Source: an uncultured Bacilli bacterium (lineage in GTDB: Bacteria; Bacillota_I; Bacilli_A; RF39; UBA660). From it: a stretch of 64,000 nucleotides of DNA. The notes beneath the pieces are model-generated. The model did not search any database. It was not told the DNA's origin and was given only the letters and a program-made list of their open reading frames with translations. The translations under genes and the position numbers were made by a program. The stretch is from NCBI GenBank assembly GCA_934101345.1, contig CAKOQV010000001.1, forward strand, positions 38,991 through 102,990. The letters run 5' to 3'. This document shows, piece by piece, positions 1 to 64,000 of this stretch (positions within the stretch are counted from its first letter, which is position 1; each line of letters begins with the position of its first letter).

Positions 1-736
1 TAAAAAGGTTGCAAAAGCATTCAATTTAAATAAACCAATTTGTTATATAATTGATGGCATTGATTTAAAGAAACATAAAGTATATATCTTTGGTTATAAC
101 AATTGTGAAGTTATTATTAAAAATTGTAATTTTGGATTAGATTTATACGTTGATGTTAATGGTAAATGTACATTAGAGAATACAAATATAACAACATTCT
201 CTTATTTATCAATTGGCGCTAATGATTTAGTAATTAAAAATATGGATAGCGACAAAATAAGAATAATCAGTTCTGAATCAAATATCATTTTGGATGCAGA
301 TAATAGAATTGATGTAATAGACTCTAATATCGGTAGTCAAAAGAAAAATATTAATGTTTCATTTATAGCTACAAATGAATTAAATGTTGTTAATTCTAAT
401 ATTGTTGGCAAAGAAGTAGAATGTAAATCAAGTACTATTAATACTGATAAAAAAAGTTCATTAATTGCGACTGATAAAGTTAATCTACAAATAGATACTT
501 TTGATTCTATAAATATTAATGCTCCAACAATTGTTTTAAATGGAGAAGAAATATCAAATGAAAAGAAATCAGTTGTATTTAAAAAAATAACTGAACCACT
601 TGCACTTAAAAGATTAGAATTAGTAAATCTTTTGAAAAAAGTTAAAACTCAATGTGAAAACATTAATTCAGAGAAAGTTTTAGAATACCAAGAAGAACTA
701 AATGTTCAACCAGTTAGTAAAGTTTTAAAAAAATAA
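1..736 (+). CDS. Hypothetical beta-helix-like repeat protein, 3' portion; the 5' end lies upstream of the window
   Basis: Frame 2 is open from nt 2 to the stop at 734-736, and the track Met at 242 is internal. N/I/D-rich segments recur at about 20-aa spacing (…NIVGKEV…, …NSNIILDADN…), typical of right-handed beta-helix, adhesin or tail-fibre folds. A terminator follows directly. Confidence 0.45.
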   Translation, partial: KKVAKAFNLNKPICYIIDGIDLKKHKVYIFGYNNCEVIIKNCNFGLDLYVDVNGKCTLENTNITTFSYLSIGANDLVIKNMDSDKIRIISSESNIILDADNRIDVIDSNIGSQKKNINVSFIATNELNVVNSNIVGKEVECKSSTINTDKKSSLIATDKVNLQIDTFDSININAPTIVLNGEEISNEKKSVVFKKITEPLALKRLELVNLLKKVKTQCENINSEKVLEYQEELNVQPVSKVLKK

Positions 737-753
737 TAATATACAAAAGAAAA

Positions 754-778
754 AGACAATTGCGGATTGTCTTTTTGC
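754..778 (+). terminator. Rho-independent terminator
   Basis: Stem AGACAAT, loop tgcgg, stem ATTGTCT, then TTTTT, immediately after the stop at 736. Confidence 0.7.
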
Positions 779-977
779 TATTATATAAAATGATGGGTAC
801 CCCAGGCGAGATGAATGCTCACATATAAAATATGCTTACTGGCATTGCCAACACATCGTTAATCCTTCACAAGTATCCCATCTACATATATATTATAGCA
901 TATTTATGTAAAATATTCATCTTTTTTTTATTTTTTGAATTCTTCAATGTAAACTTGACTAATATATTCAATTGCTA

Positions 978-1238
978 AATCACTATATTTTTTAATATTA
1001 GTTTTAGAATACGGGAATAAATAACAATAGTCTTGATTTCTTTTAATACTTTTTCTTTATTGAAAATATTTGCAATAGTACTATATGAGTTACCTTCAAA
1101 ATATAAATTAAATATTCTTATAACTATATCTTTAGTTAATGGATCTGGTACTAATTTTTTATCAACTCTTTTATAACCTATAGGACAAACTGCAGGAATG
1201 TGTCTACCATAGACATAATGACACCAACTAAAAATACA
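978..1238 (-). pseudogene. Large serine recombinase fragment (recombinase-domain remnant); no start codon, bounded by stops
   Basis: Minus-strand frame translates to …GRHIPAVCPIGYKRVDKKLVPDPLTKDIVIRIFNLYFEGNSYSTIANIFNKEKV…. This matches the conserved PxGY…L.ide.eA.iVr.IF.ly..G.s…IA..LN motif of the Recombinase domain in large serine recombinases (SpoIVCA, TnpX, CcrB type). Only about 87 codons are open. Confidence 0.5.
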
Positions 1239-1437
1239 TTAGATTTAATACATTTCAAAGGAAAGATAAATAATATAGTTATTAACTTAAATTCAAAGAG
1301 TTATAACGATAATGATATTGGTTTTGATATATATGTATCTGTTTTAAAATAAGTTATTCTGTTTCGTTCTAAAAAATAGATATGTATGATAAATCAATAA
1401 AAAAATAAGTAATATTAAAATTTAAAAGATTAGCAGT

Positions 1438-1462
1438 AGAGATATGTTTTAAAGCATATCTT
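1438..1462. promoter_or_regulatory. Inverted repeat AGATATG-N8-CATATCT followed by a T run, upstream of the relaxase gene; candidate oriT or terminator
   Basis: Perfect 7-bp inverted repeat read directly from the sequence. MobV plasmids place oriT inverted repeats just upstream of mob. Its function is not shown by the sequence. Confidence 0.25.
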
Positions 1463-1496
1463 TTTCTATTGCTTAAATGAAAGGAGAAAATGATAT

Positions 1497-2757
1497 ATGA
1501 ATTTAAATTATGCAATATTTAGAAGTCAACAGATTATGACTTTAAATGATTTAGCACAAATCGGATCACACAATAAAAGAGAAAAACAGGCTTATAAATC
1601 TAATCCTGATATTAAATTAGAATTAAAAGATGATAACATTGAGTTAGTACCACTTGAATCTAAATATGTTAAAGGTTTTAAAGAATTAACTAAGGAATAT
1701 GAAAAAGAACACAATGAAAGACAAAAGACAAGAAAGAAAAAAGACTTATAGTCAAATGTTAAATAAATCAAAAAATGTTGTTGCAGATGAACTATTATTT
1801 ACTGCTACCCATAATTTTTTTGAGAATATGAATAAAGATGATATTATTGATTGGGCTAATACTTGTATGGAATTTGTTTATAAAGATTTAGGTTATACAA
1901 AATCACAAGTATTACACGCTACTATTCATTTAGATGAAGAAACACCACACTTGCATTGTGTAGTTATTCCACTAGTAAAAAAGTATGATAAAAGAACAAA
2001 TACAGAAAGATATACTATATCTAAAAAACAATATATAAGAGATAAATATCATTTATCAGAATTACAGGATAAATATCATAAAAGACTAACTGAAAAAGGA
2101 TATGATTTAGAACGTGGTATTAAAGGTAGTAATGCTAAACATCAAAAAACAAAAGAATTAAAGAAAACTACTAGATATTATGAAAACAAAGTTAAGGTAA
2201 TAAATACTAGAATAGATAATGCTATGAACGTTTTTGAAGAAAAGATGAAAACTACAAAAAATATACCTTTTAGCAAAACGCACGTATTAGTAGAAAAAGA
2301 TACTTTTGAAAGTATGAATAAAGTTATTAAAGAAAGTAAAAAAGCAATAGAGTTTCAACCTAAATTACAACAATTATTTAATGAAGTTGATAACTATACT
2401 AAAAGTCATCAAACTTTAGAAAAGGAAAACGAGGTACTAAATGCTAGAGTTAATAAACTTTCTAAAGATAACACTAAACTAAACACACGATTAGAAGCCA
2501 TTTTAAAGGTAATTAAAGAGTTTTTTAGGAATTTATTACAAATTGGTAATGAACTTGTAAAAGAAACTACTACAATTGAAATAAAAGACTATTATGATAG
2601 TAAAGAATTTAATTCAAATGATGTTTATGATATATCTAAAGGAACAACCAAAGAAGATGAATTATTTGATTATGCAGATATACCTGGTTATTACAAAACT
2701 AGAAAAAAATCATATTATCAGGAAAAAGATAAAGACGATTATGAAATAAGTCTATAA
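1497..2757 (+). pseudogene. mob: MobV-family (Mob_Pre) plasmid mobilization relaxase, split by a +/-1 frameshift in a poly-A run
   Basis: N-terminus MNLNYAIFRSQQIMTLNDLAQIGSHNKRE resembles MobM/Pre of pMV158/pUB110. The downstream frame carries the HxDExTPHxH signature (HLDEETPHLH). The two ORFs (1497-1751 and 1699-2757) overlap at the run gaaagaaaaaagac. A strong RBS aaaggagaaaatgatatATG precedes the first ORF. Confidence 0.75.
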
Positions 2758-2833
2758 AAAATGTAAAAATTTATAATTTTATTAAGAATATTCTCAAATC
2801 TGTGTTATAATTAAGTTAATGGAGGTGTTAGAA

Positions 2834-3544
2834 ATGGCTTTTAGTAATTTGAACGAGCAACGTGCAAAAGCAATGAAAGATTTAAGAGATTACATGGAAC
2901 TTAAATATGGTTATGGAAGTGCATATATGAGAGCTATCTCTAAATTAAGTGCAAATGATCAATATGATGAGAGAGGAATGTTAAAACCAGAATATACATT
3001 AACTTCTAAAGAAAGGGATGCTTTATTATTTTATGTTCCAGAAACTAGTAAATATTTAAAAGCATTTGATGATGTAAGATTTGAAACTACAAACAAAACA
3101 AAAAACGAACAAAATAAAGACCAAACATTAGATAAAAGATATCGTATGTTTTTAGAAAGCGTAAGAGAAGGAACAATGAAAATTGCGTCTAGTGCTGAAG
3201 TCCCTGAAGGAAATAGAGTTATTCCTTATGAAATAGTAGGAATTGAATTTGGTACTGATAGAATTATAGAAACATATGGAAGAGATGTCTTTGAAAGAGC
3301 ATTTAAAGAAATGTATGGGGAAAATAGTCTAAAAAAAGCCGAATATAATAAGGTATCACAAGATCTTTCCAAGACAGACAGAATGTTTGTGTACCTTATT
3401 CAAGAGGGGATTGCTACTTCACCTTTAATAGATTTACAAGTTTTACTTCATTTACTAGAAGAAAAAGGAATACCAACTTATATCGATTTTGAATCAAGAA
3501 CATTTTATTATAATGGTAGTCCTCAAAAAGGCAAAACTAAATAA
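2834..3544 (+). CDS. Hypothetical protein within the mobile-element remnant
   Basis: Long ORF. RBS GGAGGTG lies 6 nt before the ATG at 2834; the track start at 2819 overlaps this RBS. No recognisable motif. Confidence 0.5.
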   Translation: MAFSNLNEQRAKAMKDLRDYMELKYGYGSAYMRAISKLSANDQYDERGMLKPEYTLTSKERDALLFYVPETSKYLKAFDDVRFETTNKTKNEQNKDQTLDKRYRMFLESVREGTMKIASSAEVPEGNRVIPYEIVGIEFGTDRIIETYGRDVFERAFKEMYGENSLKKAEYNKVSQDLSKTDRMFVYLIQEGIATSPLIDLQVLLHLLEEKGIPTYIDFESRTFYYNGSPQKGKTK

Positions 3545-3561
3545 ATTAGTTTTGCCTTTTT
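3530..3561 (+). terminator. Rho-independent terminator
   Basis: Stem GGCAAAACTAA, loop ataaa, stem TTAGTTTTGCC, then TTTTT, spanning the stop codon. Confidence 0.7.
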
Positions 3562-3819
3562 ACTATAATTCCATTATAGTAACACACTACCAAGATGGAC
3601 AAGCCATCTAGGATAAAGTGTGCCAAAGGTGGTCCTTTGGAAACCAATTTAAGCATAGTCTTAGCAAGACATAAAGCCAAGTAAAATTAAGAAGTTTTAT
3701 AATATAAGTATACAACGAAAGATAAAAGTGTTATAATTTATATAAAGATACTAATTTAAAAAGAGATTATAATGTTTATAAATTTATATAAATTAAGATC
3801 TATTAAAAGGAGAAGAATT

Positions 3820-4350
3820 ATGGAAAAAAACAAAAAAATTTTATCAGGTATTTTTGCTATAATAATGGAAGAAAGTATGACTAGTGATGTATATGAAGAA
3901 AATGAAGTTACTAGATATCCACTCGATAGTGTTGAGCCTACGTTTGAAGAACCTGTTGTTCGTTATAAAACAGTTCAATCAAATATAGGAATAAATAATG
4001 ATTTGTTTGTTGTAACGTTTTATGAAAATTTGCCTGAAAATCAAAATCATTTAAGTTTTTCAGAAATAAGATTTGGCTGTTACCATAACAAATATGATAA
4101 TTCAAGAGAAGAATACAGTTTTAATGTAGCTATTAAAACTGATGAAAAAAGTGATCCAACTAATTACCTAAGTTTTTCTTTATCTTCAGATGATTATGAA
4201 AAAATAAAAAAAGTCAGTGAAAAATCAATAAAAAATCCGAATGAACAAATTTCTATTCGATCTTATCTTGATTTGTTAAATTCACTTAATATTGAACAAA
4301 TTAAAAATTTAAACGTTCTATATGGAACCAAGTCTAATTTAAAAAAATAG
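3820..4350 (+). CDS. Hypothetical protein
   Basis: ORF with RBS AAAGGAGAAG 5 nt before the ATG at 3820; the track start at 3772 is less likely. No motif recognised. Confidence 0.45.
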   Translation: MEKNKKILSGIFAIIMEESMTSDVYEENEVTRYPLDSVEPTFEEPVVRYKTVQSNIGINNDLFVVTFYENLPENQNHLSFSEIRFGCYHNKYDNSREEYSFNVAIKTDEKSDPTNYLSFSLSSDDYEKIKKVSEKSIKNPNEQISIRSYLDLLNSLNIEQIKNLNVLYGTKSNLKK

Positions 4351-4464
4351 ATTGTTTAATTATACATTAAGGTATTTTCATCTGAATATAAAAAAGTATA
4401 ATTACATATATTTTTATATCTAACTTTTTTAATCGTTTATATTTTTGCTAATTTTATTGAATAA

Positions 4465-4508
4465 GCAACATATTACAAACTAATTGTAAGTAATATTGTT
4501 GCCTTTTT
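4465..4508 (+). terminator. Rho-independent terminator
   Basis: Stem GCAACATATTAC, 13-nt loop, stem GTAATATTGTTGC (one bulge), then CTTTTT. Confidence 0.5.
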
Positions 4509-4626
4509 ATTTGTCTTACGACTTCATAAAAAGAAAAAAAGACTACCACTTTCATCAGCAAAGCTGACAAAACGTGATAGCTTTTTTTAGATAATCTAAT
4601 AACTAATCTAACGAAGAGTGAAAAGT

Positions 4627-5034
4627 TTATCTTCTTATTTTAGGTATTATATTTGCTACTCTTGTATTTGTTATATCAGTTAATACAATTATCAAAACTA
4701 ATACTATTGTTGATATTATATAGGCAATTAACATTGCTATATAATTTTGAGAAAACACACTTTCAAAAAATGTTACTATACATAAGATAATTGCAAATAT
4801 TCCAACAATAAGAAATATAGTGTCGCTATAATTATTTGCTAATCTTTTCTTTGGATCATTGTCGTTTTTCTCATTCCAAGTTCTACCTAAAATGCTCCAT
4901 TCTTTTGTAAATTTTGCATGTCCCCAACAAGTTAAACCTATAAAAAACCAACCAACAGATACAAGTTTATAGTTATCAACAATAGGTATTAATATAACCA
5001 TAATCGTAGAAAATCGTAGAACAAAGAAAACCAA
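4627..5034 (-). CDS. Small polytopic membrane protein, hypothetical; start uncertain (TTG at 5034 or ATG at 5001)
   Basis: ORF encodes about four hydrophobic helices. It lies 12 nt downstream of the 5046-5537 gene on the same strand. No convincing RBS. Confidence 0.4.
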   Translation of the reverse strand: MVFFVLRFSTIMVILIPIVDNYKLVSVGWFFIGLTCWGHAKFTKEWSILGRTWNEKNDNDPKKRLANNYSDTIFLIVGIFAIILCIVTFFESVFSQNYIAMLIAYIISTIVLVLIIVLTDITNTRVANIIPKIRR

Positions 5035-5045
5035 ATATTTGAATT

Positions 5046-5537
5046 TTATTTAAAAACATTTTTATTTTTTCTAGCATTTTTTTTCGCCTCCTCGAATCTA
5101 TTTTCATCTAAAATATCTATTATTTGTTTATTAGTTTCATTTTGATAAGCCAAATCTTGTATCGTATCAATTAATATGTCTTTTTTATCTTGTTCCATAT
5201 CTTCATTATTTCTAATTTGATTATTTAATGTTTCAATGATAACTTCATTATTCTTGATACTTGATGTTGCCATAACCCAAGCATCTTCTAATTCAGATAA
5301 TTTTATCTTATTAGATAAATTCTCAATGAATATTTCGTTAGAAAAATTAAATATTAGAAATGTTTTATCTTTAATAATAATTCTATTGGGTTCAATATAA
5401 GTTAAGTTAGTTTTATCTATTTTTCTAATATTACCATTTATAATAGTAGGTGCTACCTTAGAAAACTCACATATTAGTTCTAACTCCCTTTTTAACGATT
5501 CTTCAATAGGTAATTCTTCTTTAATAATATTTACCAT
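5046..5537 (-). CDS. Hypothetical protein
   Basis: ORF with RBS AAAGGATGG just before the ATG. No motif recognised. Confidence 0.5.
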   Translation of the reverse strand: MVNIIKEELPIEESLKRELELICEFSKVAPTIINGNIRKIDKTNLTYIEPNRIIIKDKTFLIFNFSNEIFIENLSNKIKLSELEDAWVMATSSIKNNEVIIETLNNQIRNNEDMEQDKKDILIDTIQDLAYQNETNKQIIDILDENRFEEAKKNARKNKNVFK

Positions 5538-5598
5538 AATACCATCCTTTCTTTCTAGGATAGTTTCTTAAACATAAAAAAACTAATCCATTTCTGAA

Positions 5599-6302
5599 TT
5601 AGTTATTTATTAAAGCTCGAAAAGTTCGAGCAGATTTCCTTATGGTACCACCAACCTTAATGATAGTATTTCTTATTGCTTGCCCTACCATATGATGAGT
5701 ATTACAAGCGTTTTTTTCTCTAGTAATATTATTGTTTTTAATTACTTCATCTGTTTGAGTAATTCTAAATAAATTTGCTGCTAATTCATTGCTACCCATA
5801 TGATCTAGTATTTCTTCTTTATCAGGGTCAATGCCTTTTCTTTTTGCAATGTCTTTTGCTGTTTCTCCACCATATAGTCCTTTATAACCATAGTCATTAA
5901 ACTTTGCATAATTATTTACACCTGCTTTTTTTGCAGTATCAAATAAGTTTGACCCAACGCGACAGATTTATGTCTTGCTGGGCTTGCATTTTGTACTATC
6001 AAATAACAAGCGTATCTACTTAATTTATAATCTATTACTTCTTTAGTAGCACCATTGGGCATTTCGATTGTTTTCCCCTTAACGGGAAAATGTTCTTCTA
6101 TATTAAAACCACTCAAATTACAGCTTATTTTTGCTTTGTTTATTACTTTAGCAAAGTGTTCCCATTTTGAATATTCTAAAGCACTCTTTAATTCTCTTGC
6201 TTCCCAATATTCATTTCCTAATTCATCAATATGTTTAATTTCTTCAAATGTTTTATCTTTATATTCTTCTAATTCATTCTTCTCTTTAACTACTGTATCC
6301 AT
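5599..6302 (-). pseudogene. dinD: DNA-damage-inducible protein D (DinD) homolog, interrupted by a frameshift in a 7-nt homopolymer
   Basis: The 5916-6302 ORF matches the DinD N-terminus (FEEIKH…GNEYWEARELKSALEYSKWEHFAKVINKAK…YKLSRYACYLIVQNASP…GQTY). The 5599-5799 region plus the intervening frame matches the DinD C-terminus (…YGYKGLYGGETAKDI…ILDHMGSNELAANLFRITQT…). The frames switch at ctgctttttttgcag (about 5925-5935). Confidence 0.7.
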
Positions 6303-6573
6303 TTCAGGCTTTCTTTCTATATTTTAAAAATACCTGTAGTTCTAGTCTATTTTTGTTTTTTAACATTAATAAATATTCACAAATTACGTTCTATTAAAAT
6401 GCACTTCAATCAATATTATATACAATATTTTACCAAAGTCAATTATTTTGCTTAAATAATAGTCTGTTTTATTTTGCTAAATTATTAACTTTTGATTATT
6501 AACTTATGGCATTATACACAAGAGAGTAAAGAGTATTTATTTTGGTGATTGCAATCTTTGCACTATATATTTA

Positions 6574-6650
6574 TGGCTTATATATGATAGACATTATTTT
6601 TAGACTACAGGCTAAAAATAACACTCTAAGACCATAGACTTAGAGTGAAC
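6574..6650. repeat. Intergenic structured repeat element, copy A: 17-mer TGGCTTATATATGATAG plus two hairpins
   Basis: 17-mer at 6574-6590. SL1 is TTTTTAG / actacagg / CTAAAAA (6597-6618). SL2 is CACTCTAAG / accataga / CTTAGAGTG (6622-6647). Copies B, C and D share it. Confidence 0.7.
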
Positions 6651-6681
6651 ATAAAAAAATAGAGTATATAAATTATACTCT
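6650..6681 (-). terminator. rpsD rho-independent terminator
   Basis: Hairpin AGAGTATA / taaat / TATACTCT (6661-6681) spans the rpsD stop. On the minus strand it is followed by ATTTTTTTAT (plus 6650-6660). Confidence 0.6.
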
Positions 6682-7278
6682 ACTATAGAATTCTACAATT
6701 AGTGATTCATTGATTTCAGCGTTTAATTCGCTTCTTTCAGGATATCTAACATATGTAGCAGTTCTTTTTGCTTCATCATAATTAATAAAGTCAACTCTTT
6801 TAATTTTATTGGCTAATGCTATTTCAATTCCTTTGTGATCAGCAGAATTTTCTTTTATAGCAATAACATCTCCTGGTTTAACTCTGTAAGATGGAATATC
6901 AACTTTCTTACCATTTACAGTGATATGACCATGGTTAACTAATTGTCTTGCTCCTCTTCTAGTAGTAGCAAATCCAGCTCTATAAACTAGGTTATCTAAT
7001 CTACTTTCTAGTAAGATAAGTAAGTTTTCACCATGAACACCTTTCATTTTTGCAGAGTCATTTACTAATTTTTTGAATTGTTTTTCAGAAATACCATACA
7101 TAAATCTAACTTTTTGTTTTTCATTTAATTGAATAGCATAGTTAGAAGGTTTTCTTTTTCTGTCTTTACCATGTTGTCCTGGACCATAAGGTCTCTTCGC
7201 AATATCTTTACCATTTTCAAGTATTGAGAATGATACTCTTCTTGCTTTTTTGTTATTTGGGCCTGTATATCTAGCCAT
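6673..7278 (-). CDS. rpsD: 30S ribosomal protein S4
   Basis: MARYTGPNNKKARR…GARQLVNHGHITVNGKKVDIPSYRVKPGDVI… is the canonical S4 sequence. RBS GGAGGAAAG lies upstream. Confidence 0.95.
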   Translation of the reverse strand: MARYTGPNNKKARRVSFSILENGKDIAKRPYGPGQHGKDRKRKPSNYAIQLNEKQKVRFMYGISEKQFKKLVNDSAKMKGVHGENLLILLESRLDNLVYRAGFATTRRGARQLVNHGHITVNGKKVDIPSYRVKPGDVIAIKENSADHKGIEIALANKIKRVDFINYDEAKRTATYVRYPERSELNAEINESLIVEFYSRV

Positions 7279-7651
7279 TTTTCTTTCCTCCTTCTCTTAG
7301 AAGGCATACTATATTTTAATAGGGTGTCTTTAGCATACTTTCGCTATGCAGCCTTAGTTACTTATAAATGACACATTACTAAAATAGATAGTATCCGCTG
7401 CTAAGCAATAATATTATATAATTAATGATATGGTAAGTCAAGGAAAACTTGCTTGTTTTATTAATAAAATTATATTAAAAAGTGTAAAAAAAGTGTAAAG
7501 CGGTTAAAAATTGTCGAAATGTGTGTTATACTTGATATGATGATGATAGAAAGGGAGAGCTATCATTAAATTAGGAGGTGTTTGTTAAGAGGGGGAATTT
7601 CATTATGATGTTGCAAAATAATTATATATAATAAAATAAGAAAGGATGAAT

Positions 7652-9859
7652 ATGATGAAAAAGAAATTAATGAAAATGACTAAGATATTTTTAGATTTAA
7701 CTTTAATTTTTTCACAATTATCATCAGTTACTAAAGTATTCGCAGATGAGATAACTAGTAATGATACTGAAATTAAAGATGAAACTAAAGAACTAGTGGT
7801 TAATGGATATTTAATGAATACATTTGATAATTCTATAATAGATGAGACTGAAAATGATGGTGTATTTGAATATAATGTTACCGCTGGTAAATATAGACAG
7901 ATATTAACTATATCTGGCGATAAAATAGATGATACTAAGAGTTATAGTGTCAAAGTAAATGATAATGATAGTGTTGTTATGACTGGCGAGAAACTTAAGA
8001 ATGCTACTATAGAGGGTAGTGAGATAGACTTAACTAATTCATATAATACTATTATAGAATATACTGATAAGATTGTTATTACTGAGGTTAGTGAAGAGAC
8101 TGAAACCGAAGCTTTAACTTTAGAATATAAGGCTAAAATTACTTATGAAGTAGAAGGCAATAGCTTTGATGAGGCTTTAAATGGTCTTTACGAGGAATAT
8201 GTATTTGAAAATGGTAACTTTATAGTTAATGCTAAGGAATTGCCTTTATTACCTACTGTTCCTACTATGGAATACTTATATAGTTTATTAAATGAAAATA
8301 ATGGTATTAAACTTGAAGTATTTGATAAAGATAATAATCTTGTTACATTAGAAGAAGAAACACCTGTAGAAGGAGAAATTTCTAACAATGAAGAAACACC
8401 TGTAGAAGGAGATATTTCCGGTGAGGATACTCCAGTTAGTGAAACTCTTATTAAGAATGGATATACTTTAAAATTTACTAAAGGTTTAAGTGAAGCAATT
8501 TATAAAGTATATGTAATGGGAGATATTACTGATGATAGTATTTTTAGTGCTGATGATATGATGCCTACAATGGAAGGATACCTTAATGGTGAAATGATTC
8601 CTACAATGGACTTATATCTTACTAGTCATGAGACTGAAGGAAAAGATGAATATGAGGAAGATCCATTTGGAACTATTACTATTGAAGATATTATGACTAT
8701 TAATGGATATTTAAATCATTCTGAAAAAGAAAGAGAAAATACTGATTTAAATCTAGTATTTGGTAGTGATACTGATGAATTATATGTTGGCGATACTTTC
8801 AAAGTTAGTCTAGTTGTTAATTCTACAGATTTAGAAGACTATATCAATGGTATTGATGGTTTAGTTACTTATAGTGATAATCTTAAACTAATGAATGTAC
8901 TATTTAATGAGAATTTAATTGGTACTTATAATGAAGATGGTAGATTTGTAGGAGCAGGTACTGAGCTTACAAATGGTACTACTGTTATAACATTTGAATT
9001 TATGGCTATTAATGATGGTGAAGGTACAGTTACTTTAAATGGTAGTGTTGCTAATGATATGATTATTAATGAATTTGAAGAAGTTAGTGTTAGCGTTAAT
9101 ATTACTAGAAAGAGTTCAATTAATAATTTACATTCATTAAATGCTAGTGTTGGTACATTTGATACTGTATTTGATAAAGATGTTACTGTATATACTTTAA
9201 CTGTTCCATATGATACTAAAGAAGTTATATTATCTGGTTCTTTAGAGGATACTTTATCAACAGTAGATGGTTTATTTAAATATGAACTTACTGAAGATAA
9301 GACTACTGCAATTATAACTGTAACTGCTGAAGATGGTAGTACTAAGGTTTATACTGTATATATAATAAAAGAAAAACCGCCAGTAGTTCCTACACCAGTA
9401 GTATACTATTATTCTTCAAATAATTATTTAAAAACACTTGAGGCTAAGGGTTATGAAATTAAATTTGATAGAGATATTTTAGAGTATGAACTAAATGTTA
9501 ATAATGATGTTAAATCTTTAGATATTACTGCTATTGCAGAAGACTCTAGATCTAGAGTGGAAATTACTGGTAATGAAAACTTTAAAACTGGTAAAAACAC
9601 TGTTATTATTTCTGTTAAAGCAGAAAATGGTGATGTTAGAGAGTACAAGTTAATTGTAAATAGAAAGAGCATTACTACTACTACTTTAACTGAAGAAGAA
9701 GAATCTGGTAGCACTGCTGAAAAAGTTGTTATTATAATACTTATAGTACTTGTAGTATTAGGACTTCTATATCTTATCTTTAAAAAAGATGATGATGCTA
9801 CTCCTACTGTTAAACCAGAAAATAAGAAAAATAATACAAAAAATAATAGTAAGAAATAA
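7652..9859 (+). CDS. Large cell-surface protein with a signal peptide, a cohesin-like segment, two cadherin-like beta-sandwich repeats and a C-terminal TM anchor
   Basis: N-terminal signal MMKKKLMKMTKIFLDLTLIFSQLSSVTKVFA. Two segments (about aa 490-580 and 600-680) share the …Y.LTV….K.v.i….ed…V.i…..TA.ITVTAEDGST..Y.V.I… pattern of cadherin-like domains common in Clostridia. A cohesin-like region is DTFKVSLVVNSTDLEDYINGIDGLVTYSDN. The C-terminus has a hydrophobic helix plus a K-rich tail. A tandem 12-aa repeat EETPVEGEIS occurs near 8340-8440. Start is placed at the ATG at 7652 after AAAGGA. Confidence 0.6.
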   Translation: MMKKKLMKMTKIFLDLTLIFSQLSSVTKVFADEITSNDTEIKDETKELVVNGYLMNTFDNSIIDETENDGVFEYNVTAGKYRQILTISGDKIDDTKSYSVKVNDNDSVVMTGEKLKNATIEGSEIDLTNSYNTIIEYTDKIVITEVSEETETEALTLEYKAKITYEVEGNSFDEALNGLYEEYVFENGNFIVNAKELPLLPTVPTMEYLYSLLNENNGIKLEVFDKDNNLVTLEEETPVEGEISNNEETPVEGDISGEDTPVSETLIKNGYTLKFTKGLSEAIYKVYVMGDITDDSIFSADDMMPTMEGYLNGEMIPTMDLYLTSHETEGKDEYEEDPFGTITIEDIMTINGYLNHSEKERENTDLNLVFGSDTDELYVGDTFKVSLVVNSTDLEDYINGIDGLVTYSDNLKLMNVLFNENLIGTYNEDGRFVGAGTELTNGTTVITFEFMAINDGEGTVTLNGSVANDMIINEFEEVSVSVNITRKSSINNLHSLNASVGTFDTVFDKDVTVYTLTVPYDTKEVILSGSLEDTLSTVDGLFKYELTEDKTTAIITVTAEDGSTKVYTVYIIKEKPPVVPTPVVYYYSSNNYLKTLEAKGYEIKFDRDILEYELNVNNDVKSLDITAIAEDSRSRVEITGNENFKTGKNTVIISVKAENGDVREYKLIVNRKSITTTTLTEEEESGSTAEKVVIIILIVLVVLGLLYLIFKKDDDATPTVKPENKKNNTKNNSKK

Positions 9860-9865
9860 ATAAAG

Positions 9866-9900
9866 AAAAAGAAAGAAATATCTTTCTTTTTTTTCTTTTT
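9866..9900 (+). terminator. Rho-independent terminator
   Basis: GAAAGA / aata / TCTTTC extended by A/T pairs, followed by a long T run. Confidence 0.6.
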
Positions 9901-9938
9901 TTTGCTATAATGAAATAGATAATAGGGAGAGTGTCTAT

Positions 9939-10277
9939 ATGAATAGAAAGGGTCAAGCTTTAGTAGAATTTGTTCTTGTATTACCAGTATTTATATTGAT
10001 ATTGTTTGCTATTGTTGATTTTGGTACTATTTTAAGTAAAAAAAATGAACTAGAAAATGATAGTATGGATATTGTTTCACTTGTTAAGAATGGTACTACT
10101 ATAGAGGATATTAATAAGAAATATACTGATTTAGATATAACTATGAAAGAGGATAATCAATATACTAATATAACTATTACTGAGAATGTTAAAGTTATAA
10201 CTCCAGGACTTAATTTGATACTTGGTAATCCATATAAGATTACTGTAGAAAGGATAATACCTAATGCTAACACTTAA
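9939..10277 (+). CDS. tadE: TadE-like pseudopilin (Flp-pilus assembly)
   Basis: N-terminus MNRKGQALVEFVLVLPVFILILFAIVDFG shows the TadE-like G/QALVEF prepilin-type leader followed by a hydrophobic segment. RBS GGGAGAG 7 nt upstream. A TATAAT box at 9906-9911. Confidence 0.7.
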   Translation: MNRKGQALVEFVLVLPVFILILFAIVDFGTILSKKNELENDSMDIVSLVKNGTTIEDINKKYTDLDITMKEDNQYTNITITENVKVITPGLNLILGNPYKITVERIIPNANT

Positions 10278-10653
10278 TAATAAGGGTCAAAGTTTAGTCC
10301 TATTTGTAGTTATTATGCCAATTATATTACTTATGTTTGTACTTGTATATGATATTGGTAATGCTATGTATGAAAAGAATAAACTTTCTAATGTTAGTTA
10401 TATGGTAATAGACTATGCTCTTGATAATATTGATAAAGTAGATGAGAATGATTTAATTGATTTGATAGATAAGAATACTAATAATCTTAGTAGTATGTCT
10501 GTACTTATAGATAATGGTAAGGTTAATGTAACTCTTACTAAAACTATAAAAGGAACTTTCGGTAAAGTATTTAATTTTGATTTAATTGAGGCTAAAAGTG
10601 AATATACTGGTTATATGGATAATGGTAATAAAAGAATAGAGAAGGTAGGTTGA
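10264..10653 (+). CDS. TadE/TadG-like pseudopilin
   Basis: N-terminus MLTLNNKGQSLVLFVVIMPIILLMFVLVYDIG matches the TadE-like domain pattern. Its start overlaps the previous gene, suggesting translational coupling. Confidence 0.6.
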   Translation: MLTLNNKGQSLVLFVVIMPIILLMFVLVYDIGNAMYEKNKLSNVSYMVIDYALDNIDKVDENDLIDLIDKNTNNLSSMSVLIDNGKVNVTLTKTIKGTFGKVFNFDLIEAKSEYTGYMDNGNKRIEKVG

Positions 10654-10657
10654 TACT

Positions 10658-11425
10658 ATGAATGGTAAAATAATAAGTGTATCTTCAGTAAAGGGTGGAG
10701 TTGGTAAGACAACAATACTTCTTAATTTAGCAGGTATTTATTGTGAACTTGGTAAAAGAGTATTAATTATTGATATGGATTTGTTTTCTGGTGGCATAGC
10801 GATATCTCTTGATATTAAGAATACCAAGGATATATTTATGTTAGTGGATAGTATGGCTAATAATAGATTTACAGAACTTAGTAAGTATGTTACTTCTTAT
10901 AATTCTAATATTGATGTATTAGCTGCTCCTAGAGACCCTAGAGAGGCAATGAAAGTTGATAGTAGGTATATTCCTCTTATATTTGATGCTGCTAAAAAGG
11001 AATATGATGTAGTACTTGTGGATACTTCTCATGTACTTAATGATATTAATTTGACTATTCTTGATTATTCTTATATGTCTTTATTTATTGTTACTAATGA
11101 TTTAGTGGATTTAAAGAATATGAAGAGTTTACTTAGTGTCTTCATTGATACTGATAAGAAGAATTATTTAATTTGTTTAAATAGTTCTAGAGATACTGGT
11201 AGGGATTATATGAGTATGTATGATATTAGGGCTACGATAGATAGTAATATTGATTATACTATATCTAGTAATTATTATATAAAGAATATTGATAAGTATG
11301 TTATGAGTGGTGAGATACTTACTTTAAATAAGAAGATTAATACTTTTCATCCTAAAGATGTTGCTAATATGAAGAAAATGGCACTTGATTTGATTGATGA
11401 TAGACATATTAAGGAGGGAAAGTAA
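10658..11425 (+). CDS. cpaE: CpaE/TadZ-like ParA/MinD-family ATPase of the Tad locus
   Basis: Deviant Walker A SSVKGGVGKTT; sits between pseudopilin and cpaF genes as in Tad operons. Confidence 0.7.
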   Translation: MNGKIISVSSVKGGVGKTTILLNLAGIYCELGKRVLIIDMDLFSGGIAISLDIKNTKDIFMLVDSMANNRFTELSKYVTSYNSNIDVLAAPRDPREAMKVDSRYIPLIFDAAKKEYDVVLVDTSHVLNDINLTILDYSYMSLFIVTNDLVDLKNMKSLLSVFIDTDKKNYLICLNSSRDTGRDYMSMYDIRATIDSNIDYTISSNYYIKNIDKYVMSGEILTLNKKINTFHPKDVANMKKMALDLIDDRHIKEGK

Positions 11426-11426
11426 G

Positions 11427-12749
11427 ATGGCTAAGAAGACATTAACTGAGGCTTTTGATGTTAAGCCTAAAGAAACTCCTAAAAATGGTTTAAAAGATTA
11501 TGATATATTTGGTGATAAGGGACTACTTGATAGTCTTAGAACGAAGATAGTTCAGAACTTAATTGAAGAGAATATTCCTGATGATGGTTTACTTGAGGAT
11601 TATATTAATAATGAGATTGATAATACTTTAAGTGGATATGATTTGGGTACTTTAGAGAGAGGACATATTTTTAATTTAATTCAGAATGAAATAATGGGAT
11701 ATGGTCCCATTACTCCTTTGTTACAAGATAATGCTATTACTGAGATAATGGTAAATGCTCCTAATGAGATATATGTTGAAATAGATGGTAAGATAGCTAA
11801 GGATGAAACAGTATCGTTTATTAATGATAAGCATATTATTAGAACTATTCAGAGAATAGTACAACCTCTTGGTAGAACTATTGATGCTGCTAATCCGATG
11901 GTTGATGCTAGACTTAGAGATGGTTCAAGACTTAATGCAGTTATTCCACCACTTAGTTTGAAAGGACCTGTTCTTACAATAAGAAAGTTTAATAAGAAAT
12001 TAGAATCTATTGATGATTTATTAAGAGGTGGTTCTCTTACTGTTAATATGGCAAGATTTCTTGAGGCTGCTGTTCAAGCTAAACTTAATATTATTATATC
12101 TGGTGGTACTGGTACTGGTAAAACAACACTTCTTAATATATTATCTGGATTTCTAGGAGAAGATGAGAGAATTATTACTATTGAGGATGCTGCAGAACTT
12201 AAACTTCATCAGAAACATGTTATTTCGTTAGAGACAAGGCTTATTAATTACGAGGGTGAAGGAGAGGTTACTATTAGAGATTTAGTTAGAAACTCTCTTA
12301 GAATGAGACCAGATCGTATTATAGTAGGTGAAGTAAGAGGTAAAGAGGCTTTTGATATGATGCAGGCTATGAATACTGGTCATGAGGGTTCTCTTACTAC
12401 ATTACATGCTAACAATTCTGTTGATACAATTAATAGACTTGAGACAATGATTTTAATGAATGAGATGGAAATACCAGTGTCCGCAGTTAGAGGATATATT
12501 GCTAATGCTATTGATTTAATTGTTCAAATAGATAGATTATCTGATGGTAAAAGAAAGATTACTTCTATTAGTGAGATAGATGGTATGAAAGATGGAGAGA
12601 TTGTTCTTAAAGAGATATTTTCATTTAAGCAAGTTGGAGTGGCTAATGATGGAAGTGTAATGGGAGAGTTTGGTGTTTATAAGAGAAAACCTAGAGTTTA
12701 TGATAAAATTACAAGAAAAGGTATAGATATTAAAGATATTTTTAACTAA
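11427..12749 (+). CDS. cpaF: CpaF/TadA secretion ATPase (VirB11/GspE superfamily)
   Basis: Walker [16 protein letters not shown], Walker B/Asp box [10 protein letters not shown], His box TLHAN. RBS GGAGGG 8 nt before the ATG at 11427; the track start at 11394 is less likely. Confidence 0.85.
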
Positions 12750-12769
12750 AGAAGAAAGGGATGATAATT

Positions 12770-13765
12770 ATGGAAACAATGTTTATTATACAGGGTATTT
12801 TACTTGTTATACTTTTGATAATTATCATTATTTTATTTAGAAATGTACTAGGAGATAAAAAAGCGGCGAGAATTAAGTATTATTCTTTGGAACCAATAAA
12901 AAAAGAAGAATTATCTTTTAGTGATAAATTTGTTAGTGGATATATATCATTTGTAAGCAAGTTTAGGAAAATTGTTAAAAAAAGTAATTATTTTACTAAG
13001 AGAAGTAAGAAGTATGAAAGATATATTAAATATAAAGATAAGGATAGAATACAAACTGTTGATTTTATTACTAATAAGTTTATTATATCGATAGTATTTA
13101 TTATTTTAACTACTATATCACAAATATTTACTACTAATTATTTCTCTTTATTTGGATATATTATTAATTATTTTATTGGGTATTATTTGCTTGATATATT
13201 GTTATTTTTGAATTATAAGAGAAAGACTAGAAATATAGAGAATGATTTACTTAGGGCAATAATTATTATGAATAATTGTTTTAAGGCAGGTAAGAGTACA
13301 CTTCAAGCATTACAGACTGCTAGCGTGGAACTTCCTTATCCTCTTGGAGATGAATTTAAGAAGATGTATTTGGATATGAAATATGGATTATCTGTTGATA
13401 CTGTTTTTGAGAGATTTGCTAGAAGAGTAAAGTTACCTGAAGCTGTTTATGTTTCTACATCTCTTACTGTTCTTAACAAGACTGGTGGTAATATAGTAGA
13501 GGTATTTTCTTCTATTGAGAGAACTTTATTTGATAAGAAGAAGCTAAAGGAAGAAATGAAGAATATTAGTTCTGCTCCTAAGATTGTAGTTATTATACTT
13601 AGTATTGTACCAGTGTTTTTTGTAGGGATAGTTTACTTACTTAATCCAACATACTTTAATCCTTTATTTAGTTCTACTCTTGGGTATATTATAATTGCTA
13701 TTATTGTGATTATGTTTATTATATATTTAATAACTTTATTAAGAACACTAAAGGTGGATGAGTAA
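12770..13765 (+). CDS. tadB: TadB (type II secretion F-domain inner-membrane protein)
   Basis: T2SSF-type pattern (…KAG.S…AL…) with TM helices; position after cpaF. ATG at 12770 after GAAAGGG. Confidence 0.7.
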   Translation: METMFIIQGILLVILLIIIIILFRNVLGDKKAARIKYYSLEPIKKEELSFSDKFVSGYISFVSKFRKIVKKSNYFTKRSKKYERYIKYKDKDRIQTVDFITNKFIISIVFIILTTISQIFTTNYFSLFGYIINYFIGYYLLDILLFLNYKRKTRNIENDLLRAIIIMNNCFKAGKSTLQALQTASVELPYPLGDEFKKMYLDMKYGLSVDTVFERFARRVKLPEAVYVSTSLTVLNKTGGNIVEVFSSIERTLFDKKKLKEEMKNISSAPKIVVIILSIVPVFFVGIVYLLNPTYFNPLFSSTLGYIIIAIIVIMFIIYLITLLRTLKVDE

Positions 13766-14483
13766 TATGAAAAAGAAAATTAAAAAAAAGAATGATAATT
13801 CTTTAAGAAATTTATATGGCAAGAAAGTACTTAATAGAATTGATGAAAAAATTAATTTACTTGGAGTATCTTCAAGAGTTAGTACTTTAACTTTTTTGAA
13901 TATTAGGTTAATTACTATGATAATTTTATCTTTTCTTATATTTATTTCTTTTGATTATGGTTATATTTATATGTTAATTTTTATGATAATATATTATTTT
14001 GCATTTGAAAAAATATTTTTAGATAAGAAGATAAAAAAGAGAAAAGAAAAGCTTAATAGTGAAGCTATATATTTCTTTGAGGTTTTGACTTTGTCACTTC
14101 AGACGGGTAGAAATTTGAATGAGGCTATATCTGTTACTATTAATAGTGTTGATGGAGAATTGTCTTTAGAGTTTAAAGAAGCTTTAAGACAAACTAAGTT
14201 TGGCAAGAGTTTGAATGAGAGTTTAAGTGATATTCAGAGGTTTATACCTTCGGATAGTATTAATAATATTATTTTGTCTCTTACTCAGTCTAATATGTAT
14301 GGTAGTAGTATTATTGATACTATGCATAGTCAGATTGATTATTTGAGACAAAGAAGAATATTAGAAGTTAAAGCTAGAATTAGTAAGGTACCTATTAAGA
14401 TAAGTGTTATATCAGTATTTTTCTTTATACCACTTATATTACTTATTATATTAGGACCGGTAATACTTGGTTATATTAGTTAA
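13758..14483 (+). CDS. tadC: TadC (type II secretion F-domain inner-membrane protein)
   Basis: Second T2SSF-like membrane protein overlapping tadB, as in Tad loci. Confidence 0.65.
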   Translation: MSNMKKKIKKKNDNSLRNLYGKKVLNRIDEKINLLGVSSRVSTLTFLNIRLITMIILSFLIFISFDYGYIYMLIFMIIYYFAFEKIFLDKKIKKRKEKLNSEAIYFFEVLTLSLQTGRNLNEAISVTINSVDGELSLEFKEALRQTKFGKSLNESLSDIQRFIPSDSINNIILSLTQSNMYGSSIIDTMHSQIDYLRQRRILEVKARISKVPIKISVISVFFFIPLILLIILGPVILGYIS

Positions 14484-14500
14484 TATAATTTAAATATATC

Positions 14501-14529
14501 TTGACTGAAAGAAAAAATAATAGTATTAT
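14501..14529 (+). promoter_or_regulatory. Sigma-A-type promoter candidate for yebC
   Basis: TTGACT, 17-nt spacer, TATTAT, about 30 nt upstream of the yebC RBS. Confidence 0.45.
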
Positions 14530-14559
14530 ATTAAAAGAAAATTATGAGGAGGAATATTT

Positions 14560-15279
14560 ATGTCAGGACATAGTAAATGGTCTACGATTAAAAGAAAAAA
14601 AGGGGCAATTGATAGTGAAAGAAGTAAAGTTTTTCAGAAACTTGCTAAAGAACTTTATGTAGCAGCAAAGAGTGGTGATCCTAATCCTGAAAATAATCCG
14701 GGACTAAGAATGGTTATAGAAAAAGCTAAGGGTGAGAATATGCCTAAGGCTAATATTGAATCTGCGATTAATAAAGCTAAGAATGCTGGAACTGGTGAGA
14801 ATTATGAATCTGTTAGATATGAGGGATATGGTCCTTCTGGTGTGGCTATTATGATTGATTGTCTTACTGATAATAAGAATAGAACTGCTGGGTTTGTAAG
14901 GAGTACTTTAACTAAAAGAGGGGGTAATTTAGGTACTGATGGTTCTGTTAGTTATTTGTTTGAAAGAAAAGGTGTTTTAGTACTTGAGAAGGTATATGAT
15001 GAAGATAAACTTATGGAAGATATTCTTTCTTTAGATATACTTGATTTTATTACTGAAGATGATAGTTATGTTATTTATACTGATTCTAATAGTTTTATAG
15101 AGGTTAAAGATGCTTTAACTAATATGGGTTATGATAAATTTATTGTTAGTGAAGTTACTTTTGTACCAAGCAATTATATGGAACTTGATGAAGAAAGTAC
15201 GGAGAAGGTTATTAATTTGATTGATGCTTTGAATGATTTGGATGATGTTCAGGCTGTATATCATAATTTAGATATTTAA
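14560..15279 (+). CDS. yebC: YebC/PmpR-family transcriptional regulator
   Basis: MSGHSKWSTIKRKKGAIDSERSKVFQKLAKEL… is the canonical family N-terminus. RBS GAGGAGG upstream. Confidence 0.9.
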   Translation: MSGHSKWSTIKRKKGAIDSERSKVFQKLAKELYVAAKSGDPNPENNPGLRMVIEKAKGENMPKANIESAINKAKNAGTGENYESVRYEGYGPSGVAIMIDCLTDNKNRTAGFVRSTLTKRGGNLGTDGSVSYLFERKGVLVLEKVYDEDKLMEDILSLDILDFITEDDSYVIYTDSNSFIEVKDALTNMGYDKFIVSEVTFVPSNYMELDEESTEKVINLIDALNDLDDVQAVYHNLDI

Positions 15280-15292
15280 TTTATTTATTATT

Positions 15293-15365
15293 AACACTCT
15301 AAGTCTATGTCTTAGAGTGTTATTTTGAGCCTTAGGTCTCAAAATAATATATCTACTTATTTATT
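15293..15365. repeat. Intergenic structured repeat element, copy B-R (reverse orientation)
   Basis: 15295-15344 is the near-exact reverse complement of 6597-6647, i.e. copy A SL1 and SL2. Its SL1 equivalent is TTTTGAG / ccttaggt / CTCAAAA at 15323-15344, a compensatory variant. The 17-mer end is degenerate. Confidence 0.65.
15295..15326 (+). terminator. yebC terminator; also the SL2 hairpin of repeat copy B-R
   Basis: CACTCTAAG / tctatgt / CTTAGAGTG, then TTATTTTG. Confidence 0.6.
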
Positions 15366-15391
15366 ATATATAAAATGTTTGTATATATTAC

Positions 15392-15474
15392 TGGCTTATA
15401 TATGATAGATGTATTTTAAGACTATAGAGGCTTAAAATAACACAATTAGACTTGAGATAAGGCTAATTGTGAAT
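15392..15474. repeat. Intergenic structured repeat element, copy B-F
   Basis: 17-mer TGGCTTATATATGATAG at 15392-15408. SL1 is TTTTAAG / actatagagg / CTTAAAA. SL2 is CACAATTAG / acttgagataagg / CTAATTGTG. The stems differ from copy A but the pairing is preserved. Confidence 0.7.
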
Positions 15475-15567
15475 AAAATAAAGTGTAGATAATTTTATTA
15501 AAATTATTGATAATAAAACTAAAATATGGTAATATAATAGTAGGTTAATAGATAGAGGTGATAAGAA

Positions 15568-16161
15568 ATGAAATTTAGTAAAATGATTTTTGTTTTGACA
15601 ATTGCCGCTAGTGCTATATTTGTTTTTATGATTGGTAGTTCTTATGCTTATTATACAGCTACGTCTACTGATATTAATGTTACTACTGGTAATACTTCTG
15701 ATGGTGTTTCAGTAATATTTACTGATAATAATTATGTTAATATTACTACAGGTGTACCTATCGATGACAATATGGTTGATAATTATGTTGATGGTAATAA
15801 ATTTTCAATTATTCCTAATGTTAATACTTTAAATGGATATGATGCTTTTATTACTATAGCTTTAATTAATGTTAATATAGATGATAGTTTGAAAATAAAT
15901 TCTTTTAAATATAAACTTATTTGTATTGATGATAATTCTGATGTTGTTAAAAGTACTACTGGTAATGGAACATCACTTGTTAGTGGTACTGATGTAGTTT
16001 TAAGTAAATTTAACACTACTGATAATTCATTCGATATTAATACTAATTATCAATGTACTTTTAAAGTATGGATATCTAATAGTGGAAATAATCAAAATGA
16101 GCTTATGAACAAGAAATTTTCTGCACTATTAAAAGTAAATTCTATAATGAGAAAGCAGTGA
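15568..16161 (+). CDS. TasA/camelysin-like secreted protein with a SipW-cognate-type signal peptide
   Basis: Hydrophobic N-terminus ends in …IGSSYAYYTATSTD, which resembles the …GGGT(W/F)A(A/F)F(N/S)D cleavage-region motif of TasA/CalY. About 190 aa, T/N-rich beta-type composition. RBS GAGGTGA upstream. Confidence 0.5.
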   Translation: MKFSKMIFVLTIAASAIFVFMIGSSYAYYTATSTDINVTTGNTSDGVSVIFTDNNYVNITTGVPIDDNMVDNYVDGNKFSIIPNVNTLNGYDAFITIALINVNIDDSLKINSFKYKLICIDDNSDVVKSTTGNGTSLVSGTDVVLSKFNTTDNSFDINTNYQCTFKVWISNSGNNQNELMNKKFSALLKVNSIMRKQ

Positions 16162-16166
16162 TATTT

Positions 16167-16715
16167 ATGAAAAAAAAGAAGATAATATTATCTATAGCTT
16201 TTGTTTTGTTACTTGTTATAATTGTTTTTGGATGTACTTATGCTTTTTTTGTTAATCGTACTGGTGAAAGAAGTATTACTAATACTTCTGGCAAAACAGA
16301 TATTGTTTATAGTATAACTGAAAATATTACAGGTGTTCATCTTACACCTTCTGATGCCGCTAGTGGAGGACTTAATTCAGTAGCAGTTGCAAGACTTAAT
16401 ACTAATAGCGTACCAACTGCATTTAATATTTATATTACTCCTACTAGTATTGATGGTCTTAATGTTGCTGCTTTAAAGTGGGAAGTTATTGGTACTAATA
16501 ATGATGAAGTTGTATATTCTAATAATGGAGATTTTTCTACTGCTAGTAATGATACTCCAATTACTATTGTAAATAAATATGAACTTAAAAGTACAGATAC
16601 TACATTTAATATTTATATATGGCTTGATGCTAGTTTAATTGATACATCGCTTGATAATAGTAGGTTTGCTGCTAAAATAAGTGCTGATACCGTTCAAATT
16701 ACTGGTAATTATTAA
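16167..16715 (+). CDS. TasA/camelysin-like secreted protein with a SipW-cognate-type signal peptide (paralog of the previous gene)
   Basis: N-terminus MKKKKIILSIAFVLLLVIIVFGCTYAFFVNRTGE. The start is ATG at 16167; the track GTG at 16158 overlaps the upstream stop. Confidence 0.5.
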   Translation: MKKKKIILSIAFVLLLVIIVFGCTYAFFVNRTGERSITNTSGKTDIVYSITENITGVHLTPSDAASGGLNSVAVARLNTNSVPTAFNIYITPTSIDGLNVAALKWEVIGTNNDEVVYSNNGDFSTASNDTPITIVNKYELKSTDTTFNIYIWLDASLIDTSLDNSRFAAKISADTVQITGNY

Positions 16716-16789
16716 AGAAAATAAGTAAACAAGTAGTTTATTTACTTTCTTTTTTTCTTTATGTGTAGTACAATTATAATGGTGATAAT

Positions 16790-17833
16790 ATGAATAACAC
16801 AGATATTATTCTAAGTATTAATGATATTAATGATATTGATAAAATTGGAAATAATACTAAATATATTAATATTTCTATTGATAGTTTTAGTAGAGATGTT
16901 ATAGATTATTTTTTGCGATGTGGTAAAGATTTTTTATATACTGATTCTATTAATAATAAAAATGGATTTATATATGCTACTTATGATATGTTTAAAAATG
17001 GTGAAAAGATTATAGATAATATTATTAGTAATATGCCTAGTAATTTAAATGATTTAGATAAGGTTAGATATTTATATATTTCTTTAGGTAAGATACTTAG
17101 CGCGGATATTAATACTATGGATAATAAGAATGAAAAGATATCTTTTAGTAGTGTTAGTGTTATTAATAATATTTGGGGGTCTATTACTAGTGGTAAGACT
17201 ACTAGTACTTGTATATCTAAGTTACTTATGTATTTATGTTCTAGAGTAGGTATTAAGTCAGAACTTATTAATAGTGATATTAATGGTAATATAGGTAATA
17301 AAATATATATTGATGATAGCTTTTTAATCGTGGATTTATTTAATGATTTATATAATATACAAGGTGGTTTTAGTACTAAGTATTTTGATAAGTATAATGA
17401 TAATAAAGATATAGATAGAAAGATATTTTATATAAAGAATAGTTATACTAATGAGATTATTAATAATAGACTTAGAGGTCTTGATTATACTAAAGATAAT
17501 ATGCTTAGTGATATACTTGAAGTACTTGAAAGAAGTATTAATATTAGTGATGTTGGTGTTATTGAATTAGCAAAGATATGTAAAGATATTTTTGATAAAT
17601 ATACTCCTAATTATGATATAAGAATTAATAATTTATTTTTACTTGATAGTGATGAAATTAAAGAACATTTTATTGTTATTAGTTATGATAATAATTTTTA
17701 TAGTTATAATTATAATAAGAGATGTTTTATTAAGATTCCTTATGATGTCATTACTAAGAATATTAAAAATAATAAGATTGGTATATATGAAGGAGAGAAC
17801 TTCTATTGTAAGGAAAGTAGGTTAGTATTATGA
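16790..17833 (+). CDS. Hypothetical protein
   Basis: 347-aa ORF with no recognised motif. Confidence 0.4.
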   Translation: MNNTDIILSINDINDIDKIGNNTKYINISIDSFSRDVIDYFLRCGKDFLYTDSINNKNGFIYATYDMFKNGEKIIDNIISNMPSNLNDLDKVRYLYISLGKILSADINTMDNKNEKISFSSVSVINNIWGSITSGKTTSTCISKLLMYLCSRVGIKSELINSDINGNIGNKIYIDDSFLIVDLFNDLYNIQGGFSTKYFDKYNDNKDIDRKIFYIKNSYTNEIINNRLRGLDYTKDNMLSDILEVLERSINISDVGVIELAKICKDIFDKYTPNYDIRINNLFLLDSDEIKEHFIVISYDNNFYSYNYNKRCFIKIPYDVITKNIKNNKIGIYEGENFYCKESRLVL

Positions 17834-18762
17834 TTTTAGTTATTATATTTTTATTATGTGTACTTGTTATTACTTCACTACTTGAATCTTCTTATTCTTC
17901 TCTTAATATTATTAGAATTAAGAAGTTTATGGAAAATAAGAATAAAAAAGCTAAGGCAGTATATAAGTTATATTCTAAGTATTCGGAGTCTATTACTTCG
18001 ATACTTGTGGTTAACTGTGTATGTAGTGTTATGGTAAGTTCTCTTACTACTTATTATTTTTCTAATGTATATGGTGATGGTTCTGTAACTTTAGTTACGA
18101 TTATACTTACTTTAATTATTTTGATATTTACGGAAATAACTCCTAAAATATTAGGAAGAGAATATTCAGAAGTAGTGGCTATGAGACTGACTCCGGTGTT
18201 AAAGGTGATGGTAACTATTCTTATGCCTATTAATAAGTTAATTGCTAAATTAGAGGGTAAGGTTAAGAATAATCATAAAGTAACTGCTACTAAAGATGAA
18301 CTTGTTGAAATAGTTAAGACTATTAAAGATGAAGGTGTTATTGAAGAGAAAGAGAGTGCTTTTATTCAAAAAGCAGTTATATTAAAGAAGTTAAGAGTAC
18401 AGAATATTATGATTAATAAGGAGAATGTTTCTTATTTATATGATACTGATTCTTCTTTGAAGGTAAGAAAATGTATTTTTAGAGATCATCATGATAGAAT
18501 ACCTATAATTACTAAGGATGATAAAATTGTTGGGATATTATATGAAGTTGATTTACTTGATGAGATACTTAATGATGGGACTATTAGTATTAAAAGAAAT
18601 GTTAAGAAACCTGTTACTGTAAGTAAGAATACTAATTTAGCATCTTGCCTTGAGGTATTACATGGTGCTAGGGCACATATGGCTCTTGTTACTGATAGGG
18701 AGAATAATTTTCTTGGTATTGTTACTATGGAAGATATTATTAATGAACTTATGAAGTCGTAG
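17830..18762 (+). CDS. CNNM/HlyC-CorC-family membrane protein (DUF21 TM region plus CBS pair)
   Basis: Three to four N-terminal TM helices followed by tandem CBS-like segments (…IMINKENVSYLY…HHDRIPIITKDDKIVGILYEVDL…NFLGIVTMEDIINEL). Overlaps the upstream stop (ATGA). Confidence 0.55.
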   Translation: MILVIIFLLCVLVITSLLESSYSSLNIIRIKKFMENKNKKAKAVYKLYSKYSESITSILVVNCVCSVMVSSLTTYYFSNVYGDGSVTLVTIILTLIILIFTEITPKILGREYSEVVAMRLTPVLKVMVTILMPINKLIAKLEGKVKNNHKVTATKDELVEIVKTIKDEGVIEEKESAFIQKAVILKKLRVQNIMINKENVSYLYDTDSSLKVRKCIFRDHHDRIPIITKDDKIVGILYEVDLLDEILNDGTISIKRNVKKPVTVSKNTNLASCLEVLHGARAHMALVTDRENNFLGIVTMEDIINELMKS

Positions 18763-18794
18763 ACTTCTTTTTCTTTTTATGTTATGATATATAT

Positions 18795-19985
18795 GTGATG
18801 TTTATGATAGTGAAAATTGATAAGTTATCTCATGATTTTAGAGGTATAAGTAGAATTAATGATAAGGTATTATTTGTTCCTTCAGTATTACCTGAAGAGG
18901 TTGTTGATGTTAGAATTACTATGGATAAGAAAAATTATTCTGTAGGTAAGGCTATGAATATTATTACTGAAAGTAGTGATAGAAGAAAGAGTATATGTCC
19001 TTATTTTGATACTTGTGGTGGATGTAGTACTGGGTATATTAAGTATGATAAGGCTTTGGAATATAAGAAGGAATCTGTAATAGATATTATGAAGAGATTT
19101 ACTGGGTATGATGTTAATCCAGAGATTATTTCTAATTATAAGGAATATGGGTACCGCAATAAGATTGGGTTGAAGGTATTTAATGGTAAGGTTTCATTAA
19201 CTGAGGAAGAGAGTAATAATCTTGTTAATATTGATAAGTGTTATTTAGTTAATGATAATATTAATAAAGTTATTGATAGTCTTAATAAACTTGATTTAAA
19301 TGGGATAAGTGATGTTATTATTAAGGGTGCTAATGAGATTATGGTTATATTAAGTGGTGATATTGATAAGGATATGATTATAAATAGTCTTAGTGGTATG
19401 GTTAAAAGTATAGTACTTAATGATGATATTATATATGGTAATGATTATATTACTATTAATGTAGATAAATATGAGTATGCGGTATATCCTAAATCTTTCT
19501 TTCAAGTTAATACTGATATGATTAGTAAGTTATATGATAAGGTTAAGGAATCTGCGGGTAAGGGTGAAAGTCTACTCGACTTATATTGTGGTGCTGGTAC
19601 TATAGGTATATATTTAGCAGATAATTTTGATAGAGCAAGGGGTATTGAGATTAATAGTGATGCGATTGAAGGGGCTAATTTAAATAAAAGGATTAATGAT
19701 GTAGGTAATATTAGTTTTGAATGTAAAAGGGCTAGTGATATTAATAGTATTAATGAAGAAGTGGTGGTTGTTGACCCTCCGAGAGGTGGTCTTGATAAGA
19801 CTACTACTGAGTTACTTTGCAATAGTAATATTAAGAGAATTGTTTATGTATCTTGTAATCCTATTACTTTGGCTAGAGATATTAATGTGTTAAAGAGTAA
19901 GTATGAACTTAAGGATATTACTTTATTTGATATGTTTCCTAATACGAAACACGTTGAGTGTGTATGCGTTCTAAAACTTAAATAA
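18795..19985 (+). CDS. 23S rRNA (uracil-C5)-methyltransferase RlmD/RumA family (TRAM domain, Fe-S cluster, SAM methyltransferase)
   Basis: Fe-S cluster cysteines CPYFDTCGGCS, the C-terminal DPPRGG motif and a catalytic Cys region (VYVSCNP). Confidence 0.7.
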   Translation: MMFMIVKIDKLSHDFRGISRINDKVLFVPSVLPEEVVDVRITMDKKNYSVGKAMNIITESSDRRKSICPYFDTCGGCSTGYIKYDKALEYKKESVIDIMKRFTGYDVNPEIISNYKEYGYRNKIGLKVFNGKVSLTEEESNNLVNIDKCYLVNDNINKVIDSLNKLDLNGISDVIIKGANEIMVILSGDIDKDMIINSLSGMVKSIVLNDDIIYGNDYITINVDKYEYAVYPKSFFQVNTDMISKLYDKVKESAGKGESLLDLYCGAGTIGIYLADNFDRARGIEINSDAIEGANLNKRINDVGNISFECKRASDINSINEEVVVVDPPRGGLDKTTTELLCNSNIKRIVYVSCNPITLARDINVLKSKYELKDITLFDMFPNTKHVECVCVLKLK

Positions 19986-20177
19986 AGCTTTATATTTCAA
20001 GGAAAATAAACTGTTCAGTGTCTATTAAAAAAAGCATATTTTTGATAAAAAACACTAATTTTCGTCAAAAAAACAGAAAAAATTTAAGGAAGCTGTTTGA
20101 GGAGAATATGTTTCCTCATACCATATTAGTTGGTATGGATTGTATAATTGAATTTAGTAGTGAGGTAAGAGATTATA

Positions 20178-21023
20178 ATGATAGATAAAGATATAATAGA
20201 TAAAGCCTTAAATTTTTATAATATAGATTTACAATATAGAGATAAATGTTATAATTGCATAGAAGAAATAAATAAAAAAGAAAAGTTAAGTTTAGAATTT
20301 TCAAATTTATATAATAAATTATATATTGAAGATTTTATAAAAATAAAAGATTTGTGGCAATGCAAGGGTATTGATGAATTGTTTGGCGATAATGTCAATC
20401 CTTTTATAACTAATATAATGGTTCTATTAGGTTATAATTATCATAGGAAAAATATGCAACAATATAATTTTGATGCTACTCAAATTAAAATTCATAAAAA
20501 AAGAGTTAAGGAATGTTTTGAAAGTGACTTAAAATTAAGAAAAAAAGATGGAATTAGGATATCACAAATGTTATGGGCTATTTATTTTATTAGGGCAAGA
20601 ATAGTCGAGATAGGTAGTTTACAATTTGAATACGAGTCTGATTCAGTAGTAAAAATTCATATTCCTAAAAATACAGATTTAAATGTTTTAACTGTTAAAG
20701 AATCTATAAAAAAAGCAAACATTAAAATAAAACAAATTTATTCAATTAATAATTTTAAATATATATGTAATTCATGGTTACTAAGTAAACAAATATATAT
20801 AATTATAGATAAAAACTCTAATATAGCAAAATTTTATAATTTGTTTGATGTTTATGAAGGAGAAGAATGTACTAAGGATATACTAAATTTTGTGTATGGA
20901 ATAGACAAATGCGAAGATTATTCTTTACTGCCTACCAATACCACTTTACAAAGTAACATTAAAAAGCAATTATTGAATGGTAAAAAATTTTATTTAGGAC
21001 TAGGTGTATTAAAACTTAAATAA
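20178..21023 (+). CDS. Hypothetical protein
   Basis: 281-aa ORF with no recognised motif. Confidence 0.4.
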   Translation: MIDKDIIDKALNFYNIDLQYRDKCYNCIEEINKKEKLSLEFSNLYNKLYIEDFIKIKDLWQCKGIDELFGDNVNPFITNIMVLLGYNYHRKNMQQYNFDATQIKIHKKRVKECFESDLKLRKKDGIRISQMLWAIYFIRARIVEIGSLQFEYESDSVVKIHIPKNTDLNVLTVKESIKKANIKIKQIYSINNFKYICNSWLLSKQIYIIIDKNSNIAKFYNLFDVYEGEECTKDILNFVYGIDKCEDYSLLPTNTTLQSNIKKQLLNGKKFYLGLGVLKLK

Positions 21024-21078
21024 AAAAACAAGAAAAATCTAAAAACTTATTGAAAAAATAAAGTGTGAGGTAATAATT

Positions 21079-21681
21079 ATGACTATAAAAGATATGAAAC
21101 AAGCAGTAAAATTATTAAGTAAGGAATGGAATTTAGGAAAAAAAGAAGCAGGTGCAGATAATGATATTTGTGCTTGGATATATTTATTAGATGTTTTGCA
21201 AGAAAGCGAAAAGATAATAACATATAAATCAGGAAATAAACTTATAGGATTTTGTGGTTATTCAAAAGAAAATTCAAATAAATATATGGTTTCTAAAAAA
21301 ATTTATGGCTTTATAAAAAATAAATTATATAAAAGCAAAAGTATAAAAAACTTAAAAGCATTTAAAGAATATGAATCTAATTATAATTATATTCCTGAAG
21401 AATTAAAGAATTATTTTGACGGAGAGATTTCTATATTAATAGTTGATGAAGATTATAGGGGAAAGAAAATAGGTAAAAAATTGTTGTTAGATGTATTTGA
21501 GCTTGCTAAAAAAGATAATATGAAGAATCTTCAAATAGTAACAGATGAATCATGCAATTATAAATTTTATGAAATATTAGGATGTCAAAAAGTATATGAA
21601 ACAATAGTAAAAAACAGAGAAATAGGACAACTTGGAAATGGATATACTGAAAAAGCATTTATATATGAGAAAAAGCTGTAG
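21079..21681 (+). CDS. GNAT-family N-acetyltransferase
   Basis: Acetyl-CoA-binding motif ILIVDEDYRGKKIGKKLL (R/Q-x-x-G-x-G/A pattern). Confidence 0.6.
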   Translation: MTIKDMKQAVKLLSKEWNLGKKEAGADNDICAWIYLLDVLQESEKIITYKSGNKLIGFCGYSKENSNKYMVSKKIYGFIKNKLYKSKSIKNLKAFKEYESNYNYIPEELKNYFDGEISILIVDEDYRGKKIGKKLLLDVFELAKKDNMKNLQIVTDESCNYKFYEILGCQKVYETIVKNREIGQLGNGYTEKAFIYEKKL

Positions 21682-21768
21682 TATGATAGGAGTAATAATG
21701 ATTTATATAAATAAAATAGATAAAATGCATAGAGAATTATAATAGTAAGAATAAAAATTTGATATATA

Positions 21769-21805
21769 CATAATAAACAATCAACCATTAAGAATGTTTA
21801 TTATG
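21769..21805. promoter_or_regulatory. 11-bp inverted repeat CATAATAAACA-N15-TGTTTATTATG
   Basis: Perfect inverted repeat in the intergenic region after the GNAT gene. No T run follows, so it is more likely a binding site or structural element than a terminator. Confidence 0.3.
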
Positions 21806-21974
21806 TAGTAGTCAGTTATACCAAAACATATAAAAAGCAACTATTCATAATTAACAAACATATCATGTGGAGTGTGTGTGTTTGTTAGAGAAAAGATAAA
21901 ATGTGATAAAATGAATTAGGTAAAAGTTTAACTTATTCCAAAATGAAAATAGTTTGAAAAGAGAAAAATGAAAT

Positions 21975-21991
21975 GGTTACAAATTGTAACC
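21975..21991. promoter_or_regulatory. Operator-like palindrome GGTTACAA-A-TTGTAACC upstream of the DUF1835 gene
   Basis: Perfect 8+8 palindrome about 60 nt upstream of the 22053 start. Confidence 0.3.
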
Positions 21992-22052
21992 GGTTAAAAT
22001 TGTTGCTTAAAATAGGAAAAAGTATTTATTAAAGCTTTAGGAGGTTAAATTA

Positions 22053-22790
22053 ATGAATGTATTAAATATAGTGTTTGGTAGATCTTGTTATTCTACTATG
22101 AAAAAGAGTAAACTTAATAATGAGGGAATTTTAATGTTTAATGTTAAATTTAATGTTGGTGATTTATCTAATGTTGTAAATCATAAAATTAAGATACCTG
22201 AAGAGTTATATTTTGAAGAAAGTGATGTTAATTTTGAAAATGAATATAACACAATTATTGATAATATAATAAAGAAGAATAAAATAAGAGTTTGGTTAGG
22301 TAGAAAAGATATTTATTCAAGTTTAATTATGTTATATGTTTGTAGTATTATAAAAAAATATAATTATGAACTATATGTTCTTTATAGTGAAGAATACAAT
22401 AGAGATTATTTATCTCCTAGTGTAATGAGAGAGGAAGAGTTAGAAGAACTATCTAAACTAGAGCATAAGTTAACAGAAACAGAGATAAATAATAATGTAA
22501 AAATTTGGAATAATTTAGTTAGTGAAAACTCTGATTTTAGAATAATTAGTGATGGCTATGTAAAATCTGTTTCAATTGATTTTTATGATAATTATATATT
22601 AGAAAATTTGAAATCAATAGGCAAAGTTAAAACGAACAAACTAGTAGAAAAATTAATGAAAGATATATATTTGAGTGATAATATGTGGGCTTATTTGATA
22701 GATAGATTAATTGAAAATAAAAAAATTAAAATTATATTAGATGATAATATTAGATATTTTGAAAATCTGATTGAAATAAATGATAAATAA
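22053..22790 (+). CDS. DUF1835/DUF3658-like protein
   Basis: N-terminus LNIVFGRSCYSTMKKS resembles the conserved DUF1835 start (..IHIVFG.S..GSLK). RBS TAGGAGG upstream. Confidence 0.45.
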   Translation: MNVLNIVFGRSCYSTMKKSKLNNEGILMFNVKFNVGDLSNVVNHKIKIPEELYFEESDVNFENEYNTIIDNIIKKNKIRVWLGRKDIYSSLIMLYVCSIIKKYNYELYVLYSEEYNRDYLSPSVMREEELEELSKLEHKLTETEINNNVKIWNNLVSENSDFRIISDGYVKSVSIDFYDNYILENLKSIGKVKTNKLVEKLMKDIYLSDNMWAYLIDRLIENKKIKIILDDNIRYFENLIEINDK

Positions 22791-22804
22791 GATGGTGGTG
22801 ATTT

Positions 22805-23374
22805 ATGAATGAATTAAGACAAAGAATTGTTAATTATGTACCTTATGACGAGCAAGAAGAAAGTGATAAGAAATATATTTTGAAGTTTATGGATACTTTT
22901 AATGATGTATTAACTAGGAAGAATATATTTGGTCATTTTTGTAGTTCGGCTTTTATTGTTAATAAGAATAGAAGTAAAGTACTTATGATATATCATAATA
23001 TTTATAATTCTTGGGCTTGGCCGGGGGGTCATGCTGATGGCGAAAGTGATTTACTTGAAGTGGCTACGAGAGAGGTTATGGAAGAGACTGGTATTAAGAA
23101 CCTAAAAGCTTTATCTAAAGACTTTTATGCTATAGATGTATTACCTGTTAAAAGTCATATTAAGAGAGGTGAATTTGTTTCTAGTCATATTCATTTAAAT
23201 GCTACTTATATTTTTGAAGCTGATGAAAATGAGAAATTATTAATTAAAGAAGATGAGAATAGCGGGGTTAACTGGATAGATATTGATAAGATGGTTAGTT
23301 CTTCAAGTGAAGATCATATGAAGAAGGTATATGCTAAACTTGTTGATAAGTTAAAAGAGGGTGATTATAATTAA
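22805..23374 (+). CDS. NUDIX hydrolase
   Basis: Nudix box GGHADGESDLLEVATREVMEETGI (GX5EX7REUXEEXGU). Confidence 0.8.
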   Translation: MNELRQRIVNYVPYDEQEESDKKYILKFMDTFNDVLTRKNIFGHFCSSAFIVNKNRSKVLMIYHNIYNSWAWPGGHADGESDLLEVATREVMEETGIKNLKALSKDFYAIDVLPVKSHIKRGEFVSSHIHLNATYIFEADENEKLLIKEDENSGVNWIDIDKMVSSSSEDHMKKVYAKLVDKLKEGDYN

Positions 23375-23987
23375 AGGGAAGAAATTTAGATGGATAATAC
23401 TTGAAGTGTGTTTAATATTATTTACTATTATTATGATATTTGTTATCACTAAGAATAAATTATATATAGATGATATTGGATATAATATTATTTCTAAATT
23501 AAGAAGTAATAATATGGATGAGATAGTTAAATTTATTACTAATATAGGTGGTACTATTGTTATTGGTATTGTTACTATTATATCTTTATTTATGTTTAGA
23601 AATAAGAAGATTAATATTTGTATTATTTTAAATTTACTTGGTATTGTAGTACTTAATAATGTAATAATTAAAAATATTATTGGTAGAGATAGACCTAGTG
23701 GTATTAATATTATTACTGAGGCTGGTAAGAGTTTTCCTTCAGGACATAGTGCTGTTAGTATGGTAGTATATGGATATTTGATATATTTAACTTATAATTA
23801 TGTTAAGAATAAAAAGATAAAATATTTATTAATTAGTATATTATCAATACTTATTCTAGTAGTTGGTTTAACTAGAATATATCTAGGAGTTCATTATACT
23901 TCTGATGTACTAGGAGGTTATCTTCTTGGTATTGCCTATTTATTACTATTTACTTATATTAGTGATAAATATATAAAAGAAAAATAA
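23361..23987 (+). CDS. PAP2-family membrane phosphatase
   Basis: PAP2 motifs KxxxxxxRP (IIGRDRP), PSGHS (SFPSGHS) and SRxxxxxHxxxD (TRIYLGVHYTSD), with multiple TM helices. Confidence 0.8.
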   Translation: MIIIKGKKFRWIILEVCLILFTIIMIFVITKNKLYIDDIGYNIISKLRSNNMDEIVKFITNIGGTIVIGIVTIISLFMFRNKKINICIILNLLGIVVLNNVIIKNIIGRDRPSGINIITEAGKSFPSGHSAVSMVVYGYLIYLTYNYVKNKKIKYLLISILSILILVVGLTRIYLGVHYTSDVLGGYLLGIAYLLLFTYISDKYIKEK

Positions 23988-23993
23988 ATATAG

Positions 23994-25529
23994 TTAGAAT
24001 ATGATATCTATATTTATTTTTTTATTTTGTTTTAATTTTAATAGATTACTATCTATTTCTTTTTTTATTTCTTTATTATACTTAGGATGTTTTTCAATAG
24101 TTAGAGTTAGTTCTTTTATCTTGGATATGATACTTGTATCTAGTTCTTTTAGGTATTTGTCTACATAGATGTATAATAATAAGATAGAGGCTTCGATAAT
24201 ATTATTATTGGCCGCTATAACAAGATAGTTAATAGCTTTATTTATATCTTTTACTAAGACAATGTCTCCGGTTAAATAGAAGTATTTGGCTAGGTTATAG
24301 TAGGCATAGTAATAGATATTATCTATTGGTACTTGAATGGCTTTATTATATAGGGTGAAAGCTTTATTTAAATCTATATCTACATATATTCCTTTACGAT
24401 AGTATTCTCCAAGAGTATTTAGAGCATATGATTCTCCAAGTAGAGAGGCTTTTTCAAAGTACTTGAAGGCTTTTTGATATTCTTTGTTATTTTCATATAT
24501 TTTACCGAGATTATTATAGGCATAAACATAGTTATGTGAAGAGGCTTCTTCATATAGCAATATGGCTTTATTTATATCTTTTTTTACATATAATCCTTCT
24601 TTATACATATTTCCTAATAGATTAACTGAGGCTATATTACCTAGAGATACTGATTTATTTAGATATTCATAGGCTAGTTTTAAATCTTTCTTGGTACCAT
24701 TTCCAATATTTTTATTTATTAACATTTTAGCTAGCATATAATAACTACTTGGATGATCTTTTAAAGAAGCTCTAGTGAAGTAGTTATAACTTATATCATA
24801 TCTTGGATATCCTTTGATATAACCTTTGTATTCTTCTCTTCCTAATTCATATAGAGCATAGGGATTATTGTTTTGGGCTAGGGTATTTAATGAATAATTA
24901 TAATTTATACCTTCACTTAGTTTTAGATTTAGATATTCTTCGAGTTCATGAGGGGATACTAGAGTGTTGCTTAGAAGATTTTCTATTATTTCTTTTTTGA
25001 TATTATCTTCATAGATAGGTTGTTTTTTATCTAATATGATAAAGAATAATATTTCAGTAAGAGCAATGCATAGATTGTTATTATTTATTAGTTCTAATAG
25101 ATTACTTGATAGTTCTTTAGATACTTCTTTATCATTTTTACTAATATTATATAATTTTATAGTTACTGTTTTTAATAAGGGGTTATTATTTATTAAATCT
25201 ATCTTTTCTTTTTTAGTTAGATTTGAATAGATATTACCAGTTATTATAGTTAATAAATTTATTATAATATCTAATAATATATAGTTATCTTTTGGATAGT
25301 TCTTTTTATATATTATATACTGCTGTTTATAAGCATTATTTATACTTCTTATACCAATACAATAGTTATTTATTGTAGTATCATTTATATTAGTAGTATT
25401 AAATAGAGTACTAAATATTTCTGTTTGAAGAGCACTTGTTTTATTGATAGTATTTTCTTTTATTACTCTGGTAAAGTTACCTAATGATAGATGATTATCG
25501 TTATTATTTAATTTTATATATTTTTTCAT
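23994..25529 (-). CDS. Sel1/TPR-like repeat protein
   Basis: Repeated about 36-aa units of the Sel1 type (…A..YY..AA.QG...A.YNLG.MY..G.GV.KD…), e.g. ALYELGREEYKGYIKGYPRYDISYNYFTRASL and AYNNLGKIYENNKEYQKAFKYFEKAS. Confidence 0.65.
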   Translation of the reverse strand: MKKYIKLNNNDNHLSLGNFTRVIKENTINKTSALQTEIFSTLFNTTNINDTTINNYCIGIRSINNAYKQQYIIYKKNYPKDNYILLDIIINLLTIITGNIYSNLTKKEKIDLINNNPLLKTVTIKLYNISKNDKEVSKELSSNLLELINNNNLCIALTEILFFIILDKKQPIYEDNIKKEIIENLLSNTLVSPHELEEYLNLKLSEGINYNYSLNTLAQNNNPYALYELGREEYKGYIKGYPRYDISYNYFTRASLKDHPSSYYMLAKMLINKNIGNGTKKDLKLAYEYLNKSVSLGNIASVNLLGNMYKEGLYVKKDINKAILLYEEASSHNYVYAYNNLGKIYENNKEYQKAFKYFEKASLLGESYALNTLGEYYRKGIYVDIDLNKAFTLYNKAIQVPIDNIYYYAYYNLAKYFYLTGDIVLVKDINKAINYLVIAANNNIIEASILLLYIYVDKYLKELDTSIISKIKELTLTIEKHPKYNKEIKKEIDSNLLKLKQNKKINIDIIF

Positions 25530-25653
25530 AGTTACCTCACATTCATTATAACATAGATGTGGATTTTAGTAAAATTATTTATATTTAGTGTGGATTTATG
25601 ATACTTATATTATTTCTTTGTTAATAATATAATGGTATTAGGAAGGTGATATT

Positions 25654-26892
25654 ATGAAGAAGTTTATGAAGAGTTATAAGTCTAGTATTGTACTAATAAT
25701 GGCTGTTATTATTGGTACGATTATTGGTCTTATATTTAAAGAGAAGGCTAGTGTGCTTAGTCCTTTGGGGGATATATTTATTAATATGCTTTTGGTAGTA
25801 GTGGTACCACTTATATTTCTTTCAATAACGGTATCTATATCTAAGATTAAGAGTCCTAAGAGACTTGGTAAGATTATGATTACAACGATTGTTACTTTTA
25901 TTGTTACTTCATTAGTGGCTGTAGTAGTGGGATTTGTTTCTACTTATAAGATTAATTTAGTTGATACTGATAAAGTTAATGATATTAAGAGTGTTTTAAT
26001 AGAGAATACTGAAGTAGAAGAACTTAATATATTAGAAAGAACAGCGAAGACTCTTACTGTTAGTAAGTTCGGTGATTTACTTAATACGGATAATTTGATT
26101 GCTCTTTTAGTGTTTTCTATTATATTTGGAATAGCAATTAATATGGCTGGTAATAAGGGTGATAAGGCTAGAGAAGTATTAGAATCTTTTAATGAAGTTA
26201 TTATGAAGGTAGTTAATATTATTATGTACTATGCTCCAATTGGATTTATGTGTTGTACGGCTTCTTTAGTTGGTACATTTGGTAGTGCAATAGCAGTTGG
26301 GTATATTAAGACTTTTGTTATTTATACGATAGTATGTTTATTATTTTACTTTATTATGTATACAATATATGCTTTTATAGCGGGTAGATTAGAAGGAGTT
26401 AAGAGATTCTGGAAAAATGCTATACCTGCGAGTTTGACTTCAATTGCTACTTGTTCTTCGGCTGCCTCTATTCCTGTTAATGCTGAATGTGCTAAAAAGA
26501 TAGGAGTACCTGATGATATAGCAGAGACTGTAATACCTCTTGGTACTAGTTTTCATAAGGATGGTTCTATTATTGGTAGTGTATTTAAGATTATGTTTTT
26601 AGTATGTTTATTTGGTACTAATATTAGTGGTTTTGATGGCATATTTAAAATACTACTTATTGCTTTAGTGGCTACTTTACTTGTTACTGCTGTTCCTATA
26701 GGGGGTGGTACTATATCGGAGATGATGATTCTTACTATGATGGGATATGGTACTGGTGCTCTTCCGATACTTACTATTATTGCTACGATAATAGATGCTC
26801 CAGCCACTATGCTTAATGTTGTTGGTGATTTGTCTAATTCAATGGTTGTTGCTAGAGTGGTAGATGGTAAGAACTGGATGAAGAAGAAATAA
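25654..26892 (+). CDS. sstT: Serine/threonine transporter SstT-like, dicarboxylate/amino-acid:cation symporter family
   Basis: CSSAASIPVNAECAKKIGVPDDIAETVIPLGTSF closely matches SstT (RSSAANIPVNMALCEKL…SIPLGATIN). Multiple TM helices; 412 aa. Confidence 0.65.
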   Translation: MKKFMKSYKSSIVLIMAVIIGTIIGLIFKEKASVLSPLGDIFINMLLVVVVPLIFLSITVSISKIKSPKRLGKIMITTIVTFIVTSLVAVVVGFVSTYKINLVDTDKVNDIKSVLIENTEVEELNILERTAKTLTVSKFGDLLNTDNLIALLVFSIIFGIAINMAGNKGDKAREVLESFNEVIMKVVNIIMYYAPIGFMCCTASLVGTFGSAIAVGYIKTFVIYTIVCLLFYFIMYTIYAFIAGRLEGVKRFWKNAIPASLTSIATCSSAASIPVNAECAKKIGVPDDIAETVIPLGTSFHKDGSIIGSVFKIMFLVCLFGTNISGFDGIFKILLIALVATLLVTAVPIGGGTISEMMILTMMGYGTGALPILTIIATIIDAPATMLNVVGDLSNSMVVARVVDGKNWMKKK

Positions 26893-26927
26893 CTTGCTTA
26901 TATATAAATTATTTGAATATATGGATA

Positions 26928-27015
26928 TGGCTTATATATGATAGGTATGTAGATACATTGTTATTAGACCTAAAGGCTAATAACAGCACTTTAATACCTT
27001 GGAATTAAAGCGAAC
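26928..27015. repeat. Intergenic structured repeat element, copy C
   Basis: 17-mer TGGCTTATATATGATAG at 26928-26944. SL1 is TTATTAG / acctaaagg / CTAATAA. SL2 is GCACTTTAAT / accttgg / ATTAAAGCG. The stems are again compensatory relative to A and B. Confidence 0.65.
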
Positions 27016-27029
27016 ATAATAATTAAAAT

Positions 27030-27060
27030 AAGAACTGATATTAACTTATCAGTTCTTATT
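27030..27060 (+). terminator. Hairpin AAGAACTGATA / ttaac / TATCAGTTCTT; weak terminator for sstT
   Basis: Perfect 11-bp stem, but the following tract (ATTGAC) is only weakly T-rich. Confidence 0.35.
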
Positions 27061-27087
27061 GACTTTAATAGTATTAAATAATATAAT
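27059..27087 (+). promoter_or_regulatory. Near-consensus sigma-A promoter upstream of radC
   Basis: TTGACT, 17-nt spacer, TATAAT. About 165-nt leader before the radC GTG start. Confidence 0.6.
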
Positions 27088-27251
27088 GTAGTCATATTAA
27101 GGCTCAAACTCGTAAGAGATATTTTAGTTTATTATTATTAGATTTTATTAAGAGCAAAATCTTTATGAAAGGAGAAGGTACTAAGGAGAAGGTACTAGTA
27201 AAGTAACAACACATTACGCTTTACTTTATATAGAAAGAGGTGTGAGGTTAA

Positions 27252-36707: not shown

Positions 36708-38069
36708 ATGATTTATGTAAAAGATATAATTGATAAATTTAATGGTAAATTATTATGTGGTGATATTAATTTAGTACTTGATAATTTTTCTCACGATACT
36801 AGAACTATTCAAGAAGGGGATGTTTATGTAGGTATTAAGGGAGAATCTTTTGATGGTAATAAGTTTTATAAAGATGCTCTTGAAAGGGGGGCTAAGGCTT
36901 GTATACTAGATAATATTGATGTTAATCATATTCCTTTGGAATATAAGGATAGAACTATTGTTTTAGTAGAGGATTCATTGAAATGTATACAGGCTCTTGC
37001 TAGATATAAAAGAAGTTTATATGATATTCCAGTAGTAGGGGTTACTGGTAGTGTAGGTAAGACCTCTACGAAGGATATGATATATGCAGTACTTAGTACT
37101 AAGTATAAGGTACTTAAAACTGAAGGTAATAACAATAATCATATTGGTCTTCCTTTTACAATACTTAGATTAAAAGATGAAGATATTATGGTCATTGAAA
37201 TGGGTATGAATAATTTTGGTGAAATATCTTTTCTTACTAATATAGCTAAACCTACAATAGCGGTAATTACTAATGTAGGTACTGCTCATATTGGTAACTT
37301 AGGTTCTAGAGAAAATATAATGAAGGCTAAATTAGAAATAATTGAAGGACTTAATGGACCACTTATTATTAATAATGATAATGATATATTACATGATAAT
37401 ATAAATTACATTAGGTCTTTAAATAAGGTTATTACTATTGGCATAAACAATGATAGTGATTATATGGCTAAGGATATTAATAGTGATTTAACTGAGTTTA
37501 AAATAGATAATAACAATATTAAATGTAATATTGGTAATACTGCTTTTATATATAATTCTTTAGTAGCTTATGTAATGGGGGTATTATGTAATGTTGATAG
37601 AGAAAATATTAAAAAAGGTATTGAGACTTTTAAACTTACTAGTAATAGATTAGAGTTTAAAAAATTAAATAATGGAGCTACTTTGATAGATGATACTTAT
37701 AACGCTTCATTAGATTCTATTAAATCTTCACTAGAGATTTTAATTAGAAGAGAAGGTAAGAGAAAGATTGCCATAATTGGTGATGTTTTAGAACTTGGTA
37801 CTTTTAGTAAGAATCTTCATGAAGAAATAGGTAAGGTATTACTTAATAGTGATTTAGACTATATTATTACTATTGGTAATGAAACTAAGTATACTGATGA
37901 ATATTTAAAAAATAATAATTATGATAATTTAAAACATTTTAATAATGAAAATGAATCTTATGGATATATAGATGATTTGCTTAAAGATGGAGATTTGGTA
38001 TTGTTTAAGGGATCACATGGTATGCATCTGTCTAATATTATTAAATATTTAATAGATAATGAAAAATAG
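36708..38069 (+). CDS. murF: UDP-N-acetylmuramoyl-tripeptide--D-alanyl-D-alanine ligase MurF
   Basis: Mur-ligase P-loop VVGVTGSVGKTSTKDMI, central and C-terminal Mur-ligase domains, about 450 aa. The ATG at 36708 follows AGGTG; the track GTG at 36699 is an alternative. Confidence 0.8.
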   Translation: MIYVKDIIDKFNGKLLCGDINLVLDNFSHDTRTIQEGDVYVGIKGESFDGNKFYKDALERGAKACILDNIDVNHIPLEYKDRTIVLVEDSLKCIQALARYKRSLYDIPVVGVTGSVGKTSTKDMIYAVLSTKYKVLKTEGNNNNHIGLPFTILRLKDEDIMVIEMGMNNFGEISFLTNIAKPTIAVITNVGTAHIGNLGSRENIMKAKLEIIEGLNGPLIINNDNDILHDNINYIRSLNKVITIGINNDSDYMAKDINSDLTEFKIDNNNIKCNIGNTAFIYNSLVAYVMGVLCNVDRENIKKGIETFKLTSNRLEFKKLNNGATLIDDTYNASLDSIKSSLEILIRREGKRKIAIIGDVLELGTFSKNLHEEIGKVLLNSDLDYIITIGNETKYTDEYLKNNNYDNLKHFNNENESYGYIDDLLKDGDLVLFKGSHGMHLSNIIKYLIDNEK

Positions 38070-38101
38070 TTATATGTAATGTATAATTATTATTTCAAAG
38101 A

Positions 38102-38132
38102 AAAATCGAAGGATTTTTTATCCTTCGATTTT
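38102..38132. terminator. Bidirectional rho-independent terminator between convergent murF and ponA
   Basis: AAAATCGAAGGA / ttttta / TCCTTCGATTTT, with A/T runs on both sides. Confidence 0.75.
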
Positions 38133-41100
38133 TACTTTTCTTGTTATCTTTTTAGTTATTTTATTATATGTAGCAGAGTAGGTTATTTCAACTTCCTTGT
38201 CAGCTTCAAGTCTATTTATTTCATCTTCTAATTCAGATTTTGATTTGTATGTGTTATTATTTAGTGTATATGTTATATCACTTAATAGAGTTACATTTTT
38301 ATCATTATATTTTACTATTATTCCTTTTTCATTGTAGTTTCCTTTAGTTACTGATAATGAACTATTACCCGATAATGAAATTTCTAATTCTTTGTCATTA
38401 TTTATACCATTAGTATTAATTGTTACTTTGGTTTCATCACTAGCATTATCTTTAAAGTTTTTATATTCTGCGCGAATAACTATATCTGTGCTACCATTTG
38501 AAGTTGGTTTGTAAGTATATTCAGTGCTTTTACTATCTATGAAGTCTATTAGTTCAAGCTTACCAGTATTTGTTTTTTGATATATACCAAATCCAAAGCC
38601 TCCAAGGGTATTGTTATTATAATTTAATCTTGCTTGAAGATAACTTGCTGATTGATTACCATAAACTGAATTACTAAAATATTTACTTAGATATGCACTA
38701 TCTAATACATCTGGAGTTTTAAAGTTCCAAGTTAATTTATAATTATTTCCTTCTTTTGTACTCTTTAGATTTGTTACTGCTGGTAACTTAGCATATCTTT
38801 GTGATACTTCAGTAGGTTGGGTGCCCTTTTTAAAGTATTCTGTTATTTTCATACTATCTGGTGTATATTCACTAGGTAGTTGAGCAGGCCATGTTTCTTT
38901 TTCTACTGTTACTGCTACTACTGAAGAAGGTATTTCCCATTTTTTAGTAGTTTTTGGTATTGTTTTTATTACATAGCTCATTAAATTATCTTTTGGAGCA
39001 CTGGCACTACTTAGGTAATGTGTACTATCTACTTCTTTGTACCCATACCATAAGGCTACTGAATATTCTGGAGTATAAGCTACTGTCCAAAGATCTGCAA
39101 CGGATCCTACTGGAATACCTTTTGCTCTACATGTTGCTTCTGGTAAGTTAGATGTACCTGTTTTAGCTGCTACTGTGGAACCATAGACTCTAGCGCCACC
39201 ACTGAATGCATGTTCAACGGCATATTGAAGTACATTATTCATTAAATATGCTGTTGAGTCTGACATTACTTTTTCTTTCTGATATTCTTTTAATTCGCTT
39301 GTTACTATAGTTTTATCAGAATTACGATATTCTATTTTAACGACGGCATGTGCTTCAATATGATATCCACCATTAGCGAAACTTGCATAGGCTTCAGCCA
39401 TATCTAGTGGTGTTACACCATTTGACATACCACCAATTGAATATGCTTCATTTAATAAATTGTCTCCACCATTATCATATTTTTTATAGTTTGTATCTTT
39501 TGCACTATAGGCAATATCTATTCCTAAAGAACTAACAAATTTTGCGATGTTCTTTTTATCTACTTGTTGGAAGGCTTTTAATGCTGGAACATTTCTTGAT
39601 ACACTAAGTGCTTGTCTCAAAGTGATTAATCCTTGATAACTACTATCCCAGTTTCCTACTGATGGGCCATTGGTATATGTCCAAGGTTCATCATTGAATA
39701 GGGTATATGTTGAAAAGTCGTTGTATTCAAAGCCTGGGCCATAATCAAATAATGGTTTAGCTGTACTTCCTGGTTGTCTATAAGCTTGAGTAGCAAAGTT
39801 AAAGCTTCTTTCGCCTTCACGATTTCTTCCTGCACCTACAGCAGCTATTGTACCATCATTAACATTTGTTACTGCTATTCCAGCTTGAATATCATCATTT
39901 ACCCAATTTTTATAAGAAGTTCCATTTAGTACATCATTGATACCATCTTGAATACCTCTATCAAGACCAGTATATATTTTCATTGGTACTAGTGCCGGAT
40001 TGTCACCAGTTAATTTTTCTACTTCATCGATTACTGTATCAACATATCCTTGATAATCAGTATCTGCTTTAGCTCCTACTAACATACTTTCTATTGATAC
40101 GGCTTGTGCCATTTTCATTTCGTCTTCAGTTATATATCCATGTCTAACCATTAATTTTAAAACGGTATTTCTTCTTTCTTCGGCTTTTTCTGGATTTCTA
40201 TATGGATTATATTTATTTGGCGCTTGATACATACCTGCAAGTAATGATGCTTCAGGAAGACTTAATTCTGATACATCTTTGCCAAAATAATATTTGCTTG
40301 CTTCTTCAACTCCATACACACTTCCGCCCAGACAACTATCATTTACATAGAATTCTAATATTTCTTCTTTAGAATATTTCTTTTCCATAAAGAATACGGA
40401 TAAGTATACGTCTTGAAATTTTCTTATTATTTTTTTGATTTTATTTGTTTCTAAGCTATCTTTTTTTGTAAGATTATTTTTTACTGTCTGCATGGTTAGA
40501 GTGGATGCACCACCGGCATCATCTCTACCAATTAAGTTAAGAGCAGTTGCTTTTAAGAATCTTGCCATATCAACACCATTATGCTGATAGTATCTGGAAT
40601 CTTCGGTAGCTACGATAGCGTCTACAAGGACTTGGGGTAATTGATCATAGGTTACTGATTCTCTTTTTTGCACTCCTAAGGTAGCAAATTCATTACCATC
40701 TTTATCATATAGTACAGTTTGATCTTGATTTACTAAGGCGTTTGGATCAAAACTTGAAGTACTAATTACAATATAAATCATAAAAGCTGCTATTGAAAAT
40801 ATACAAAAAATAGCAAATCCTAACAATATAATTAATATTTTTCTTATAACATTCTTTTTATCTTTATTTTTTCTTTCTTTTTTATTTTTTATTTTTTTAT
40901 TTTGAGGTTTAATTTTTTTCTTTTTGTCATCTTTTACTTTTCCTCTTCTACTACTTGAACTCACAAATTCAACTTCCTTTCTTTCTAATAAATTATCTTT
41001 ATTATTACCTTCTTTTTTCTTTTTTATGATACTCATTATTTTATTTGAATTAAGGTATATAATATATAATGGTGAAGTAATAATTAATATAAATAACCCT

Positions 41101-41168
41101 TTTACTTTGAAAATTATAATACTTAAAATAGTTATTATTATAAATAATATGCTAATTATTATGTTCAT
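38118..41168 (-). CDS. ponA: Class A penicillin-binding protein PBP1A (glycosyltransferase plus transpeptidase) with unusual N- and C-terminal extensions; start uncertain (41168 or internal ATG at 41036)
   Basis: GT51 motifs (EDSRYYQHNGVD; RxxxxL..G…GGSTLTMQ). Transpeptidase motifs STAKP (QPGSTAKP), SxN and KTGT (AKTGTS). Preceded by recU as in Bacilli. A poly-Lys cytoplasmic segment precedes the TM helix. About 250 aa of extra T/N-rich C-terminal sequence. Confidence 0.85.
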   Translation of the reverse strand: MNIIISILFIIITILSIIIFKVKGLFILIITSPLYIIYLNSNKIMSIIKKKKEGNNKDNLLERKEVEFVSSSSRRGKVKDDKKKKIKPQNKKIKNKKERKNKDKKNVIRKILIILLGFAIFCIFSIAAFMIYIVISTSSFDPNALVNQDQTVLYDKDGNEFATLGVQKRESVTYDQLPQVLVDAIVATEDSRYYQHNGVDMARFLKATALNLIGRDDAGGASTLTMQTVKNNLTKKDSLETNKIKKIIRKFQDVYLSVFFMEKKYSKEEILEFYVNDSCLGGSVYGVEEASKYYFGKDVSELSLPEASLLAGMYQAPNKYNPYRNPEKAEERRNTVLKLMVRHGYITEDEMKMAQAVSIESMLVGAKADTDYQGYVDTVIDEVEKLTGDNPALVPMKIYTGLDRGIQDGINDVLNGTSYKNWVNDDIQAGIAVTNVNDGTIAAVGAGRNREGERSFNFATQAYRQPGSTAKPLFDYGPGFEYNDFSTYTLFNDEPWTYTNGPSVGNWDSSYQGLITLRQALSVSRNVPALKAFQQVDKKNIAKFVSSLGIDIAYSAKDTNYKKYDNGGDNLLNEAYSIGGMSNGVTPLDMAEAYASFANGGYHIEAHAVVKIEYRNSDKTIVTSELKEYQKEKVMSDSTAYLMNNVLQYAVEHAFSGGARVYGSTVAAKTGTSNLPEATCRAKGIPVGSVADLWTVAYTPEYSVALWYGYKEVDSTHYLSSASAPKDNLMSYVIKTIPKTTKKWEIPSSVVAVTVEKETWPAQLPSEYTPDSMKITEYFKKGTQPTEVSQRYAKLPAVTNLKSTKEGNNYKLTWNFKTPDVLDSAYLSKYFSNSVYGNQSASYLQARLNYNNNTLGGFGFGIYQKTNTGKLELIDFIDSKSTEYTYKPTSNGSTDIVIRAEYKNFKDNASDETKVTINTNGINNDKELEISLSGNSSLSVTKGNYNEKGIIVKYNDKNVTLLSDITYTLNNNTYKSKSELEDEINRLEADKEVEITYSATYNKITKKITRKVKIEG

Positions 41169-41706
41169 TTATTAGTTTATCAACAATTTTAATATAATCT
41201 AATCTTGGAGTATATTTTATTCCTATTTCATAAGTATTATTTTCAAAGTAGGATAGTGGTATTGACTTTCTTTCATTATTGTTTATGTAATCTATCAAGT
41301 TTTCTCCTTTTAAAACAAAGCTTTTGTTTAAAGTAGAAAATCTTACTATTAGAAAGACAATACCATTATGTTTTATTACTTTCTTTATATATTCTATTTG
41401 ATGTTTATGAATATTATCTATTGGGAAACTAGTTTTACTTCTCGTTTCCTTAGCATCAAACTCAATATAATATCCTTTATATACGCCATTATAATCGAGA
41501 GTAGATGGACTTTCAAAAAAACCATCAGTTATTCGCATATTTTTATAATTGGTTTTTGTTATTCTAATAGGTGTAGGCTTTTTATATATTAAAGCGATAT
41601 CATAGTCTACATAGTATTTGTTTGTTTCATTTATATCATTTTCTAATGACATACCACGATTAGCAAATGTACTATTAAAGTTTGTTCTAATATTCAAAAA
41701 TATCAC
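41152..41706 (-). CDS. recU: Holliday-junction resolvase RecU
   Basis: ANRGMSLENDINETNKYY…KKPTPIRITK…DYNGVYKGYYIEFDAKET… are conserved RecU blocks. It overlaps the ponA start. Confidence 0.85.
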   Translation of the reverse strand: MIFLNIRTNFNSTFANRGMSLENDINETNKYYVDYDIALIYKKPTPIRITKTNYKNMRITDGFFESPSTLDYNGVYKGYYIEFDAKETRSKTSFPIDNIHKHQIEYIKKVIKHNGIVFLIVRFSTLNKSFVLKGENLIDYINNNERKSIPLSYFENNTYEIGIKYTPRLDYIKIVDKLINEHNN

Positions 41707-41777
41707 CTATTTAATTATACTATATATTATGGAAAAAATCTATATAACTTGAATAAATAATTTAAAATTGACATTTA

Positions 41778-41816
41778 TATAAAGAAAAAGTTATCTTGCT
41801 TTATGCAAAATAACTT
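41778..41816 (-). terminator. Rho-independent terminator for the DUF378 gene
   Basis: AAGTTAT / 15-nt loop / ATAACTT (plus-strand coordinates). On the minus strand it is followed by TTTTCTTT. Confidence 0.5.
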
Positions 41817-41836
41817 ATAAGTATTAATTTTAAATT

Positions 41837-42031
41837 TTAATCTAAATCTTTAGTAAATATACCAATACTAATAAGTCCTGATATTAATACTAGTATATAG
41901 ACAATTCTTGTAAGAAGAGTTCCATCACCAAATAGATATTCTACTAGATTGAAATTAAATATTCCTACTAGTCCCCAGTTTATACAACCTATAATACCTA
42001 ATGTTAATGCTATTTTGTATAATGTATTCAT
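41837..42031 (-). CDS. DUF378-family small membrane protein
   Basis: MNTLYKIALTLGIIGCINWGLVGIFNFNLVEYLFGDG… is the typical DUF378 sequence. A strong RBS AAAGGAGG precedes the ATG at 42031; the track start at 42088 is too long. Confidence 0.7.
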   Translation of the reverse strand: MNTLYKIALTLGIIGCINWGLVGIFNFNLVEYLFGDGTLLTRIVYILVLISGLISIGIFTKDLD

Positions 42032-42134
42032 ATAATTATCCTCCTTTTTACTCTTATTTTGTACAAAAAATGTTAATTTATTCATCATATTAGAAATTTT
42101 AATTAATATAATTGATTAGAAAGAAGGAGGACTA

Positions 42135-43247
42135 ATGAAAAAGAAAATTTTGTTTATACTACTAGTGGGAGTGTTTCTATTATCAGGATGTGGTAAGACT
42201 AGTGAAAGTAGTATTATAAAAGATTTAGAAAAGAAGATTAATAATTCTAAATCTTACTATATTGAAGGTACTTTAGAGATAGTTAATAATGAAGATTTAT
42301 ATACTTATGATGTTAAAGTATCTTATGCTAAGGGAGATAATTATAAGGTTAATTTAACTAATAAGGTTAATAATCATGAACAAATAATTCTTCGTAACTC
42401 TGATGGAGTATATGTTGTTACTCCGAGAATTAATAAGAGTTTTAAATTTCAAAGTGATTGGCCTTATAATAATTCACAAGTTTATTTACTTAAACCATTA
42501 CTTGATGATATTTTAAGTGATGAAAATAGAACATTTACTAAAGATGGTAATAATTATAAGATAGTAGTGGCTGCTAATTATCCAAATAATGAGAAATTAG
42601 TTAAACAAGAAATATTACTGGATAAAGAAGCTAATATAAAGAAAGTTACTGTTATGGATACTAATGGAACTGCTCAAATTACTATGAATTTTGATAAGAT
42701 AGATTTAAATAGTAAATTTAATGATAATTATTTTGATTTAAAAGAAATCATAGATGTTAAAGAAGAAACTCCTAATGATAATAAGACTACTGAAAATAAT
42801 ACTAATACAAATACTAACACAAATACAAATACTAACACAAATACAAATACTAACACTAACACAAATACTGATAAAGATAAGACTACTGAAACTAAACAAA
42901 CTAGTACAATAGAGGATGTTATTTATCCAATGTATTTACCTGTTAATACTTATCTTTCTAATAAGGAGAAGGTAAGTAAAGATAATGGAGAAAGATTAAT
43001 TCTTACATTTGATGGTGATAATCCATTTATGTTAATTGAAGAGACAGTTACTTATGAAAAAGAACATTTAATAGTTCCTACATATGGTGAACTTGAATTA
43101 ATGGCTTCAACTGTGGCTATAGTTAATGATAATTCAGTAAATTGGATTGATAATAATATAGAATATTATGTAGTTAGCGATAAACTATCTAAAAGTGAAT
43201 TACTTGATATAGCTAGAAGTATATCAGTATTACCAGTAAGCAAGTAA
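42135..43247 (+). CDS. Lipoprotein, LolA-like fold likely (DUF4367-type), with an internal (NT)12 low-complexity tract
   Basis: Lipobox LLSGC after signal MKKKILFILLVGVF. N-terminal domain pattern resembles LolA-like lipoproteins. RBS AAGGAGG upstream. Confidence 0.5.
   Translation: MKKKILFILLVGVFLLSGCGKTSESSIIKDLEKKINNSKSYYIEGTLEIVNNEDLYTYDVKVSYAKGDNYKVNLTNKVNNHEQIILRNSDGVYVVTPRINKSFKFQSDWPYNNSQVYLLKPLLDDILSDENRTFTKDGNNYKIVVAANYPNNEKLVKQEILLDKEANIKKVTVMDTNGTAQITMNFDKIDLNSKFNDNYFDLKEIIDVKEETPNDNKTTENNTNTNTNTNTNTNTNTNTNTNTNTDKDKTTETKQTSTIEDVIYPMYLPVNTYLSNKEKVSKDNGERLILTFDGDNPFMLIEETVTYEKEHLIVPTYGELELMASTVAIVNDNSVNWIDNNIEYYVVSDKLSKSELLDIARSISVLPVSK
42798..42869 (+). repeat. Tandem hexanucleotide repeat (AAYAYN)x12 encoding (Asn-Thr)12 inside the lipoprotein gene
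   Basis: aatactaatacaaatactaacacaaatacaaatactaacacaaatacaaatactaacactaacacaaatact. Confidence 0.8.
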
Positions 43248-43266
43248 AAAACTTGCTTTTTTTTTG
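43239..43266 (+). terminator. Rho-independent terminator
   Basis: AGCAAGT / aaaaa / ACTTGCT, then T9. Confidence 0.75.
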
Positions 43267-43301
43267 TCTATATGCTATTATCTTAATAGGAGTGTGAGAG
43301 A

Positions 43302-44027
43302 ATGGAAAAGAAAAATAAGGGATTGATTGTTTTGGTTATTATTTTAACTGTTTTGGTGTTATGTTTAGGTGGTTATATTGTTTACGATAAACTATTAGGT
43401 ACAGACAATAATGATAATGCAAATGATGTAACTGATAGTTCTGATGTAATTAATGAAACAGTAGTATTTAATGCTGGTGAGAATAAAAAATATAATAAAA
43501 ATGTTGGTAATCATATTGTTAATGCTGATGATAGAACATTAATAGTAGATAATAATATTTTATTTAAGTTAGAAGATATAAATTTTCTACATCAAGTTAC
43601 ATTTTATAAGGATATCATTATTACATTTCAAAGTGTTGGTACTAGTGGGATGATACTTATTTATGATTATGATGGTAATATTATAAAAAGTATTGATAAA
43701 TTTAAAGATAATTATGAAAGATTATTTTATACTTCATCAAGATATTCTAATACTGAATATTTTAATGTTTCTTCTGATGGTAAAATATTGTTTGTCGGTT
43801 CTAAACATTTACAATTGGCTGCTGGCACTTATTTAACAGATAATGATACTGAAATAAATTTATTAGGTGGAGATGAAGATATTAATTCTTTGTATAAAGA
43901 AAATAATATTGATGATAATAGCATTGTAAGTGGTATTTTTGAATTTTCTTATTTAGGAAATTATAGTTTTGGTGATATTAAATATGTTAGCACAAATAGT
44001 ACAATAAAAGATTTAATAAATTCTTAA
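43302..44027 (+). CDS. Membrane-anchored hypothetical protein
   Basis: N-terminal TM helix (LIVLVIILTVLVLCLGGYIVY). No motif recognised. Confidence 0.45.
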   Translation: MEKKNKGLIVLVIILTVLVLCLGGYIVYDKLLGTDNNDNANDVTDSSDVINETVVFNAGENKKYNKNVGNHIVNADDRTLIVDNNILFKLEDINFLHQVTFYKDIIITFQSVGTSGMILIYDYDGNIIKSIDKFKDNYERLFYTSSRYSNTEYFNVSSDGKILFVGSKHLQLAAGTYLTDNDTEINLLGGDEDINSLYKENNIDDNSIVSGIFEFSYLGNYSFGDIKYVSTNSTIKDLINS

Positions 44028-44032
44028 TTAAA

Positions 44033-44066
44033 AAAAGTTAGTTCGTTCAAACGAACTAACTTTTTA
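44033..44066 (+). terminator. Rho-independent terminator
   Basis: AAAAGTTAGTTCGTT / caa / ACGAACTAACTTTTT; a 15-bp stem. Confidence 0.75.
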
Positions 44067-44087
44067 ATAACCAAAAAAAGAATTCAA

Positions 44088-44145
44088 TTTAGAGACTATT
44101 ATTAATAGGCTCTAAATTGCTAGTGAAGACTTTAGGCTTCACTAG
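44088..44145. repeat. Divergent copy D of the two-hairpin intergenic element; the 17-mer is absent
   Basis: SL1 is TTTAGAG / actattattaatagg / CTCTAAA. SL2 is CTAGTGAAG / actttagg / CTTCACTAG. The loops again start ACT and end AGG as in copies A-C, with the same SL1, 3-5 nt, SL2, A-rich layout. Confidence 0.5.
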
Positions 44146-44176
44146 AATAAAATAATGTAAATTTATATCTAATATA

Positions 44177-44205
44177 TTGAAAAACTATTAATAATTAGAT
44201 ATAAT
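44177..44205 (+). promoter_or_regulatory. Near-consensus sigma-A promoter for gpmI
   Basis: TTGAAA, 17-nt spacer, TATAAT, about 25 nt before the gpmI start. Confidence 0.6.
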
Positions 44206-44230
44206 TAGGTAGGAAAATAGGTGATGATAA

Positions 44231-45745
44231 ATGAAGAAAATATTACTTTGTATTATGGATGGAGTAGGTCTTACTAAAGAAAAAAAATATAATGCTTTAT
44301 ATAATGCTAAAACTCCTAATCTAGATAAATTATGGAAGATATATCCACATAGTGAACTTGAAGCTTCAGGAACATATGTAGGACTTCCTAGAGGGCAAAT
44401 GGGTAATAGTGAAGTAGGCCATACTAATATTGGCGCAGGAAGAGTAGTATATCAGTCTTTAGAACTTATAAATAGTAAGATTAAAGACAAGAGTTTTTAT
44501 AATAATAATGAAATATTAAAAGTAATTAATCATGTTAAAGATAATAATTCTAATATTCATTTAATAGGACTTCTTTCTGATGGAGGAGTTCATTCACATA
44601 TTAATCATTTATTTGCTTTACTTGATATGATTAAAAATAATGGTGTTAAGAATGTTTATATTCATATATTTACTGATGGTAGAGATGTTAGTCCTACTAG
44701 TGGAATTAAATATATTGAGGCTTTGGAAAAGAAACTTAAAACTATTGGTATAGGTAGTATTGCCTCAATTGGTGGTAGATATTATGGTATGGATAGAGAT
44801 AATAGATTTGATAGATTAGAAAAGGCATATAATGCAATGGTTATTGGTACTGAAGTAAGAGAAGTTAAAAAGGTTTGGTATGATAGTCAAAAGAATGATG
44901 TTACTGATGAATTTATAGTACCTACGACTACTGATAGAAATGGTTTAATAAGAGATAATGATGGTATTATATTCTTTAACTTTAGGCCTGATAGATTAAG
45001 AGAACTTGGTAGTATATTTACTAATGATGATTATGAATGCTTTAAGAGAGATAAAATTAATAATTTAAAAGTTGTTACAATGATGAAGGTTACTGATACA
45101 GTACTTTGTCCTATGGCTTTTGAACATCCTGTACTTAATAATACTATTGGCGAATATATATCTAATAAAGGTCTTACACAACTTAGAATAGCAGAAACTG
45201 AGAAGTATGCGCATGTTACTTACTTTATAAATGGTGGTAGTGATGTGATATTTGAAGGTGAAAAAAGAATATTAGTACCTAGTCCTAAAGTGGCTACTTA
45301 TGATTTAGAACCTGAAATGTCTGCGAATATGATTACAGCTTCTTTAGTAAAAGAAATTACGGAAAATAAAGAAGATTTAATAATACTTAATTTTGCTAAT
45401 GGTGATATGGTAGGCCATACTGGTGATTATAATGCTGCAGTAAAAGCAGTGGAAACAGTGGATTCTTGTATTGGTAAGATACTTGATAATATATTATTAG
45501 ATGAATATACGATGATTATTACAGCAGATCATGGTAACTGTGAAGTTATGAGAAATAAAGATGGTAGTGTTAATACTAGTCATACCACTAATAAAGTACC
45601 ATTTATTATTACAGATAAGAGATTAAAATTATTAGATGGTAGTTTATGTGATATTGCTCCTAGTGTATTATTTTTAATGGGACTTGATATACCTAAGGAG
45701 ATGACTGGTAATATACTTATTAAAAATAGAAAGAAGGTTAAATAA
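44231..45745 (+). CDS. gpmI: 2,3-bisphosphoglycerate-independent phosphoglycerate mutase
   Basis: MKKILLCIMDGVGL…GQMGNSEVGHTNIGAGRVVYQSLE… and C-terminal …ITADHGN… are conserved iPGM blocks. About 504 aa. Confidence 0.9.
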   Translation: MKKILLCIMDGVGLTKEKKYNALYNAKTPNLDKLWKIYPHSELEASGTYVGLPRGQMGNSEVGHTNIGAGRVVYQSLELINSKIKDKSFYNNNEILKVINHVKDNNSNIHLIGLLSDGGVHSHINHLFALLDMIKNNGVKNVYIHIFTDGRDVSPTSGIKYIEALEKKLKTIGIGSIASIGGRYYGMDRDNRFDRLEKAYNAMVIGTEVREVKKVWYDSQKNDVTDEFIVPTTTDRNGLIRDNDGIIFFNFRPDRLRELGSIFTNDDYECFKRDKINNLKVVTMMKVTDTVLCPMAFEHPVLNNTIGEYISNKGLTQLRIAETEKYAHVTYFINGGSDVIFEGEKRILVPSPKVATYDLEPEMSANMITASLVKEITENKEDLIILNFANGDMVGHTGDYNAAVKAVETVDSCIGKILDNILLDEYTMIITADHGNCEVMRNKDGSVNTSHTTNKVPFIITDKRLKLLDGSLCDIAPSVLFLMGLDIPKEMTGNILIKNRKKVK

Positions 45746-46761
45746 TGTTAAAGTTACTTAATAATCCTAAGTCAGATAATACTAGAAATATATTAAATGC
45801 TGATTTATTTGTTAGTAATTTACATAATACTTTGAAGGCTTTTGGTTTTAATCCAAAAGTTACTTATGAAGTTTATAGGAGTATTACTGTTTATCATGTT
45901 ACTTGGAATGATGATAAGACTTATGATGATATTTTAGAATTAAAGAAAGAAATTGCTTTATCTTTAGGAATAAATGCATCTGAATTAGTTATGAATAAAG
46001 TAAAAGATAATGAGATATTTATTAAAGTTGATAATATGAAGAAAGATATTTTATGTCTAAAAGAAGTATTAGAGGATTATAAAGTAGATAATGATTTTAA
46101 AGTAGTATTAGGTCTTGATGAATATGATAAATTGGTTACTTTTGATTTTGATAAGGAAAAGAGTCTTTTGGTTACTGGTGTTAGTGGTACTGGTAAAACT
46201 AATTTATTTAATGATATTATTATGAATATTTTAATTAATTATAGTAATGTTAAAGTAGTTATACTTGATTCACAAGGTATTAATTATAATTTATATAGTG
46301 ATGTGTGTGAAGTTGTTAATAAAGAAGAAGATATTATTGTAAAGATTAATTTACTTAGAAGAGAATTTGAAGATAGAGTAAAGAATAACACTAGAGATAA
46401 GATGGTAGTATTTATTGATGAGATATATGAAATATTAAAACTTGATAATAGTGTTAAAGATGATATTAATTATTTATTAGAAGTAGGTAGTACTATGGGA
46501 ATATATTTAGTAGTATCTACGGATAGTGTACTTGAAGATGATACTTATGATTTATTTAATAAAGATAATGTATCAAAGATTAGTTTTTATCTTACTTCAA
46601 GAGGAGAATATAATATGTTTTTAGGTAAGGCTATCAGAGATAACTTGGGTAAAGATGGAATGTATTTGGATAATGATAAGAATTTAATTAGAATGAGCAC
46701 TCCTATGATAGAAGATGATGAAATAGAAAGAGTTTGCAGGTATATTAAAGATAATAAATAG
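45745..46761 (+). CDS. FtsK/SpoIIIE-family mini-ATPase (alpha/beta motor-like; no TM region, no gamma domain)
   Basis: Walker A LLVTGVSGTGKTN and Walker B VVFIDEI, with FtsK-like context (…KSLLVTG…; …LGKD…). 338 aa. Overlaps the gpmI stop (TAATG). Confidence 0.5.
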   Translation: MLKLLNNPKSDNTRNILNADLFVSNLHNTLKAFGFNPKVTYEVYRSITVYHVTWNDDKTYDDILELKKEIALSLGINASELVMNKVKDNEIFIKVDNMKKDILCLKEVLEDYKVDNDFKVVLGLDEYDKLVTFDFDKEKSLLVTGVSGTGKTNLFNDIIMNILINYSNVKVVILDSQGINYNLYSDVCEVVNKEEDIIVKINLLRREFEDRVKNNTRDKMVVFIDEIYEILKLDNSVKDDINYLLEVGSTMGIYLVVSTDSVLEDDTYDLFNKDNVSKISFYLTSRGEYNMFLGKAIRDNLGKDGMYLDNDKNLIRMSTPMIEDDEIERVCRYIKDNK

Positions 46762-46789
46762 CAGTATAATAATAGTTAGGAAGTATAAT

Positions 46790-47830
46790 ATGAAAAATAA
46801 GGATAAGAAGGAAAAGAATACTAACAAGAGAGATAATATATTTATGATTATTTTATCTATTGGTGATGTTATAGCGGTTACTGTTTTATTTCTTTTATAT
46901 GGACCTTATAATGGCTTTAGAGACTGGTTAGTTACTACAGCGATGGGTACAATGAATCATCAGTATTTGGCTACTACCTTTTATAATATGGATAGAATAG
47001 AAGAAATATTATCACATCATAGTACGGTGGAACCTGACTTTGATACTGATACTAGTTTAATTACTGCTGATGAGAATGAATATATTGATGATTATGATAG
47101 GGAGATACTGGATAGAAATAAGAATGATGTGTATAAGATTATTGAAATAGATGAAGATGGTTATTCGGGATATTTGGCTGCAGTGTATGATCCATCAAAA
47201 ATAAAGGTTACTTATAGTAAGAATCTTGGTGTTACTGGAGAGTATCTAGTTGATATGGCTAAGAGAGAAGGGGCAGTTCTCGCTATTAATGGTGGTGGTT
47301 TTGCTGATATTGGTGGACAAGGAAATGGTGGTGCTCCAGTTGGAGCTATTATATCTGGAGGTAAAGTACTTAACTCTTCTAATGGTACAGGAGGTGCTTA
47401 TGGCGGTGGTATTATAGGTTTTACTAATGATAATAAATTGTATCTTGGTAAAATTAGTACTAGTAGGGCAATAGAAATAGGCATTAGAGATGCAGTAGAA
47501 TTTGGACCATTTTTAATAGTAAATGGTAAGAGTTCCTTTATAAATGGTAATGGAGGTTATGGTGTTCATCCGAGAACCGCTATTGCACAGAGAAAAGATG
47601 GTATAGTATTATTTCTAGTTATAGATGGTAGGAGTCTTAAAAGTAAAGGAGCTGATATGAATGATTTAGTAAAAATATTACTTAGATATCATGCATATAA
47701 TGCTGCTAATCTAGATGGTGGTAATTCTAGTGTTATGGTAGTAAATAATAAGATTATTAATCATCCATTTAATTGGGATAATAGAGAAGAAACTAGACCT
47801 ATAGCAAGTGGATTTGTGGTTACTGAATAA
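46790..47830 (+). CDS. Phosphodiester glycosidase (NAGPA/DUF2233-like) with an N-terminal TM anchor
   Basis: TM helix IFMIILSIGDVIAVTVLFLLYG. The motif LAINGGGFADIGGQGNGGAP (vNGGFF-type) is typical of the bacterial NAGPA/DUF2233 family. Confidence 0.5.
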   Translation: MKNKDKKEKNTNKRDNIFMIILSIGDVIAVTVLFLLYGPYNGFRDWLVTTAMGTMNHQYLATTFYNMDRIEEILSHHSTVEPDFDTDTSLITADENEYIDDYDREILDRNKNDVYKIIEIDEDGYSGYLAAVYDPSKIKVTYSKNLGVTGEYLVDMAKREGAVLAINGGGFADIGGQGNGGAPVGAIISGGKVLNSSNGTGGAYGGGIIGFTNDNKLYLGKISTSRAIEIGIRDAVEFGPFLIVNGKSSFINGNGGYGVHPRTAIAQRKDGIVLFLVIDGRSLKSKGADMNDLVKILLRYHAYNAANLDGGNSSVMVVNNKIINHPFNWDNREETRPIASGFVVTE

Positions 47831-47850
47831 GAAATTTATAAGGAGTGTTT

Positions 47851-49110
47851 ATGAGAAAAAATAAGAATAGTAAGAAGATAGTTTTGTTAATTGTTATAAT
47901 TTTTCTTTTATTGTTAATAGGTGGTACTGGAATATACTTTATGTTAAATAATAAAGATAAGGAATCAACAAAAATTAATTATAATGATTATTATAGTAAG
48001 TATGTTACTACTGTTGGAGAAGTTAAATTATATACTAAAGAAAATGATGAATATAAAGAAGGTGGATTTGTAGGTAGTAATGTAGATCTTACTCTTAATA
48101 ATGATAATAGTAATGATGGATATTTTAACGTAAGTGACTTTGATGATAAATATTATGTATATTATAAAGATATAAAGAAAATAAATGAATTATCTAGTAT
48201 AGATAATAGGTATAAAGAATATATAGTATTTAATAATAATGTTCTTACTAAAGATAAAACAGAATTTTATGATGAAAATGGTAATTTAGTTTATTCTTTT
48301 AATGAAGGATATTCTTTACCTATAATAATTAAAGATACTGATAGGTATGGTGTAGAATTTAATAATAGACTTCTATATATAAAGAGTGATGAAGGAGAGG
48401 TAATTAATAATACTAATACAAATAAGCATAATGCAAGTGGAGTAGGAGTATTTAATTATCATGCCTTTTATGATGAGAATGATCCTAATGATTCGTGTCC
48501 TACTGTTATATGTCACTCTAAAAAACAATTTAAAGAACAACTTGATTATTTGAAAGAAAATGATATTCTTACTTTGAAAATGAAAGAATTAGAGATGTAT
48601 ATTGATGGTAAATTACAGTTACCTAAGAGTGTTCTTTTGACAATAGATGATGGCGGTAGAGATAAAATAGCAGTAGATATGCTTACAGAATATAAGATGT
48701 ATGCTACTATATTTTTGGTTACTGCTTGGTATGATCCTAGTACTTATTATACAACTGATTATATTGAACTTCATTCACATACTAATAATATGCATAATAC
48801 TGGTGTTTGTCCTGGTGGACAGGGTGGAGGAATAAAATGTCTTAGAGTGGAAGAAATACAAACAGATTTAAAAACAAGTAGAGAAAAATTAGGAGGATCA
48901 ACATATATAGCTTATCCATTCTATGAATATAATGAATATTCTATAAAGATGCTAAAAGAAGCTGGATTTACAATGGCGTTTATTGGTGAATCTAATAATA
49001 GTGATAATTTGGTTCATGTTGGTAGTGATAAATTTAGATTAAGAAGATTTGTTATTGTTACTTATACGACAATAAAAGGTATTGATGAATATTTAGGACA
49101 AATAAAGTAG
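47851..49110 (+). CDS. Polysaccharide deacetylase (NodB/CE4 domain) with an N-terminal TM anchor
   Basis: NodB motif 1 LTIDDGGRD and motif 2 HSHTNNMH. TM helix near the N-terminus. ATG at 47851 after AAGGAG. Confidence 0.7.
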   Translation: MRKNKNSKKIVLLIVIIFLLLLIGGTGIYFMLNNKDKESTKINYNDYYSKYVTTVGEVKLYTKENDEYKEGGFVGSNVDLTLNNDNSNDGYFNVSDFDDKYYVYYKDIKKINELSSIDNRYKEYIVFNNNVLTKDKTEFYDENGNLVYSFNEGYSLPIIIKDTDRYGVEFNNRLLYIKSDEGEVINNTNTNKHNASGVGVFNYHAFYDENDPNDSCPTVICHSKKQFKEQLDYLKENDILTLKMKELEMYIDGKLQLPKSVLLTIDDGGRDKIAVDMLTEYKMYATIFLVTAWYDPSTYYTTDYIELHSHTNNMHNTGVCPGGQGGGIKCLRVEEIQTDLKTSREKLGGSTYIAYPFYEYNEYSIKMLKEAGFTMAFIGESNNSDNLVHVGSDKFRLRRFVIVTYTTIKGIDEYLGQIK

Positions 49111-49138
49111 ACATTAGATTGACATTTAATGTCTTTTT
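49109..49138 (+). terminator. Rho-independent terminator overlapping the next promoter
   Basis: AGACATTA / loop / TAATGTCT, then TTTT. Confidence 0.55.
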
Positions 49139-49147
49139 ATATATAAT
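49119..49147 (+). promoter_or_regulatory. Consensus sigma-A promoter for the 1256-aa protein gene
   Basis: TTGACA, exactly 17 nt, TATAAT, embedded in the preceding terminator hairpin and about 23 nt before RBS GAGGGAA. Confidence 0.6.
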
Positions 49148-49170
49148 AATGGCGATTTTGAGGGAATTAT

Positions 49171-52100
49171 ATGGATAAAAAAGATATTAAAAATAAAAGT
49201 ATTAATGAACTGATGGCATTACTACTTGATAAAGATATTTTAAAAAAGGATAAGTTAAGAATAAATCGTATAGTTTATAGAAAATTAAATAACGATAGTG
49301 ATCGCGCAAATAATTGGAATTTGTTAAGAAAATATTTTAAAGGTTTAAAAGAAAATGTTAATATTGAGAATTGTTTGTCTGATAAAGATATGCCTAAATA
49401 TGTAAAGAAATATATTTTGGAATATGGTTTTAATGGTGAAGAGTTACGAATACTATTAAAGAAGAGTTTAGATTATGATTTAAAAGAATATATTGTAAAA
49501 GACTTACTTAATGTAAGTTATGAGGTTGTAAGAATACTTAAAGATGATATGATTGTTGATAAATTAAAGAAGCTTTGTGTAAAAAAAAATATAAATAATT
49601 ATAATATTATTAGTGTATTGTTAGAAAATACAATCGATGATGAATGTAGAGAATACATTTTATCTACTGAAAAAAGAAGATTTGTTAGAGTACTTTATTC
49701 TACTTCAAATAGAGAACTAATATATAGGCTTACTTTTGATTTTTCTAAAAATGGAGATTGTCTTAATAATGTTGATTTTATTCAAAAATATAAACCAAGT
49801 TTATTAAAAAATTTATCTAGGGCTATTAATTGTAGATATATTAGAGATCTTTATGATAAAACATTTAAAAATGAAACACTTATTGGTATTGTACTAGATA
49901 GAAATGAACAAAAGATTAATAAAGTTATTAATAATGTAAGAAAAGAAGAATGTATCAGATTTCTTGAAGTAAAAAAATTACCTAAAGAATATGTTCAAGT
50001 TATAATAAATAATAATATTAATTATTTAAATGATTATATCGATAAGCTTAGTGTTAGTGAAGTAATAAGAAAATTATATAATTATAAAAATATAAACTTG
50101 GAATTTAAAAAAATGATTGTTAATCGTAGGTGTGATGATCTAATTAATGAGTTAAATAGATATGATCTTAAGAAATATTTGGATTATGTTAATTATCACT
50201 ATTATAATGATAAATTGATTGTTAATACTATTAATAATAAAATTATTGATGAAGAAATATTCAGTGTTTTAAATACTCATACTTATGATAATAATATTAT
50301 TGATTTTATAGTAAAATATAAAGATGACTATATAAAAGAATTTTTATCTAATATTGATTGGGATAATCTTATTTATAATAAAAAAAATAATGATAGATAT
50401 ATTGATATAATTACTTCTTTAACTAATAATGTTCAAGATAAAATATATAAAAAAAATAATAAATATATAAAAAACATTTTAAGTAAATATGATAGCGATA
50501 CTTTAAATAAATTTTTAAGTAATAGCAATATTACCTCCAGTAAATTTATTCGTACTGTGCAAAATGTTATATTTAAAATATTTGATGTTAGTGATGAGAA
50601 GATAAATTATTGTAGTATTATTATAAAATATAGTAATGGAAGAAATATTTTTGAGTTGTTAAGAAATATAGAAGAATTTTTCAATAAAATTGAAATGGAT
50701 ATTAGTTTATTCTTTCAATATGGTAGTTATGAATTTGGTAACAAGTTAATTGATAATATAATTGAAATTAATAATAATAATGAAATAAATGATTTTATTA
50801 ATGTTAAAAAATATTTATTTGATAATTATTTTGATAATACTTTGAATAATGCTACGATGATTATTAATTTGAATTTAGTAATTAAAAATTATAATTTATA
50901 TAAAAATTTATTATTAGATATAAGTAATAAAAAATGTATACTTAATGATAATGATAAAAGTAATTTGTATTTACTTTTTAGTGGAAAATTTGCTGGTACT
51001 CCTTTAACTTTATATGAATTAGATGAAATTAAAAAGAAAGAATTTAGTAAATATAAAGAAGAAATACTTGATAAGAATACTTATATTAATAGAATTAAAG
51101 ATATATTTTTTAATAATATTATTGCTTATAATAGTAATTATTTTGATAGTATTGGTAATATTTCATTACTGAAGATACTACAAAAAGATAATATTGATAA
51201 TAAGGAAATTTTCTATTTAACTGAAGAAATTATTACTAGTATGGATATTATTAATAAACTGGCTACTACTAATGACAGAGATGAACTAGTTAAAATTGTT
51301 ATTTCTTATATAGATGGGGAAGATACTCCTGTTAATAGAATGATTAATGATATTATAGATATTAAGAGTAAAATTAGAAGATTGTATGAACTTGATAGTA
51401 TGTATAATTTAACTACTTTAGAATATGCGAGAAAGGTACCTGGTATATACAATAGGGAATATATGGAACTTTATGGTGGAGAGGTATTTGATTTTAGTGA
51501 TAAAAATTATGTATTATATGCACATGTGGTAAGTAGTAGAGAGAATATTGAAGATTTGGTTAATGGTTATAGTAGCGGTAATAGTAATTTTATTTCTTTT
51601 AGTCCAATTAGTTATAGAGGGCAGAAATATTATTATGATTACTGTGATTGTATATTGGCATATGATACTATATATGATAATAGCTTTATATGTAGTTCTT
51701 TATCTAATATGGGAAGTAATCATTGCATGGTAGAAAGGAATAGTGCAGTTGTGGCCGACAAATATAGAAATCAGAGAGGAATATTAGAAACTAGTTCTGT
51801 GAAGAAACAAAATGCCGAAACATTATTATATAGGGAAGGATTAAAACCATGTGGTATTATACTTGTTAATGGTAAAAAACCTAATAGTGATGAAATTATG
51901 TATCATAAAAGATATAATTTACCTTTTATTATTACACAAAAGAAAGGGACTGTGATTGATAATCCAAAGAGAGTGTTTACTTCTGGAAATGGCAAATATG
52001 TCAGTGACAGTAGGGTAAAAGAGCTTGATAGTATAAAGAAATATATTGATAGCAAACTAACAATTAAAAAAGAAAATGATATATATACAGGAAGAGAGAT

Positions 52101-52941
52101 AGCTATATTTACTGATACACATGCTATGTATGAACCTACTATTGCAATACTTGAGGATATTAGATATAGGGGTATAAGTGAGATTTATTCACTTGGTGAT
52201 AATACTTCACTTGGACCTAGTCCTAGAGAAGTACTTGATTTGATGGATAAATATAATGTAAAACAAATTATGGGTAATAGTGAGTATTATTTAACACTAG
52301 GAGGTAGTCCTTTTAATTACTGGAATGAAGAAAGAGAAAGAAGCTTAGATTGGACTAATGATAGAGTACAGGGATATATTAATGATTTAAAATTATATAA
52401 GCCTTCTTTAGACTTATTACTTGGTGATAAAAAGATAGCACTATGTCATTTTGGTAATGATATTAGATGGGATTTTATTAAACATAATACTTGGATATAT
52501 CAAGATAATATTGGTAATGGAAAGTCTTCTGAACAATTTATGTTTACTAATAGTGACGAATATAATAAAGAAGTAGAATATATGATAAATAAATATGGTA
52601 TTGATAATCCTAAAGTACAAGGATATTTATCTAGCAAGAATACTCCTATGTTTGAAGGCAAACTTATTACTTCGTATGATGATGTTTTTCAAGGTCATGT
52701 TCATTTTGAATTAGAAGATAGACTTAATAATACTAATATTCATACTTTAAGAGGAGCTGGTATGGGAGAACTTGATGAAAGTAAGAAGAGTATGGCATAT
52801 TATATAATTTTAAAAGAAAAGAAAATAGGTGGATATGATATAGAAAAGGTATACATACCATTTAATAAAAATAGTTTATTATCTAGTATATACTCTTCTG
52901 ATATGCCTACGAAAACAAAGATACTTAGTTACTTGAAATAA
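49171..52941 (+). CDS. Large multidomain protein: about 900-aa N/I/K-rich helical N-terminal region plus C-terminal calcineurin-like metallophosphoesterase domain
   Basis: C-terminal MPP motifs in order: IAIFTDTHA (D-x-H), LGDNTSLG (GD), GNSEYY (GNH[DE]-like), CHFGN, GHVHF (GHxH). No signal peptide or TM helix seen. The middle region (…YRGQKYYYDYCDCILAYDT…GSNHCMVERN…) is unassigned. Confidence 0.55.
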   Translation: MDKKDIKNKSINELMALLLDKDILKKDKLRINRIVYRKLNNDSDRANNWNLLRKYFKGLKENVNIENCLSDKDMPKYVKKYILEYGFNGEELRILLKKSLDYDLKEYIVKDLLNVSYEVVRILKDDMIVDKLKKLCVKKNINNYNIISVLLENTIDDECREYILSTEKRRFVRVLYSTSNRELIYRLTFDFSKNGDCLNNVDFIQKYKPSLLKNLSRAINCRYIRDLYDKTFKNETLIGIVLDRNEQKINKVINNVRKEECIRFLEVKKLPKEYVQVIINNNINYLNDYIDKLSVSEVIRKLYNYKNINLEFKKMIVNRRCDDLINELNRYDLKKYLDYVNYHYYNDKLIVNTINNKIIDEEIFSVLNTHTYDNNIIDFIVKYKDDYIKEFLSNIDWDNLIYNKKNNDRYIDIITSLTNNVQDKIYKKNNKYIKNILSKYDSDTLNKFLSNSNITSSKFIRTVQNVIFKIFDVSDEKINYCSIIIKYSNGRNIFELLRNIEEFFNKIEMDISLFFQYGSYEFGNKLIDNIIEINNNNEINDFINVKKYLFDNYFDNTLNNATMIINLNLVIKNYNLYKNLLLDISNKKCILNDNDKSNLYLLFSGKFAGTPLTLYELDEIKKKEFSKYKEEILDKNTYINRIKDIFFNNIIAYNSNYFDSIGNISLLKILQKDNIDNKEIFYLTEEIITSMDIINKLATTNDRDELVKIVISYIDGEDTPVNRMINDIIDIKSKIRRLYELDSMYNLTTLEYARKVPGIYNREYMELYGGEVFDFSDKNYVLYAHVVSSRENIEDLVNGYSSGNSNFISFSPISYRGQKYYYDYCDCILAYDTIYDNSFICSSLSNMGSNHCMVERNSAVVADKYRNQRGILETSSVKKQNAETLLYREGLKPCGIILVNGKKPNSDEIMYHKRYNLPFIITQKKGTVIDNPKRVFTSGNGKYVSDSRVKELDSIKKYIDSKLTIKKENDIYTGREIAIFTDTHAMYEPTIAILEDIRYRGISEIYSLGDNTSLGPSPREVLDLMDKYNVKQIMGNSEYYLTLGGSPFNYWNEERERSLDWTNDRVQGYINDLKLYKPSLDLLLGDKKIALCHFGNDIRWDFIKHNTWIYQDNIGNGKSSEQFMFTNSDEYNKEVEYMINKYGIDNPKVQGYLSSKNTPMFEGKLITSYDDVFQGHVHFELEDRLNNTNIHTLRGAGMGELDESKKSMAYYIILKEKKIGGYDIEKVYIPFNKNSLLSSIYSSDMPTKTKILSYLK

Positions 52942-52945
52942 TAAG

Positions 52946-52971
52946 AAAAGAACATGAAAATGTTCTTTTTA
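52946..52971 (+). terminator. Rho-independent terminator
   Basis: AAAAGAACAT / gaaa / ATGTTCTTTT, then T. Confidence 0.7.
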
Positions 52972-53004
52972 TGTAGATATTTGTCTAAAAAAGTCTTTTT
53001 AACC

Positions 53005-53033
53005 TAGACTAAGGTAGTTAAATATGTTATACT
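53005..53033 (+). promoter_or_regulatory. Extended -10 promoter candidate for the LCP gene and downstream glycan genes
   Basis: TAGACT, 17-nt spacer, TGtTATACT. Confidence 0.4.
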
Positions 53034-53057
53034 TTTTATTGGTAGGACAGTGATATT

Positions 53058-54506
53058 GTGAAGAAAAACAGAAGAAAAAGAAGTAAGAATAAGGGTATTT
53101 GGTTTTTTAGAGCAATTGCTATAATATCAATAATTATATTTATAGTATTTGGGATTATGTTATATGTACTTGATATGATACCATTTAAGTATTTAATTAT
53201 CTTTTATATAGTATTTGGACTATTATATTTATATTTATTTATTACATCTTTTCCTAAGAAAATAAAGAATAAATTTAAGATTAGTTCATGTGTATTTTTA
53301 ATACTTTTTGCTACCATATTTGGCGTTGGTATTAAATATTTAAATGATACTATGGATTTTGTTGGGGTTATAAGTAAAGATTTATTTCAAAAAGAGGTAT
53401 ATTATGTTATGACTTTAGGGGATTCTAAATATAAAGATATTAAATATTTAGATGGTAAGTCTATAGGCATATATAGTTCTAAGAATAGTACTAAAGCTAG
53501 TAATGAATTAAATAAAAAGATAAAGAATATTTCTAAAGAGTATAAGAATGTTGTGGAATTATTTGAAGATTTACAAGATAATAAGATAGATGCTGTATTA
53601 ATTAATGAATCTACGAAGAATTTACTTGATACTGATTTAGCTGATATGAAACTTAAATTAAAGGAAATATATAAGGTATATGTTTCGATAGAAAAAACTG
53701 ATATAGTAAAAGTAGTTGATATTACTAAGAAGCCATTTAATATATATGTAGCAGGTGGAGATGCTTATGGTAGTATTGATAATGTTACTAATACTGATGT
53801 TAATATGATTATTACAGTAGATCCTGTTAATAAAAAAGTATTACTTACTTCAATACCAAGAGATTATTATGTTAATTTACCTTCGTTTGGTGATGATGCT
53901 TATGATAAACTTACTCATGCTGGATATTATGGTATAGAAGAGTCTGTTAAAGCTATAGAGAATTTACTTGATATTGATATTAATTATTATGTTAAGGTTA
54001 ATTTCTCTACTATTGAAGGTGTTATTGATGCAATTAAAGGTGTTGATGTTTATTCTGATTATAGTTTTAATGAATGTGCTTATGGTATATATCATTTTAA
54101 TAAGGGAATGAACCATTTAAATGGAAAACAAGCTCTTGCTTTTGCTAGAGAAAGGAAATCCTTTTCAGATGGTGATATACAAAGAGTTAAGAATCAGCAG
54201 AAAGTTCTTACAGCAATTATAGATAAAGTAACATCATCAACAACATTAGTGACTAATTTTTCACAAATATTAGATAGTGTTGGTAATAGTTTTTCAACGA
54301 ATATGGAAAGTAAAAATATTAATAGATTTATAAAGATGCAACTTAATGATATGCGAAGTTGGAGTATAGAAAGTCAAAATCTAGTTGGTACGGATTTTTA
54401 TACTTATACTTATACATATCCAAATTTACAATTATATGTAATGAAACAAGATGAAAATTCTATTGATGTGTCAAAAAATAAAATAAATAAGTATTTAAAA
54501 TGGTAA
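53058..54506 (+). CDS. LytR-CpsA-Psr (LCP) family cell-wall glycopolymer phosphotransferase
   Basis: N-terminal TM helices, then LCP-domain hallmarks NMIITVDPVNKKVLLTSIPRDYYV and …YVKVNFSTIEGVIDAIKGVDV…ALAFARER…. Confidence 0.8.
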   Translation: MKKNRRKRSKNKGIWFFRAIAIISIIIFIVFGIMLYVLDMIPFKYLIIFYIVFGLLYLYLFITSFPKKIKNKFKISSCVFLILFATIFGVGIKYLNDTMDFVGVISKDLFQKEVYYVMTLGDSKYKDIKYLDGKSIGIYSSKNSTKASNELNKKIKNISKEYKNVVELFEDLQDNKIDAVLINESTKNLLDTDLADMKLKLKEIYKVYVSIEKTDIVKVVDITKKPFNIYVAGGDAYGSIDNVTNTDVNMIITVDPVNKKVLLTSIPRDYYVNLPSFGDDAYDKLTHAGYYGIEESVKAIENLLDIDINYYVKVNFSTIEGVIDAIKGVDVYSDYSFNECAYGIYHFNKGMNHLNGKQALAFARERKSFSDGDIQRVKNQQKVLTAIIDKVTSSTTLVTNFSQILDSVGNSFSTNMESKNINRFIKMQLNDMRSWSIESQNLVGTDFYTYTYTYPNLQLYVMKQDENSIDVSKNKINKYLKW

Positions 54507-54559
54507 TTGATATTGTATTTGAATAAATATGATATTAATTTAGAAGGAGATAATAGAAG

Positions 54560-55651
54560 ATGAAAAAAAAATATACAAAAAAAAGAATTGCAATTTTTAC
54601 TGATAATTTTAATGTTGGAGGAATTCAAAAGTCTTTAGTAAATTTATTAAATAATAATGATTATGAAAAATATGATATTGATGTTTATGTTGCTAATTAT
54701 GAAAACAATTTTTTTGATGTTAATCCTAATGCTAATATAATTAGATTTAATAAGACTTCATCAATCTTAAAATTTATTCCTTTTAATGTTGTGTATAAGG
54801 TATATAATCCGATTGTATTGAATAAAGAATACGATTTAGCTATTGATTTTGATAGTTATCAAATGCATACTGCTATTGGTGCACTTAAATGTAAAAGTAA
54901 AAAGAAAGCAATTTGGATTCATAATGATATACAAATAAAAATAAAGGAAGAATTTAAATATAGGATTTTACATTTCTTTTTTAAGGACAAATATGATTAT
55001 TTTGATACTTATTGTGCAGTTTCACAGGGGGCTTTAGATTCTTTTAAAGAGATTAATAAAAATAAAAACAAGGATAAATGTTATCTAGTTATACCAAATT
55101 ATATTGACACAAAAGAAATAGCTGATAAGCTTAAAGAAAAAAGTGATATAAAAGTTGATAAAGAAAAAGTTAATATTGTTACAGTAGGAAGATTGTGTCA
55201 TCAAAAAGGAATTGATATTATGCTTGATAATATTAAACAGCTTAGTAATGTTAGAAAAGATTTTCATTTGTATATTATTGGTGATGGTGATGAAAAGGAA
55301 AAACTTATTGAGCAAATGAAAAGACTTGATTTAGAACAATATGTTACTTTTTTAGGCAATCAAAAGAATCCTTTTAAGTATTTGAAAGAAATGGATTTAT
55401 TTTATCTTTCTAGTAGATATGAAGGGCAAGGAATGGTTATATTAGAAGCAAAGAGTGTTGGACTTGATGTATTAATACCTAAACATTTAGAAAAGTATTG
55501 TCCGCCAATTAAAGGTGTAGACGATGTTTTATTGTATTTAAAGAAGTATAAGAAAAGTAATAAGACTAAAAAATTTGATGACTTAAACGATTACAATAAT
55601 AATATTAGAAAAGAATTAAATAATTTGTTTGATGCTTCAAATGATAAATAA
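54560..55651 (+). CDS. GT4-family glycosyltransferase
   Basis: GT-B/GT4 E-x7-E region EGQGMVILEAKSVGLDVL. About 360 aa. RBS AAGGAG upstream. Confidence 0.7.
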   Translation: MKKKYTKKRIAIFTDNFNVGGIQKSLVNLLNNNDYEKYDIDVYVANYENNFFDVNPNANIIRFNKTSSILKFIPFNVVYKVYNPIVLNKEYDLAIDFDSYQMHTAIGALKCKSKKKAIWIHNDIQIKIKEEFKYRILHFFFKDKYDYFDTYCAVSQGALDSFKEINKNKNKDKCYLVIPNYIDTKEIADKLKEKSDIKVDKEKVNIVTVGRLCHQKGIDIMLDNIKQLSNVRKDFHLYIIGDGDEKEKLIEQMKRLDLEQYVTFLGNQKNPFKYLKEMDLFYLSSRYEGQGMVILEAKSVGLDVLIPKHLEKYCPPIKGVDDVLLYLKKYKKSNKTKKFDDLNDYNNNIRKELNNLFDASNDK

Positions 55652-55663
55652 TTTATAGAGGAA

Positions 55664-56683
55664 GTGATTTTGGTGAAAGATAAAATAGATATTGTAATTC
55701 CTTGGGTAGATGGAAACGATATAGAATGGCAAAATGAAAAAAATAAATATAAGCAAAAAAAAGATGAAAAATTAAATAATAGTTCTCGTTTTCGTGATTG
55801 GGATAATTTGCAATATATATTCCGTGGAATTGAAAAATTTATGCCTTGGGTTAATAATATTTTCTTTATAACTTGGGGACATTTACCTAAATGGTTAAAT
55901 GTTGATAATCCTAAACTTAAGATAATAAATCACAAGGATTATATTCCTAGTAAATATTTACCAACGTTTAATTCTCATACTATTGAGTTAAATCTTTATA
56001 GAATAAAAGATTTAAGTGAAAAGTTTATTTATTTTAATGATGATACATTTGTTATTGATTATATGAGTGAAAGTATGTTCTTTAAAAATGGTCTTCCTTG
56101 TGATTGCGGGATTTTAAATCCAATTATACCGGTTGGATATGATAACTTTAGCAATGTTTCAGTAAATAATCTTACAATAATTAATGAAGAATTTAATAAA
56201 AGAACTTCTATAAAAAAGTCGATATTTAATTGGTATAATATAAAATATGGTTCTAATTTAATACGAAATTTTTCATTGATACCTTGGGGAAAGTTTCCTG
56301 GATTTTATAATGGACATTTGCCTAATTCATTTCTTAAGTCAACATTTTGTGAAGTATGGCAGAAATATGAAGAAACTTTAGATAATACTTGTTCGTGTCA
56401 TTTAAGAGATAATTTTACTAATGTTAATCAGTGGTTAATGAGATATTGGCAACTTGGAAAAAATCAATTTTATCCTAGGAATCCAAATTTTGGAAAATTT
56501 TATGAAATTACTGACAATAATGATAATATTATTAATGATATAAAAAGCCAAAAATTTAAAATGGTGTGCTTGAATGACGGAATAAATATTAATAATTTTG
56601 AGAAAACTAAGTATGAAATAAATGAAGCTTTGTCTTTTGTTTTACCGAATAAGTGTTCATTTGAAAAGAGTGATACTATATGA
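55664..56683 (+). CDS. Stealth-family hexose-1-phosphoryltransferase (capsule/wall-polymer phosphoglycosyl transferase); start likely the GTG at 55673
   Basis: Stealth CR1 IDIVIPWVDGND; CR2 PWVNNIFFITWGHLPKWLNVDNPKLKIINHKDYI; CR3 YFNDDTFVIDYM. The stop overlaps the next ATG (ATGA). Confidence 0.8.
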   Translation: MILVKDKIDIVIPWVDGNDIEWQNEKNKYKQKKDEKLNNSSRFRDWDNLQYIFRGIEKFMPWVNNIFFITWGHLPKWLNVDNPKLKIINHKDYIPSKYLPTFNSHTIELNLYRIKDLSEKFIYFNDDTFVIDYMSESMFFKNGLPCDCGILNPIIPVGYDNFSNVSVNNLTIINEEFNKRTSIKKSIFNWYNIKYGSNLIRNFSLIPWGKFPGFYNGHLPNSFLKSTFCEVWQKYEETLDNTCSCHLRDNFTNVNQWLMRYWQLGKNQFYPRNPNFGKFYEITDNNDNIINDIKSQKFKMVCLNDGININNFEKTKYEINEALSFVLPNKCSFEKSDTI

Positions 56684-58011
56684 AAAGAAAATTAAAAGAA
56701 GCATTTATAAAAATAAAAAGTAATGACTTTTGGAGAAAATTATTTAAGAATTCTTTCTATGCAATAATGGGTGAAGGTGGTTCTTCGGTTATTAACTTAT
56801 TTGTAGTTTTCTTGTTAATAAAGCTGTTAGGAAATGATAAATATGCAATTTTAGTATTGGCTCAATCTTATATGTCAATTTTAGATTTGATAATTAACTT
56901 GCAAAGTTGGCAAAGTGTTATAAAGTTTGGCGAAGAAATGAGAGTTAAAAATAAGATTGATAGATATTTGGAGTATATTAAATTAGGGACAATTTTAGAT
57001 GTTTCTACAGCACTTTTATGTGGAATAATTGGCTTTTTTATTGCACCTCTTGTTGGAAGCATATTTAATTGGAGTAGAGAATTAATAGTTTGCTGCCAAA
57101 TATTTACGGCGGAAATATATTTTCATTTTTCTGGTACTCCAATAGCTGTATTAAGACTAGAAAATAAGTTTAATTTAGTAGCATTACAAAAAATAATTTC
57201 TGCTGCTATAAAGTTGATAACATTGTTAGTAATTGTATTTATGACTCCCAAAATGTCATTAATAGCGGCTGTTATAATTTATGTTGCTACAGACATAATT
57301 TCACATTTAATCTTAGTAGCAATGTTTTTCTCTGTTGTACATAAGAAGTGGGGAATAAAAAAATTATTTAAATCTAAAATACCACAAAATAAAGGCGAAT
57401 TTATTAAGTATACAATATGGTGTACTTTAGGAGATGCTGTTGATATTCCTGTTTTATATTTAGATGTATTTGTTGTATCAGCATTAAAATTAGAGTTGGT
57501 AACTGTTTTTAAGGTGTTCAAACAAATAATGTCTATTTTATCAAAATTAGCATCACCAATTTATCAAGCAATCTTTCCACAATTTTCAACTTTGGTTGCT
57601 AAAGGTGAGTTTAAAAGGGGATATGATGCAGTTATTAGAATAAGAAATGCAGTATATAAGTATTTTATACCATTAATTATGTTAGTTGGACTTAGTTCAC
57701 CAATTTGGTTAAAGGTTATTTTTGGCGAATTATTTTCACAATACTGGTATGTGTTATTTATTTATCTGATAGTACATACATATGCATTATCGTACACTAC
57801 TATCCATCCATACTTTACTGCGTTAGGAAAAGTAAAAGAAGGATTTATAATTTGCTTGATAGCAAATATTGTATATTTAGGACTAGCACTATTATTAACT
57901 AAACATATCGGTATGATTGCTATTGTTATTAGTTATACTATTCAGATTTTAATTGTTATTCTTACAAAAAAGAAAATTATTAAAAAGGAAATTGATAGTA
58001 ATGATGTTTAA
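56680..58011 (+). CDS. wzx: Wzx-type polysaccharide flippase (MOP superfamily)
   Basis: About 12 predicted TM helices and the polysaccharide-biosynthesis-protein pattern. 443 aa. Translationally coupled to the Stealth gene. Confidence 0.7.
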   Translation: MKRKLKEAFIKIKSNDFWRKLFKNSFYAIMGEGGSSVINLFVVFLLIKLLGNDKYAILVLAQSYMSILDLIINLQSWQSVIKFGEEMRVKNKIDRYLEYIKLGTILDVSTALLCGIIGFFIAPLVGSIFNWSRELIVCCQIFTAEIYFHFSGTPIAVLRLENKFNLVALQKIISAAIKLITLLVIVFMTPKMSLIAAVIIYVATDIISHLILVAMFFSVVHKKWGIKKLFKSKIPQNKGEFIKYTIWCTLGDAVDIPVLYLDVFVVSALKLELVTVFKVFKQIMSILSKLASPIYQAIFPQFSTLVAKGEFKRGYDAVIRIRNAVYKYFIPLIMLVGLSSPIWLKVIFGELFSQYWYVLFIYLIVHTYALSYTTIHPYFTALGKVKEGFIICLIANIVYLGLALLLTKHIGMIAIVISYTIQILIVILTKKKIIKKEIDSNDV

Positions 58012-59491
58012 TTATGAATATTTTAGAAAAAAGAAAATTTTAATATTTTTACCACATCAGGATGATGAGATAAACACAGTATATGGAATGATTGGTAATA
58101 TAAAAAAAGTTGATGGTATTGTTAAAGTTGTTTATAGTACTAATGGTGATTATTGTGTTAATGCAAAATATCGTATTAAAGAAGCTATAAATAGTTTGAA
58201 AATAGTGAATATTAAGAAAGATGATATAATTTTTATGGGTTATTCAGATCAAGCACCGGAAAATAATAATCATTTATATAATGAGGATGTTAAATGGATT
58301 TCACATAATAAAATTAGTAATACATATTTACCTTATGGAAAAGAATATCATTTTGATAAATATAATGAACATGCTATTTTTAATAGACAGAATTTTGCAA
58401 ATGATCTTTTGAATATTATTACTGATGAGCAACCCGATATAATAATAGGTATAGATTATGATAATCATTGTGATCATCGCGCATTATCTTTATCATTAGA
58501 AAGCGCAATTGGAAGATATTTAAGGATATCTAAAAATAAACCTATTGTTTTAAAAGCTTTTGCGTATAATAACTCGTATAATGGAGAAGTTGATTATAAT
58601 AATCCAAATCCAATGTCAATAATGAAAAAAATTGAAAATCCTTATTATGATTGGAATAATAGAATAAGATTTTATCAGTCTGATGATGCCGTTAAAAATC
58701 TTTTGATAAATAATATTTATTTTAAAGGATTGCTACAGCATCATAGTCAGTATATTTTTAATAGAATAAAATCTGTTGTTAATTCTGATATGATATTTTT
58801 TATAAGAAATACTGGTAATTTACTAAACAATAGTGTTATTAGTGTTTCTTCGGGTAATTCTAAATATTTGTGTGACTTTATGCTTTATGATACTTCTGAT
58901 ATAACATATAAAGATAAATTATATGATAGTGGATATACAATTATTGATAGTAATGATAAATTAAAAAAAATTGATATAACCTTTCAGAAAAAAGTAAATG
59001 TCAATTGTGTTAATATTTATACTTCATTAAATAGTGCTAAACTAATTAAAATAACTATAAATGAAATTGAATATTCTTTTCAATATTTTAATCATATATA
59101 TTCTATACATGACTTAAACTTCAGCAATATTACAAACTTGTCAATTACATTAAGCTCTGATGATGAAAAAAATATCGAAATTGGCGAATTAGAAGTGTTA
59201 GAATATGAGGATATGCTTTATTATGCTAAACTTTCTTATCATAATAACTTTATATATAATTATAGGAAAGAATGGAATGTTTCATATAGTACGAATTTAA
59301 ATAGTACGAATTTTAAACTTATTAATGAGAAGAATAAGATAAGCCTTTTATATAATGATAAAATTGTTGATCAAATAAAAATAAAGAGATTTACATTCAA
59401 AAAATTAAATGATATAATTGATAATGTATGTATATTTTTAGGTAGAGTGATTCAAAAAATTGTTAAAATTAAAAGAAATATAATTAATTAG
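58001..59491 (+). CDS. PIG-L/LmbE-family N-acetylglucosaminyl deacetylase with an about 280-aa C-terminal extension
   Basis: LFLPHQDDE (HxDDE zinc motif), downstream …DHCDHRALS… (HxxH). The C-terminal half is unassigned. ATG at 58001 after AAGGAAA. Confidence 0.65.
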   Translation: MMFNYEYFRKKKILIFLPHQDDEINTVYGMIGNIKKVDGIVKVVYSTNGDYCVNAKYRIKEAINSLKIVNIKKDDIIFMGYSDQAPENNNHLYNEDVKWISHNKISNTYLPYGKEYHFDKYNEHAIFNRQNFANDLLNIITDEQPDIIIGIDYDNHCDHRALSLSLESAIGRYLRISKNKPIVLKAFAYNNSYNGEVDYNNPNPMSIMKKIENPYYDWNNRIRFYQSDDAVKNLLINNIYFKGLLQHHSQYIFNRIKSVVNSDMIFFIRNTGNLLNNSVISVSSGNSKYLCDFMLYDTSDITYKDKLYDSGYTIIDSNDKLKKIDITFQKKVNVNCVNIYTSLNSAKLIKITINEIEYSFQYFNHIYSIHDLNFSNITNLSITLSSDDEKNIEIGELEVLEYEDMLYYAKLSYHNNFIYNYRKEWNVSYSTNLNSTNFKLINEKNKISLLYNDKIVDQIKIKRFTFKKLNDIIDNVCIFLGRVIQKIVKIKRNIIN

Positions 59492-59510
59492 AAAGAGAAG
59501 TTGATAGAAA

Positions 59511-61964
59511 ATGAATAAGTTTAATAAAACTTTTAAATATATAATATATTTTTTACTTGTTTTTATGCCTTTTAGGGAGATAATAGGAATATATGATAAT
59601 GTATACTTAAAATTTATTCCAGATATTTTAATTATTTTTATGTTTTTTGGGTATCTATTTAAAAATAAGTTTAAGTTAAAATTTAAAGTTTATGATTATT
59701 TTTATATTTTGTTTTTATTGGGTGGCTTTTTAAGTGGTATTATTAATAATGTATCTTTTATAGCTATATTATTACATATGAGAACTTATGTTACAATGTA
59801 TTTCTTATTTTATATACTTAGAAATAATGAATATGAAATACAATTTTATAAAAATTGTTTAAAGATACTTATGATTGCTTTATCTGTATTAACAATAATA
59901 GGAATTGGTGAATATATTACAAGTAAAATTTACTTTTTTCCGTATCAATGGTTTATAGGAATAAAATATACTTCTAATTTATCTAGAATGTATACATTAC
60001 TTCATAGTCCAAATACATTTGGATATTATGCAGTTTTGGTAGTTTCTCTCTTTACTTATTTATATAAAGATTTTAAGAACAAAAAATGGATATTTCTTTT
60101 GGTATTAATTTTTCTTGGCATTATTTTGACTCAGTCTAGAAGTTCACAAGTAGCATTAGTGCTCATTCTATTTTATTGGTCTTTTGGCCTATTTAAAAAG
60201 CATGATTATAAAACCTTAATTAATATATTTTTAATTCTGTTATTGACATTTGGAACATATAAATTGTGTAACTATGCAAATAGAGCATTTTCAAATAGTG
60301 ATGCTTATAAAAGTTTTTTTGAAGAAAATACTGATAGATTTGATGATAATGAAAATGTAATTACTGATTCGGGTTCTAGATGGAATATAGCTGAAAATAA
60401 TGATGTATTTTATTCAATGAAAAATGGTAGACTTTTTAATATTAATTTAGGATTTAAAATATGGAAAACTAAGCCGTTATTTGGAACTGGTTTTGCAACA
60501 TATGGTACTGCTGGTAGTAGTGTTGTGATTCCTAAATTGTATAAACAATACAATTTATCAGATGACTTTTATTCAGATAATCAGTATATAGCAATATTTG
60601 TTGAAACTGGGTTATTTGGAACTTTAATGTTTGCAATGTTTATTTTAACACTAATATATGAGTATAGAAAAGACAGTTATAAATTAATGATGATTTTTAT
60701 ATTGATGTTAGTTTGTTTATTTTATAATGTTTTAGAATTAGCAGTATTGATGTCTTTATTTTACTTAATATTAACAATGAATAATAAAAATGGGAAAACT
60801 GGGAAAGGAGTAAAATTAAAAATGAAAAAAAATGATACTAATGAAAGAAAATATATAGTATTTTGCCAGGAACATTATAATCCACTTGGAATAATAAGAA
60901 GTCTAGGAGAAAATGGAATAAAACCAATTGTTATTATTAAAAGAGGTAAATATCAATTAGCTTCTAAAAGCAAATATATTGGTAAGTTGCACATTGTAGA
61001 TAAAATTGATGATGGATATGAAGTGTTGATGAAAGAATATGGAAAAGAAAAGTTAAAACCATTTATATATACTTCTGATGATACTATAACAAGTTATTTG
61101 GATTTGAAATATGATGAATTAAAAGATAAATTTATATTTTATAATGCTGGTAAAAAAGGCGAAGTAACTAAATATATGAATAAAGAAAATATAATTAAAT
61201 TAGCAGAAAAATGTGGACTTAATATTATAAAAACATGGAAATTAACTTCAAAGAAAATTCCTGATGATATGGAGTATCCATGTTTAACAAAAGCTATAAT
61301 ATCAACTAAAGATAATTGGAAGGCTGATAGTATTGTATGTAATAACGAAAAAGAATTAAAATCTGCTTTAAATAAAATTGATAGTAAAGAAATTTTAGTT
61401 CAGAAATATATTAAGAAAAAAAATGAATTTGCTGTTAATGGATTCAGTATTAATAAAGGCAAAGATGTTTTTTATGCATTTTCATTAAACTACTTAAGTA
61501 TAAATGACAATGCTTTTGGTAACTATATGATTATTAAAAATTTTGATAATAAAGAGCTAGAAAAAAAATTAAATAAAATTTTTGAATGTATTAAATTTGA
61601 AGGCATTTGTGAAGTTGAGTTTTTGGTAGATAAAAATGATGAACTATATTTTCTAGAAGTTAATTTAAGAAATTCAACTTGGGGGTATTCTTCTACTGTG
61701 GCAGGCATGAATTTACCTATATTATGGTCAGAAGCAATGTTAAGTCATAAATTGCCTAAAGATAAATTAAAAAAATTCAAACCATTTAAGGCAATGGCAG
61801 AAGATACGGATTATTATGATAGAGTTAAAACAAAAAAAGTTTCATTAATTAAATGGATTTTTCAAGCTCTTTCATGCAAATGTTTATATATAACTAATTT
61901 GAGAGATATGAAGCCTGTCTATTCTAAAATAGATAATATCATTAAAAATAAGATAAAAAAATAA
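59511..61964 (+). CDS. In-frame fusion of a Wzy/O-antigen-ligase-like membrane polymerase (aa 1-437) and an ATP-grasp ligase domain (aa 438-817)
   Basis: N-terminal half has multiple TM helices plus Wzy_C-type motifs (LHSPNTFGYY; LTQSRSSQVALVL; DNQYIAIFVETGLFG). C-terminal half has ATP-grasp blocks (…KAIISTKDNW…ILVQKYI…EFAVNG…; ICEVEFLVDKNDELYFLEVNLRNS). An internal RBS GGGAAAGGAG lies 10 nt before the in-frame ATG at 60822. Confidence 0.6.
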   Translation: MNKFNKTFKYIIYFLLVFMPFREIIGIYDNVYLKFIPDILIIFMFFGYLFKNKFKLKFKVYDYFYILFLLGGFLSGIINNVSFIAILLHMRTYVTMYFLFYILRNNEYEIQFYKNCLKILMIALSVLTIIGIGEYITSKIYFFPYQWFIGIKYTSNLSRMYTLLHSPNTFGYYAVLVVSLFTYLYKDFKNKKWIFLLVLIFLGIILTQSRSSQVALVLILFYWSFGLFKKHDYKTLINIFLILLLTFGTYKLCNYANRAFSNSDAYKSFFEENTDRFDDNENVITDSGSRWNIAENNDVFYSMKNGRLFNINLGFKIWKTKPLFGTGFATYGTAGSSVVIPKLYKQYNLSDDFYSDNQYIAIFVETGLFGTLMFAMFILTLIYEYRKDSYKLMMIFILMLVCLFYNVLELAVLMSLFYLILTMNNKNGKTGKGVKLKMKKNDTNERKYIVFCQEHYNPLGIIRSLGENGIKPIVIIKRGKYQLASKSKYIGKLHIVDKIDDGYEVLMKEYGKEKLKPFIYTSDDTITSYLDLKYDELKDKFIFYNAGKKGEVTKYMNKENIIKLAEKCGLNIIKTWKLTSKKIPDDMEYPCLTKAIISTKDNWKADSIVCNNEKELKSALNKIDSKEILVQKYIKKKNEFAVNGFSINKGKDVFYAFSLNYLSINDNAFGNYMIIKNFDNKELEKKLNKIFECIKFEGICEVEFLVDKNDELYFLEVNLRNSTWGYSSTVAGMNLPILWSEAMLSHKLPKDKLKKFKPFKAMAEDTDYYDRVKTKKVSLIKWIFQALSCKCLYITNLRDMKPVYSKIDNIIKNKIKK

Positions 61965-62078
61965 GAAACAAATTAATAAAGGTTTCTGTGTTCTGTTGAT
62001 AAATTACTACTTTAATTGTTAATAGTGACCATTTATTTGGAAAAAGAGAGCTTTTCTCTTTTTTTTCATTTTATTTTT

Positions 62079-62087
62079 TGATATAAT
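62079..62087 (+). promoter_or_regulatory. Extended -10 element TGaTATAAT upstream of tagA
   Basis: TGnTATAAT about 30 nt before the 62117 start. No good -35. Confidence 0.3.
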
Positions 62088-62116
62088 TGATTTGAGTGTA
62101 TGTAGGAGGTAATAGA

Positions 62117-62836
62117 ATGAAGGAACTATTTGATAAACTTTATAATAAAAGTGAAGAGTCATTTTATGAAATATTAGAAAAAAATTTAAGTCAAAATAAA
62201 AAAACATTTATTGTAACTGCAAATCCTGAAACATTTATGATGAGTGAAAAAGATGAAGAAATGAGAAAGCTACTTTTGGATAACGATACTTTTTTGGTAC
62301 CAGATGGGATTGGAATAGTAAAAGCCGCTAGAATGATTAACTATGATGTTAAAGAAAGAATTACTGGAATAGATATTGCAAATGAATTGTTAAAGCTTGG
62401 AAATGAGCAAAAAAAGTCAATCTATTTGTTTGGCGCAAAACAAGAAGTAATTGATTCTATGATAAAAGTATTAGAAGAAGATTATTCAAATTTGAAACTA
62501 GTTGGAGCATCAAATGGTTATGAAAAAGATAAAGATAAAGTATTTGAAAAAATAGTAAAAGCAAAACCTGATATAGTATTGGTTGCATTAGGCATTCCAT
62601 TTCAGGAAAAATTAATATATAAACATTTAGATGAATTTGATAAAGGAATTTTTGTTGGAGTAGGTGGTTCATTTGATGTAATAAGTGGTCATAAGAAGAG
62701 AGCTCCTAAAATATTCATTAAATTAAATTTAGAATGGCTATATAGAATACTAAAAGAGCCAAAAAGATTAAAAAGATTCTATGATAGTAATGTAAAATTT
62801 ATATTTAAGGTAAAAAAGAAAAGTAGGAGGTCTTGA
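62117..62836 (+). CDS. tagA: WecB/TagA/CpsF-family glycosyltransferase (N-acetylmannosaminyltransferase-like)
   Basis: Family motif GVGGSFDVISG and …VALGIPFQE…. RBS GTAGGAGG 5 nt before the ATG at 62117. Confidence 0.75.
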   Translation: MKELFDKLYNKSEESFYEILEKNLSQNKKTFIVTANPETFMMSEKDEEMRKLLLDNDTFLVPDGIGIVKAARMINYDVKERITGIDIANELLKLGNEQKKSIYLFGAKQEVIDSMIKVLEEDYSNLKLVGASNGYEKDKDKVFEKIVKAKPDIVLVALGIPFQEKLIYKHLDEFDKGIFVGVGGSFDVISGHKKRAPKIFIKLNLEWLYRILKEPKRLKRFYDSNVKFIFKVKKKSRRS

Positions 62837-63780
62837 ATATGAAGTTATCGTTGATAATACCTTGTTATAATGAAGAAAAAAATATTGAACCATTTATGAA
62901 ATGTTGCATTGAAACTTTTGGTAATAACAAAAATATTGAATACATATTTATTAATGATGGTAGTAAAGATAATACTTTTTCTGAAATAACAAAAATAATA
63001 GAAAAATATAATACGGAAAATATATTGGGTATTAATTTTTCAAGAAATTTCGGGAAAGAAGCTGCTATGTTAGCAGGATTAAAAAAATCTAAAGGCACTT
63101 ATACTGCACTGATTGATGCCGACTTGCAACAGCATCCAAAGTATGTAAAAAAAATGCTTGAATATATTGAAAAACATGATGAATACGATTGTATAACTTG
63201 TTATCAGGAAAAAAGAAAAGAAAAAAAATTAATAATATGGTTAAAGGAAAGATTTTATAGTTTGATAAATAAAATAAGTGAAGTCCCATTTTATAAAAAT
63301 GCATCAGATTTTAGATTGTTTAATCGAAAAGTATTAAACTCCATATTAGAAATGGAAGAATATTATCGTTTTTCAAAAGGAATATTTTCTTATGTGGGAT
63401 TTAATACATATTATATGCCCTATGAGGTTAATGAAAGATTATATGGAACAAGTTCTTGGTCGCTATTTGGATTATTTAAGTATGCATTTAACGGTATAGT
63501 AGGATTTTCTGTTGCACCTTTAAAATTAGCTACAATATTGGGATTGATAACAATGCTATTTTCTTTAATATATTTAATAATTGTAATTATTAAGAAAATT
63601 GTAGTTGGTATAGCAATAAGTGGTTATCCTACAATAATTTGTTTAATTCTAATTTTTGGCGGATTACAAATGTTCTTATTGGGTATAATTGGTGAATATC
63701 TTGGCCGAGTATATGTTGAACTAAAAAGAAGACCAGTTTATATAATTAAAGATGAAGTAAGTAGAAAAAAGGAGAGCTAA
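62833..63780 (+). CDS. GT2 glycosyltransferase with two C-terminal TM helices (GtrB/CsbB-like polyprenyl-phosphate sugar transferase)
   Basis: N-terminal IIPCYNEE, DxD motif (DADLQ) and two C-terminal hydrophobic helices. Confidence 0.7.
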   Translation: MNMKLSLIIPCYNEEKNIEPFMKCCIETFGNNKNIEYIFINDGSKDNTFSEITKIIEKYNTENILGINFSRNFGKEAAMLAGLKKSKGTYTALIDADLQQHPKYVKKMLEYIEKHDEYDCITCYQEKRKEKKLIIWLKERFYSLINKISEVPFYKNASDFRLFNRKVLNSILEMEEYYRFSKGIFSYVGFNTYYMPYEVNERLYGTSSWSLFGLFKYAFNGIVGFSVAPLKLATILGLITMLFSLIYLIIVIIKKIVVGIAISGYPTIICLILIFGGLQMFLLGIIGEYLGRVYVELKRRPVYIIKDEVSRKKES

Positions 63781-63782
63781 AC

Positions 63783-64000
63783 ATGATAAAAAAATTATTT
63801 GACTATTTAAAATTGATGTATGATAAGTATAAATATGCTTTTTATAGTGCTATATTTTTTACTTTTATTTCACATGTATATTTTTTTACAAAAAGATTAG
63901 GTAATGAGGATGATTTGAATTTTATATCTTTTGCAAGTGGAACCCTTTCAAGTGGAAGATGGACTAAAGGGTCTTTATTTACAGGAGAAATGCTAGCTCC
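63783..64000 (+). CDS. Hypothetical membrane protein, N-terminal part (continues beyond the window); possible GT-C partner of the GtrB-like GT2
   Basis: ORF starts at the ATG at 63783 after GGAGAG, with hydrophobic stretch FYSAIFFTFISHVYFF. The GT-C assignment rests only on its position after a GtrB-like gene. Confidence 0.3.
   Translation, partial: MIKKLFDYLKLMYDKYKYAFYSAIFFTFISHVYFFTKRLGNEDDLNFISFASGTLSSGRWTKGSLFTGEMLA

Follow-up and report, generated by a model that had tools for sequence, protein, structure and literature searches.

A lineage-specific family of strand-specific tandem-hairpin elements in reduced-genome gut Bacilli

Five copies of the element in the window and their architecture

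The window (the whole 64-kb stretch of DNA analysed here) has a G+C content of about 26%, and its GC skew is positive along the entire length (0.3-0.4). Between its genes we found a repeated element built of tandem hairpins. Copy A lies beside rpsD, copy B-R follows yebC and adjoins copy B-F, copy C is located between the SDF symporter gene and radC, and copy D precedes the iPGM gene (Table 1). A first-pass annotation of the same DNA had reported five copies, and our covariance-model scan returned exactly these five at the same positions, i.e., roughly one copy per 13 kb.

The covariance model (R1) was seeded with 12 copies, 11 from other genomes together with copy C, and the whole window was scanned with filters off. 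Apart from the five copies and their reverse-strand echoes, the best match in the window scored 14.6 bits (E ~1). Copies A, B-F and C contain the only three exact occurrences in the window of a 17-mer, TGGCTTATATATGATAG, for which we estimate a chance expectation of about 1e-4 (128 kb, 26% GC). The proposed hairpins fold in every copy, with z values of -3.1 to -5.6 relative to dinucleotide shuffles. When the whole window was scanned for perfect stems capped by GAC...G(G/A)C, nine of the ten element hairpins were recovered and none was found outside the five elements. The missed hairpin, P2 of copy C, has the cap UAC...GAA, and relaxed cap variants added two unrelated matches. Thus, the capped hairpins occur only within elements and are never single in the window.

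Table 1. Positions and parts of the element copies and associated features in the 64-kb window
Feature	Position	Strand	Parts	Evidence and orthologues
Copy A	6563-6655	+	box-like CTATATAT 6563-6570; 17-mer 6574-6590; P0 deleted; P1 6594-6621; P2 6622-6647; A-rich tail 6648-6655	R1 96.3 bits, fold, cap scan; orthologues L005, L026, L053
Copy B-R	15287-15391	-	box 15378-15391; degenerate 17-mer CATTTTATATATAATAA 15361-15377; degenerate P0 15349-15360; P1 15320-15347; P2 15295-15319	R1 77.4 bits, fold, cap scan; orthologues L068, L199, L228, L282
Copy B-F	15378-15479	+	box 15381-15388; 17-mer 15392-15408; P0 deleted; P1 15412-15439; P2 15441-15471; tail ends 15479	R1 63.2 bits, 17-mer match, cap scan
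Solo partial 5' module GCTTATATATAA	26896-26907	+	no hairpins
Copy C (most complete)	26914-27020	+	box 26917-26924; 17-mer 26928-26944; intact P0 26945-26956 (GTAT-GTAG-ATAC); P1 26959-26985; P2 26987-27012; tail 27013-27020	R1 109.4 bits, 17-mer match, cap scan
Ordinary stem-loop terminator after copy C	27027-27060
Copy D	44085-44145	+	core only (no box, 17-mer or P0): P1 44085-44119; P2 44120-44145	R1 40.6 bits

The 3' end of copy A is 18 nt from the stop of the convergent rpsD gene (6673-7278, minus strand). Copy B-R, a reverse-oriented paralogue of copy A as the first-pass annotation had recognised, is located 8-13 nt past the yebC stop, and its box has in common with that of B-F the near-palindromic GTATATATTAC. 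The solo partial module directly follows the stop of the SDF symporter gene, 34 nt upstream of the copy C 17-mer. The terminator after copy C, which would end any + strand transcript containing this copy, immediately precedes the radC promoter TTGACT-17-TATAAT. Copy D lies between the terminator of the upstream gene and the iPGM promoter TTGAAA-17-TATAAT. The earlier statement that every copy sits between a terminator and a promoter therefore holds for copies A and D and fails for copy C, where the terminator is downstream of the element.

In its full form, the unit is composed, on the + strand from 5' to 3', of a box, the 17-mer, an optional hairpin P0, hairpin P1, a linker, hairpin P2 and an A-rich tail. 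P1 and P2 correspond to the two hairpins originally described, and the unit proved to be larger by P0, the box and the tail. The 8-nt box GTATATAG, GTATATA(G/T), occupies positions -11 to -4 relative to the 17-mer, leaving a 3-nt gap. The 17-mer has the consensus TnGCTTATATATRATAG, also written TnGCTTATATAT(G/A)ATAG, and TTATATATAA, at its centre, forms a perfect palindrome when the variable position is A. P0 is a 4-bp hairpin between the 17-mer and P1 that is often deleted across the family; examples of its stem are ATAT/ATAT, GTAT/ATAC, ATAC/GTAT, ATGC/GCAT and GCAC/GTGC. P1 has 10-11 bp and is separated by a linker of 0-3 nt from P2, which has 9-10 bp, usually has the form CACU.../...AGUG, and is followed by the tail AACAUAAUAA. 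The middle of P2 is Watson-Crick paired in some copies and forms a block of tandem G•A / A•A pairs in others. The second stem of copy C had been presented as fully paired; it contains one A•C pair (CAC.../...GCG), at which the orthologues have A-U.

P1 and P2 have a common tip, 5'-A-G-A-C-(loop)-G-G-C-U-3', in which the pairs A-U and G-C are followed by an A•G mismatch and then by the closing pair C-G. In P1 the mismatch has A in 50/50 copies and G in 47/50, and in P2 it has A in 49/50 and G or A in 49/50. The pairs beside the mismatch covary, C-G being replaced by U-A (AGAU...AGCU) and G-C by U-A (AUAC...GGAU). Above the closing pair there is either a tetraloop, mostly YNNA, or an extra stem of up to 6 bp (e.g., CUUAAC-UU-GUUAAG). 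What is conserved is thus a 1x1 internal loop, A•G, between fixed neighbours and not a loop sequence: the AC...AGG consensus noticed earlier belongs to the G-C, A•G and C-G positions under a variable loop and not to the loop itself.

Structure conservation and relatives outside the window

Covariation was analysed in 50 distinct copies from genomes and 69 distinct copies among the metagenome matches listed. In these alignments, which were fitted to the model and are therefore biased toward the structure, standard pairs filled 95.9% of the stem cells in the genome set and 96.8% in the metagenome set. In the column-shuffle control the paired cells made up 78.3% and 69.5%, and with the 3' partners slid by 1-3 columns they made up 29-43% and 30-52%, respectively. 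Changes on both sides were revealed for 23 of the 25 pairs in each set, and double-change cells numbered 180 against 38 expected (genomes) and 398 against 112 expected (metagenomes). RNAalifold, run on a plain MAFFT alignment that had not been fitted to the model, predicted P0, P1 and P2. Moreover, P1 of copy B-R shows a compensatory change from A-U to C-G among its orthologues, which are about 96% identical (L068, L199, L228, L282). The structure is real and maintained, in agreement with the covarying stems and conserved tips that had been read from the five window copies.

The number of wobble pairs is low, about 1% of cells. In both sets pooled, G•U was found 28 times and A•C 12 times in about 2,700 cells, and the first set alone (G•U 7, A•C 5) carries no strand information. 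The pooled excess is only suggestive of folding of the + strand, since a strong strand mutation bias could produce it. The mismatches at paired columns are mostly purine-purine (GA 31, AG 23, AA 18, GG 9), and pyrimidine-pyrimidine mismatches hardly occur (UU 3). Taken with the invariant A•G, the spectrum shows that the + strand, as given here, is the structured one; on the opposite strand the same positions would form destabilising C•U or U•U contacts.

A scan for the exact 17-mer in one genome per species gave 69 loci. About half of them are chance matches inside genes of unrelated organisms, and the remaining ones cluster in a few small-genome gut Bacilli: Clostridium sp. CAG:302 (8 matches), the 'uncultured Bacilli' MAGs CAKOLH01 (11) and CAKOMD01 (7) and the 'uncultured Tenericutes' UMGS1185 (8), with single matches in CP091726.1 (1.46 Mb), CAAGQX01 and CAYYXX01. 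In all copies from the small-genome gut Bacilli the 17-mer is followed by the same hairpin architecture, so that the search of related genomes suggested by the first-pass annotation did yield further copies. The window and CAG:302 are 97-98% identical around copy A. Applied to the genome loci, R1 gave 52 true copies, some with an altered or missing 17-mer. Metagenomes were scanned with the core pattern AGACTNNNGGCT...AAGACNNNNGRCTT, ignoring the 17-mer; the matches listed were mostly AT-rich human-gut contigs, and R1 gave at least 94 matches on metagenome contigs, at least 69 of them distinct. In total, at least about 110 distinct copies were collected from gut MAGs related to Clostridium sp. 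CAG:302 and from gut metagenomes. Repeats of the AAGACTTTTGGCTTAG type in the contigs L194, L212, L219, L258, L277 and L279, which have poor ORFs and a different repeat organisation, are probably unrelated.

The 17-mer is absent from many relatives, as in copy D, and many of them carry two or three tandem hairpins. Hence, the core of the element is the hairpin tandem, and the 5' module, of which the 17-mer is a part, is optional. The functional unit comprises two, sometimes three, hairpins in tandem, and their stems need only pair. Most copies are syntenic across 4-6 species, and no near-identical paralogues were found within one genome, save where the flanking gene was duplicated too.

The family was not matched in the databases that we searched. 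Rfam 15 at the gathering threshold gave no match over the whole window or loci L195, L209 and L198, as the first-pass annotation had proposed to check. With a permissive E-value, copy A gave chance matches only (18 bits at best, the gathering score being 42). The 17-mer was found neither in the full-text literature nor in about half of the files of gut structured-RNA catalogue supplements. In viral contigs a relaxed 15-mer gave only chance matches (R1 returned one marginal score, 30 bits, among the 80 loci listed), and the core double-hairpin pattern gave one unrelated GC-rich match. A short-stem array pattern recovered only collagen-like coding repeats. Several known motifs were compared by eye and rejected because their positions or spacing did not fit or because they were absent from many copies: a sigma-54 promoter, a hammerhead core, a box C/D-like K-turn, CIRCE, PyrR and CsrA sites, and a conserved mini-ORF ATG GCT TAT ATA TGA.

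Genomic position, transcription signals and variable DNA

The elements always adjoin the 3' end of a gene, in either orientation. In the co-oriented class (23 copies) the distance between the upstream stop codon and the 5' edge is -3 to about 40 nt, and in the convergent class (about 20 copies) the P2 end and the stop codon of the convergent gene are 3-25 nt apart; by independent orthologous loci the two classes stand at roughly 14 to 12. Before the co-oriented copies there is no room for a terminator, and the + strand must therefore be transcribed there as the 3' end of the upstream mRNA. The downstream genes have their own sigma-70 promoters past the element. No recurrent neighbour gene was revealed: clustering of the neighbour proteins gave 226 groups that are unrelated to one another, and no transposase recurs among them. 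With respect to the local GC skew, the orientations are distributed 34:13 by copy and about 13 to 6-10 by independent locus, and in copies directed against the skew the 5' module tends to be decayed with TATAAT kept.

It had been proposed that the unit may be transcribed from its own promoter, with a -10-like hexamer in the 17-mer and plausible -35 elements in copies B and C. The conserved block does start abruptly at the box, where homology between genomes resumes exactly. The sole good -10 hexamer is the TATRAT of the 17-mer, and TATGAT/TATAAT is kept in copies that have lost TGGC, which argues that TATRAT matters. The other signals weaken the proposal. A -35 element was flagged for copy C only, and no conserved one was found at any spacing in about 70 copies. 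A start about 7 nt past TATRAT would fall inside the P0 loop, so that P0 would be unable to form in such an RNA, though P0 covaries. A recognisable terminator within 70 nt downstream was detected for 17 of 64 copies of the 17-mer type (~27%). The element is therefore probably not a classical stand-alone sRNA gene.

On the + strand of the 17-mer type, P1 is followed by UAACAC and P2 by AACAUAAU, which is A-rich, and there is no U-tract. Read in reverse, P2 of copy A followed by UUAUUUUU scores as an intrinsic terminator. On the yebC strand, the reverse complement of the B-R P2 followed by TTATTTTG resembles a terminator by eye, and B-R plausibly terminates yebC, as had been suggested. Many relatives lacking the 17-mer have a U-run after P1 on the + strand (e.g., L209, L198, L213). 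It should be mentioned that ordinary terminators without the tip adjoin copies A, C and D.

The first-pass annotation had asked whether the copies flank strain-variable regions, and in close genomes they do. Between genomes that are 93-98% identical, every large difference in the 8-kb loci falls at an element border. In L029 a 2.27-kb insert with an LRR surface-protein gene lies between the symporter stop and the copy C box, the corresponding junction in the window being the solo module. Similarly, a non-coding stretch of about 450 nt adjoins the 5' side of the box in L032 and L063 and is absent from L009; L019 has a 1.1-kb insert 18 nt 5' of the element, carrying a DUF3800 gene and a DUF3800-VIII RNA; and L041 has a 574-nt insert close to another copy. 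L023 and L011 differ by 1.3 kb right after the A-rich tail, and the L011 element is partly deleted. Copy B-F (15374-15473) is absent from five related genomes/contigs, which have about 34 nt there instead. The breakpoint is inside the B-R 17-mer, in its near-palindromic core, and the genes 3' of B-F (15474-16714) have 79% identity, the flanks 95-97%. A further break in homology to CAG:302 is located at 6404, on the 5' side of copy A and 170 nt away from it. Neither target duplications nor a second element were found at these junctions, and some of the differences are clearly deletions. We therefore regard the junctions as hot spots of recombination or indels bordering a constrained unit and not as evidence of transposition. 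An integron-like insertion of cassettes was rejected, as the L029 insert lacks a second element; likewise, two deletions at A-rich direct repeats explain the L011/L023 difference better than a cassette.

Known systems, plasmid L239 and possible roles of the element

The first-pass annotation had contrasted the element with simple REP-like repeats. This was too strong: the distribution is REP-like, though the defining REP/RAYT features were not found. As in the REP/BIME elements of Proteobacteria (with RAYT), there are short imperfect palindromes with a conserved asymmetry located at gene 3' ends in both orientations, they often form pairs or clusters and are associated with rearrangement junctions, and roles both as terminators or stabilisers and as DNA sites for a protein are possible. 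By definition, a GTAG or CGTC tetranucleotide directly flanks the REP palindrome, and the survey that gives this definition (PMC3733652) reported no REP families for Firmicutes. A REP/RAYT system also has one Y1 transposase gene (RAYT) per genome, as a rule with REPs on its flanks, and many nearly identical REP copies. In contrast, the stems of the element are flanked by AUUA, UAA or AACAUAAU, with no GTAG/CGTC, and GTAG occurs only as one P0 loop variant. No RAYT was found among 20 window ORFs scanned with Pfam, there is no recurrent neighbour family, the copy number is about 100-fold lower (7-11 exact 17-mers per genome), and the stems of paralogues all differ. Furthermore, the hairpins of the element are in direct tandem and those of REP alternate, and the element has an extra 31-nt 5' module.

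A repeated tip motif on otherwise free stems, at several paralogous loci per genome, is also known from the CsrB/RsmZ-type and ANTAR RNAs, the ANTAR substrate having in addition a similar geometry of two adjacent hairpins. The ANTAR substrate, reportedly described by Ramesh et al. in 2012, is said to comprise two hairpins with hexaloops carrying A1/G4, the second overlapping a terminator. Here the loops have 3-13 nt above a C-G closing pair, and no terminator overlaps P2. Unlike the CsrA/RsmA-binding sRNAs, the tip is GAC...GGC without GGA, and its 3' side is G-G-C-U with C in 49/50. More generally, an overlap of terminator and antiterminator, a regular terminator and a linked regulator gene are lacking.

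The BOX/RUP repeats of Streptococcus pneumoniae are likewise modular Firmicute intergenic repeats with a variable number of hairpin modules and proposed effects on neighbour genes. The BOX modules are conserved in sequence and present in more than 100 copies, whereas our element conserves only the tip and the 5' module and has few, syntenic copies. An integron attC site is a single long imperfect hairpin with R''/L''-L'/R' boxes (RYYYAAC...GTTRRRY) and extrahelical bases, and attC sites are set in cassette arrays close to intI; our element differs in having two separate hairpins without GTTRRRY/RYYYAAC ends and in being dispersed beside housekeeping genes (rpsD, yebC, radC, iPGM). In the PATEs of the IS200/IS605 type, two like-oriented subterminal hairpins with a conserved irregularity go together with a conserved target of 4-5 nt at the left junction, clean insertion without duplication, and a TnpA (Y1) in the genome. 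Our element has two like-oriented hairpins with a conserved irregularity; the single gain that we observed (B-F) is not a clean insertion. The element is a new family within a known kind, the repeated structured intergenic elements, and it is distinguished by the A•G tip on all hairpins, the strict tandem and the presence of the motif in a rolling-circle plasmid.

This plasmid, L239, is circular and about 1.56 kb long; its assembly runs around the circle about 1.7 times and contains one ORF twice. Among its products are a rolling-circle Rep of the HUH type (Pfam REP_ORF2-G2P, E 9e-17), which has 34% identity to Rep proteins of Firmicute plasmids and the motifs FLTLTF, HYHLIVF and YLTKY, and a protein of 67 aa. 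Six short hairpins, xGAGAC-YNNA-GGCUCx, with the exact tip and covarying stems, are all located on the rep-sense strand, which would be the displaced strand. Their array lies between the 67-aa gene and a hairpin with a CTTGAT loop, about 100 nt upstream of the latter, which is the putative nick site and double-strand origin. Single-strand origins (sso) are usually located upstream of the double-strand origin. The position of the L239 array is thus the one expected for an sso and is the main reason to keep a function at the DNA level in play. Strand-specific tandem hairpins in non-coding DNA are common to the element, sso and the minus-strand origins of filamentous phages. The known sso types (ssoA, ssoT, ssoU, ssoW) occur on plasmids and contain different motifs, e.g., RSB and CS-6 TAGCGT, and we know of no sso with dispersed, syntenic chromosomal copies. 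L239 is a single example; the viral and plasmid searches gave no other, and PLSDB contained no BLAST match to copy A or to the non-coding region of L239. It is conceivable, if rather improbable, that the tip is a single-stranded-DNA recognition signal common to the chromosome of reduced-genome gut Bacilli and their rolling-circle plasmids. In this reading, host machinery would use the tandem hairpins, as DNA, for priming or restarting the synthesis of the complementary strand, or they would be the substrate of an HUH enzyme; dozens of chromosomal sites would be maintained and would double as preferred junctions for accessory gene gain and loss.

The elements, structured and strand-specific, form a family that is specific to a lineage of gut Bacilli with reduced genomes related to CAG:302, and either RNA or single-stranded DNA may be their acting form. 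Our best reading, offered tentatively and at less than even chances, is a transcribed, protein-binding RNA element. The + strand would be transcribed from the 5' module with its TATRAT or as the 3' UTR of the upstream gene, and the RNA would be a platform that binds a protein, probably a dimer or multimer, through the repeated tips; binding might titrate the protein, or it might mark and stabilise transcript ends. We infer that a protein recognises the surface of the tip and binds two or three such tips simultaneously. This reading is favoured by the covariation, the RNAalifold helices, the compensatory change in the B-R P1 and the purine-purine mismatches on the + strand, by the position of about half of the loci directly after a co-oriented stop, and by the block that begins at the box and the retained TATRAT. 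A near-invariant tip under a distal stem of variable length would also resemble protein-binding RNA hairpins. It is disfavoured by the promoter and terminator data (no conserved -35, the clash of P0 with the start, terminators at ~27% of copies, A-rich sequence after P2), by the many members without the 5' module and the copies, about half of the total, that run opposite to the adjacent gene, and by the scarcity of G•U, whose excess mutation bias could explain, as well as by the L239 hairpins beside a putative nick site.

The main rival, which we consider somewhat less probable still, is a single-stranded-DNA hairpin signal similar to REP, sso or primosome-assembly sites. The + strand hairpins would form on the lagging-strand template or on a displaced plasmid strand, the asymmetric tip would be read by an HUH/Y1 enzyme, a primosome or RNA polymerase acting as primase, and the chromosomal copies would be a vertically inherited population of sites. 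Such a signal needs neither promoter nor terminator, which fits the missing -35 and the few terminators, and it agrees with both orientations relative to genes, the indel and recombination junctions with one breakpoint in the 17-mer core, the very scarce wobble pairing and the six tip hairpins near the putative origin of the L239 replicon. HUH enzymes typically read DNA hairpins whose stem is perfect except for a conserved asymmetric mismatch (IS608, REP/RAYT), and the conserved tip mismatch matches this style. However, the bias of orientation with the skew by locus is much weaker than in elements of the IS200/IS605 type, no HUH/Y1 gene was found among the 20 window ORFs scanned with Pfam, and the plasmid example is a single one. 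The fully different stems and the synteny across species are unlike actively spreading REPINs, and the GTAG/CGTC tag is absent beside the stems. The location of every copy at a gene 3' end, the terminator-like P2 read in reverse (copy A, and B-R after yebC) and the U-run after P1 in many 17-mer-less relatives would all be expected of auxiliary terminators or 3'-end stabilisers, REP-like at the mRNA level, whose tip was merely inherited from a common ancestor. We find this doubtful to a high degree, as half of the copies face the way in which 17-mer-type hairpins have no U-tract. A destabilising mismatch adjacent to the loop has remained invariant while the stems turned over, for which descent alone is insufficient; in addition, the tip hairpins are never single, ordinary tipless terminators adjoin three copies, and the 31-nt module is left unexplained. 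About equally improbable is a non-autonomous mobile element (MITE-, PATE- or BOX-like) made of a 5' module and n hairpin modules and mobilised by a transposase in trans, with apparent covariation arising because only still-pairing copies get copied. Its modular architecture with an optional 5' module and two or three hairpins, the presence or absence of B-F in close genomes, the solo module, the partly deleted L011 copy, the inverted pairs and a double hairpin beside the end of a transposase-like ORF in L226 (a 47%-GC contig) point that way. Against this, neither target-site duplications nor clean empty sites were revealed, the B-F junction being a complex replacement and the L011/L023 difference resembling deletions. 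The lack of near-identical paralogues apart from flanking-gene duplicates, the synteny of most copies in 4-6 species, the low density and the unrelated neighbour clusters without a recurrent transposase are also contrary to mobility.

The hosts of the element are uncultured bacteria with genomes of about 1.4-1.5 Mb that are common in human guts and whose regulation is almost unstudied. Conserved across species, it is one of the most constrained non-coding features of these hosts. The elements mark the turnover of accessory genes (an LRR surface protein, a DUF3800 gene, divergent alleles of secreted proteins) and can thus serve as landmarks of strain variation. The repeated invariant tip implies a dedicated binding partner, and finding this partner would reveal either a new RNA-protein circuit or a new kind of DNA-hairpin recognition that links chromosome and plasmid biology.

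Probable sequence replacement and breaks in homology around window copies

In five related genomes or contigs, the orthologues of the two ORFs located 3' of copy B-F are just ~79% identical to them, whereas the flanks share 95–97%. Neither ORF has a Pfam match, and the first of them carries an N-terminal hydrophobic segment. The region 15474–16714 looks like a replaced allele with the element as its boundary. The box common to B-R and B-F, which form an inverted pair, is near-palindromic (GTATATATTAC, 15378–15391). The core of the 17-mer, in the variant that has A at the G/A position (TTATATATAA), is a perfect 10-bp palindrome, and therefore the inverted copies are identical in sequence where the B-R/B-F breakpoint falls.

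To the left of copy A, homology to Clostridium sp. CAG:302 and several metagenome contigs ends at position 6404. This left part of the window (1–6403) contains a Bro-N domain gene as well as several ORFs without a Pfam match (3772–4350, 4627–5034 and 5046–5537), and probably represents an island that is mobile or of prophage origin. At copy A itself, the rpsD stop codon is located in the loop of the rpsD terminator hairpin. On the minus strand, this hairpin is followed by the reverse complement of copy A hairpin P2, so that two terminator-like hairpins stand in series.

Elsewhere in the window, two TadE-like pilin genes belonging to a Tad/Flp pilus cluster (9939–10653) were observed, with a gene for a 737-aa cadherin-like-domain protein (7646–9859) upstream of them.

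Features of the element copies and their surroundings in the window and in related loci
Feature	Locus	Position	Strand	Remarks
Bro-N domain gene	Window	5916–6302	minus	
rpsD terminator hairpin	Window	6660–6682		TAGAGTATA-TAAAT-TATACTCTA
Two ORFs 3' of B-F	Window	15568–16161; 16158–16715		
1.1-kb insert beside an element	L019	6672–7770		No counterpart in L024
DUF3800-VIII RNA (RF03075) in this insert	L019	6771–6838		55.6 bits
DUF3800-like gene in this insert	L019	6838–7800	minus	
2.27-kb insert between symporter gene and copy C	L029	1285–3559		Missing from window
~450 nt of non-coding DNA immediately 5' of an element	L032; L063	7401–7847; 4318–4767		Absent in L009
Six hairpins with tip identical to that of the window element	L239	~1130–1300	minus	
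Perfect double hairpin with the element tip	L226	1773–1826		AAAAACAAAGACUACAGGCUUUGUUUUU + CCGCGAAAGACUACAGGCUUUCGCGG

Inserts and other extra DNA adjoining elements in related loci

Inserts or extra non-coding DNA beside elements were seen in several related loci (Table). The insert next to copy C (L029) is composed of a terminator, a promoter and a gene whose 713-aa product, judged from its sequence, is a surface protein carrying leucine-rich repeats of the BspA/DUF285 kind. The non-coding DNA of L032 and L063 includes GC-richer, possibly structured stretches (…GGAGCAACCCCCTGAGGTGCCCCG…), and gave no Rfam match at the gathering threshold.

The hairpin tip in a rolling-circle replicon and in a 47%-GC contig

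The same tip was found in L239 (JGI24708J26588_10025251), a circular rolling-circle replicon of ~1.56 kb whose contig represents ~1.7 assembled rounds. It codes for an HUH Rep (REP_ORF2-G2P) and a 67-aa ORF and contains long G-runs. A further hairpin, with CTTGAT in its loop, looks like a double-strand origin.

In the gut contig L226, an ORF with a C-terminus that appears, by eye, to be IS30/rve-type transposase-like is followed after ~85 nt by a double hairpin. Since this double hairpin has the same tip and L226 has a GC content of 47%, the element motif may range beyond the AT-rich clade.

What the first reader, a model, noticed from the sequence alone, without database searches (positions are those of the whole stretch)
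15568..16715. Three proteins with TasA/CalY-type (SipW-cognate) signal peptides, but no sipW in the window
Two tandem paralogs of about 190 aa, plus the 685-aa surface protein at 31998-34052, have a hydrophobic signal ending in G-[ST]-[TY]-[FY]-A-[FVY]-[FY]-[TV] (SSYAYYTATSTD, GCTYAFFVNRTGE, GSTFAVFTASAE). This mirrors the GGGT(W/F)A(A/F)F(N/S)D region of B. subtilis TasA and B. cereus CalY, which the archaeal-type signal peptidase SipW cleaves. TasA family proteins form extracellular fibres. This would give a fibre or matrix system encoded next to a Tad pilus operon and a pilC-pilD pair. The dedicated peptidase must be elsewhere in the genome, or these proteins use another peptidase.
Basis: partly seen in the sequence, partly recalled or inferred. 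Interest (0 to 1): 0.65.

Follow-up and report, generated by a model that had tools for sequence, protein, structure and literature searches.

The report
TasA-like secreted proteins, SipW-type signals
Two tandem genes, and the start of a third large surface-protein gene, in this uncultured gut bacterium encode exported beta-sandwich proteins of a large unnamed branch of the TasA/camelysin biofilm-fibre family; related genomes encode this branch next to a SipW-type signal peptidase, but none lies in or near this window.

Summary
After an N-terminal hydrophobic stretch, the motif G-x-[ST]-[YF]-A-x-[FY] occurs in exactly three ORFs: P1 15568-16161, P2 16158/16167-16715 and P3 31998-34052. That is 3 against 0.006 expected by chance.

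P1 and P2 are distant paralogs in a large family with no Pfam or NCBIfam model of its own (2370 cluster representatives). None of the three proteins reaches the curated cut-offs for TIGR04088 or Peptidase_M73. The family nevertheless connects to them:
- 33 of 108 relatives match TIGR04088 at E <= 0.1.
- Two relatives (P0263, P0231) pass the Peptidase_M73 cut-off.
- P0231 aligns with TasA (BLASTP E 2e-6).
- In 4 of 6 independent SipW-type peptidase loci from related genomes, the peptidase sits among family members. One of these loci holds the P1 and P2 orthologues.

AlphaFold models show an N-terminal helix, a conserved low-confidence linker and a jelly-roll sandwich. That fold is compatible with TasA but not specific to it. 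P3 shares only its first ~50 residues with the family.

No S26 peptidase lies in the window or in the ~10 kb of a same-species contig beyond its right end. Whether the genome has sipW was not determined.

Verdict: a divergent new member of a known kind. The signal type is well supported. Fibre formation and SipW dependence are inferred.

The parts
15568..16161 (+). P1, 197 aa: Sec-type signal (aa 1-27), conserved linker (aa 28-45), jelly-roll beta-sandwich (aa 47-196)
   Evidence: ORF. RBS agaggtga at 15555-15562. 90 homologues, none with a Pfam domain apart from two apparent gene fusions. AF2 pLDDT 80.7. Family HMM E 2e-57.
15568..15648 (+). P1 signal peptide. Predicted cleavage after S-Y-A27, before YYTATSTD.
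   Evidence: G23, Y26, A27, Y28 and Y29 are invariant in A1. Small residues at -3/-1 (S, A) are read from the sequence. Analogy to TasA, whose mature chain starts at A28 after GGGTWA.
16167..16715 (+). P2, 183 aa (185 aa if the GTG at 16158 is used): paralog of P1 with the same architecture
   Evidence: AF2 pLDDT 83.5. Family HMM E 3e-71.
16167..16244 (+). P2 signal peptide. Predicted cleavage after T-Y-A, before FFVNRTGE.
   Evidence: Y28 and A29 are (near-)invariant in A2. The cleavage site itself is inferred.
31998..34052 (+). P3, 684 aa surface protein: SipW-class-like signal, ~130-aa N-domain, three Listeria-Bacteroides (Flg_new) repeats, Cys-rich region, SH3_3
   Evidence: Pfam Flg_new 1.8e-45 and SH3_3 3.7e-4. 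TIGR04088 14.6/16.8 bits, below the 19-bit cut-off. N-domain is homologous to the ~159-aa family that follows pilD in relatives. hhalign of its N-terminal 51 columns against the family: probability 91.9%.
31998..32087 (+). P3 signal peptide. Predicted cleavage after T-F-A, before VFTASAE.
   Evidence: Motif hit. The cleavage site is inferred.
29848..31982 (+). pilC (T2SSF x2, 29848-31209) and pilD (A24 prepilin peptidase, 31218-31982). They end 6-15 bp before P3 and are probably co-transcribed with it.
   Evidence: Pfam. The order pilC-pilD-[~159-aa protein with an S/T-T-F-A-Y N-terminus] was read in full in L033. Homologues of that ~159-aa protein sit at the matching position in 12 relatives.
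9939..14483 (+). Tad-type operon upstream: TadE-like x2, TadZ/ParA-like, TadA ATPase, TadB, TadC. It is separated from P1 by yebC (14560-15279) and a terminator-like hairpin.
   Evidence: Pfam. Synteny Tad-yebC-P1-P2 is conserved in L001-L005 and L055-L058. Hairpin read at 15293-15325.
16790..17833 (+). 347-aa protein with no signal peptide and no family hit, syntenic with the P1-P2 cluster. Possible accessory factor (speculative).
   Evidence: No Pfam or NCBIfam hit. It lies downstream of P2 in L001-L005 and L055-L058. Its homologue lies directly upstream of the P1 orthologue in the sipW operon of L039.

Best explanation
P1 and P2 are exported subunits of a divergent, so far unnamed branch of the TasA/camelysin/BsaA superfamily.

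Proposed mechanism:
1. Each is made with a Sec-type signal peptide whose c-region is the family motif G-x-[ST]-[YF]-A.
2. An S26 signal peptidase cuts after the Ala. In relatives this is a SipW-type (archaeal/ER-type) enzyme encoded inside the gene cluster. In this genome it would be a sipW copy elsewhere or the housekeeping SPase I.
3. Cleavage exposes a conserved, intrinsically unstructured N-terminal segment followed by a jelly-roll beta-sandwich.
4. By analogy with TasA, BsaA and archaeal AbpA, that segment most likely serves as a donor strand. It would link subunits (P1/P2 homo- or heteropolymers) into surface or matrix fibres.

P3 carries the same kind of signal and first strand on a different N-domain, fused to wall-binding and adhesin-type repeats. 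It is probably a cell-surface adhesin or anchor processed in the same way.

Shown: the motif, family membership, the link to TIGR04088 and PF12389 through intermediate sequences, SipW adjacency in relatives, and the beta-sandwich fold.
Inferred: the cleavage site, the peptidase used in this genome, donor-strand polymerisation, and any coupling to the neighbouring Tad/PilCD genes.
For: - Motif enrichment: 3 N-terminal hits against 0.006 expected.
- The motif is conserved in homologues.
- The P1+P2 profile finds 2370 representatives, 575 at E <= 1e-10, many as the N-terminal domain of 370-720 aa surface proteins.
- 33 of 108 match TIGR04088, and TapA, BsaA and TasA models are also hit.
- PF12389 is passed by P0263 (32.6 bits) and P0231 (25.2 bits) against a cut-off of 22.5. 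P0231 also aligns with TasA (BLASTP E 2e-6) and carries the P1-type C-terminal motif.
- hhalign of the family against TasA aligns the signal plus 30-35 mature residues, including the S-G-x-L-D-[LI] strand.
- A peptidase confirmed as TIGR02228 archaeal-type SPase I (96.9 bits against a 51.85 cut-off) lies directly after the P1 and P2 orthologues and two more paralogs in L039.
- Three further independent SipW loci carry 1-7 family members. Two L047 paralogs pass TIGR04088.
- AF2 models show a helix, a low-confidence linker and a beta-sandwich.
- In P1, residues 21-30 are among the most conserved (0.85 mean identity against 0.62 for the domain) yet have the lowest pLDDT (44 and 35). That fits a processing site plus a strand that only folds in a complex.
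- Donor-strand filament subunits (7ueg AbpA, 7pnb, 9h8b) appear among the fold matches.
- Literature: the TasA donor strand is residues 28-38, directly after the SipW site (PMC9674648). BsaA uses a donor strand and sits in a sipW operon (PMC11580942). AbpA is processed without a dedicated SipW (PMC9245690).
Against: - P1 and P2 themselves give no hit to TIGR04088, PF12389 or any PDB sequence.
- hhalign probability against TasA is only 5-16% and is limited to the N-terminus.
- Foldseek matches are generic jelly rolls with TM 0.3-0.4, and TasA itself is absent from the top 50.
- Only 1 of 38 species loci anchored on P1 has a SipW within 10 kb.
- No S26 peptidase was found in the 64-kb window or in the ~10 kb of a same-species contig (L059) beyond its right end.
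- In the P2 model the motif is part of a continuous helix, which would also fit an uncleaved anchor.
- No multimer prediction or experiment supports polymerisation.
Confidence: 0.6

Rival explanations
1. Ordinary secreted or wall-associated beta-sandwich proteins (adhesin- or carbohydrate-binding-like). They would have a normal Sec signal cut by the housekeeping SPase I. The conserved motif would be only a family-specific c-region and first strand, with no dedicated peptidase and no fibre formation.
For: - Residues at -3/-1 (S/T and A) fit any type I signal peptidase (read from the sequence).
- No sipW in the window or in 37 of 38 P1-anchored loci.
- Top fold matches are CBM15, CBM6, lectins and GOLD domains.
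- Many family members are N-terminal domains of LRR, GDSL-lipase, dockerin or Laminin_G proteins.
- Archaeal AbpA is cut by the generic peptidase (PMC9245690).
Against: - Invariance of the motif and the following ~15 residues across a family of more than 2000 clusters is unusual for a plain c-region.
- Repeated physical clustering with SipW-type peptidases in relatives.
- Intermediate sequences link the family to TasA, BsaA and camelysin models.
Confidence: 0.25
2. Uncleaved signal-anchor proteins. The N-terminal helix would stay in the membrane and display the beta-sandwich on the cell surface. The motif would sit at the membrane-wall interface.
For: - AF2 models a continuous helix through the motif in P2 (residues 3-35, pLDDT 85-90).
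- N-termini resemble FliL-type single-pass anchors in NCBIfam scans.
- BsaA oligomers are membrane-anchored in C. perfringens (PMC11580942).
Against: - AF2 routinely draws signal peptides as helices.
- In P1 the motif region has pLDDT below 50.
- Relatives pass a model built for cleaved SipW substrates and lie next to the peptidase.
Confidence: 0.08
3. Non-canonical pilin-like subunits that are processed by the adjacent PilD and assembled by the Tad/PilC machinery.
For: - Conserved neighbourhood: Tad-yebC-P1-P2 and pilC-pilD-P3.
- The window has no Flp or type IV major pilin gene and no second assembly ATPase.
- The helix-plus-beta-domain shape is superficially pilin-like.
Against: - There is no prepilin site. 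The Gly lies after, not before, the hydrophobic segment, and there is no Glu at +5.
- yebC and a terminator-like hairpin separate P1 from the Tad operon.
- Family members cluster with SipW, a Sec-pathway peptidase.
Confidence: 0.04

Closest known systems
B. subtilis TasA / B. cereus CalY (Pfam PF12389 Peptidase_M73; tapA-sipW-tasA operon)
   Same: - K-rich n-region, h-region, then G-x-T-[WFY]-A cut site.
- Conserved mature N-terminus with an S-G-x-L-D-[LI]-like strand in the P2 subfamily.
- Jelly-roll sandwich of similar size.
- Tandem paralogs.
- Relatives are encoded beside a SipW-type peptidase.
   Different: - No direct PF12389 hit for P1 or P2.
- Sequence identity is undetectable beyond ~60 residues.
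- No sipW and no recognisable tapA at this locus.
- The hosts are small-genome uncultured gut Bacilli (one relative's complete MAG chromosome is 1.46 Mb).
C. perfringens BsaA/BsaB/BsaC (sipW-bsaA-bsaB-bsaC; TIGR04090)
   Same: - Remote TasA homologues with SipW-type signals and several paralogs per operon.
- Proposed donor-strand polymerisation.
- Secretion of operon products depends partly on type IV pilus proteins (PilC, PilD and others; PMC11580942). That echoes the pilC-pilD-P3 and Tad-P1-P2 neighbourhoods here.
   Different: - Only 3 of 108 family representatives touch TIGR04090.
- The N-E-K isopeptide triad was not shown here, and window P2 has T-G-E where its subfamily has T-N-E.
- No VWA protein and no sortase at this locus.
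Archaeal bundling pilin AbpA (PDB 7UEG)
   Same: - Jelly-roll subunit of about 180 aa with an N-terminal donor strand.
- Processed without a dedicated peptidase gene nearby.
- Appears among Foldseek matches for both models (ranks 19 and 27).
   Different: The match is weak (E 5e-3 to 8e-3, TM 0.30-0.35) and no better than matches to CBMs and viral jelly rolls. No sequence similarity.
TIGR04088 SipW-dependent-type signal peptide proteins
   Same: The consensus around the cut site is shared. 33 of 108 family representatives match the model, and SipW-adjacent paralogs in L047 pass the cut-off.
   Different: P1 and P2 score nothing and P3 is sub-threshold. The model is insensitive to this branch: the SipW-adjacent P1 and P2 orthologues in L039 also score nothing.

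Membership tests
TIGR04088 (SipW-dependent-type signal peptide) | HMM score at or above the curated cut-off (19 bits) | tested here: not met
   P1 and P2: no hit. P3: 14.6 bits, or 16.8 bits on the N-domain alone. 1 of 31 P1 homologues hits at E 0.11. In the wider family 33 of 108 match at E <= 0.1. L047 paralogs score 19.7 and 20.5 bits and pass.
TIGR04088 (SipW-dependent-type signal peptide) | Encoded near, or in a genome with, a SipW-type (S26B) signal peptidase | tested here: inconclusive
   None in the window, or in the ~10 kb of a same-species contig beyond its right end. Present inside family clusters in L039, L044-48 and L049-50. The rest of this genome could not be read.
TasA/camelysin (Pfam PF12389 Peptidase_M73) | HMM score at or above the gathering threshold (22.5 bits) | tested here: not met
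   P1 and P2: no hit at E <= 1. Family members P0263 (32.6 bits) and P0231 (25.2 bits) pass. P0256 scores 20.3 bits. P0223 aligns over the whole domain at E 0.054.
TasA/camelysin (Pfam PF12389 Peptidase_M73) | Jelly-roll beta-sandwich fold | tested here: met
   AF2 models: P1 strands 47-196 (pLDDT 80.7) and P2 strands 49-180 (pLDDT 83.5). Foldseek returns jelly-roll and CBM folds and AbpA. The fold is not specific to TasA.
TasA/camelysin (Pfam PF12389 Peptidase_M73) | N-terminal donor strand that polymerises subunits into fibres | not testable with these tools
   Indirect evidence only. The segment after the cut site is conserved but has low confidence in the monomer model. No multimer prediction was possible.
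Type IV prepilin / Flp (PilD or TadV substrates) | Short leader ending in Gly before the hydrophobic segment, with Glu at +5 (or G/xxxxEY) | tested here: not met
   In P1-P3 the Gly follows the hydrophobic stretch and there is no Glu at +5. The only prepilin-like N-terminus in the window is the TadE-like gene at 9939.
SipW / archaeal-type signal peptidase I (TIGR02228) in the window | An ORF with the S26 catalytic Ser motif (SMxP) and homology to SipW or SipS | tested here: not met
   No motif in six frames. No phmmer hit in window ORFs. Positive control: the L039 ORF scores 96.9 bits on TIGR02228.

The most novel reading that the evidence does not exclude
In these small-genome, wall-bearing gut Bacilli, TasA-like subunits may have become clients of type IV filament machinery. 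Three observations point that way:
- The unit pilC-pilD-[small SipW-signal-type protein] recurs in relatives.
- P1-P2 sit beside a Tad operon that has no Flp pilin.
- No major pilin or second assembly ATPase is present nearby.

Under this reading a Tad/PilCD apparatus would push or assemble TasA-like fibres through the peptidoglycan. That would generalise the T4P-dependent secretion seen for the C. perfringens bsa operon, possibly without any SipW.
Probability: 0.12. Interest if true: 0.7.

Novelty: new member of a known kind. Interest (0 to 1): 0.42.

Why it matters
TasA-type fibres are the protein scaffold of Bacillus biofilms, and homologues have recently been found in Clostridia and archaea. 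This finding shows a large unannotated branch of that superfamily, with more than 2000 sequence clusters and no Pfam or NCBIfam model. The branch is common in prevalent but uncultured human- and animal-gut Bacilli (the CAG:302, CAG:321 and CAG:914 type; the 'RF39-like' label is from my own recollection of GTDB, not tested here). The proteins occur as stand-alone subunits and as the N-terminal module of adhesin-like proteins.

The result supplies concrete candidates for the adhesive or matrix fibres of organisms whose surface biology is unknown. It gives a profile that could annotate thousands of 'hypothetical' proteins. It also shows that the curated SipW-cognate model misses bona fide SipW-adjacent members.

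The recurrent neighbourhood with pilC-pilD and Tad genes offers a second, independent system in which to test the recent proposal that type IV pilus machinery helps export TasA-like matrix proteins in Gram-positive bacteria.

Tried and rejected
- **Direct searches with P1 and P2.** Pfam, NCBIfam and PDB sequence searches, and PDB searches with the A2 and A4 profiles, gave only chance hits such as the FliL anchor and the sodium-channel beta subunit TM segment.
- **Linking a sipW gene to this genome.** None of these routes settled it:
  - Comparing WGS prefixes of NCBI-sourced SipW contigs (JBJFGT01, CANRCE01, Hadza contigs) with the 38 P1-bearing assemblies and with CAYBGM01 found no match.
  - Extending the right end by ~10 kb (L059) showed polysaccharide genes, AlaRS and RNase J.
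  - RNase J flanks the sipW cluster in L047, so 80 metagenome loci anchored on AlaRS were scanned. No sipW cluster follows it in this clade. One strain of a sister species (L063) has a different protein, a polytopic membrane protein fused to an S26B domain.
- **P3 N-domain as a family member.** Rejected at domain level. hhalign aligns only the first 26-51 columns and the family HMMs do not hit P3.
- **Prepilin or Flp processing of P1-P3.** Rejected because the motif is wrong.
- **The 145-aa gene of relatives as a hidden SipW.** Rejected. It is another family paralog.
Full report
**Setting.** The window has 21-31% G+C and strong coding bias to the + strand. Close matches are uncultured gut 'Bacilli bacterium' MAGs, also deposited as 'uncultured Tenericutes', Clostridium sp. 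CAG:302 and CAG:914, and Firmicutes CAG:321. The same species occurs in several human-gut assemblies, for example GCA_964308795.1. A relative has a closed 1.46-Mb chromosome.

**Observation.** The three ORFs exist as described. A regex for the motif finds four hits in six frames against 0.22 expected. Three lie 13-48 residues into real ORFs, against 0.006 expected. Each follows a Lys-rich n-region and a 17-20 residue hydrophobic stretch. P1 has a good RBS and its own promoter-like sites. It is separated from yebC by a terminator-like hairpin. P2 probably starts at ATG 16167 rather than the overlapping GTG. No S26 signal-peptidase motif or homologue is present in the window.

**What P1 and P2 are.**
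- Neither protein matches Pfam, NCBIfam or any PDB sequence.
- Each has a narrow set of close homologues, 90 and 35 clusters, none named and none with a Pfam domain apart from two apparent gene fusions.
- They are 22% identical to each other and align consistently (A3).
- Relatives of the CAG:302 type carry four tandem paralogs (198, 183, 145 and ~492 aa) at the same place. All have the x-[ST]-Y-A-[WY] motif. The 492-aa protein's N-domain matches the A3 profile at 99% hhalign probability.
- A profile of A3 against 1.84 billion representatives gives 2370 hits at E <= 1e-3 and 575 at E <= 1e-10. About a fifth of the top 148 are 370-720 aa proteins that carry this domain at the N-terminus.
- The motif G-x-[TS]-[YF]-[AS]-[YFW]-[FYL] is present in 139 of 148, at mean position 23.

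**Link to TasA and SipW.**
- Of 108 representatives, 33 match TIGR04088 (best E 4.3e-6), 6 match the TapA model, 3 the BsaA model, 1 the TasA model and 5 Pfam Peptidase_M73.
- P0263 (32.6 bits) and P0231 (25.2 bits) exceed the Pfam cut-off of 22.5. P0223 aligns over the whole 196-position model at E 0.054.
- P0231 also aligns with TasA by BLASTP (E 2e-6). It carries the P1-type C-terminal motif, so it bridges the two families.
The mature chain starts at A28, right after GGGTWA. The 27-residue signal peptide rests on memory alone.
- hhalign of A3 and A4 against TasA aligns 42-61 N-terminal columns, signal plus first strands, but at only 5-16% probability.

**Gene neighbourhood.**
- Among 38 species loci anchored on P1, one (L039) has a 214-aa peptidase directly after the P1 orthologue, the P2 orthologue and two more paralogs. 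It lies next to a homologue of the window's 347-aa gene.
- That peptidase scores 96.9 bits on TIGR02228 (archaeal-type SPase I, cut-off 51.85) and 100 bits on the SipW model.
- Using it as a query gave 1380 homologues. Of six independent loci examined, four have family members beside the peptidase: L039 has 4, L044-46 have 4-5, L047-48 have 6-7 and L049-50 have 1.
- Two L047 paralogs pass TIGR04088. The SipW-adjacent P1 and P2 orthologues of L039 score nothing. Failure of the curated model is therefore not evidence against SipW association in this branch.

**Structure.**
- AF2 gives confident models (pLDDT 80.7 and 83.5). P1 has a helix at 3-23, a sub-50 pLDDT segment at 23-42 and a beta-sandwich at 47-196. 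P2 has a helix at 3-35 and a sandwich at 49-180.
- In P1 the low-confidence block at residues 21-30 is among the most conserved parts of the protein (0.85 mean identity against 0.62 for the domain).
- Foldseek against the PDB returns generic jelly rolls (CBMs, lectins, GOLD, viral capsid P-domains, tailspike domains) at E ~1e-3 and TM 0.3-0.4.
- The TasA homologue AbpA (7UEG) ranks 19 and 27. Other archaeal filament subunits (7PNB, 9H8B) also appear. TasA itself is not in the top 50.

**P3.**
- Its architecture is signal, a ~130-aa N-domain, three Flg_new repeats, a Cys-rich region and SH3_3.
- TIGR04088 is sub-threshold at 14.6 and 16.8 bits.
- The family HMMs do not hit P3. hhalign aligns only the first 26-51 columns, at 91.9% probability against A4.
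- Its N-domain is homologous to a ~159-aa protein family with an S/T-T-F-A-Y N-terminus found in 12 relatives. In L033, read in full, that gene directly follows pilC-pilD; in the other relatives the homologue sits at the matching position.
- In the window, pilD ends 6-15 bp before P3.

**Is there a sipW in this genome?** This was not determined.
- The window has no sipW. Neither does the ~10 kb of a same-species contig (L059) beyond its right end.
- None of the 80 AlaRS-anchored loci from this clade has a sipW cluster. One strain of a sister species (L063) has a different protein, a membrane protein fused to an S26B domain.
- Attempts to match SipW-bearing contigs to P1-bearing assemblies failed.

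**Mechanism.**
- Most likely: Sec export, cleavage after the conserved Ala by an S26 peptidase (SipW elsewhere in the genome, or the generic enzyme as in archaeal AbpA, PMC9245690), then exposure of a conserved N-terminal strand. That strand would polymerise the sandwich domains by donor-strand complementation, as in TasA (PMC9674648) and BsaA (PMC11580942).
- The cleavage site, the peptidase and the polymerisation are all inferred.
- Rivals: plain secreted adhesin- or CBM-like proteins cut by SPase I; uncleaved signal anchors; non-canonical pilins. The last is made unlikely by the absence of a prepilin site.

**Neighbourhood with type IV machinery.**
- Tad-yebC-P1-P2 and pilC-pilD-P3 are conserved.
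- The window has no Flp pilin, no major pilin and no second assembly ATPase.
- In C. perfringens, secretion of sipW-operon products depends on PilA3, PilB2, PilC1, PilD and PilMNO (PMC11580942).
- A functional coupling here is speculative but testable.

**Verdict.** The 'fibre system' and the peptidase question remain open. This is a divergent, unannotated branch of a known superfamily: of moderate interest, mainly for annotation and for the possible link to type IV machinery.

Noticed in passing
window 29848-34052; L033 6046-8736; post-pilD homologues in L024, L027, L029-L032, L034, L036-L038, L043: The order pilC-pilD-[~159-aa protein with an S/T-T-F-A-Y SipW-like N-terminus] was read in full in L033. 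Homologues of that ~159-aa protein sit at the matching position in 12 relatives in all. In the window the third gene has gained three Flg_new repeats, a Cys-rich region and an SH3_3 domain (P3).
   Followed up: partly
window 7646-14483 and whole window: The Tad operon has two TadE-like genes, TadZ, TadA, TadB and TadC, preceded by a 737-aa cadherin-like surface protein, but no detectable Flp pilin. No type IV major pilin and no second T2SSE ATPase for the pilC-pilD pair were found anywhere in the 64 kb.
   Followed up: partly
window 16790-17833; L039 506-1579: A 347-aa protein with no signal peptide and no Pfam or NCBIfam hit is syntenic with the P1-P2 cluster in the window's clade. Its homologue lies directly upstream of the P1 orthologue in the sipW operon of L039. 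It may be an accessory factor.
   Followed up: no
L001-L004, L007-L009 at 10001-13100, versus window 15568-16790: CAG:302-type relatives have four tandem paralogs (198, 183, 145 and ~492-537 aa). The window's species has only the first two, with a 75-bp gap before the next gene. This is fixed in all four same-species contigs examined (L055-L058).
   Followed up: partly
L063 1034-2865: One strain of a sister species (AlaRS 91% identical) encodes a 391-aa polytopic membrane protein with a C-terminal SipW/archaeal-type S26B peptidase domain (ASGSMEPV...HRIV...TKGDANN). It directly follows a 217-aa secreted protein with an S-I-G-F-A-S-F-A-S N-terminus. The pair sits in a variable region upstream of AlaRS.
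   Followed up: partly
L052 10001-12766: In another Bacilli contig, sipW is followed by a 559-aa membrane protein and a genuine type IV pilin (MNNKGFTLIELL). This is another physical association of SipW with type IV pilus components.
   Followed up: no
L010 19859-20584 and L001 11556-13034: The region C-terminal to the N-domain in the P3 orthologue of L010 (…LMNDRKGSSSTGINAGNIRYYGASPNNYVYFNC…) is the same domain as the C-terminal part of the 492-aa P1/P2 paralog of L001. This suggests domain shuffling between the two loci.
   Followed up: no
window 1-6300: The left end looks like a mobile element, judged by eye from translations (a Mob/Rep-like 352-aa protein and small phage-like ORFs). The 128-aa ORF at 5916-6302 corresponds to a Bro-N-family gene next to rpsD in same-species contigs (L055, L056, L058). 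One same-species contig (L057) has a different gene there, so the element boundary may be variable.
   Followed up: no
window 29356-29802 (- strand): A Gly/Met-rich YqfQ-like protein (148 aa) is conserved immediately upstream of pilC and divergent from it, both in the window and in the relatives L005 and L033.
   Followed up: no
window 16158-16170: The database cluster (P0091) uses the GTG at 16158 as the start of P2, overlapping P1's stop. Homologues are 183 aa and begin M-[DNK]-K-K-K, so ATG 16167 is the more likely start.
   Followed up: yes

Follow-up and report, generated by a model that had tools for sequence, protein, structure and literature searches.

The locus described here lies within a 64-kb stretch of DNA, referred to below as the window. 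It encodes, on the forward strand, a LytR-CpsA-Psr (LCP) family protein, a GT4 glycosyltransferase, a Stealth-family transferase, a Wzx-type flippase, a PIG-L family de-N-acetylase and a protein of 817 residues that joins a Wzy_C-type polymerase to an ATP-grasp ligase, followed by a terminator-like hairpin and two further glycosyltransferase genes (Table 1). LytR-CpsA-Psr family proteins attach polymer to peptidoglycan. The real start of the PIG-L gene is probably the ATG near position 58001. An Rfam scan of the window returned no match.

Table 1. Genes and sequence features of the locus (window coordinates).
Feature	Position	Strand	Basis or remark
LCP family protein	53058..54506	+	
GT4 glycosyltransferase	54560..55651	+	Pfam
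Stealth-family hexose-1-phosphoryl transferase	55664..56683	+	Pfam Stealth_CR1 and CR2; CR3 and CR4 below cut-offs
Wzx-type flippase, 443 aa	56680..58011	+	Homologues in related loci carry PF01943
PIG-L family de-N-acetylase, C-terminal extension of about 300 aa	57953..59491	+	Pfam PIG-L, 53.9 bits
Fusion ORF, Wzy_C-type polymerase, linker and ATP-grasp ligase	59511..61964	+	817 aa; Pfam domains, full-length homologues P0001-P0005
Wzy_C membrane domain, aa 1-425	59511..60785	+	Pfam, AF2, hydropathy, invariant columns
Lysine-rich linker, aa 426-445, about 20 residues	60786..60845	+	Disordered in model; junction comparison
SD-like GGGAAAGGAG, 11 nt before in-frame ATG	60801..60810	+	Sequence; GGAG conservation
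In-frame ATG, Met438 (codon 438), at domain boundary	60822..60824	+	Sequence; homologue starts
ATP-grasp ligase domain, aa 438-817	60822..61964	+	Pfam, NCBIfam, PDB sequence match, AF2, Foldseek, invariant columns
Codon 452, TGC	60864..60866	+	TGA (nonsense) in L007
A8 homopolymer inside invariant KKN motif	61416..61423	+	A7 in at least 23 contigs of near-identical strains
Terminator-like hairpin 3' of fusion gene	62038..62068	+	1 found vs 0.2 expected in shuffles
WecG/TagA-family glycosyltransferase	62096..62836	+	Pfam
GT2 glycosyltransferase	62833..63780	+	Pfam

The first-pass annotation had described an 817-codon reading frame that joins the two domains in frame, and we found it as claimed, with all of the quoted motifs (LTQSRSS at residues 205-211, SDNQY...VETGLFG at residues 355-370 and LEVNLR at residues 715-720). 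Full-length homologues of 815-820 aa (P0001-P0005) fall into five 90%-identity clusters, at 99, 80, 79, 74 and 67% identity. Independent assemblies supplied the fused loci (L001, L003-L006 and L016-L020), which share the gene order GT4, Stealth, Wzx, PIG-L, fusion. Retention of the fusion across these five clusters and many assemblies speaks against the annotation's proposal of a recent fusion by a 1-nt change. A missed indel, which it had wished to see checked, is contradicted by a junction that is in frame in all assemblies examined, which come from different projects and assemblers and extend down to 67% protein identity. The TAA codon to which it had drawn attention in the +1 frame, following the SD-like site, does exist at 60811-60813, but it is uninformative, as that frame holds 90 stops in 817 codons; we attribute it to chance and reject it as the trace of an old stop codon. 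Judged by these sequence comparisons, the Wzy_C::ATP-grasp fusion is genuine and stable.

Elsewhere the Wzy and ATP-grasp parts are separate genes, and relatives of the ATP-grasp part are nearly all free-standing proteins of 370-390 aa. Simple loss of the stop codon between neighbouring wzy and ATP-grasp genes does not explain the fusion, because the closest free-standing copies with visible gene order have their ATP-grasp gene ahead of wzy or after PIG-L. The order is PIG-L then free-standing ATP-grasp in L002, and PIG-L, ATP-grasp, an optional BCCT gene and then Wzy::GT4 in L023/L024. The same Wzy clade is joined at the same point to a cytoplasmic GT4 in P0006-P0008. The same ATP-grasp family is found on the C-terminus of a Wzx flippase in L025/P0311 and P0312-P0315 (38-43% identity, a diverse clade), and these Wzx::ATP-grasp fusions arose independently of the Wzy fusion; the window Wzx shares 47% identity with the N-terminal half of the one in L025. 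Fusions of adjacent polysaccharide genes are frequent in these lineages (Wzy::GT4, Wzy::Wzx and other polytopic::Wzx proteins), so the Wzy::ATP-grasp fusion may say little beyond membership of the same pathway.

The N-terminal half matches Pfam Wzy_C (PF04932) at residues 195-375 over the full length of the profile (66.4 bits, cut-off 31.7), and its AF2 model contains 12 long helices (pLDDT 82.5). The two halves were modelled separately, since the full-length alignment set free-standing Wzy sequences at 12-18% identity to the query and was judged to be mis-aligned there. A loop of 104 aa predicted to lie on the outer face (residues 255-358) carries R290, R307, D356 and N357, which, with R210, are invariant among the 18 sequences aligned for this half. 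When compared with PDB folds, the sole match with E ≤ 0.001 was to WaaL (7tpg_B; E = 3.6e-4, probability 1.00), a distant one (TM 0.37-0.41, 12% identity). This half therefore resembles the WaaL/Wzy_C superfamily in its Pfam score well over the cut-off, its 12 helices and its big outer loop with conserved Arg, and differs from it in the distance of the fold match and in the predicted C-terminal cytoplasmic enzyme domain. We know of no characterised member of the superfamily with such a domain, and a literature search for one found none. The sequence alone is compatible with a polymerase or a ligase; the context, with a Wzx flippase, an LCP protein and TagA in the locus, fits a polymerase.

Hydropathy and the positive-inside pattern give lysine-rich loops that are predicted to lie inside the cell. 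The resulting model predicts that both ends of the Wzy half are inside and the large catalytic loop outside, and that helix 12 leads into a cytoplasmic linker and ATP-grasp domain. The fusion of the same Wzy clade, at the same point, to a cytoplasmic GT4 in P0006-P0008 agrees with this topology. Polymerisation by Wzy takes place at the external surface (PMC12502699). With the ATP-grasp domain predicted in the cytoplasm and Wzy active outside, ligation during polymerisation, as the annotation had envisaged, is therefore unlikely.

The assignment of the C-terminal half to the ATP-grasp fold held up in profile searches. Seven Pfam ATP-grasp families match at E < 0.01, with several models covering residues 580-750, and two reach their cut-offs (Dala_Dala_lig_C, 24.8 vs 24; CPSase_L_D2, 24.7 vs 19.8). 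A confident AF2 model confirms the three-domain ATP-grasp fold (pLDDT 92.9, pTM 0.90). The sequence match to the PDB was PurK (5.7e-10), and Foldseek recovered PurK, PurT, biotin carboxylase and L-amino-acid ligase (E about 1e-17 to 1e-15, TM about 0.65). All of the residues that are invariant across 58 family members are found in the window copy (K594, K636, K637, N638, E639, E703, E716, N718 and R720; ORF numbering, which is domain numbering plus 437). They include the conserved ATP/Mg2+-binding positions, the Lys of the central domain and the E...E-x-N-x-R motif. From sequence and model together, it is well supported that the ATP-grasp half is complete and catalytically intact.

The closest characterised ATP-grasp folds provided no functional lead: the matches are generic and the closest solved structures share at most 18% identity, so we infer the substrate and the direction of ligation from the neighbouring genes only. 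An NCBIfam scan of the fusion protein reached no equivalog. The possible label of D-aspartate ligase (Aslfm-type) has as its sole link the JGI name of one homologue (P0125); the locus is a polysaccharide rather than a mur locus, and no NCBIfam equivalog was reached. The family to which the domain belongs comprises more than 1,800 representatives and is without any characterised member.

The linker that connects the two halves is the most variable stretch among fused homologues, and residues 426-450 have pLDDT values of 26-31. The annotation had placed an SD-like site 10 nt before an in-frame ATG at the domain boundary; both elements are there, with a gap of 11 rather than 10 nt. Among the 314 internal in-frame ATGs of the window's genes, 5 (1.6%) are preceded at 4-13 nt by a strong SD, so the motif by itself is not rare. 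Its position, in the alignment with free-standing homologues, is non-random, being 5 codons upstream of their starts: the homologue in L002 begins MNERKYIV, 5 codons downstream of the Met438-equivalent position, and free-standing relatives start within 5 codons of Met438 with a GGAGG of their own. GGAG is kept in L001, L004/5, L006 and L016-L020 at a spacing of 11-14 nt. In L003 (P0004) the fusion is kept, but GGAG has been lost and the Met438 codon is ATA, while the older Wzx::ATP-grasp fusions (P0312-P0315) have neither a Met at the junction nor the SD/ATG pair. As one fused lineage (L003) has lost both elements, the SD-like site and ATG are probably the relic start of a once separate ATP-grasp gene.

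Retention of the SD and ATG in most fused lineages could nevertheless reflect a functional internal start. One gene would then give two products, the 817-aa fusion and a free 380-aa ATP-grasp enzyme initiated from the internal SD and ATG (60801-60824), and the fusion would be either incidental or the source of a second, tethered enzyme pool. The location of AAGGAG 11 nt before an ATG exactly at the domain boundary is consistent with this, as is the persistence of GGAG and ATG in the window and the lineages listed above despite an otherwise variable linker, and the free-standing homologues show that on its own the domain can fold and function. Set against these points are the L003 lineage, still fused with ATA for ATG and no GGAG, the drift of the spacing to 14 nt in L001, L004, L006 and L020, the lack of a junction Met in P0312-P0315, and the 1.6% of the window's internal in-frame ATGs that have an equally strong SD by chance. 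A search for an internal promoter that could drive a separate ATP-grasp transcript gave 34 promoter-like sites, not above the shuffled background (27 ± 6). On balance we consider a second product less likely than not.

The gene directly upstream of the fusion encodes the PIG-L protein, and PIG-L adjoins the fusion in every fused locus for which upstream sequence is available. It also adjoins free-standing and Wzx-fused ATP-grasp relatives (L002, L096, L097; about 26 of 80 related loci). Among 41 non-redundant locus clusters, of which 33-34 were scanned, the direct neighbours of the ATP-grasp gene included PIG-L in 8 and the deacetylase-like DUF2334 in 3 and Polysacc_deac_1 in 1. Partnership with a deacetylase is further suggested by P0231, an ATP-grasp::Polysacc_deac_1 fusion. 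Against it, only about one third of the non-redundant related loci have PIG-L or another deacetylase as an immediate neighbour.

As the best explanation of the whole, to which we give a probability of about 0.6, we propose that the ORF product is one bifunctional membrane protein retained by selection, in which the ligase half would partner with the PIG-L de-N-acetylase to decorate the repeat unit and the fusion would serve as a tether. PIG-L would de-N-acetylate an amino sugar, either in the undecaprenyl-linked repeat unit or in its precursor, and the ATP-grasp domain would activate a carboxylic acid (an amino acid or similar small acid) as an acyl phosphate, which would become amide-linked to the freed amine on the lipid-linked unit. 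After flipping by Wzx, decorated units would be joined into a polymer by the Wzy half at the outer face, and the LCP protein would link the finished polymer to the wall. The fusion would hold the ligase near its lipid-linked substrate, in a fixed ratio with the assembly machinery, and ligation would be uncoupled from the polymerisation step despite it. We favour a tether over coupling to the polymerase because the same ATP-grasp family has been independently fused to the C-terminus of Wzx. The cassette swap in L004 and the alleles that remove only the ligase half, both described below, suggest that this half may be an exchangeable, losable decoration module. The locus thereby offers a testable three-enzyme hypothesis, from deacetylase to ATP-grasp ligase to flippase and polymerase.

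The ligase could instead work in the opposite direction, activating a uronic acid of the glycan at its C6 carboxylate, in which case an amino acid, ethanolamine phosphate or serinol would be the amine attached. Either arrangement is allowed by ATP-grasp chemistry, and there is a precedent in C. jejuni Cj1438 (and HS19.11), in which a polymerising GT2 is joined to a TupA-like ATP-grasp amidoligase that amidates GlcA (PMC11800379). The annotation's remark that it knew of no characterised arrangement of this kind is consequently only partly borne out. For Wzy and Wzx, our literature search on fusions of either to ATP-grasp, or on a PIG-L/ATP-grasp module, found nothing, and Cj1438 was the only relevant precedent.

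Cj1438 resembles the window protein in that one polypeptide combines a chain-building enzyme with an ATP-grasp amide-forming enzyme for the same polymer, the ligase being a C-terminal domain that acts in the cytoplasm (predicted here). The two differ in that the GT2 of Cj1438 is soluble or peripheral and belongs to a capsule pathway of the ABC-transporter type, with both activities on one side of the membrane, whereas here a polytopic Wzy belongs to a Wzx/Wzy pathway and the active sites are predicted on opposite sides. Cj1438C belongs to the TupA-like enzymes, and the group that it activates is a sugar carboxylate. Among the Pfam hits of the window protein at E ≤ 0.01 there is no TupA-like ATP-grasp profile, which makes the resemblance architectural only, and the gene neighbourhood suggests that the acceptor here is a sugar amine. 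Deacetylases, which generate amines, recur beside the ATP-grasp gene, and no UDP-sugar dehydrogenase or other uronic-acid-forming dehydrogenase was found among the genes with a Pfam hit in this locus or its relatives. In addition, a BCCT importer stands beside the ATP-grasp gene in many related loci. Typical BCCT substrates (betaines, carnitine) have a carboxylate and lack a reactive amine. No BCCT transporter is encoded in the 64-kb window, nor in L001, L003 or L006, so the idea of an imported substrate applies to the relatives and not directly to the fusion gene. Taken together, we consider ligation in the Cj1438C direction unlikely.

Mycothiol and bacillithiol synthesis provide a second parallel. 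In these pathways, a GT4 (MshA/BshA) is followed by a PIG-L deacetylase (MshB/BshB) and then by a ligase. The locus likewise encodes a GT4, a PIG-L de-N-acetylase and an ATP-dependent ligase, and the chemistry proposed here would be the same, namely deacetylation of a GlcNAc glycoside and acylation of the freed amine with an amino acid. The window PIG-L protein matches the NCBIfam model of BshB2 weakly (26 bits, equivalog cut-off 195). The differences are that MshC is a class I aminoacyl-tRNA-synthetase-like enzyme rather than an ATP-grasp protein, and that the products there are soluble thiols rather than polymers. Also related are the free-standing ATP-grasp proteins of gut Firmicutes Wzx/Wzy loci (370-390 aa), which are 44-61% identical over the whole domain, have the same invariant residues and occur in the same type of locus, often beside PIG-L. 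They differ in that each is encoded by a gene of its own, with a separate SD and start, and that a BCCT gene follows in many cases.

Near-identical strains carry disrupted versions of the gene, and all of these frameshift and nonsense alleles hit the ligase half only. Shortening of the A8 tract to A7 leaves ORFs of 658 aa and 145 aa and thus truncates only this half; L007, a 584-kb contig, has the nonsense change at codon 452; and L012 has a second tract change at 61832. We considered whether the ligase half is a phase-variable switch, with slippage in the A8 tract (61416-61423) toggling decoration while the polymerase stays intact. The finding of A7 in many samples (at least 23 contigs), the L012 change, and the presence of A7 and A8 on one shared 7.1-kb haplotype that differs by singleton SNPs only would be in line with such a switch. 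The star-like haplotype pattern, however, fits one inherited mutation as well as repeated switching, and the nonsense codon in L007 is not a slippage lesion. The tract, moreover, results from encoding the invariant KKN motif in a genome that is rich in AT, and we did not find it conserved as a sign of selected mutability, as L001, L020 and most relatives have an interrupted version (AAGAAAAAGAAT). We therefore regard phase variation as improbable. That the ORF is an artefact, two genes joined by an assembly or sequencing indel, or a pseudogene on its way out, merits almost no credence and is already largely refuted, since the disrupted alleles (A8 to A7, TGC to TGA, T4 to T3) and the AT-rich, homopolymer-rich genome that might suggest it are outweighed by the in-frame junction in every assembly, the confinement of all disruptions to the ATP-grasp half with none at the junction, and the intact catalytic residues of the window copy.

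Beyond the presence of such alleles, L004 differs from L001, to which it is otherwise 99% identical, by a swapped cassette that consists of the ATP-grasp domain and a BCCT gene. Broadening the proposed bifunctional protein to its relatives, we offer as a tentative possibility that PIG-L and the ATP-grasp family, with a BCCT importer in many loci, form an undescribed wall-glycopolymer decoration pathway of low-GC gut Bacilli. It would consist of de-N-acetylation and then amino-acid amide re-acylation, or, in the BCCT variants, re-acylation with an imported betaine- or carnitine-like acid, and it would be tethered to Wzy or Wzx, cassette-swapped and frameshifted off in many strains. If this is true, an imported acid of that kind would put a fixed charge on the wall, and strain-wise loss or swap of the decoration would plausibly occur under phage or antibody pressure. 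Surface glycan decorations determine the recognition of gut bacteria by phages, antibodies and lectins. To our knowledge, hardly any study has dealt with the wall polymers of uncultured low-GC gut Bacilli, and the natural knock-out alleles and the cassette swap provide ready comparisons for glycan chemistry and phage-host studies.

The Wzy::ATP-grasp arrangement appears to be undescribed yet in line with known principles; it introduces no new one, since both enzyme fusions in glycan loci and capsule-modifying ATP-grasp amidoligases have precedents. That the ligase has been fused to Wzy and, independently, to Wzx constitutes Rosetta-stone evidence that would place decoration enzymes within the Wzx/Wzy membrane assembly complex. 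In another ATP-grasp protein, P0190 (866 aa, ATP-grasp at residues 479-860), the N-terminal 478 aa could be assigned neither to Wzx nor to Wzy.

The first-pass annotation had described a single 817-codon ORF that joins a Wzy_C membrane domain to an ATP-grasp domain, and we found this ORF in the window together with all of the motifs quoted for it (TQSRSS at aa 206-211, SDNQY...VETGLFG at aa 355-370, and EVNLR at aa 716-720). The Pfam Wzy_C model matched aa 195-375 (66.4 bits; cut-off 31.7), and the structure model of this half (pLDDT 82.5) contains twelve long helices and has the O-antigen ligase WaaL (7tpg) as its sole significant solved fold match; R210, R290, R307, D356, and N357 are invariant among relatives. 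The identification of the C-terminal part as an ATP-grasp domain is supported by Pfam ATP-grasp models that cluster on aa 580-750, two of which reach their cut-offs, and by a confident fold model (pLDDT 92.9, pTM 0.90). The best solved fold matches of this model were PurK, PurT, biotin carboxylases, and an L-amino-acid ligase (E 1e-17 to 1e-15; TM ~0.65; identity <=18%), and the sequence of this half also matched PurK (3orq; 5.7e-10). The window copy has every residue that a comparison of 58 family members showed to be invariant, the KKNE lysines and the metal/phosphate site E...E-x-N-x-R among them, and the domain is a complete and probably active ligase. An NCBIfam scan of the fusion protein returned distant ATP-grasp matches only and no equivalog. 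We rejected membership in the TupA-like group, as no TupA-like model matched in Pfam, and the label 'D-aspartate ligase' goes back to a single database name; the domain has close relatives, none of them a characterized member. We conclude that the gene belongs to the Wzy_C and ATP-grasp superfamilies, each of the features tested having been found in it.

Positions of features in the window and in related metagenome loci (L numbers)
Feature	Sequence	Position	Remark
NAGPA-like phosphodiester glycosidase ('uncovering enzyme' family)	window	46790-47830	also in L004
1256-aa ORF	window	49171-52941	between polysaccharide deacetylase and LCP genes
LCP (LytR-CpsA-Psr) protein	window	53058-54506	
Stealth-family sugar-1-phosphate transferase	window	55664-56683	also in L004
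Wzx flippase	window	56680-58011	
Listed PIG-L start (TTG)	window	57953	overlap with flippase gene end, 57953-58011
Wzy_C::ATP-grasp fusion	window	59511..61964 (+)	817 codons
SD-like GGGAAAGGAG	window	60801-60810	
Met438 ATG	window	60822	
TGC to TGA, codon 452	window	60866	
A8 homopolymer	window	61416-61423	
T4 to T3 lesion	window	about 61541	
Extra A, second tract change	window	61832	in L012
Terminator-like hairpin	window	62038-62068	between fusion and TagA genes; 1 found vs 0.2 expected
Wzx::ATP-grasp fusion	L025	4627-7140	
Wzx::ATP-grasp fusion	L096 and L097	7001-9470	
Wzy_C::GT4 fusion	L023	2445-4928	823-843 aa, with P0006-P0008
Wzy_C::GT4 fusion	L024	8757-11240	823-843 aa, with P0006-P0008
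Cassette comparison span	L004	8001-12000	
Cassette comparison span	L001	10001-13160	

A whole-protein search recovered full-length fusions of 815-820 aa, which fall into five clusters at 90% identity (99, 80, 79, 74, and 67% identical). The junction is in frame in a Hadza gut MAG labeled 'uncultured Bacilli' (L001), in ENA and Logan assemblies (L003-L006), and in further metagenomes (L016-L020), and the gene order GT4, Stealth (a hexose-1-phosphoryl transferase), Wzx flippase, PIG-L (a de-N-acetylase), and then the fusion is common to the fused loci. As in-frame junctions and the same neighbors occur in separate loci across assemblies, both a missed assembly indel at the junction and a recent 1-nt fusion event, which had been raised earlier, are ruled out. 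The sequences compared indicate that the Wzy_C::ATP-grasp fusion is real, old, and conserved. The DNA comes from a gut bacterium of the Bacilli that has a cell wall and is very AT-rich: the window has a G+C content of ~25%, uses TGA as a stop codon, and contains peptidoglycan genes, and the named organisms closest to it are uncultured Bacilli and Erysipelotrichaceae.

The two parts are indeed separate elsewhere, since relatives of the ATP-grasp domain are nearly all free-standing proteins of 370-390 aa (772 matches in a word-indexed search; 1,842 representatives at E<=1e-3). For example, a rumen Erysipelotrichaceae MAG (L002) encodes a 374-aa ATP-grasp protein, 59% identical, directly after PIG-L with an ATGA overlap. 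When 80 metagenome loci with relatives were scanned by HMMs built from the window locus, we observed five Wzy fusions, one fusion to another partner (L025), and PIG-L adjoining the ATP-grasp gene in ~26 loci. A Pfam scan of direct neighbors, which covered 33-34 of 41 non-redundant clusters, identified PIG-L in 8, DUF2334 in 3 (one of them weakly similar to Polysacc_deac_1 as well), and Polysacc_deac_1 in 1. A BCCT-family transporter gene lies directly downstream of the ATP-grasp gene in 7 of 34 clusters and within ~2.5 kb in ~16 of 41, and likewise in L002 and L004/5; other loci in which the two genes adjoin include L021, L024, L026, L043, L072, L086, and L092. The best NCBIfam scores of the BCCT proteins were to carnitine/gamma-butyrobetaine and glycine-betaine transporter models, all under the equivalog cut-offs, and such a neighbor may mean that certain members of the ATP-grasp family use a substrate taken up from outside. 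No BCCT gene was found in the 64-kb window, L001, L003, or L006.

At the domain boundary, the SD and in-frame ATG that had been pointed out both exist, but their spacing is 11 nt and not 10. A TAA in the +1 frame after the SD also exists; it is meaningless as a trace of a former stop, as that frame contains 90 stops over the 817 codons. Among the 314 internal in-frame ATGs of the window's genes, 5 have an SD of comparable strength in front of them, so the motif itself is unremarkable and its position is what counts. The free-standing L002 copy has its own GGAGG, and its start (MNERKYIV) lies 5 codons downstream of the site that corresponds to Met438; the window SD and ATG are thus at the point expected for the start of a separate ATP-grasp gene. 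GGAG and ATG are retained in the window, L001, L004/5, L006, and L016-L020, with a spacing that drifts from 11 to 14 nt. From this pattern, we read the junction SD and ATG as the relic start of a once-separate ATP-grasp gene. Internal initiation at Met438 is possible, but it is clearly not required, as L003 (P0004; 74% identical) stays fused with ATA in place of the ATG and GGAG absent.

The ATP-grasp domain has also been fused, independently, to Wzx. The 837-aa L025 ORF is a Wzx flippase (47% identical to the window flippase over 426 aa) with a C-terminal ATP-grasp domain 57% identical to that of the window, and it is flanked by Wzy_C upstream and PIG-L downstream; this type of fusion has 41 member sequences in cluster P0311. 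Clusters P0312-P0315 (821-827 aa) are just 38-43% identical and have the same architecture, in loci ordered Bac_transf, GT, GT4, Stealth, Wzy, Wzx::ATP-grasp, PIG-L, and Acyl_transf_3. These clusters form a conserved and diverse clade of Wzx::ATP-grasp fusions (821-837 aa overall), and the window gene set (Stealth, Wzx, Wzy, PIG-L, and ATP-grasp) recurs in another order and with another fusion partner. The L025 junction keeps a Met (SDN followed by MNDKIYIV) and the older P0312-P0315 fusions have none there, a distribution that fits the decay of start sites after fusion. Further fusions include Wzy_C::Wzx (P0317, 829 aa) and other polytopic proteins fused to Wzx (P0316, P0318, and P0319), so fusion of neighboring polysaccharide genes is common in these lineages. 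Taken together, these fusions speak for a common pathway or complex associated with the membrane and for a tethered ligase, and not for a special link to the polymerization step. One ATP-grasp domain is fused to Polysacc_deac_1 (P0231, 714 aa), others to a GINT1_N-like domain (P0220, P0285, and P0299; ~670-690 aa), and one lies behind a polytopic N-terminal domain of 478 aa (P0190, 866 aa). Two or three tandem ATP-grasp modules occur in P0186, P0191, P0212, P0214, P0232, P0241, and P0245 (1240-1357 aa) and in P0237 and P0238, which suggests stepwise ligations.

By hydropathy and lysine counts, the N-terminus of the Wzy half, its short K-rich loops, and the linker after helix 12 are predicted to lie in the cytoplasm and the 104-residue loop (aa 255-358) to face outward; residues 426-450 are disordered in the structure model (pLDDT around 30). 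As the ligase needs ATP and an even number of helices follows the K-rich N-terminus, the ATP-grasp domain is predicted to be cytoplasmic. In the Wzx/Wzy pathway, units are assembled on undecaprenyl phosphate in the cytoplasm, flipped by Wzx, and polymerized externally by Wzy (PMC12502699), so the two active sites are predicted to lie on opposite sides of the membrane. The earlier suggestion that ligation takes place during polymerization is therefore unlikely, and under the modeled topology the natural reading would be ligation before flipping. An inside-facing C-terminus of the Wzy half is supported by proteins of the same Wzy clade that carry a cytoplasmic GT4 at the same fusion point (P0006-P0008 and L024).

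Enzymes of the PIG-L family (MshB, BshB, and PIG-L) take the N-acetyl group off GlcNAc glycosides, and ATP-grasp enzymes convert a carboxylate to an acyl phosphate and transfer the acyl group to an amine. We propose that PIG-L would de-N-acetylate an amino sugar within the lipid-linked repeat unit and that the ATP-grasp domain would activate an amino acid, or an acid like it, and couple it to the amine thus exposed. Wzx would then flip the unit, Wzy would polymerize it, and the LCP protein would attach the product to the wall. Relatives that have a BCCT gene may import the acid. Mycothiol and bacillithiol synthesis have the same order of GT4, PIG-L, and ligase, whereas the kind of ligase differs here. 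The reaction could also run in the reverse direction, with a sugar carboxylate joined to an amine as by the ATP-grasp domain of Campylobacter jejuni Cj1438 (PMC11800379); however, the neighbors give no support to this direction, and the lack of a TupA-like match in Pfam tells against it. Among genes with Pfam matches, neither the window locus nor its relatives showed a UDP-sugar dehydrogenase. The scheme of de-N-acetylation followed by ligation is a proposal, and a coherent one. Cj1438, in which a polymerizing GT2 is fused to an ATP-grasp amidoligase (PMC11800379), is the closest characterized arrangement to the window fusion, and it qualifies the earlier remark that no characterized case of such an arrangement was known. 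For Wzy and Wzx, literature searches found no fusion of either to an ATP-grasp enzyme. These searches also found no description of a PIG-L/ATP-grasp/BCCT module. The fusion is real and conserved and apparently undocumented.

We consider the uncharacterized decoration module and its population-level variability a richer lead than the junction SD and ATG. The L004 and L001 loci are 99% identical in DNA sequence from the Stealth gene to about fusion codon 467, only 63-77% identical over the remaining ATP-grasp domain, which is followed by an extra BCCT gene in L004, and again 99% identical at the TagA gene. This profile indicates exchange of a ligase-plus-transporter cassette with the frame preserved; the left breakpoint is just inside the ligase domain, about 20 codons in. 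Knock-out alleles were drawn from the 99%-identity cluster of the window protein (254 member sequences). Contraction of the A8 tract to A7, which yields ORFs of 658 and 145 aa, was present in at least 23 contigs from many samples, the codon 452 stop in one 584-kb contig, and the T4 to T3 change in one contig; among near-identical strains, lesions were confined to the ATP-grasp half, with none seen in the Wzy half. The A7 and A8 alleles share one common 7.1-kb haplotype with otherwise singleton differences only. As this haplotype fits either recent mutation or repeated switching, and as the tract simply follows from the invariant KKN motif and is not continuous in other lineages, phase variation of the ligase half through the A8 tract is only a possibility.

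As PIG-L homologs are called at 496-506 aa, the true start of the window PIG-L gene is probably an ATG near 58001 and not the listed TTG, which falls within the last part of the flippase gene. The flippase ORF had no Pfam match at E<=0.01 in a direct scan, and homologs 83-86% identical to it carry precomputed PF01943 matches. The 1256-aa ORF had no Pfam or NCBIfam match. Given the terminator-like hairpin, the decoration and polymerase genes may end a transcription unit. By analogy, the Stealth and NAGPA-like pair recalls the eukaryotic mannose-6-phosphate tagging pathway.
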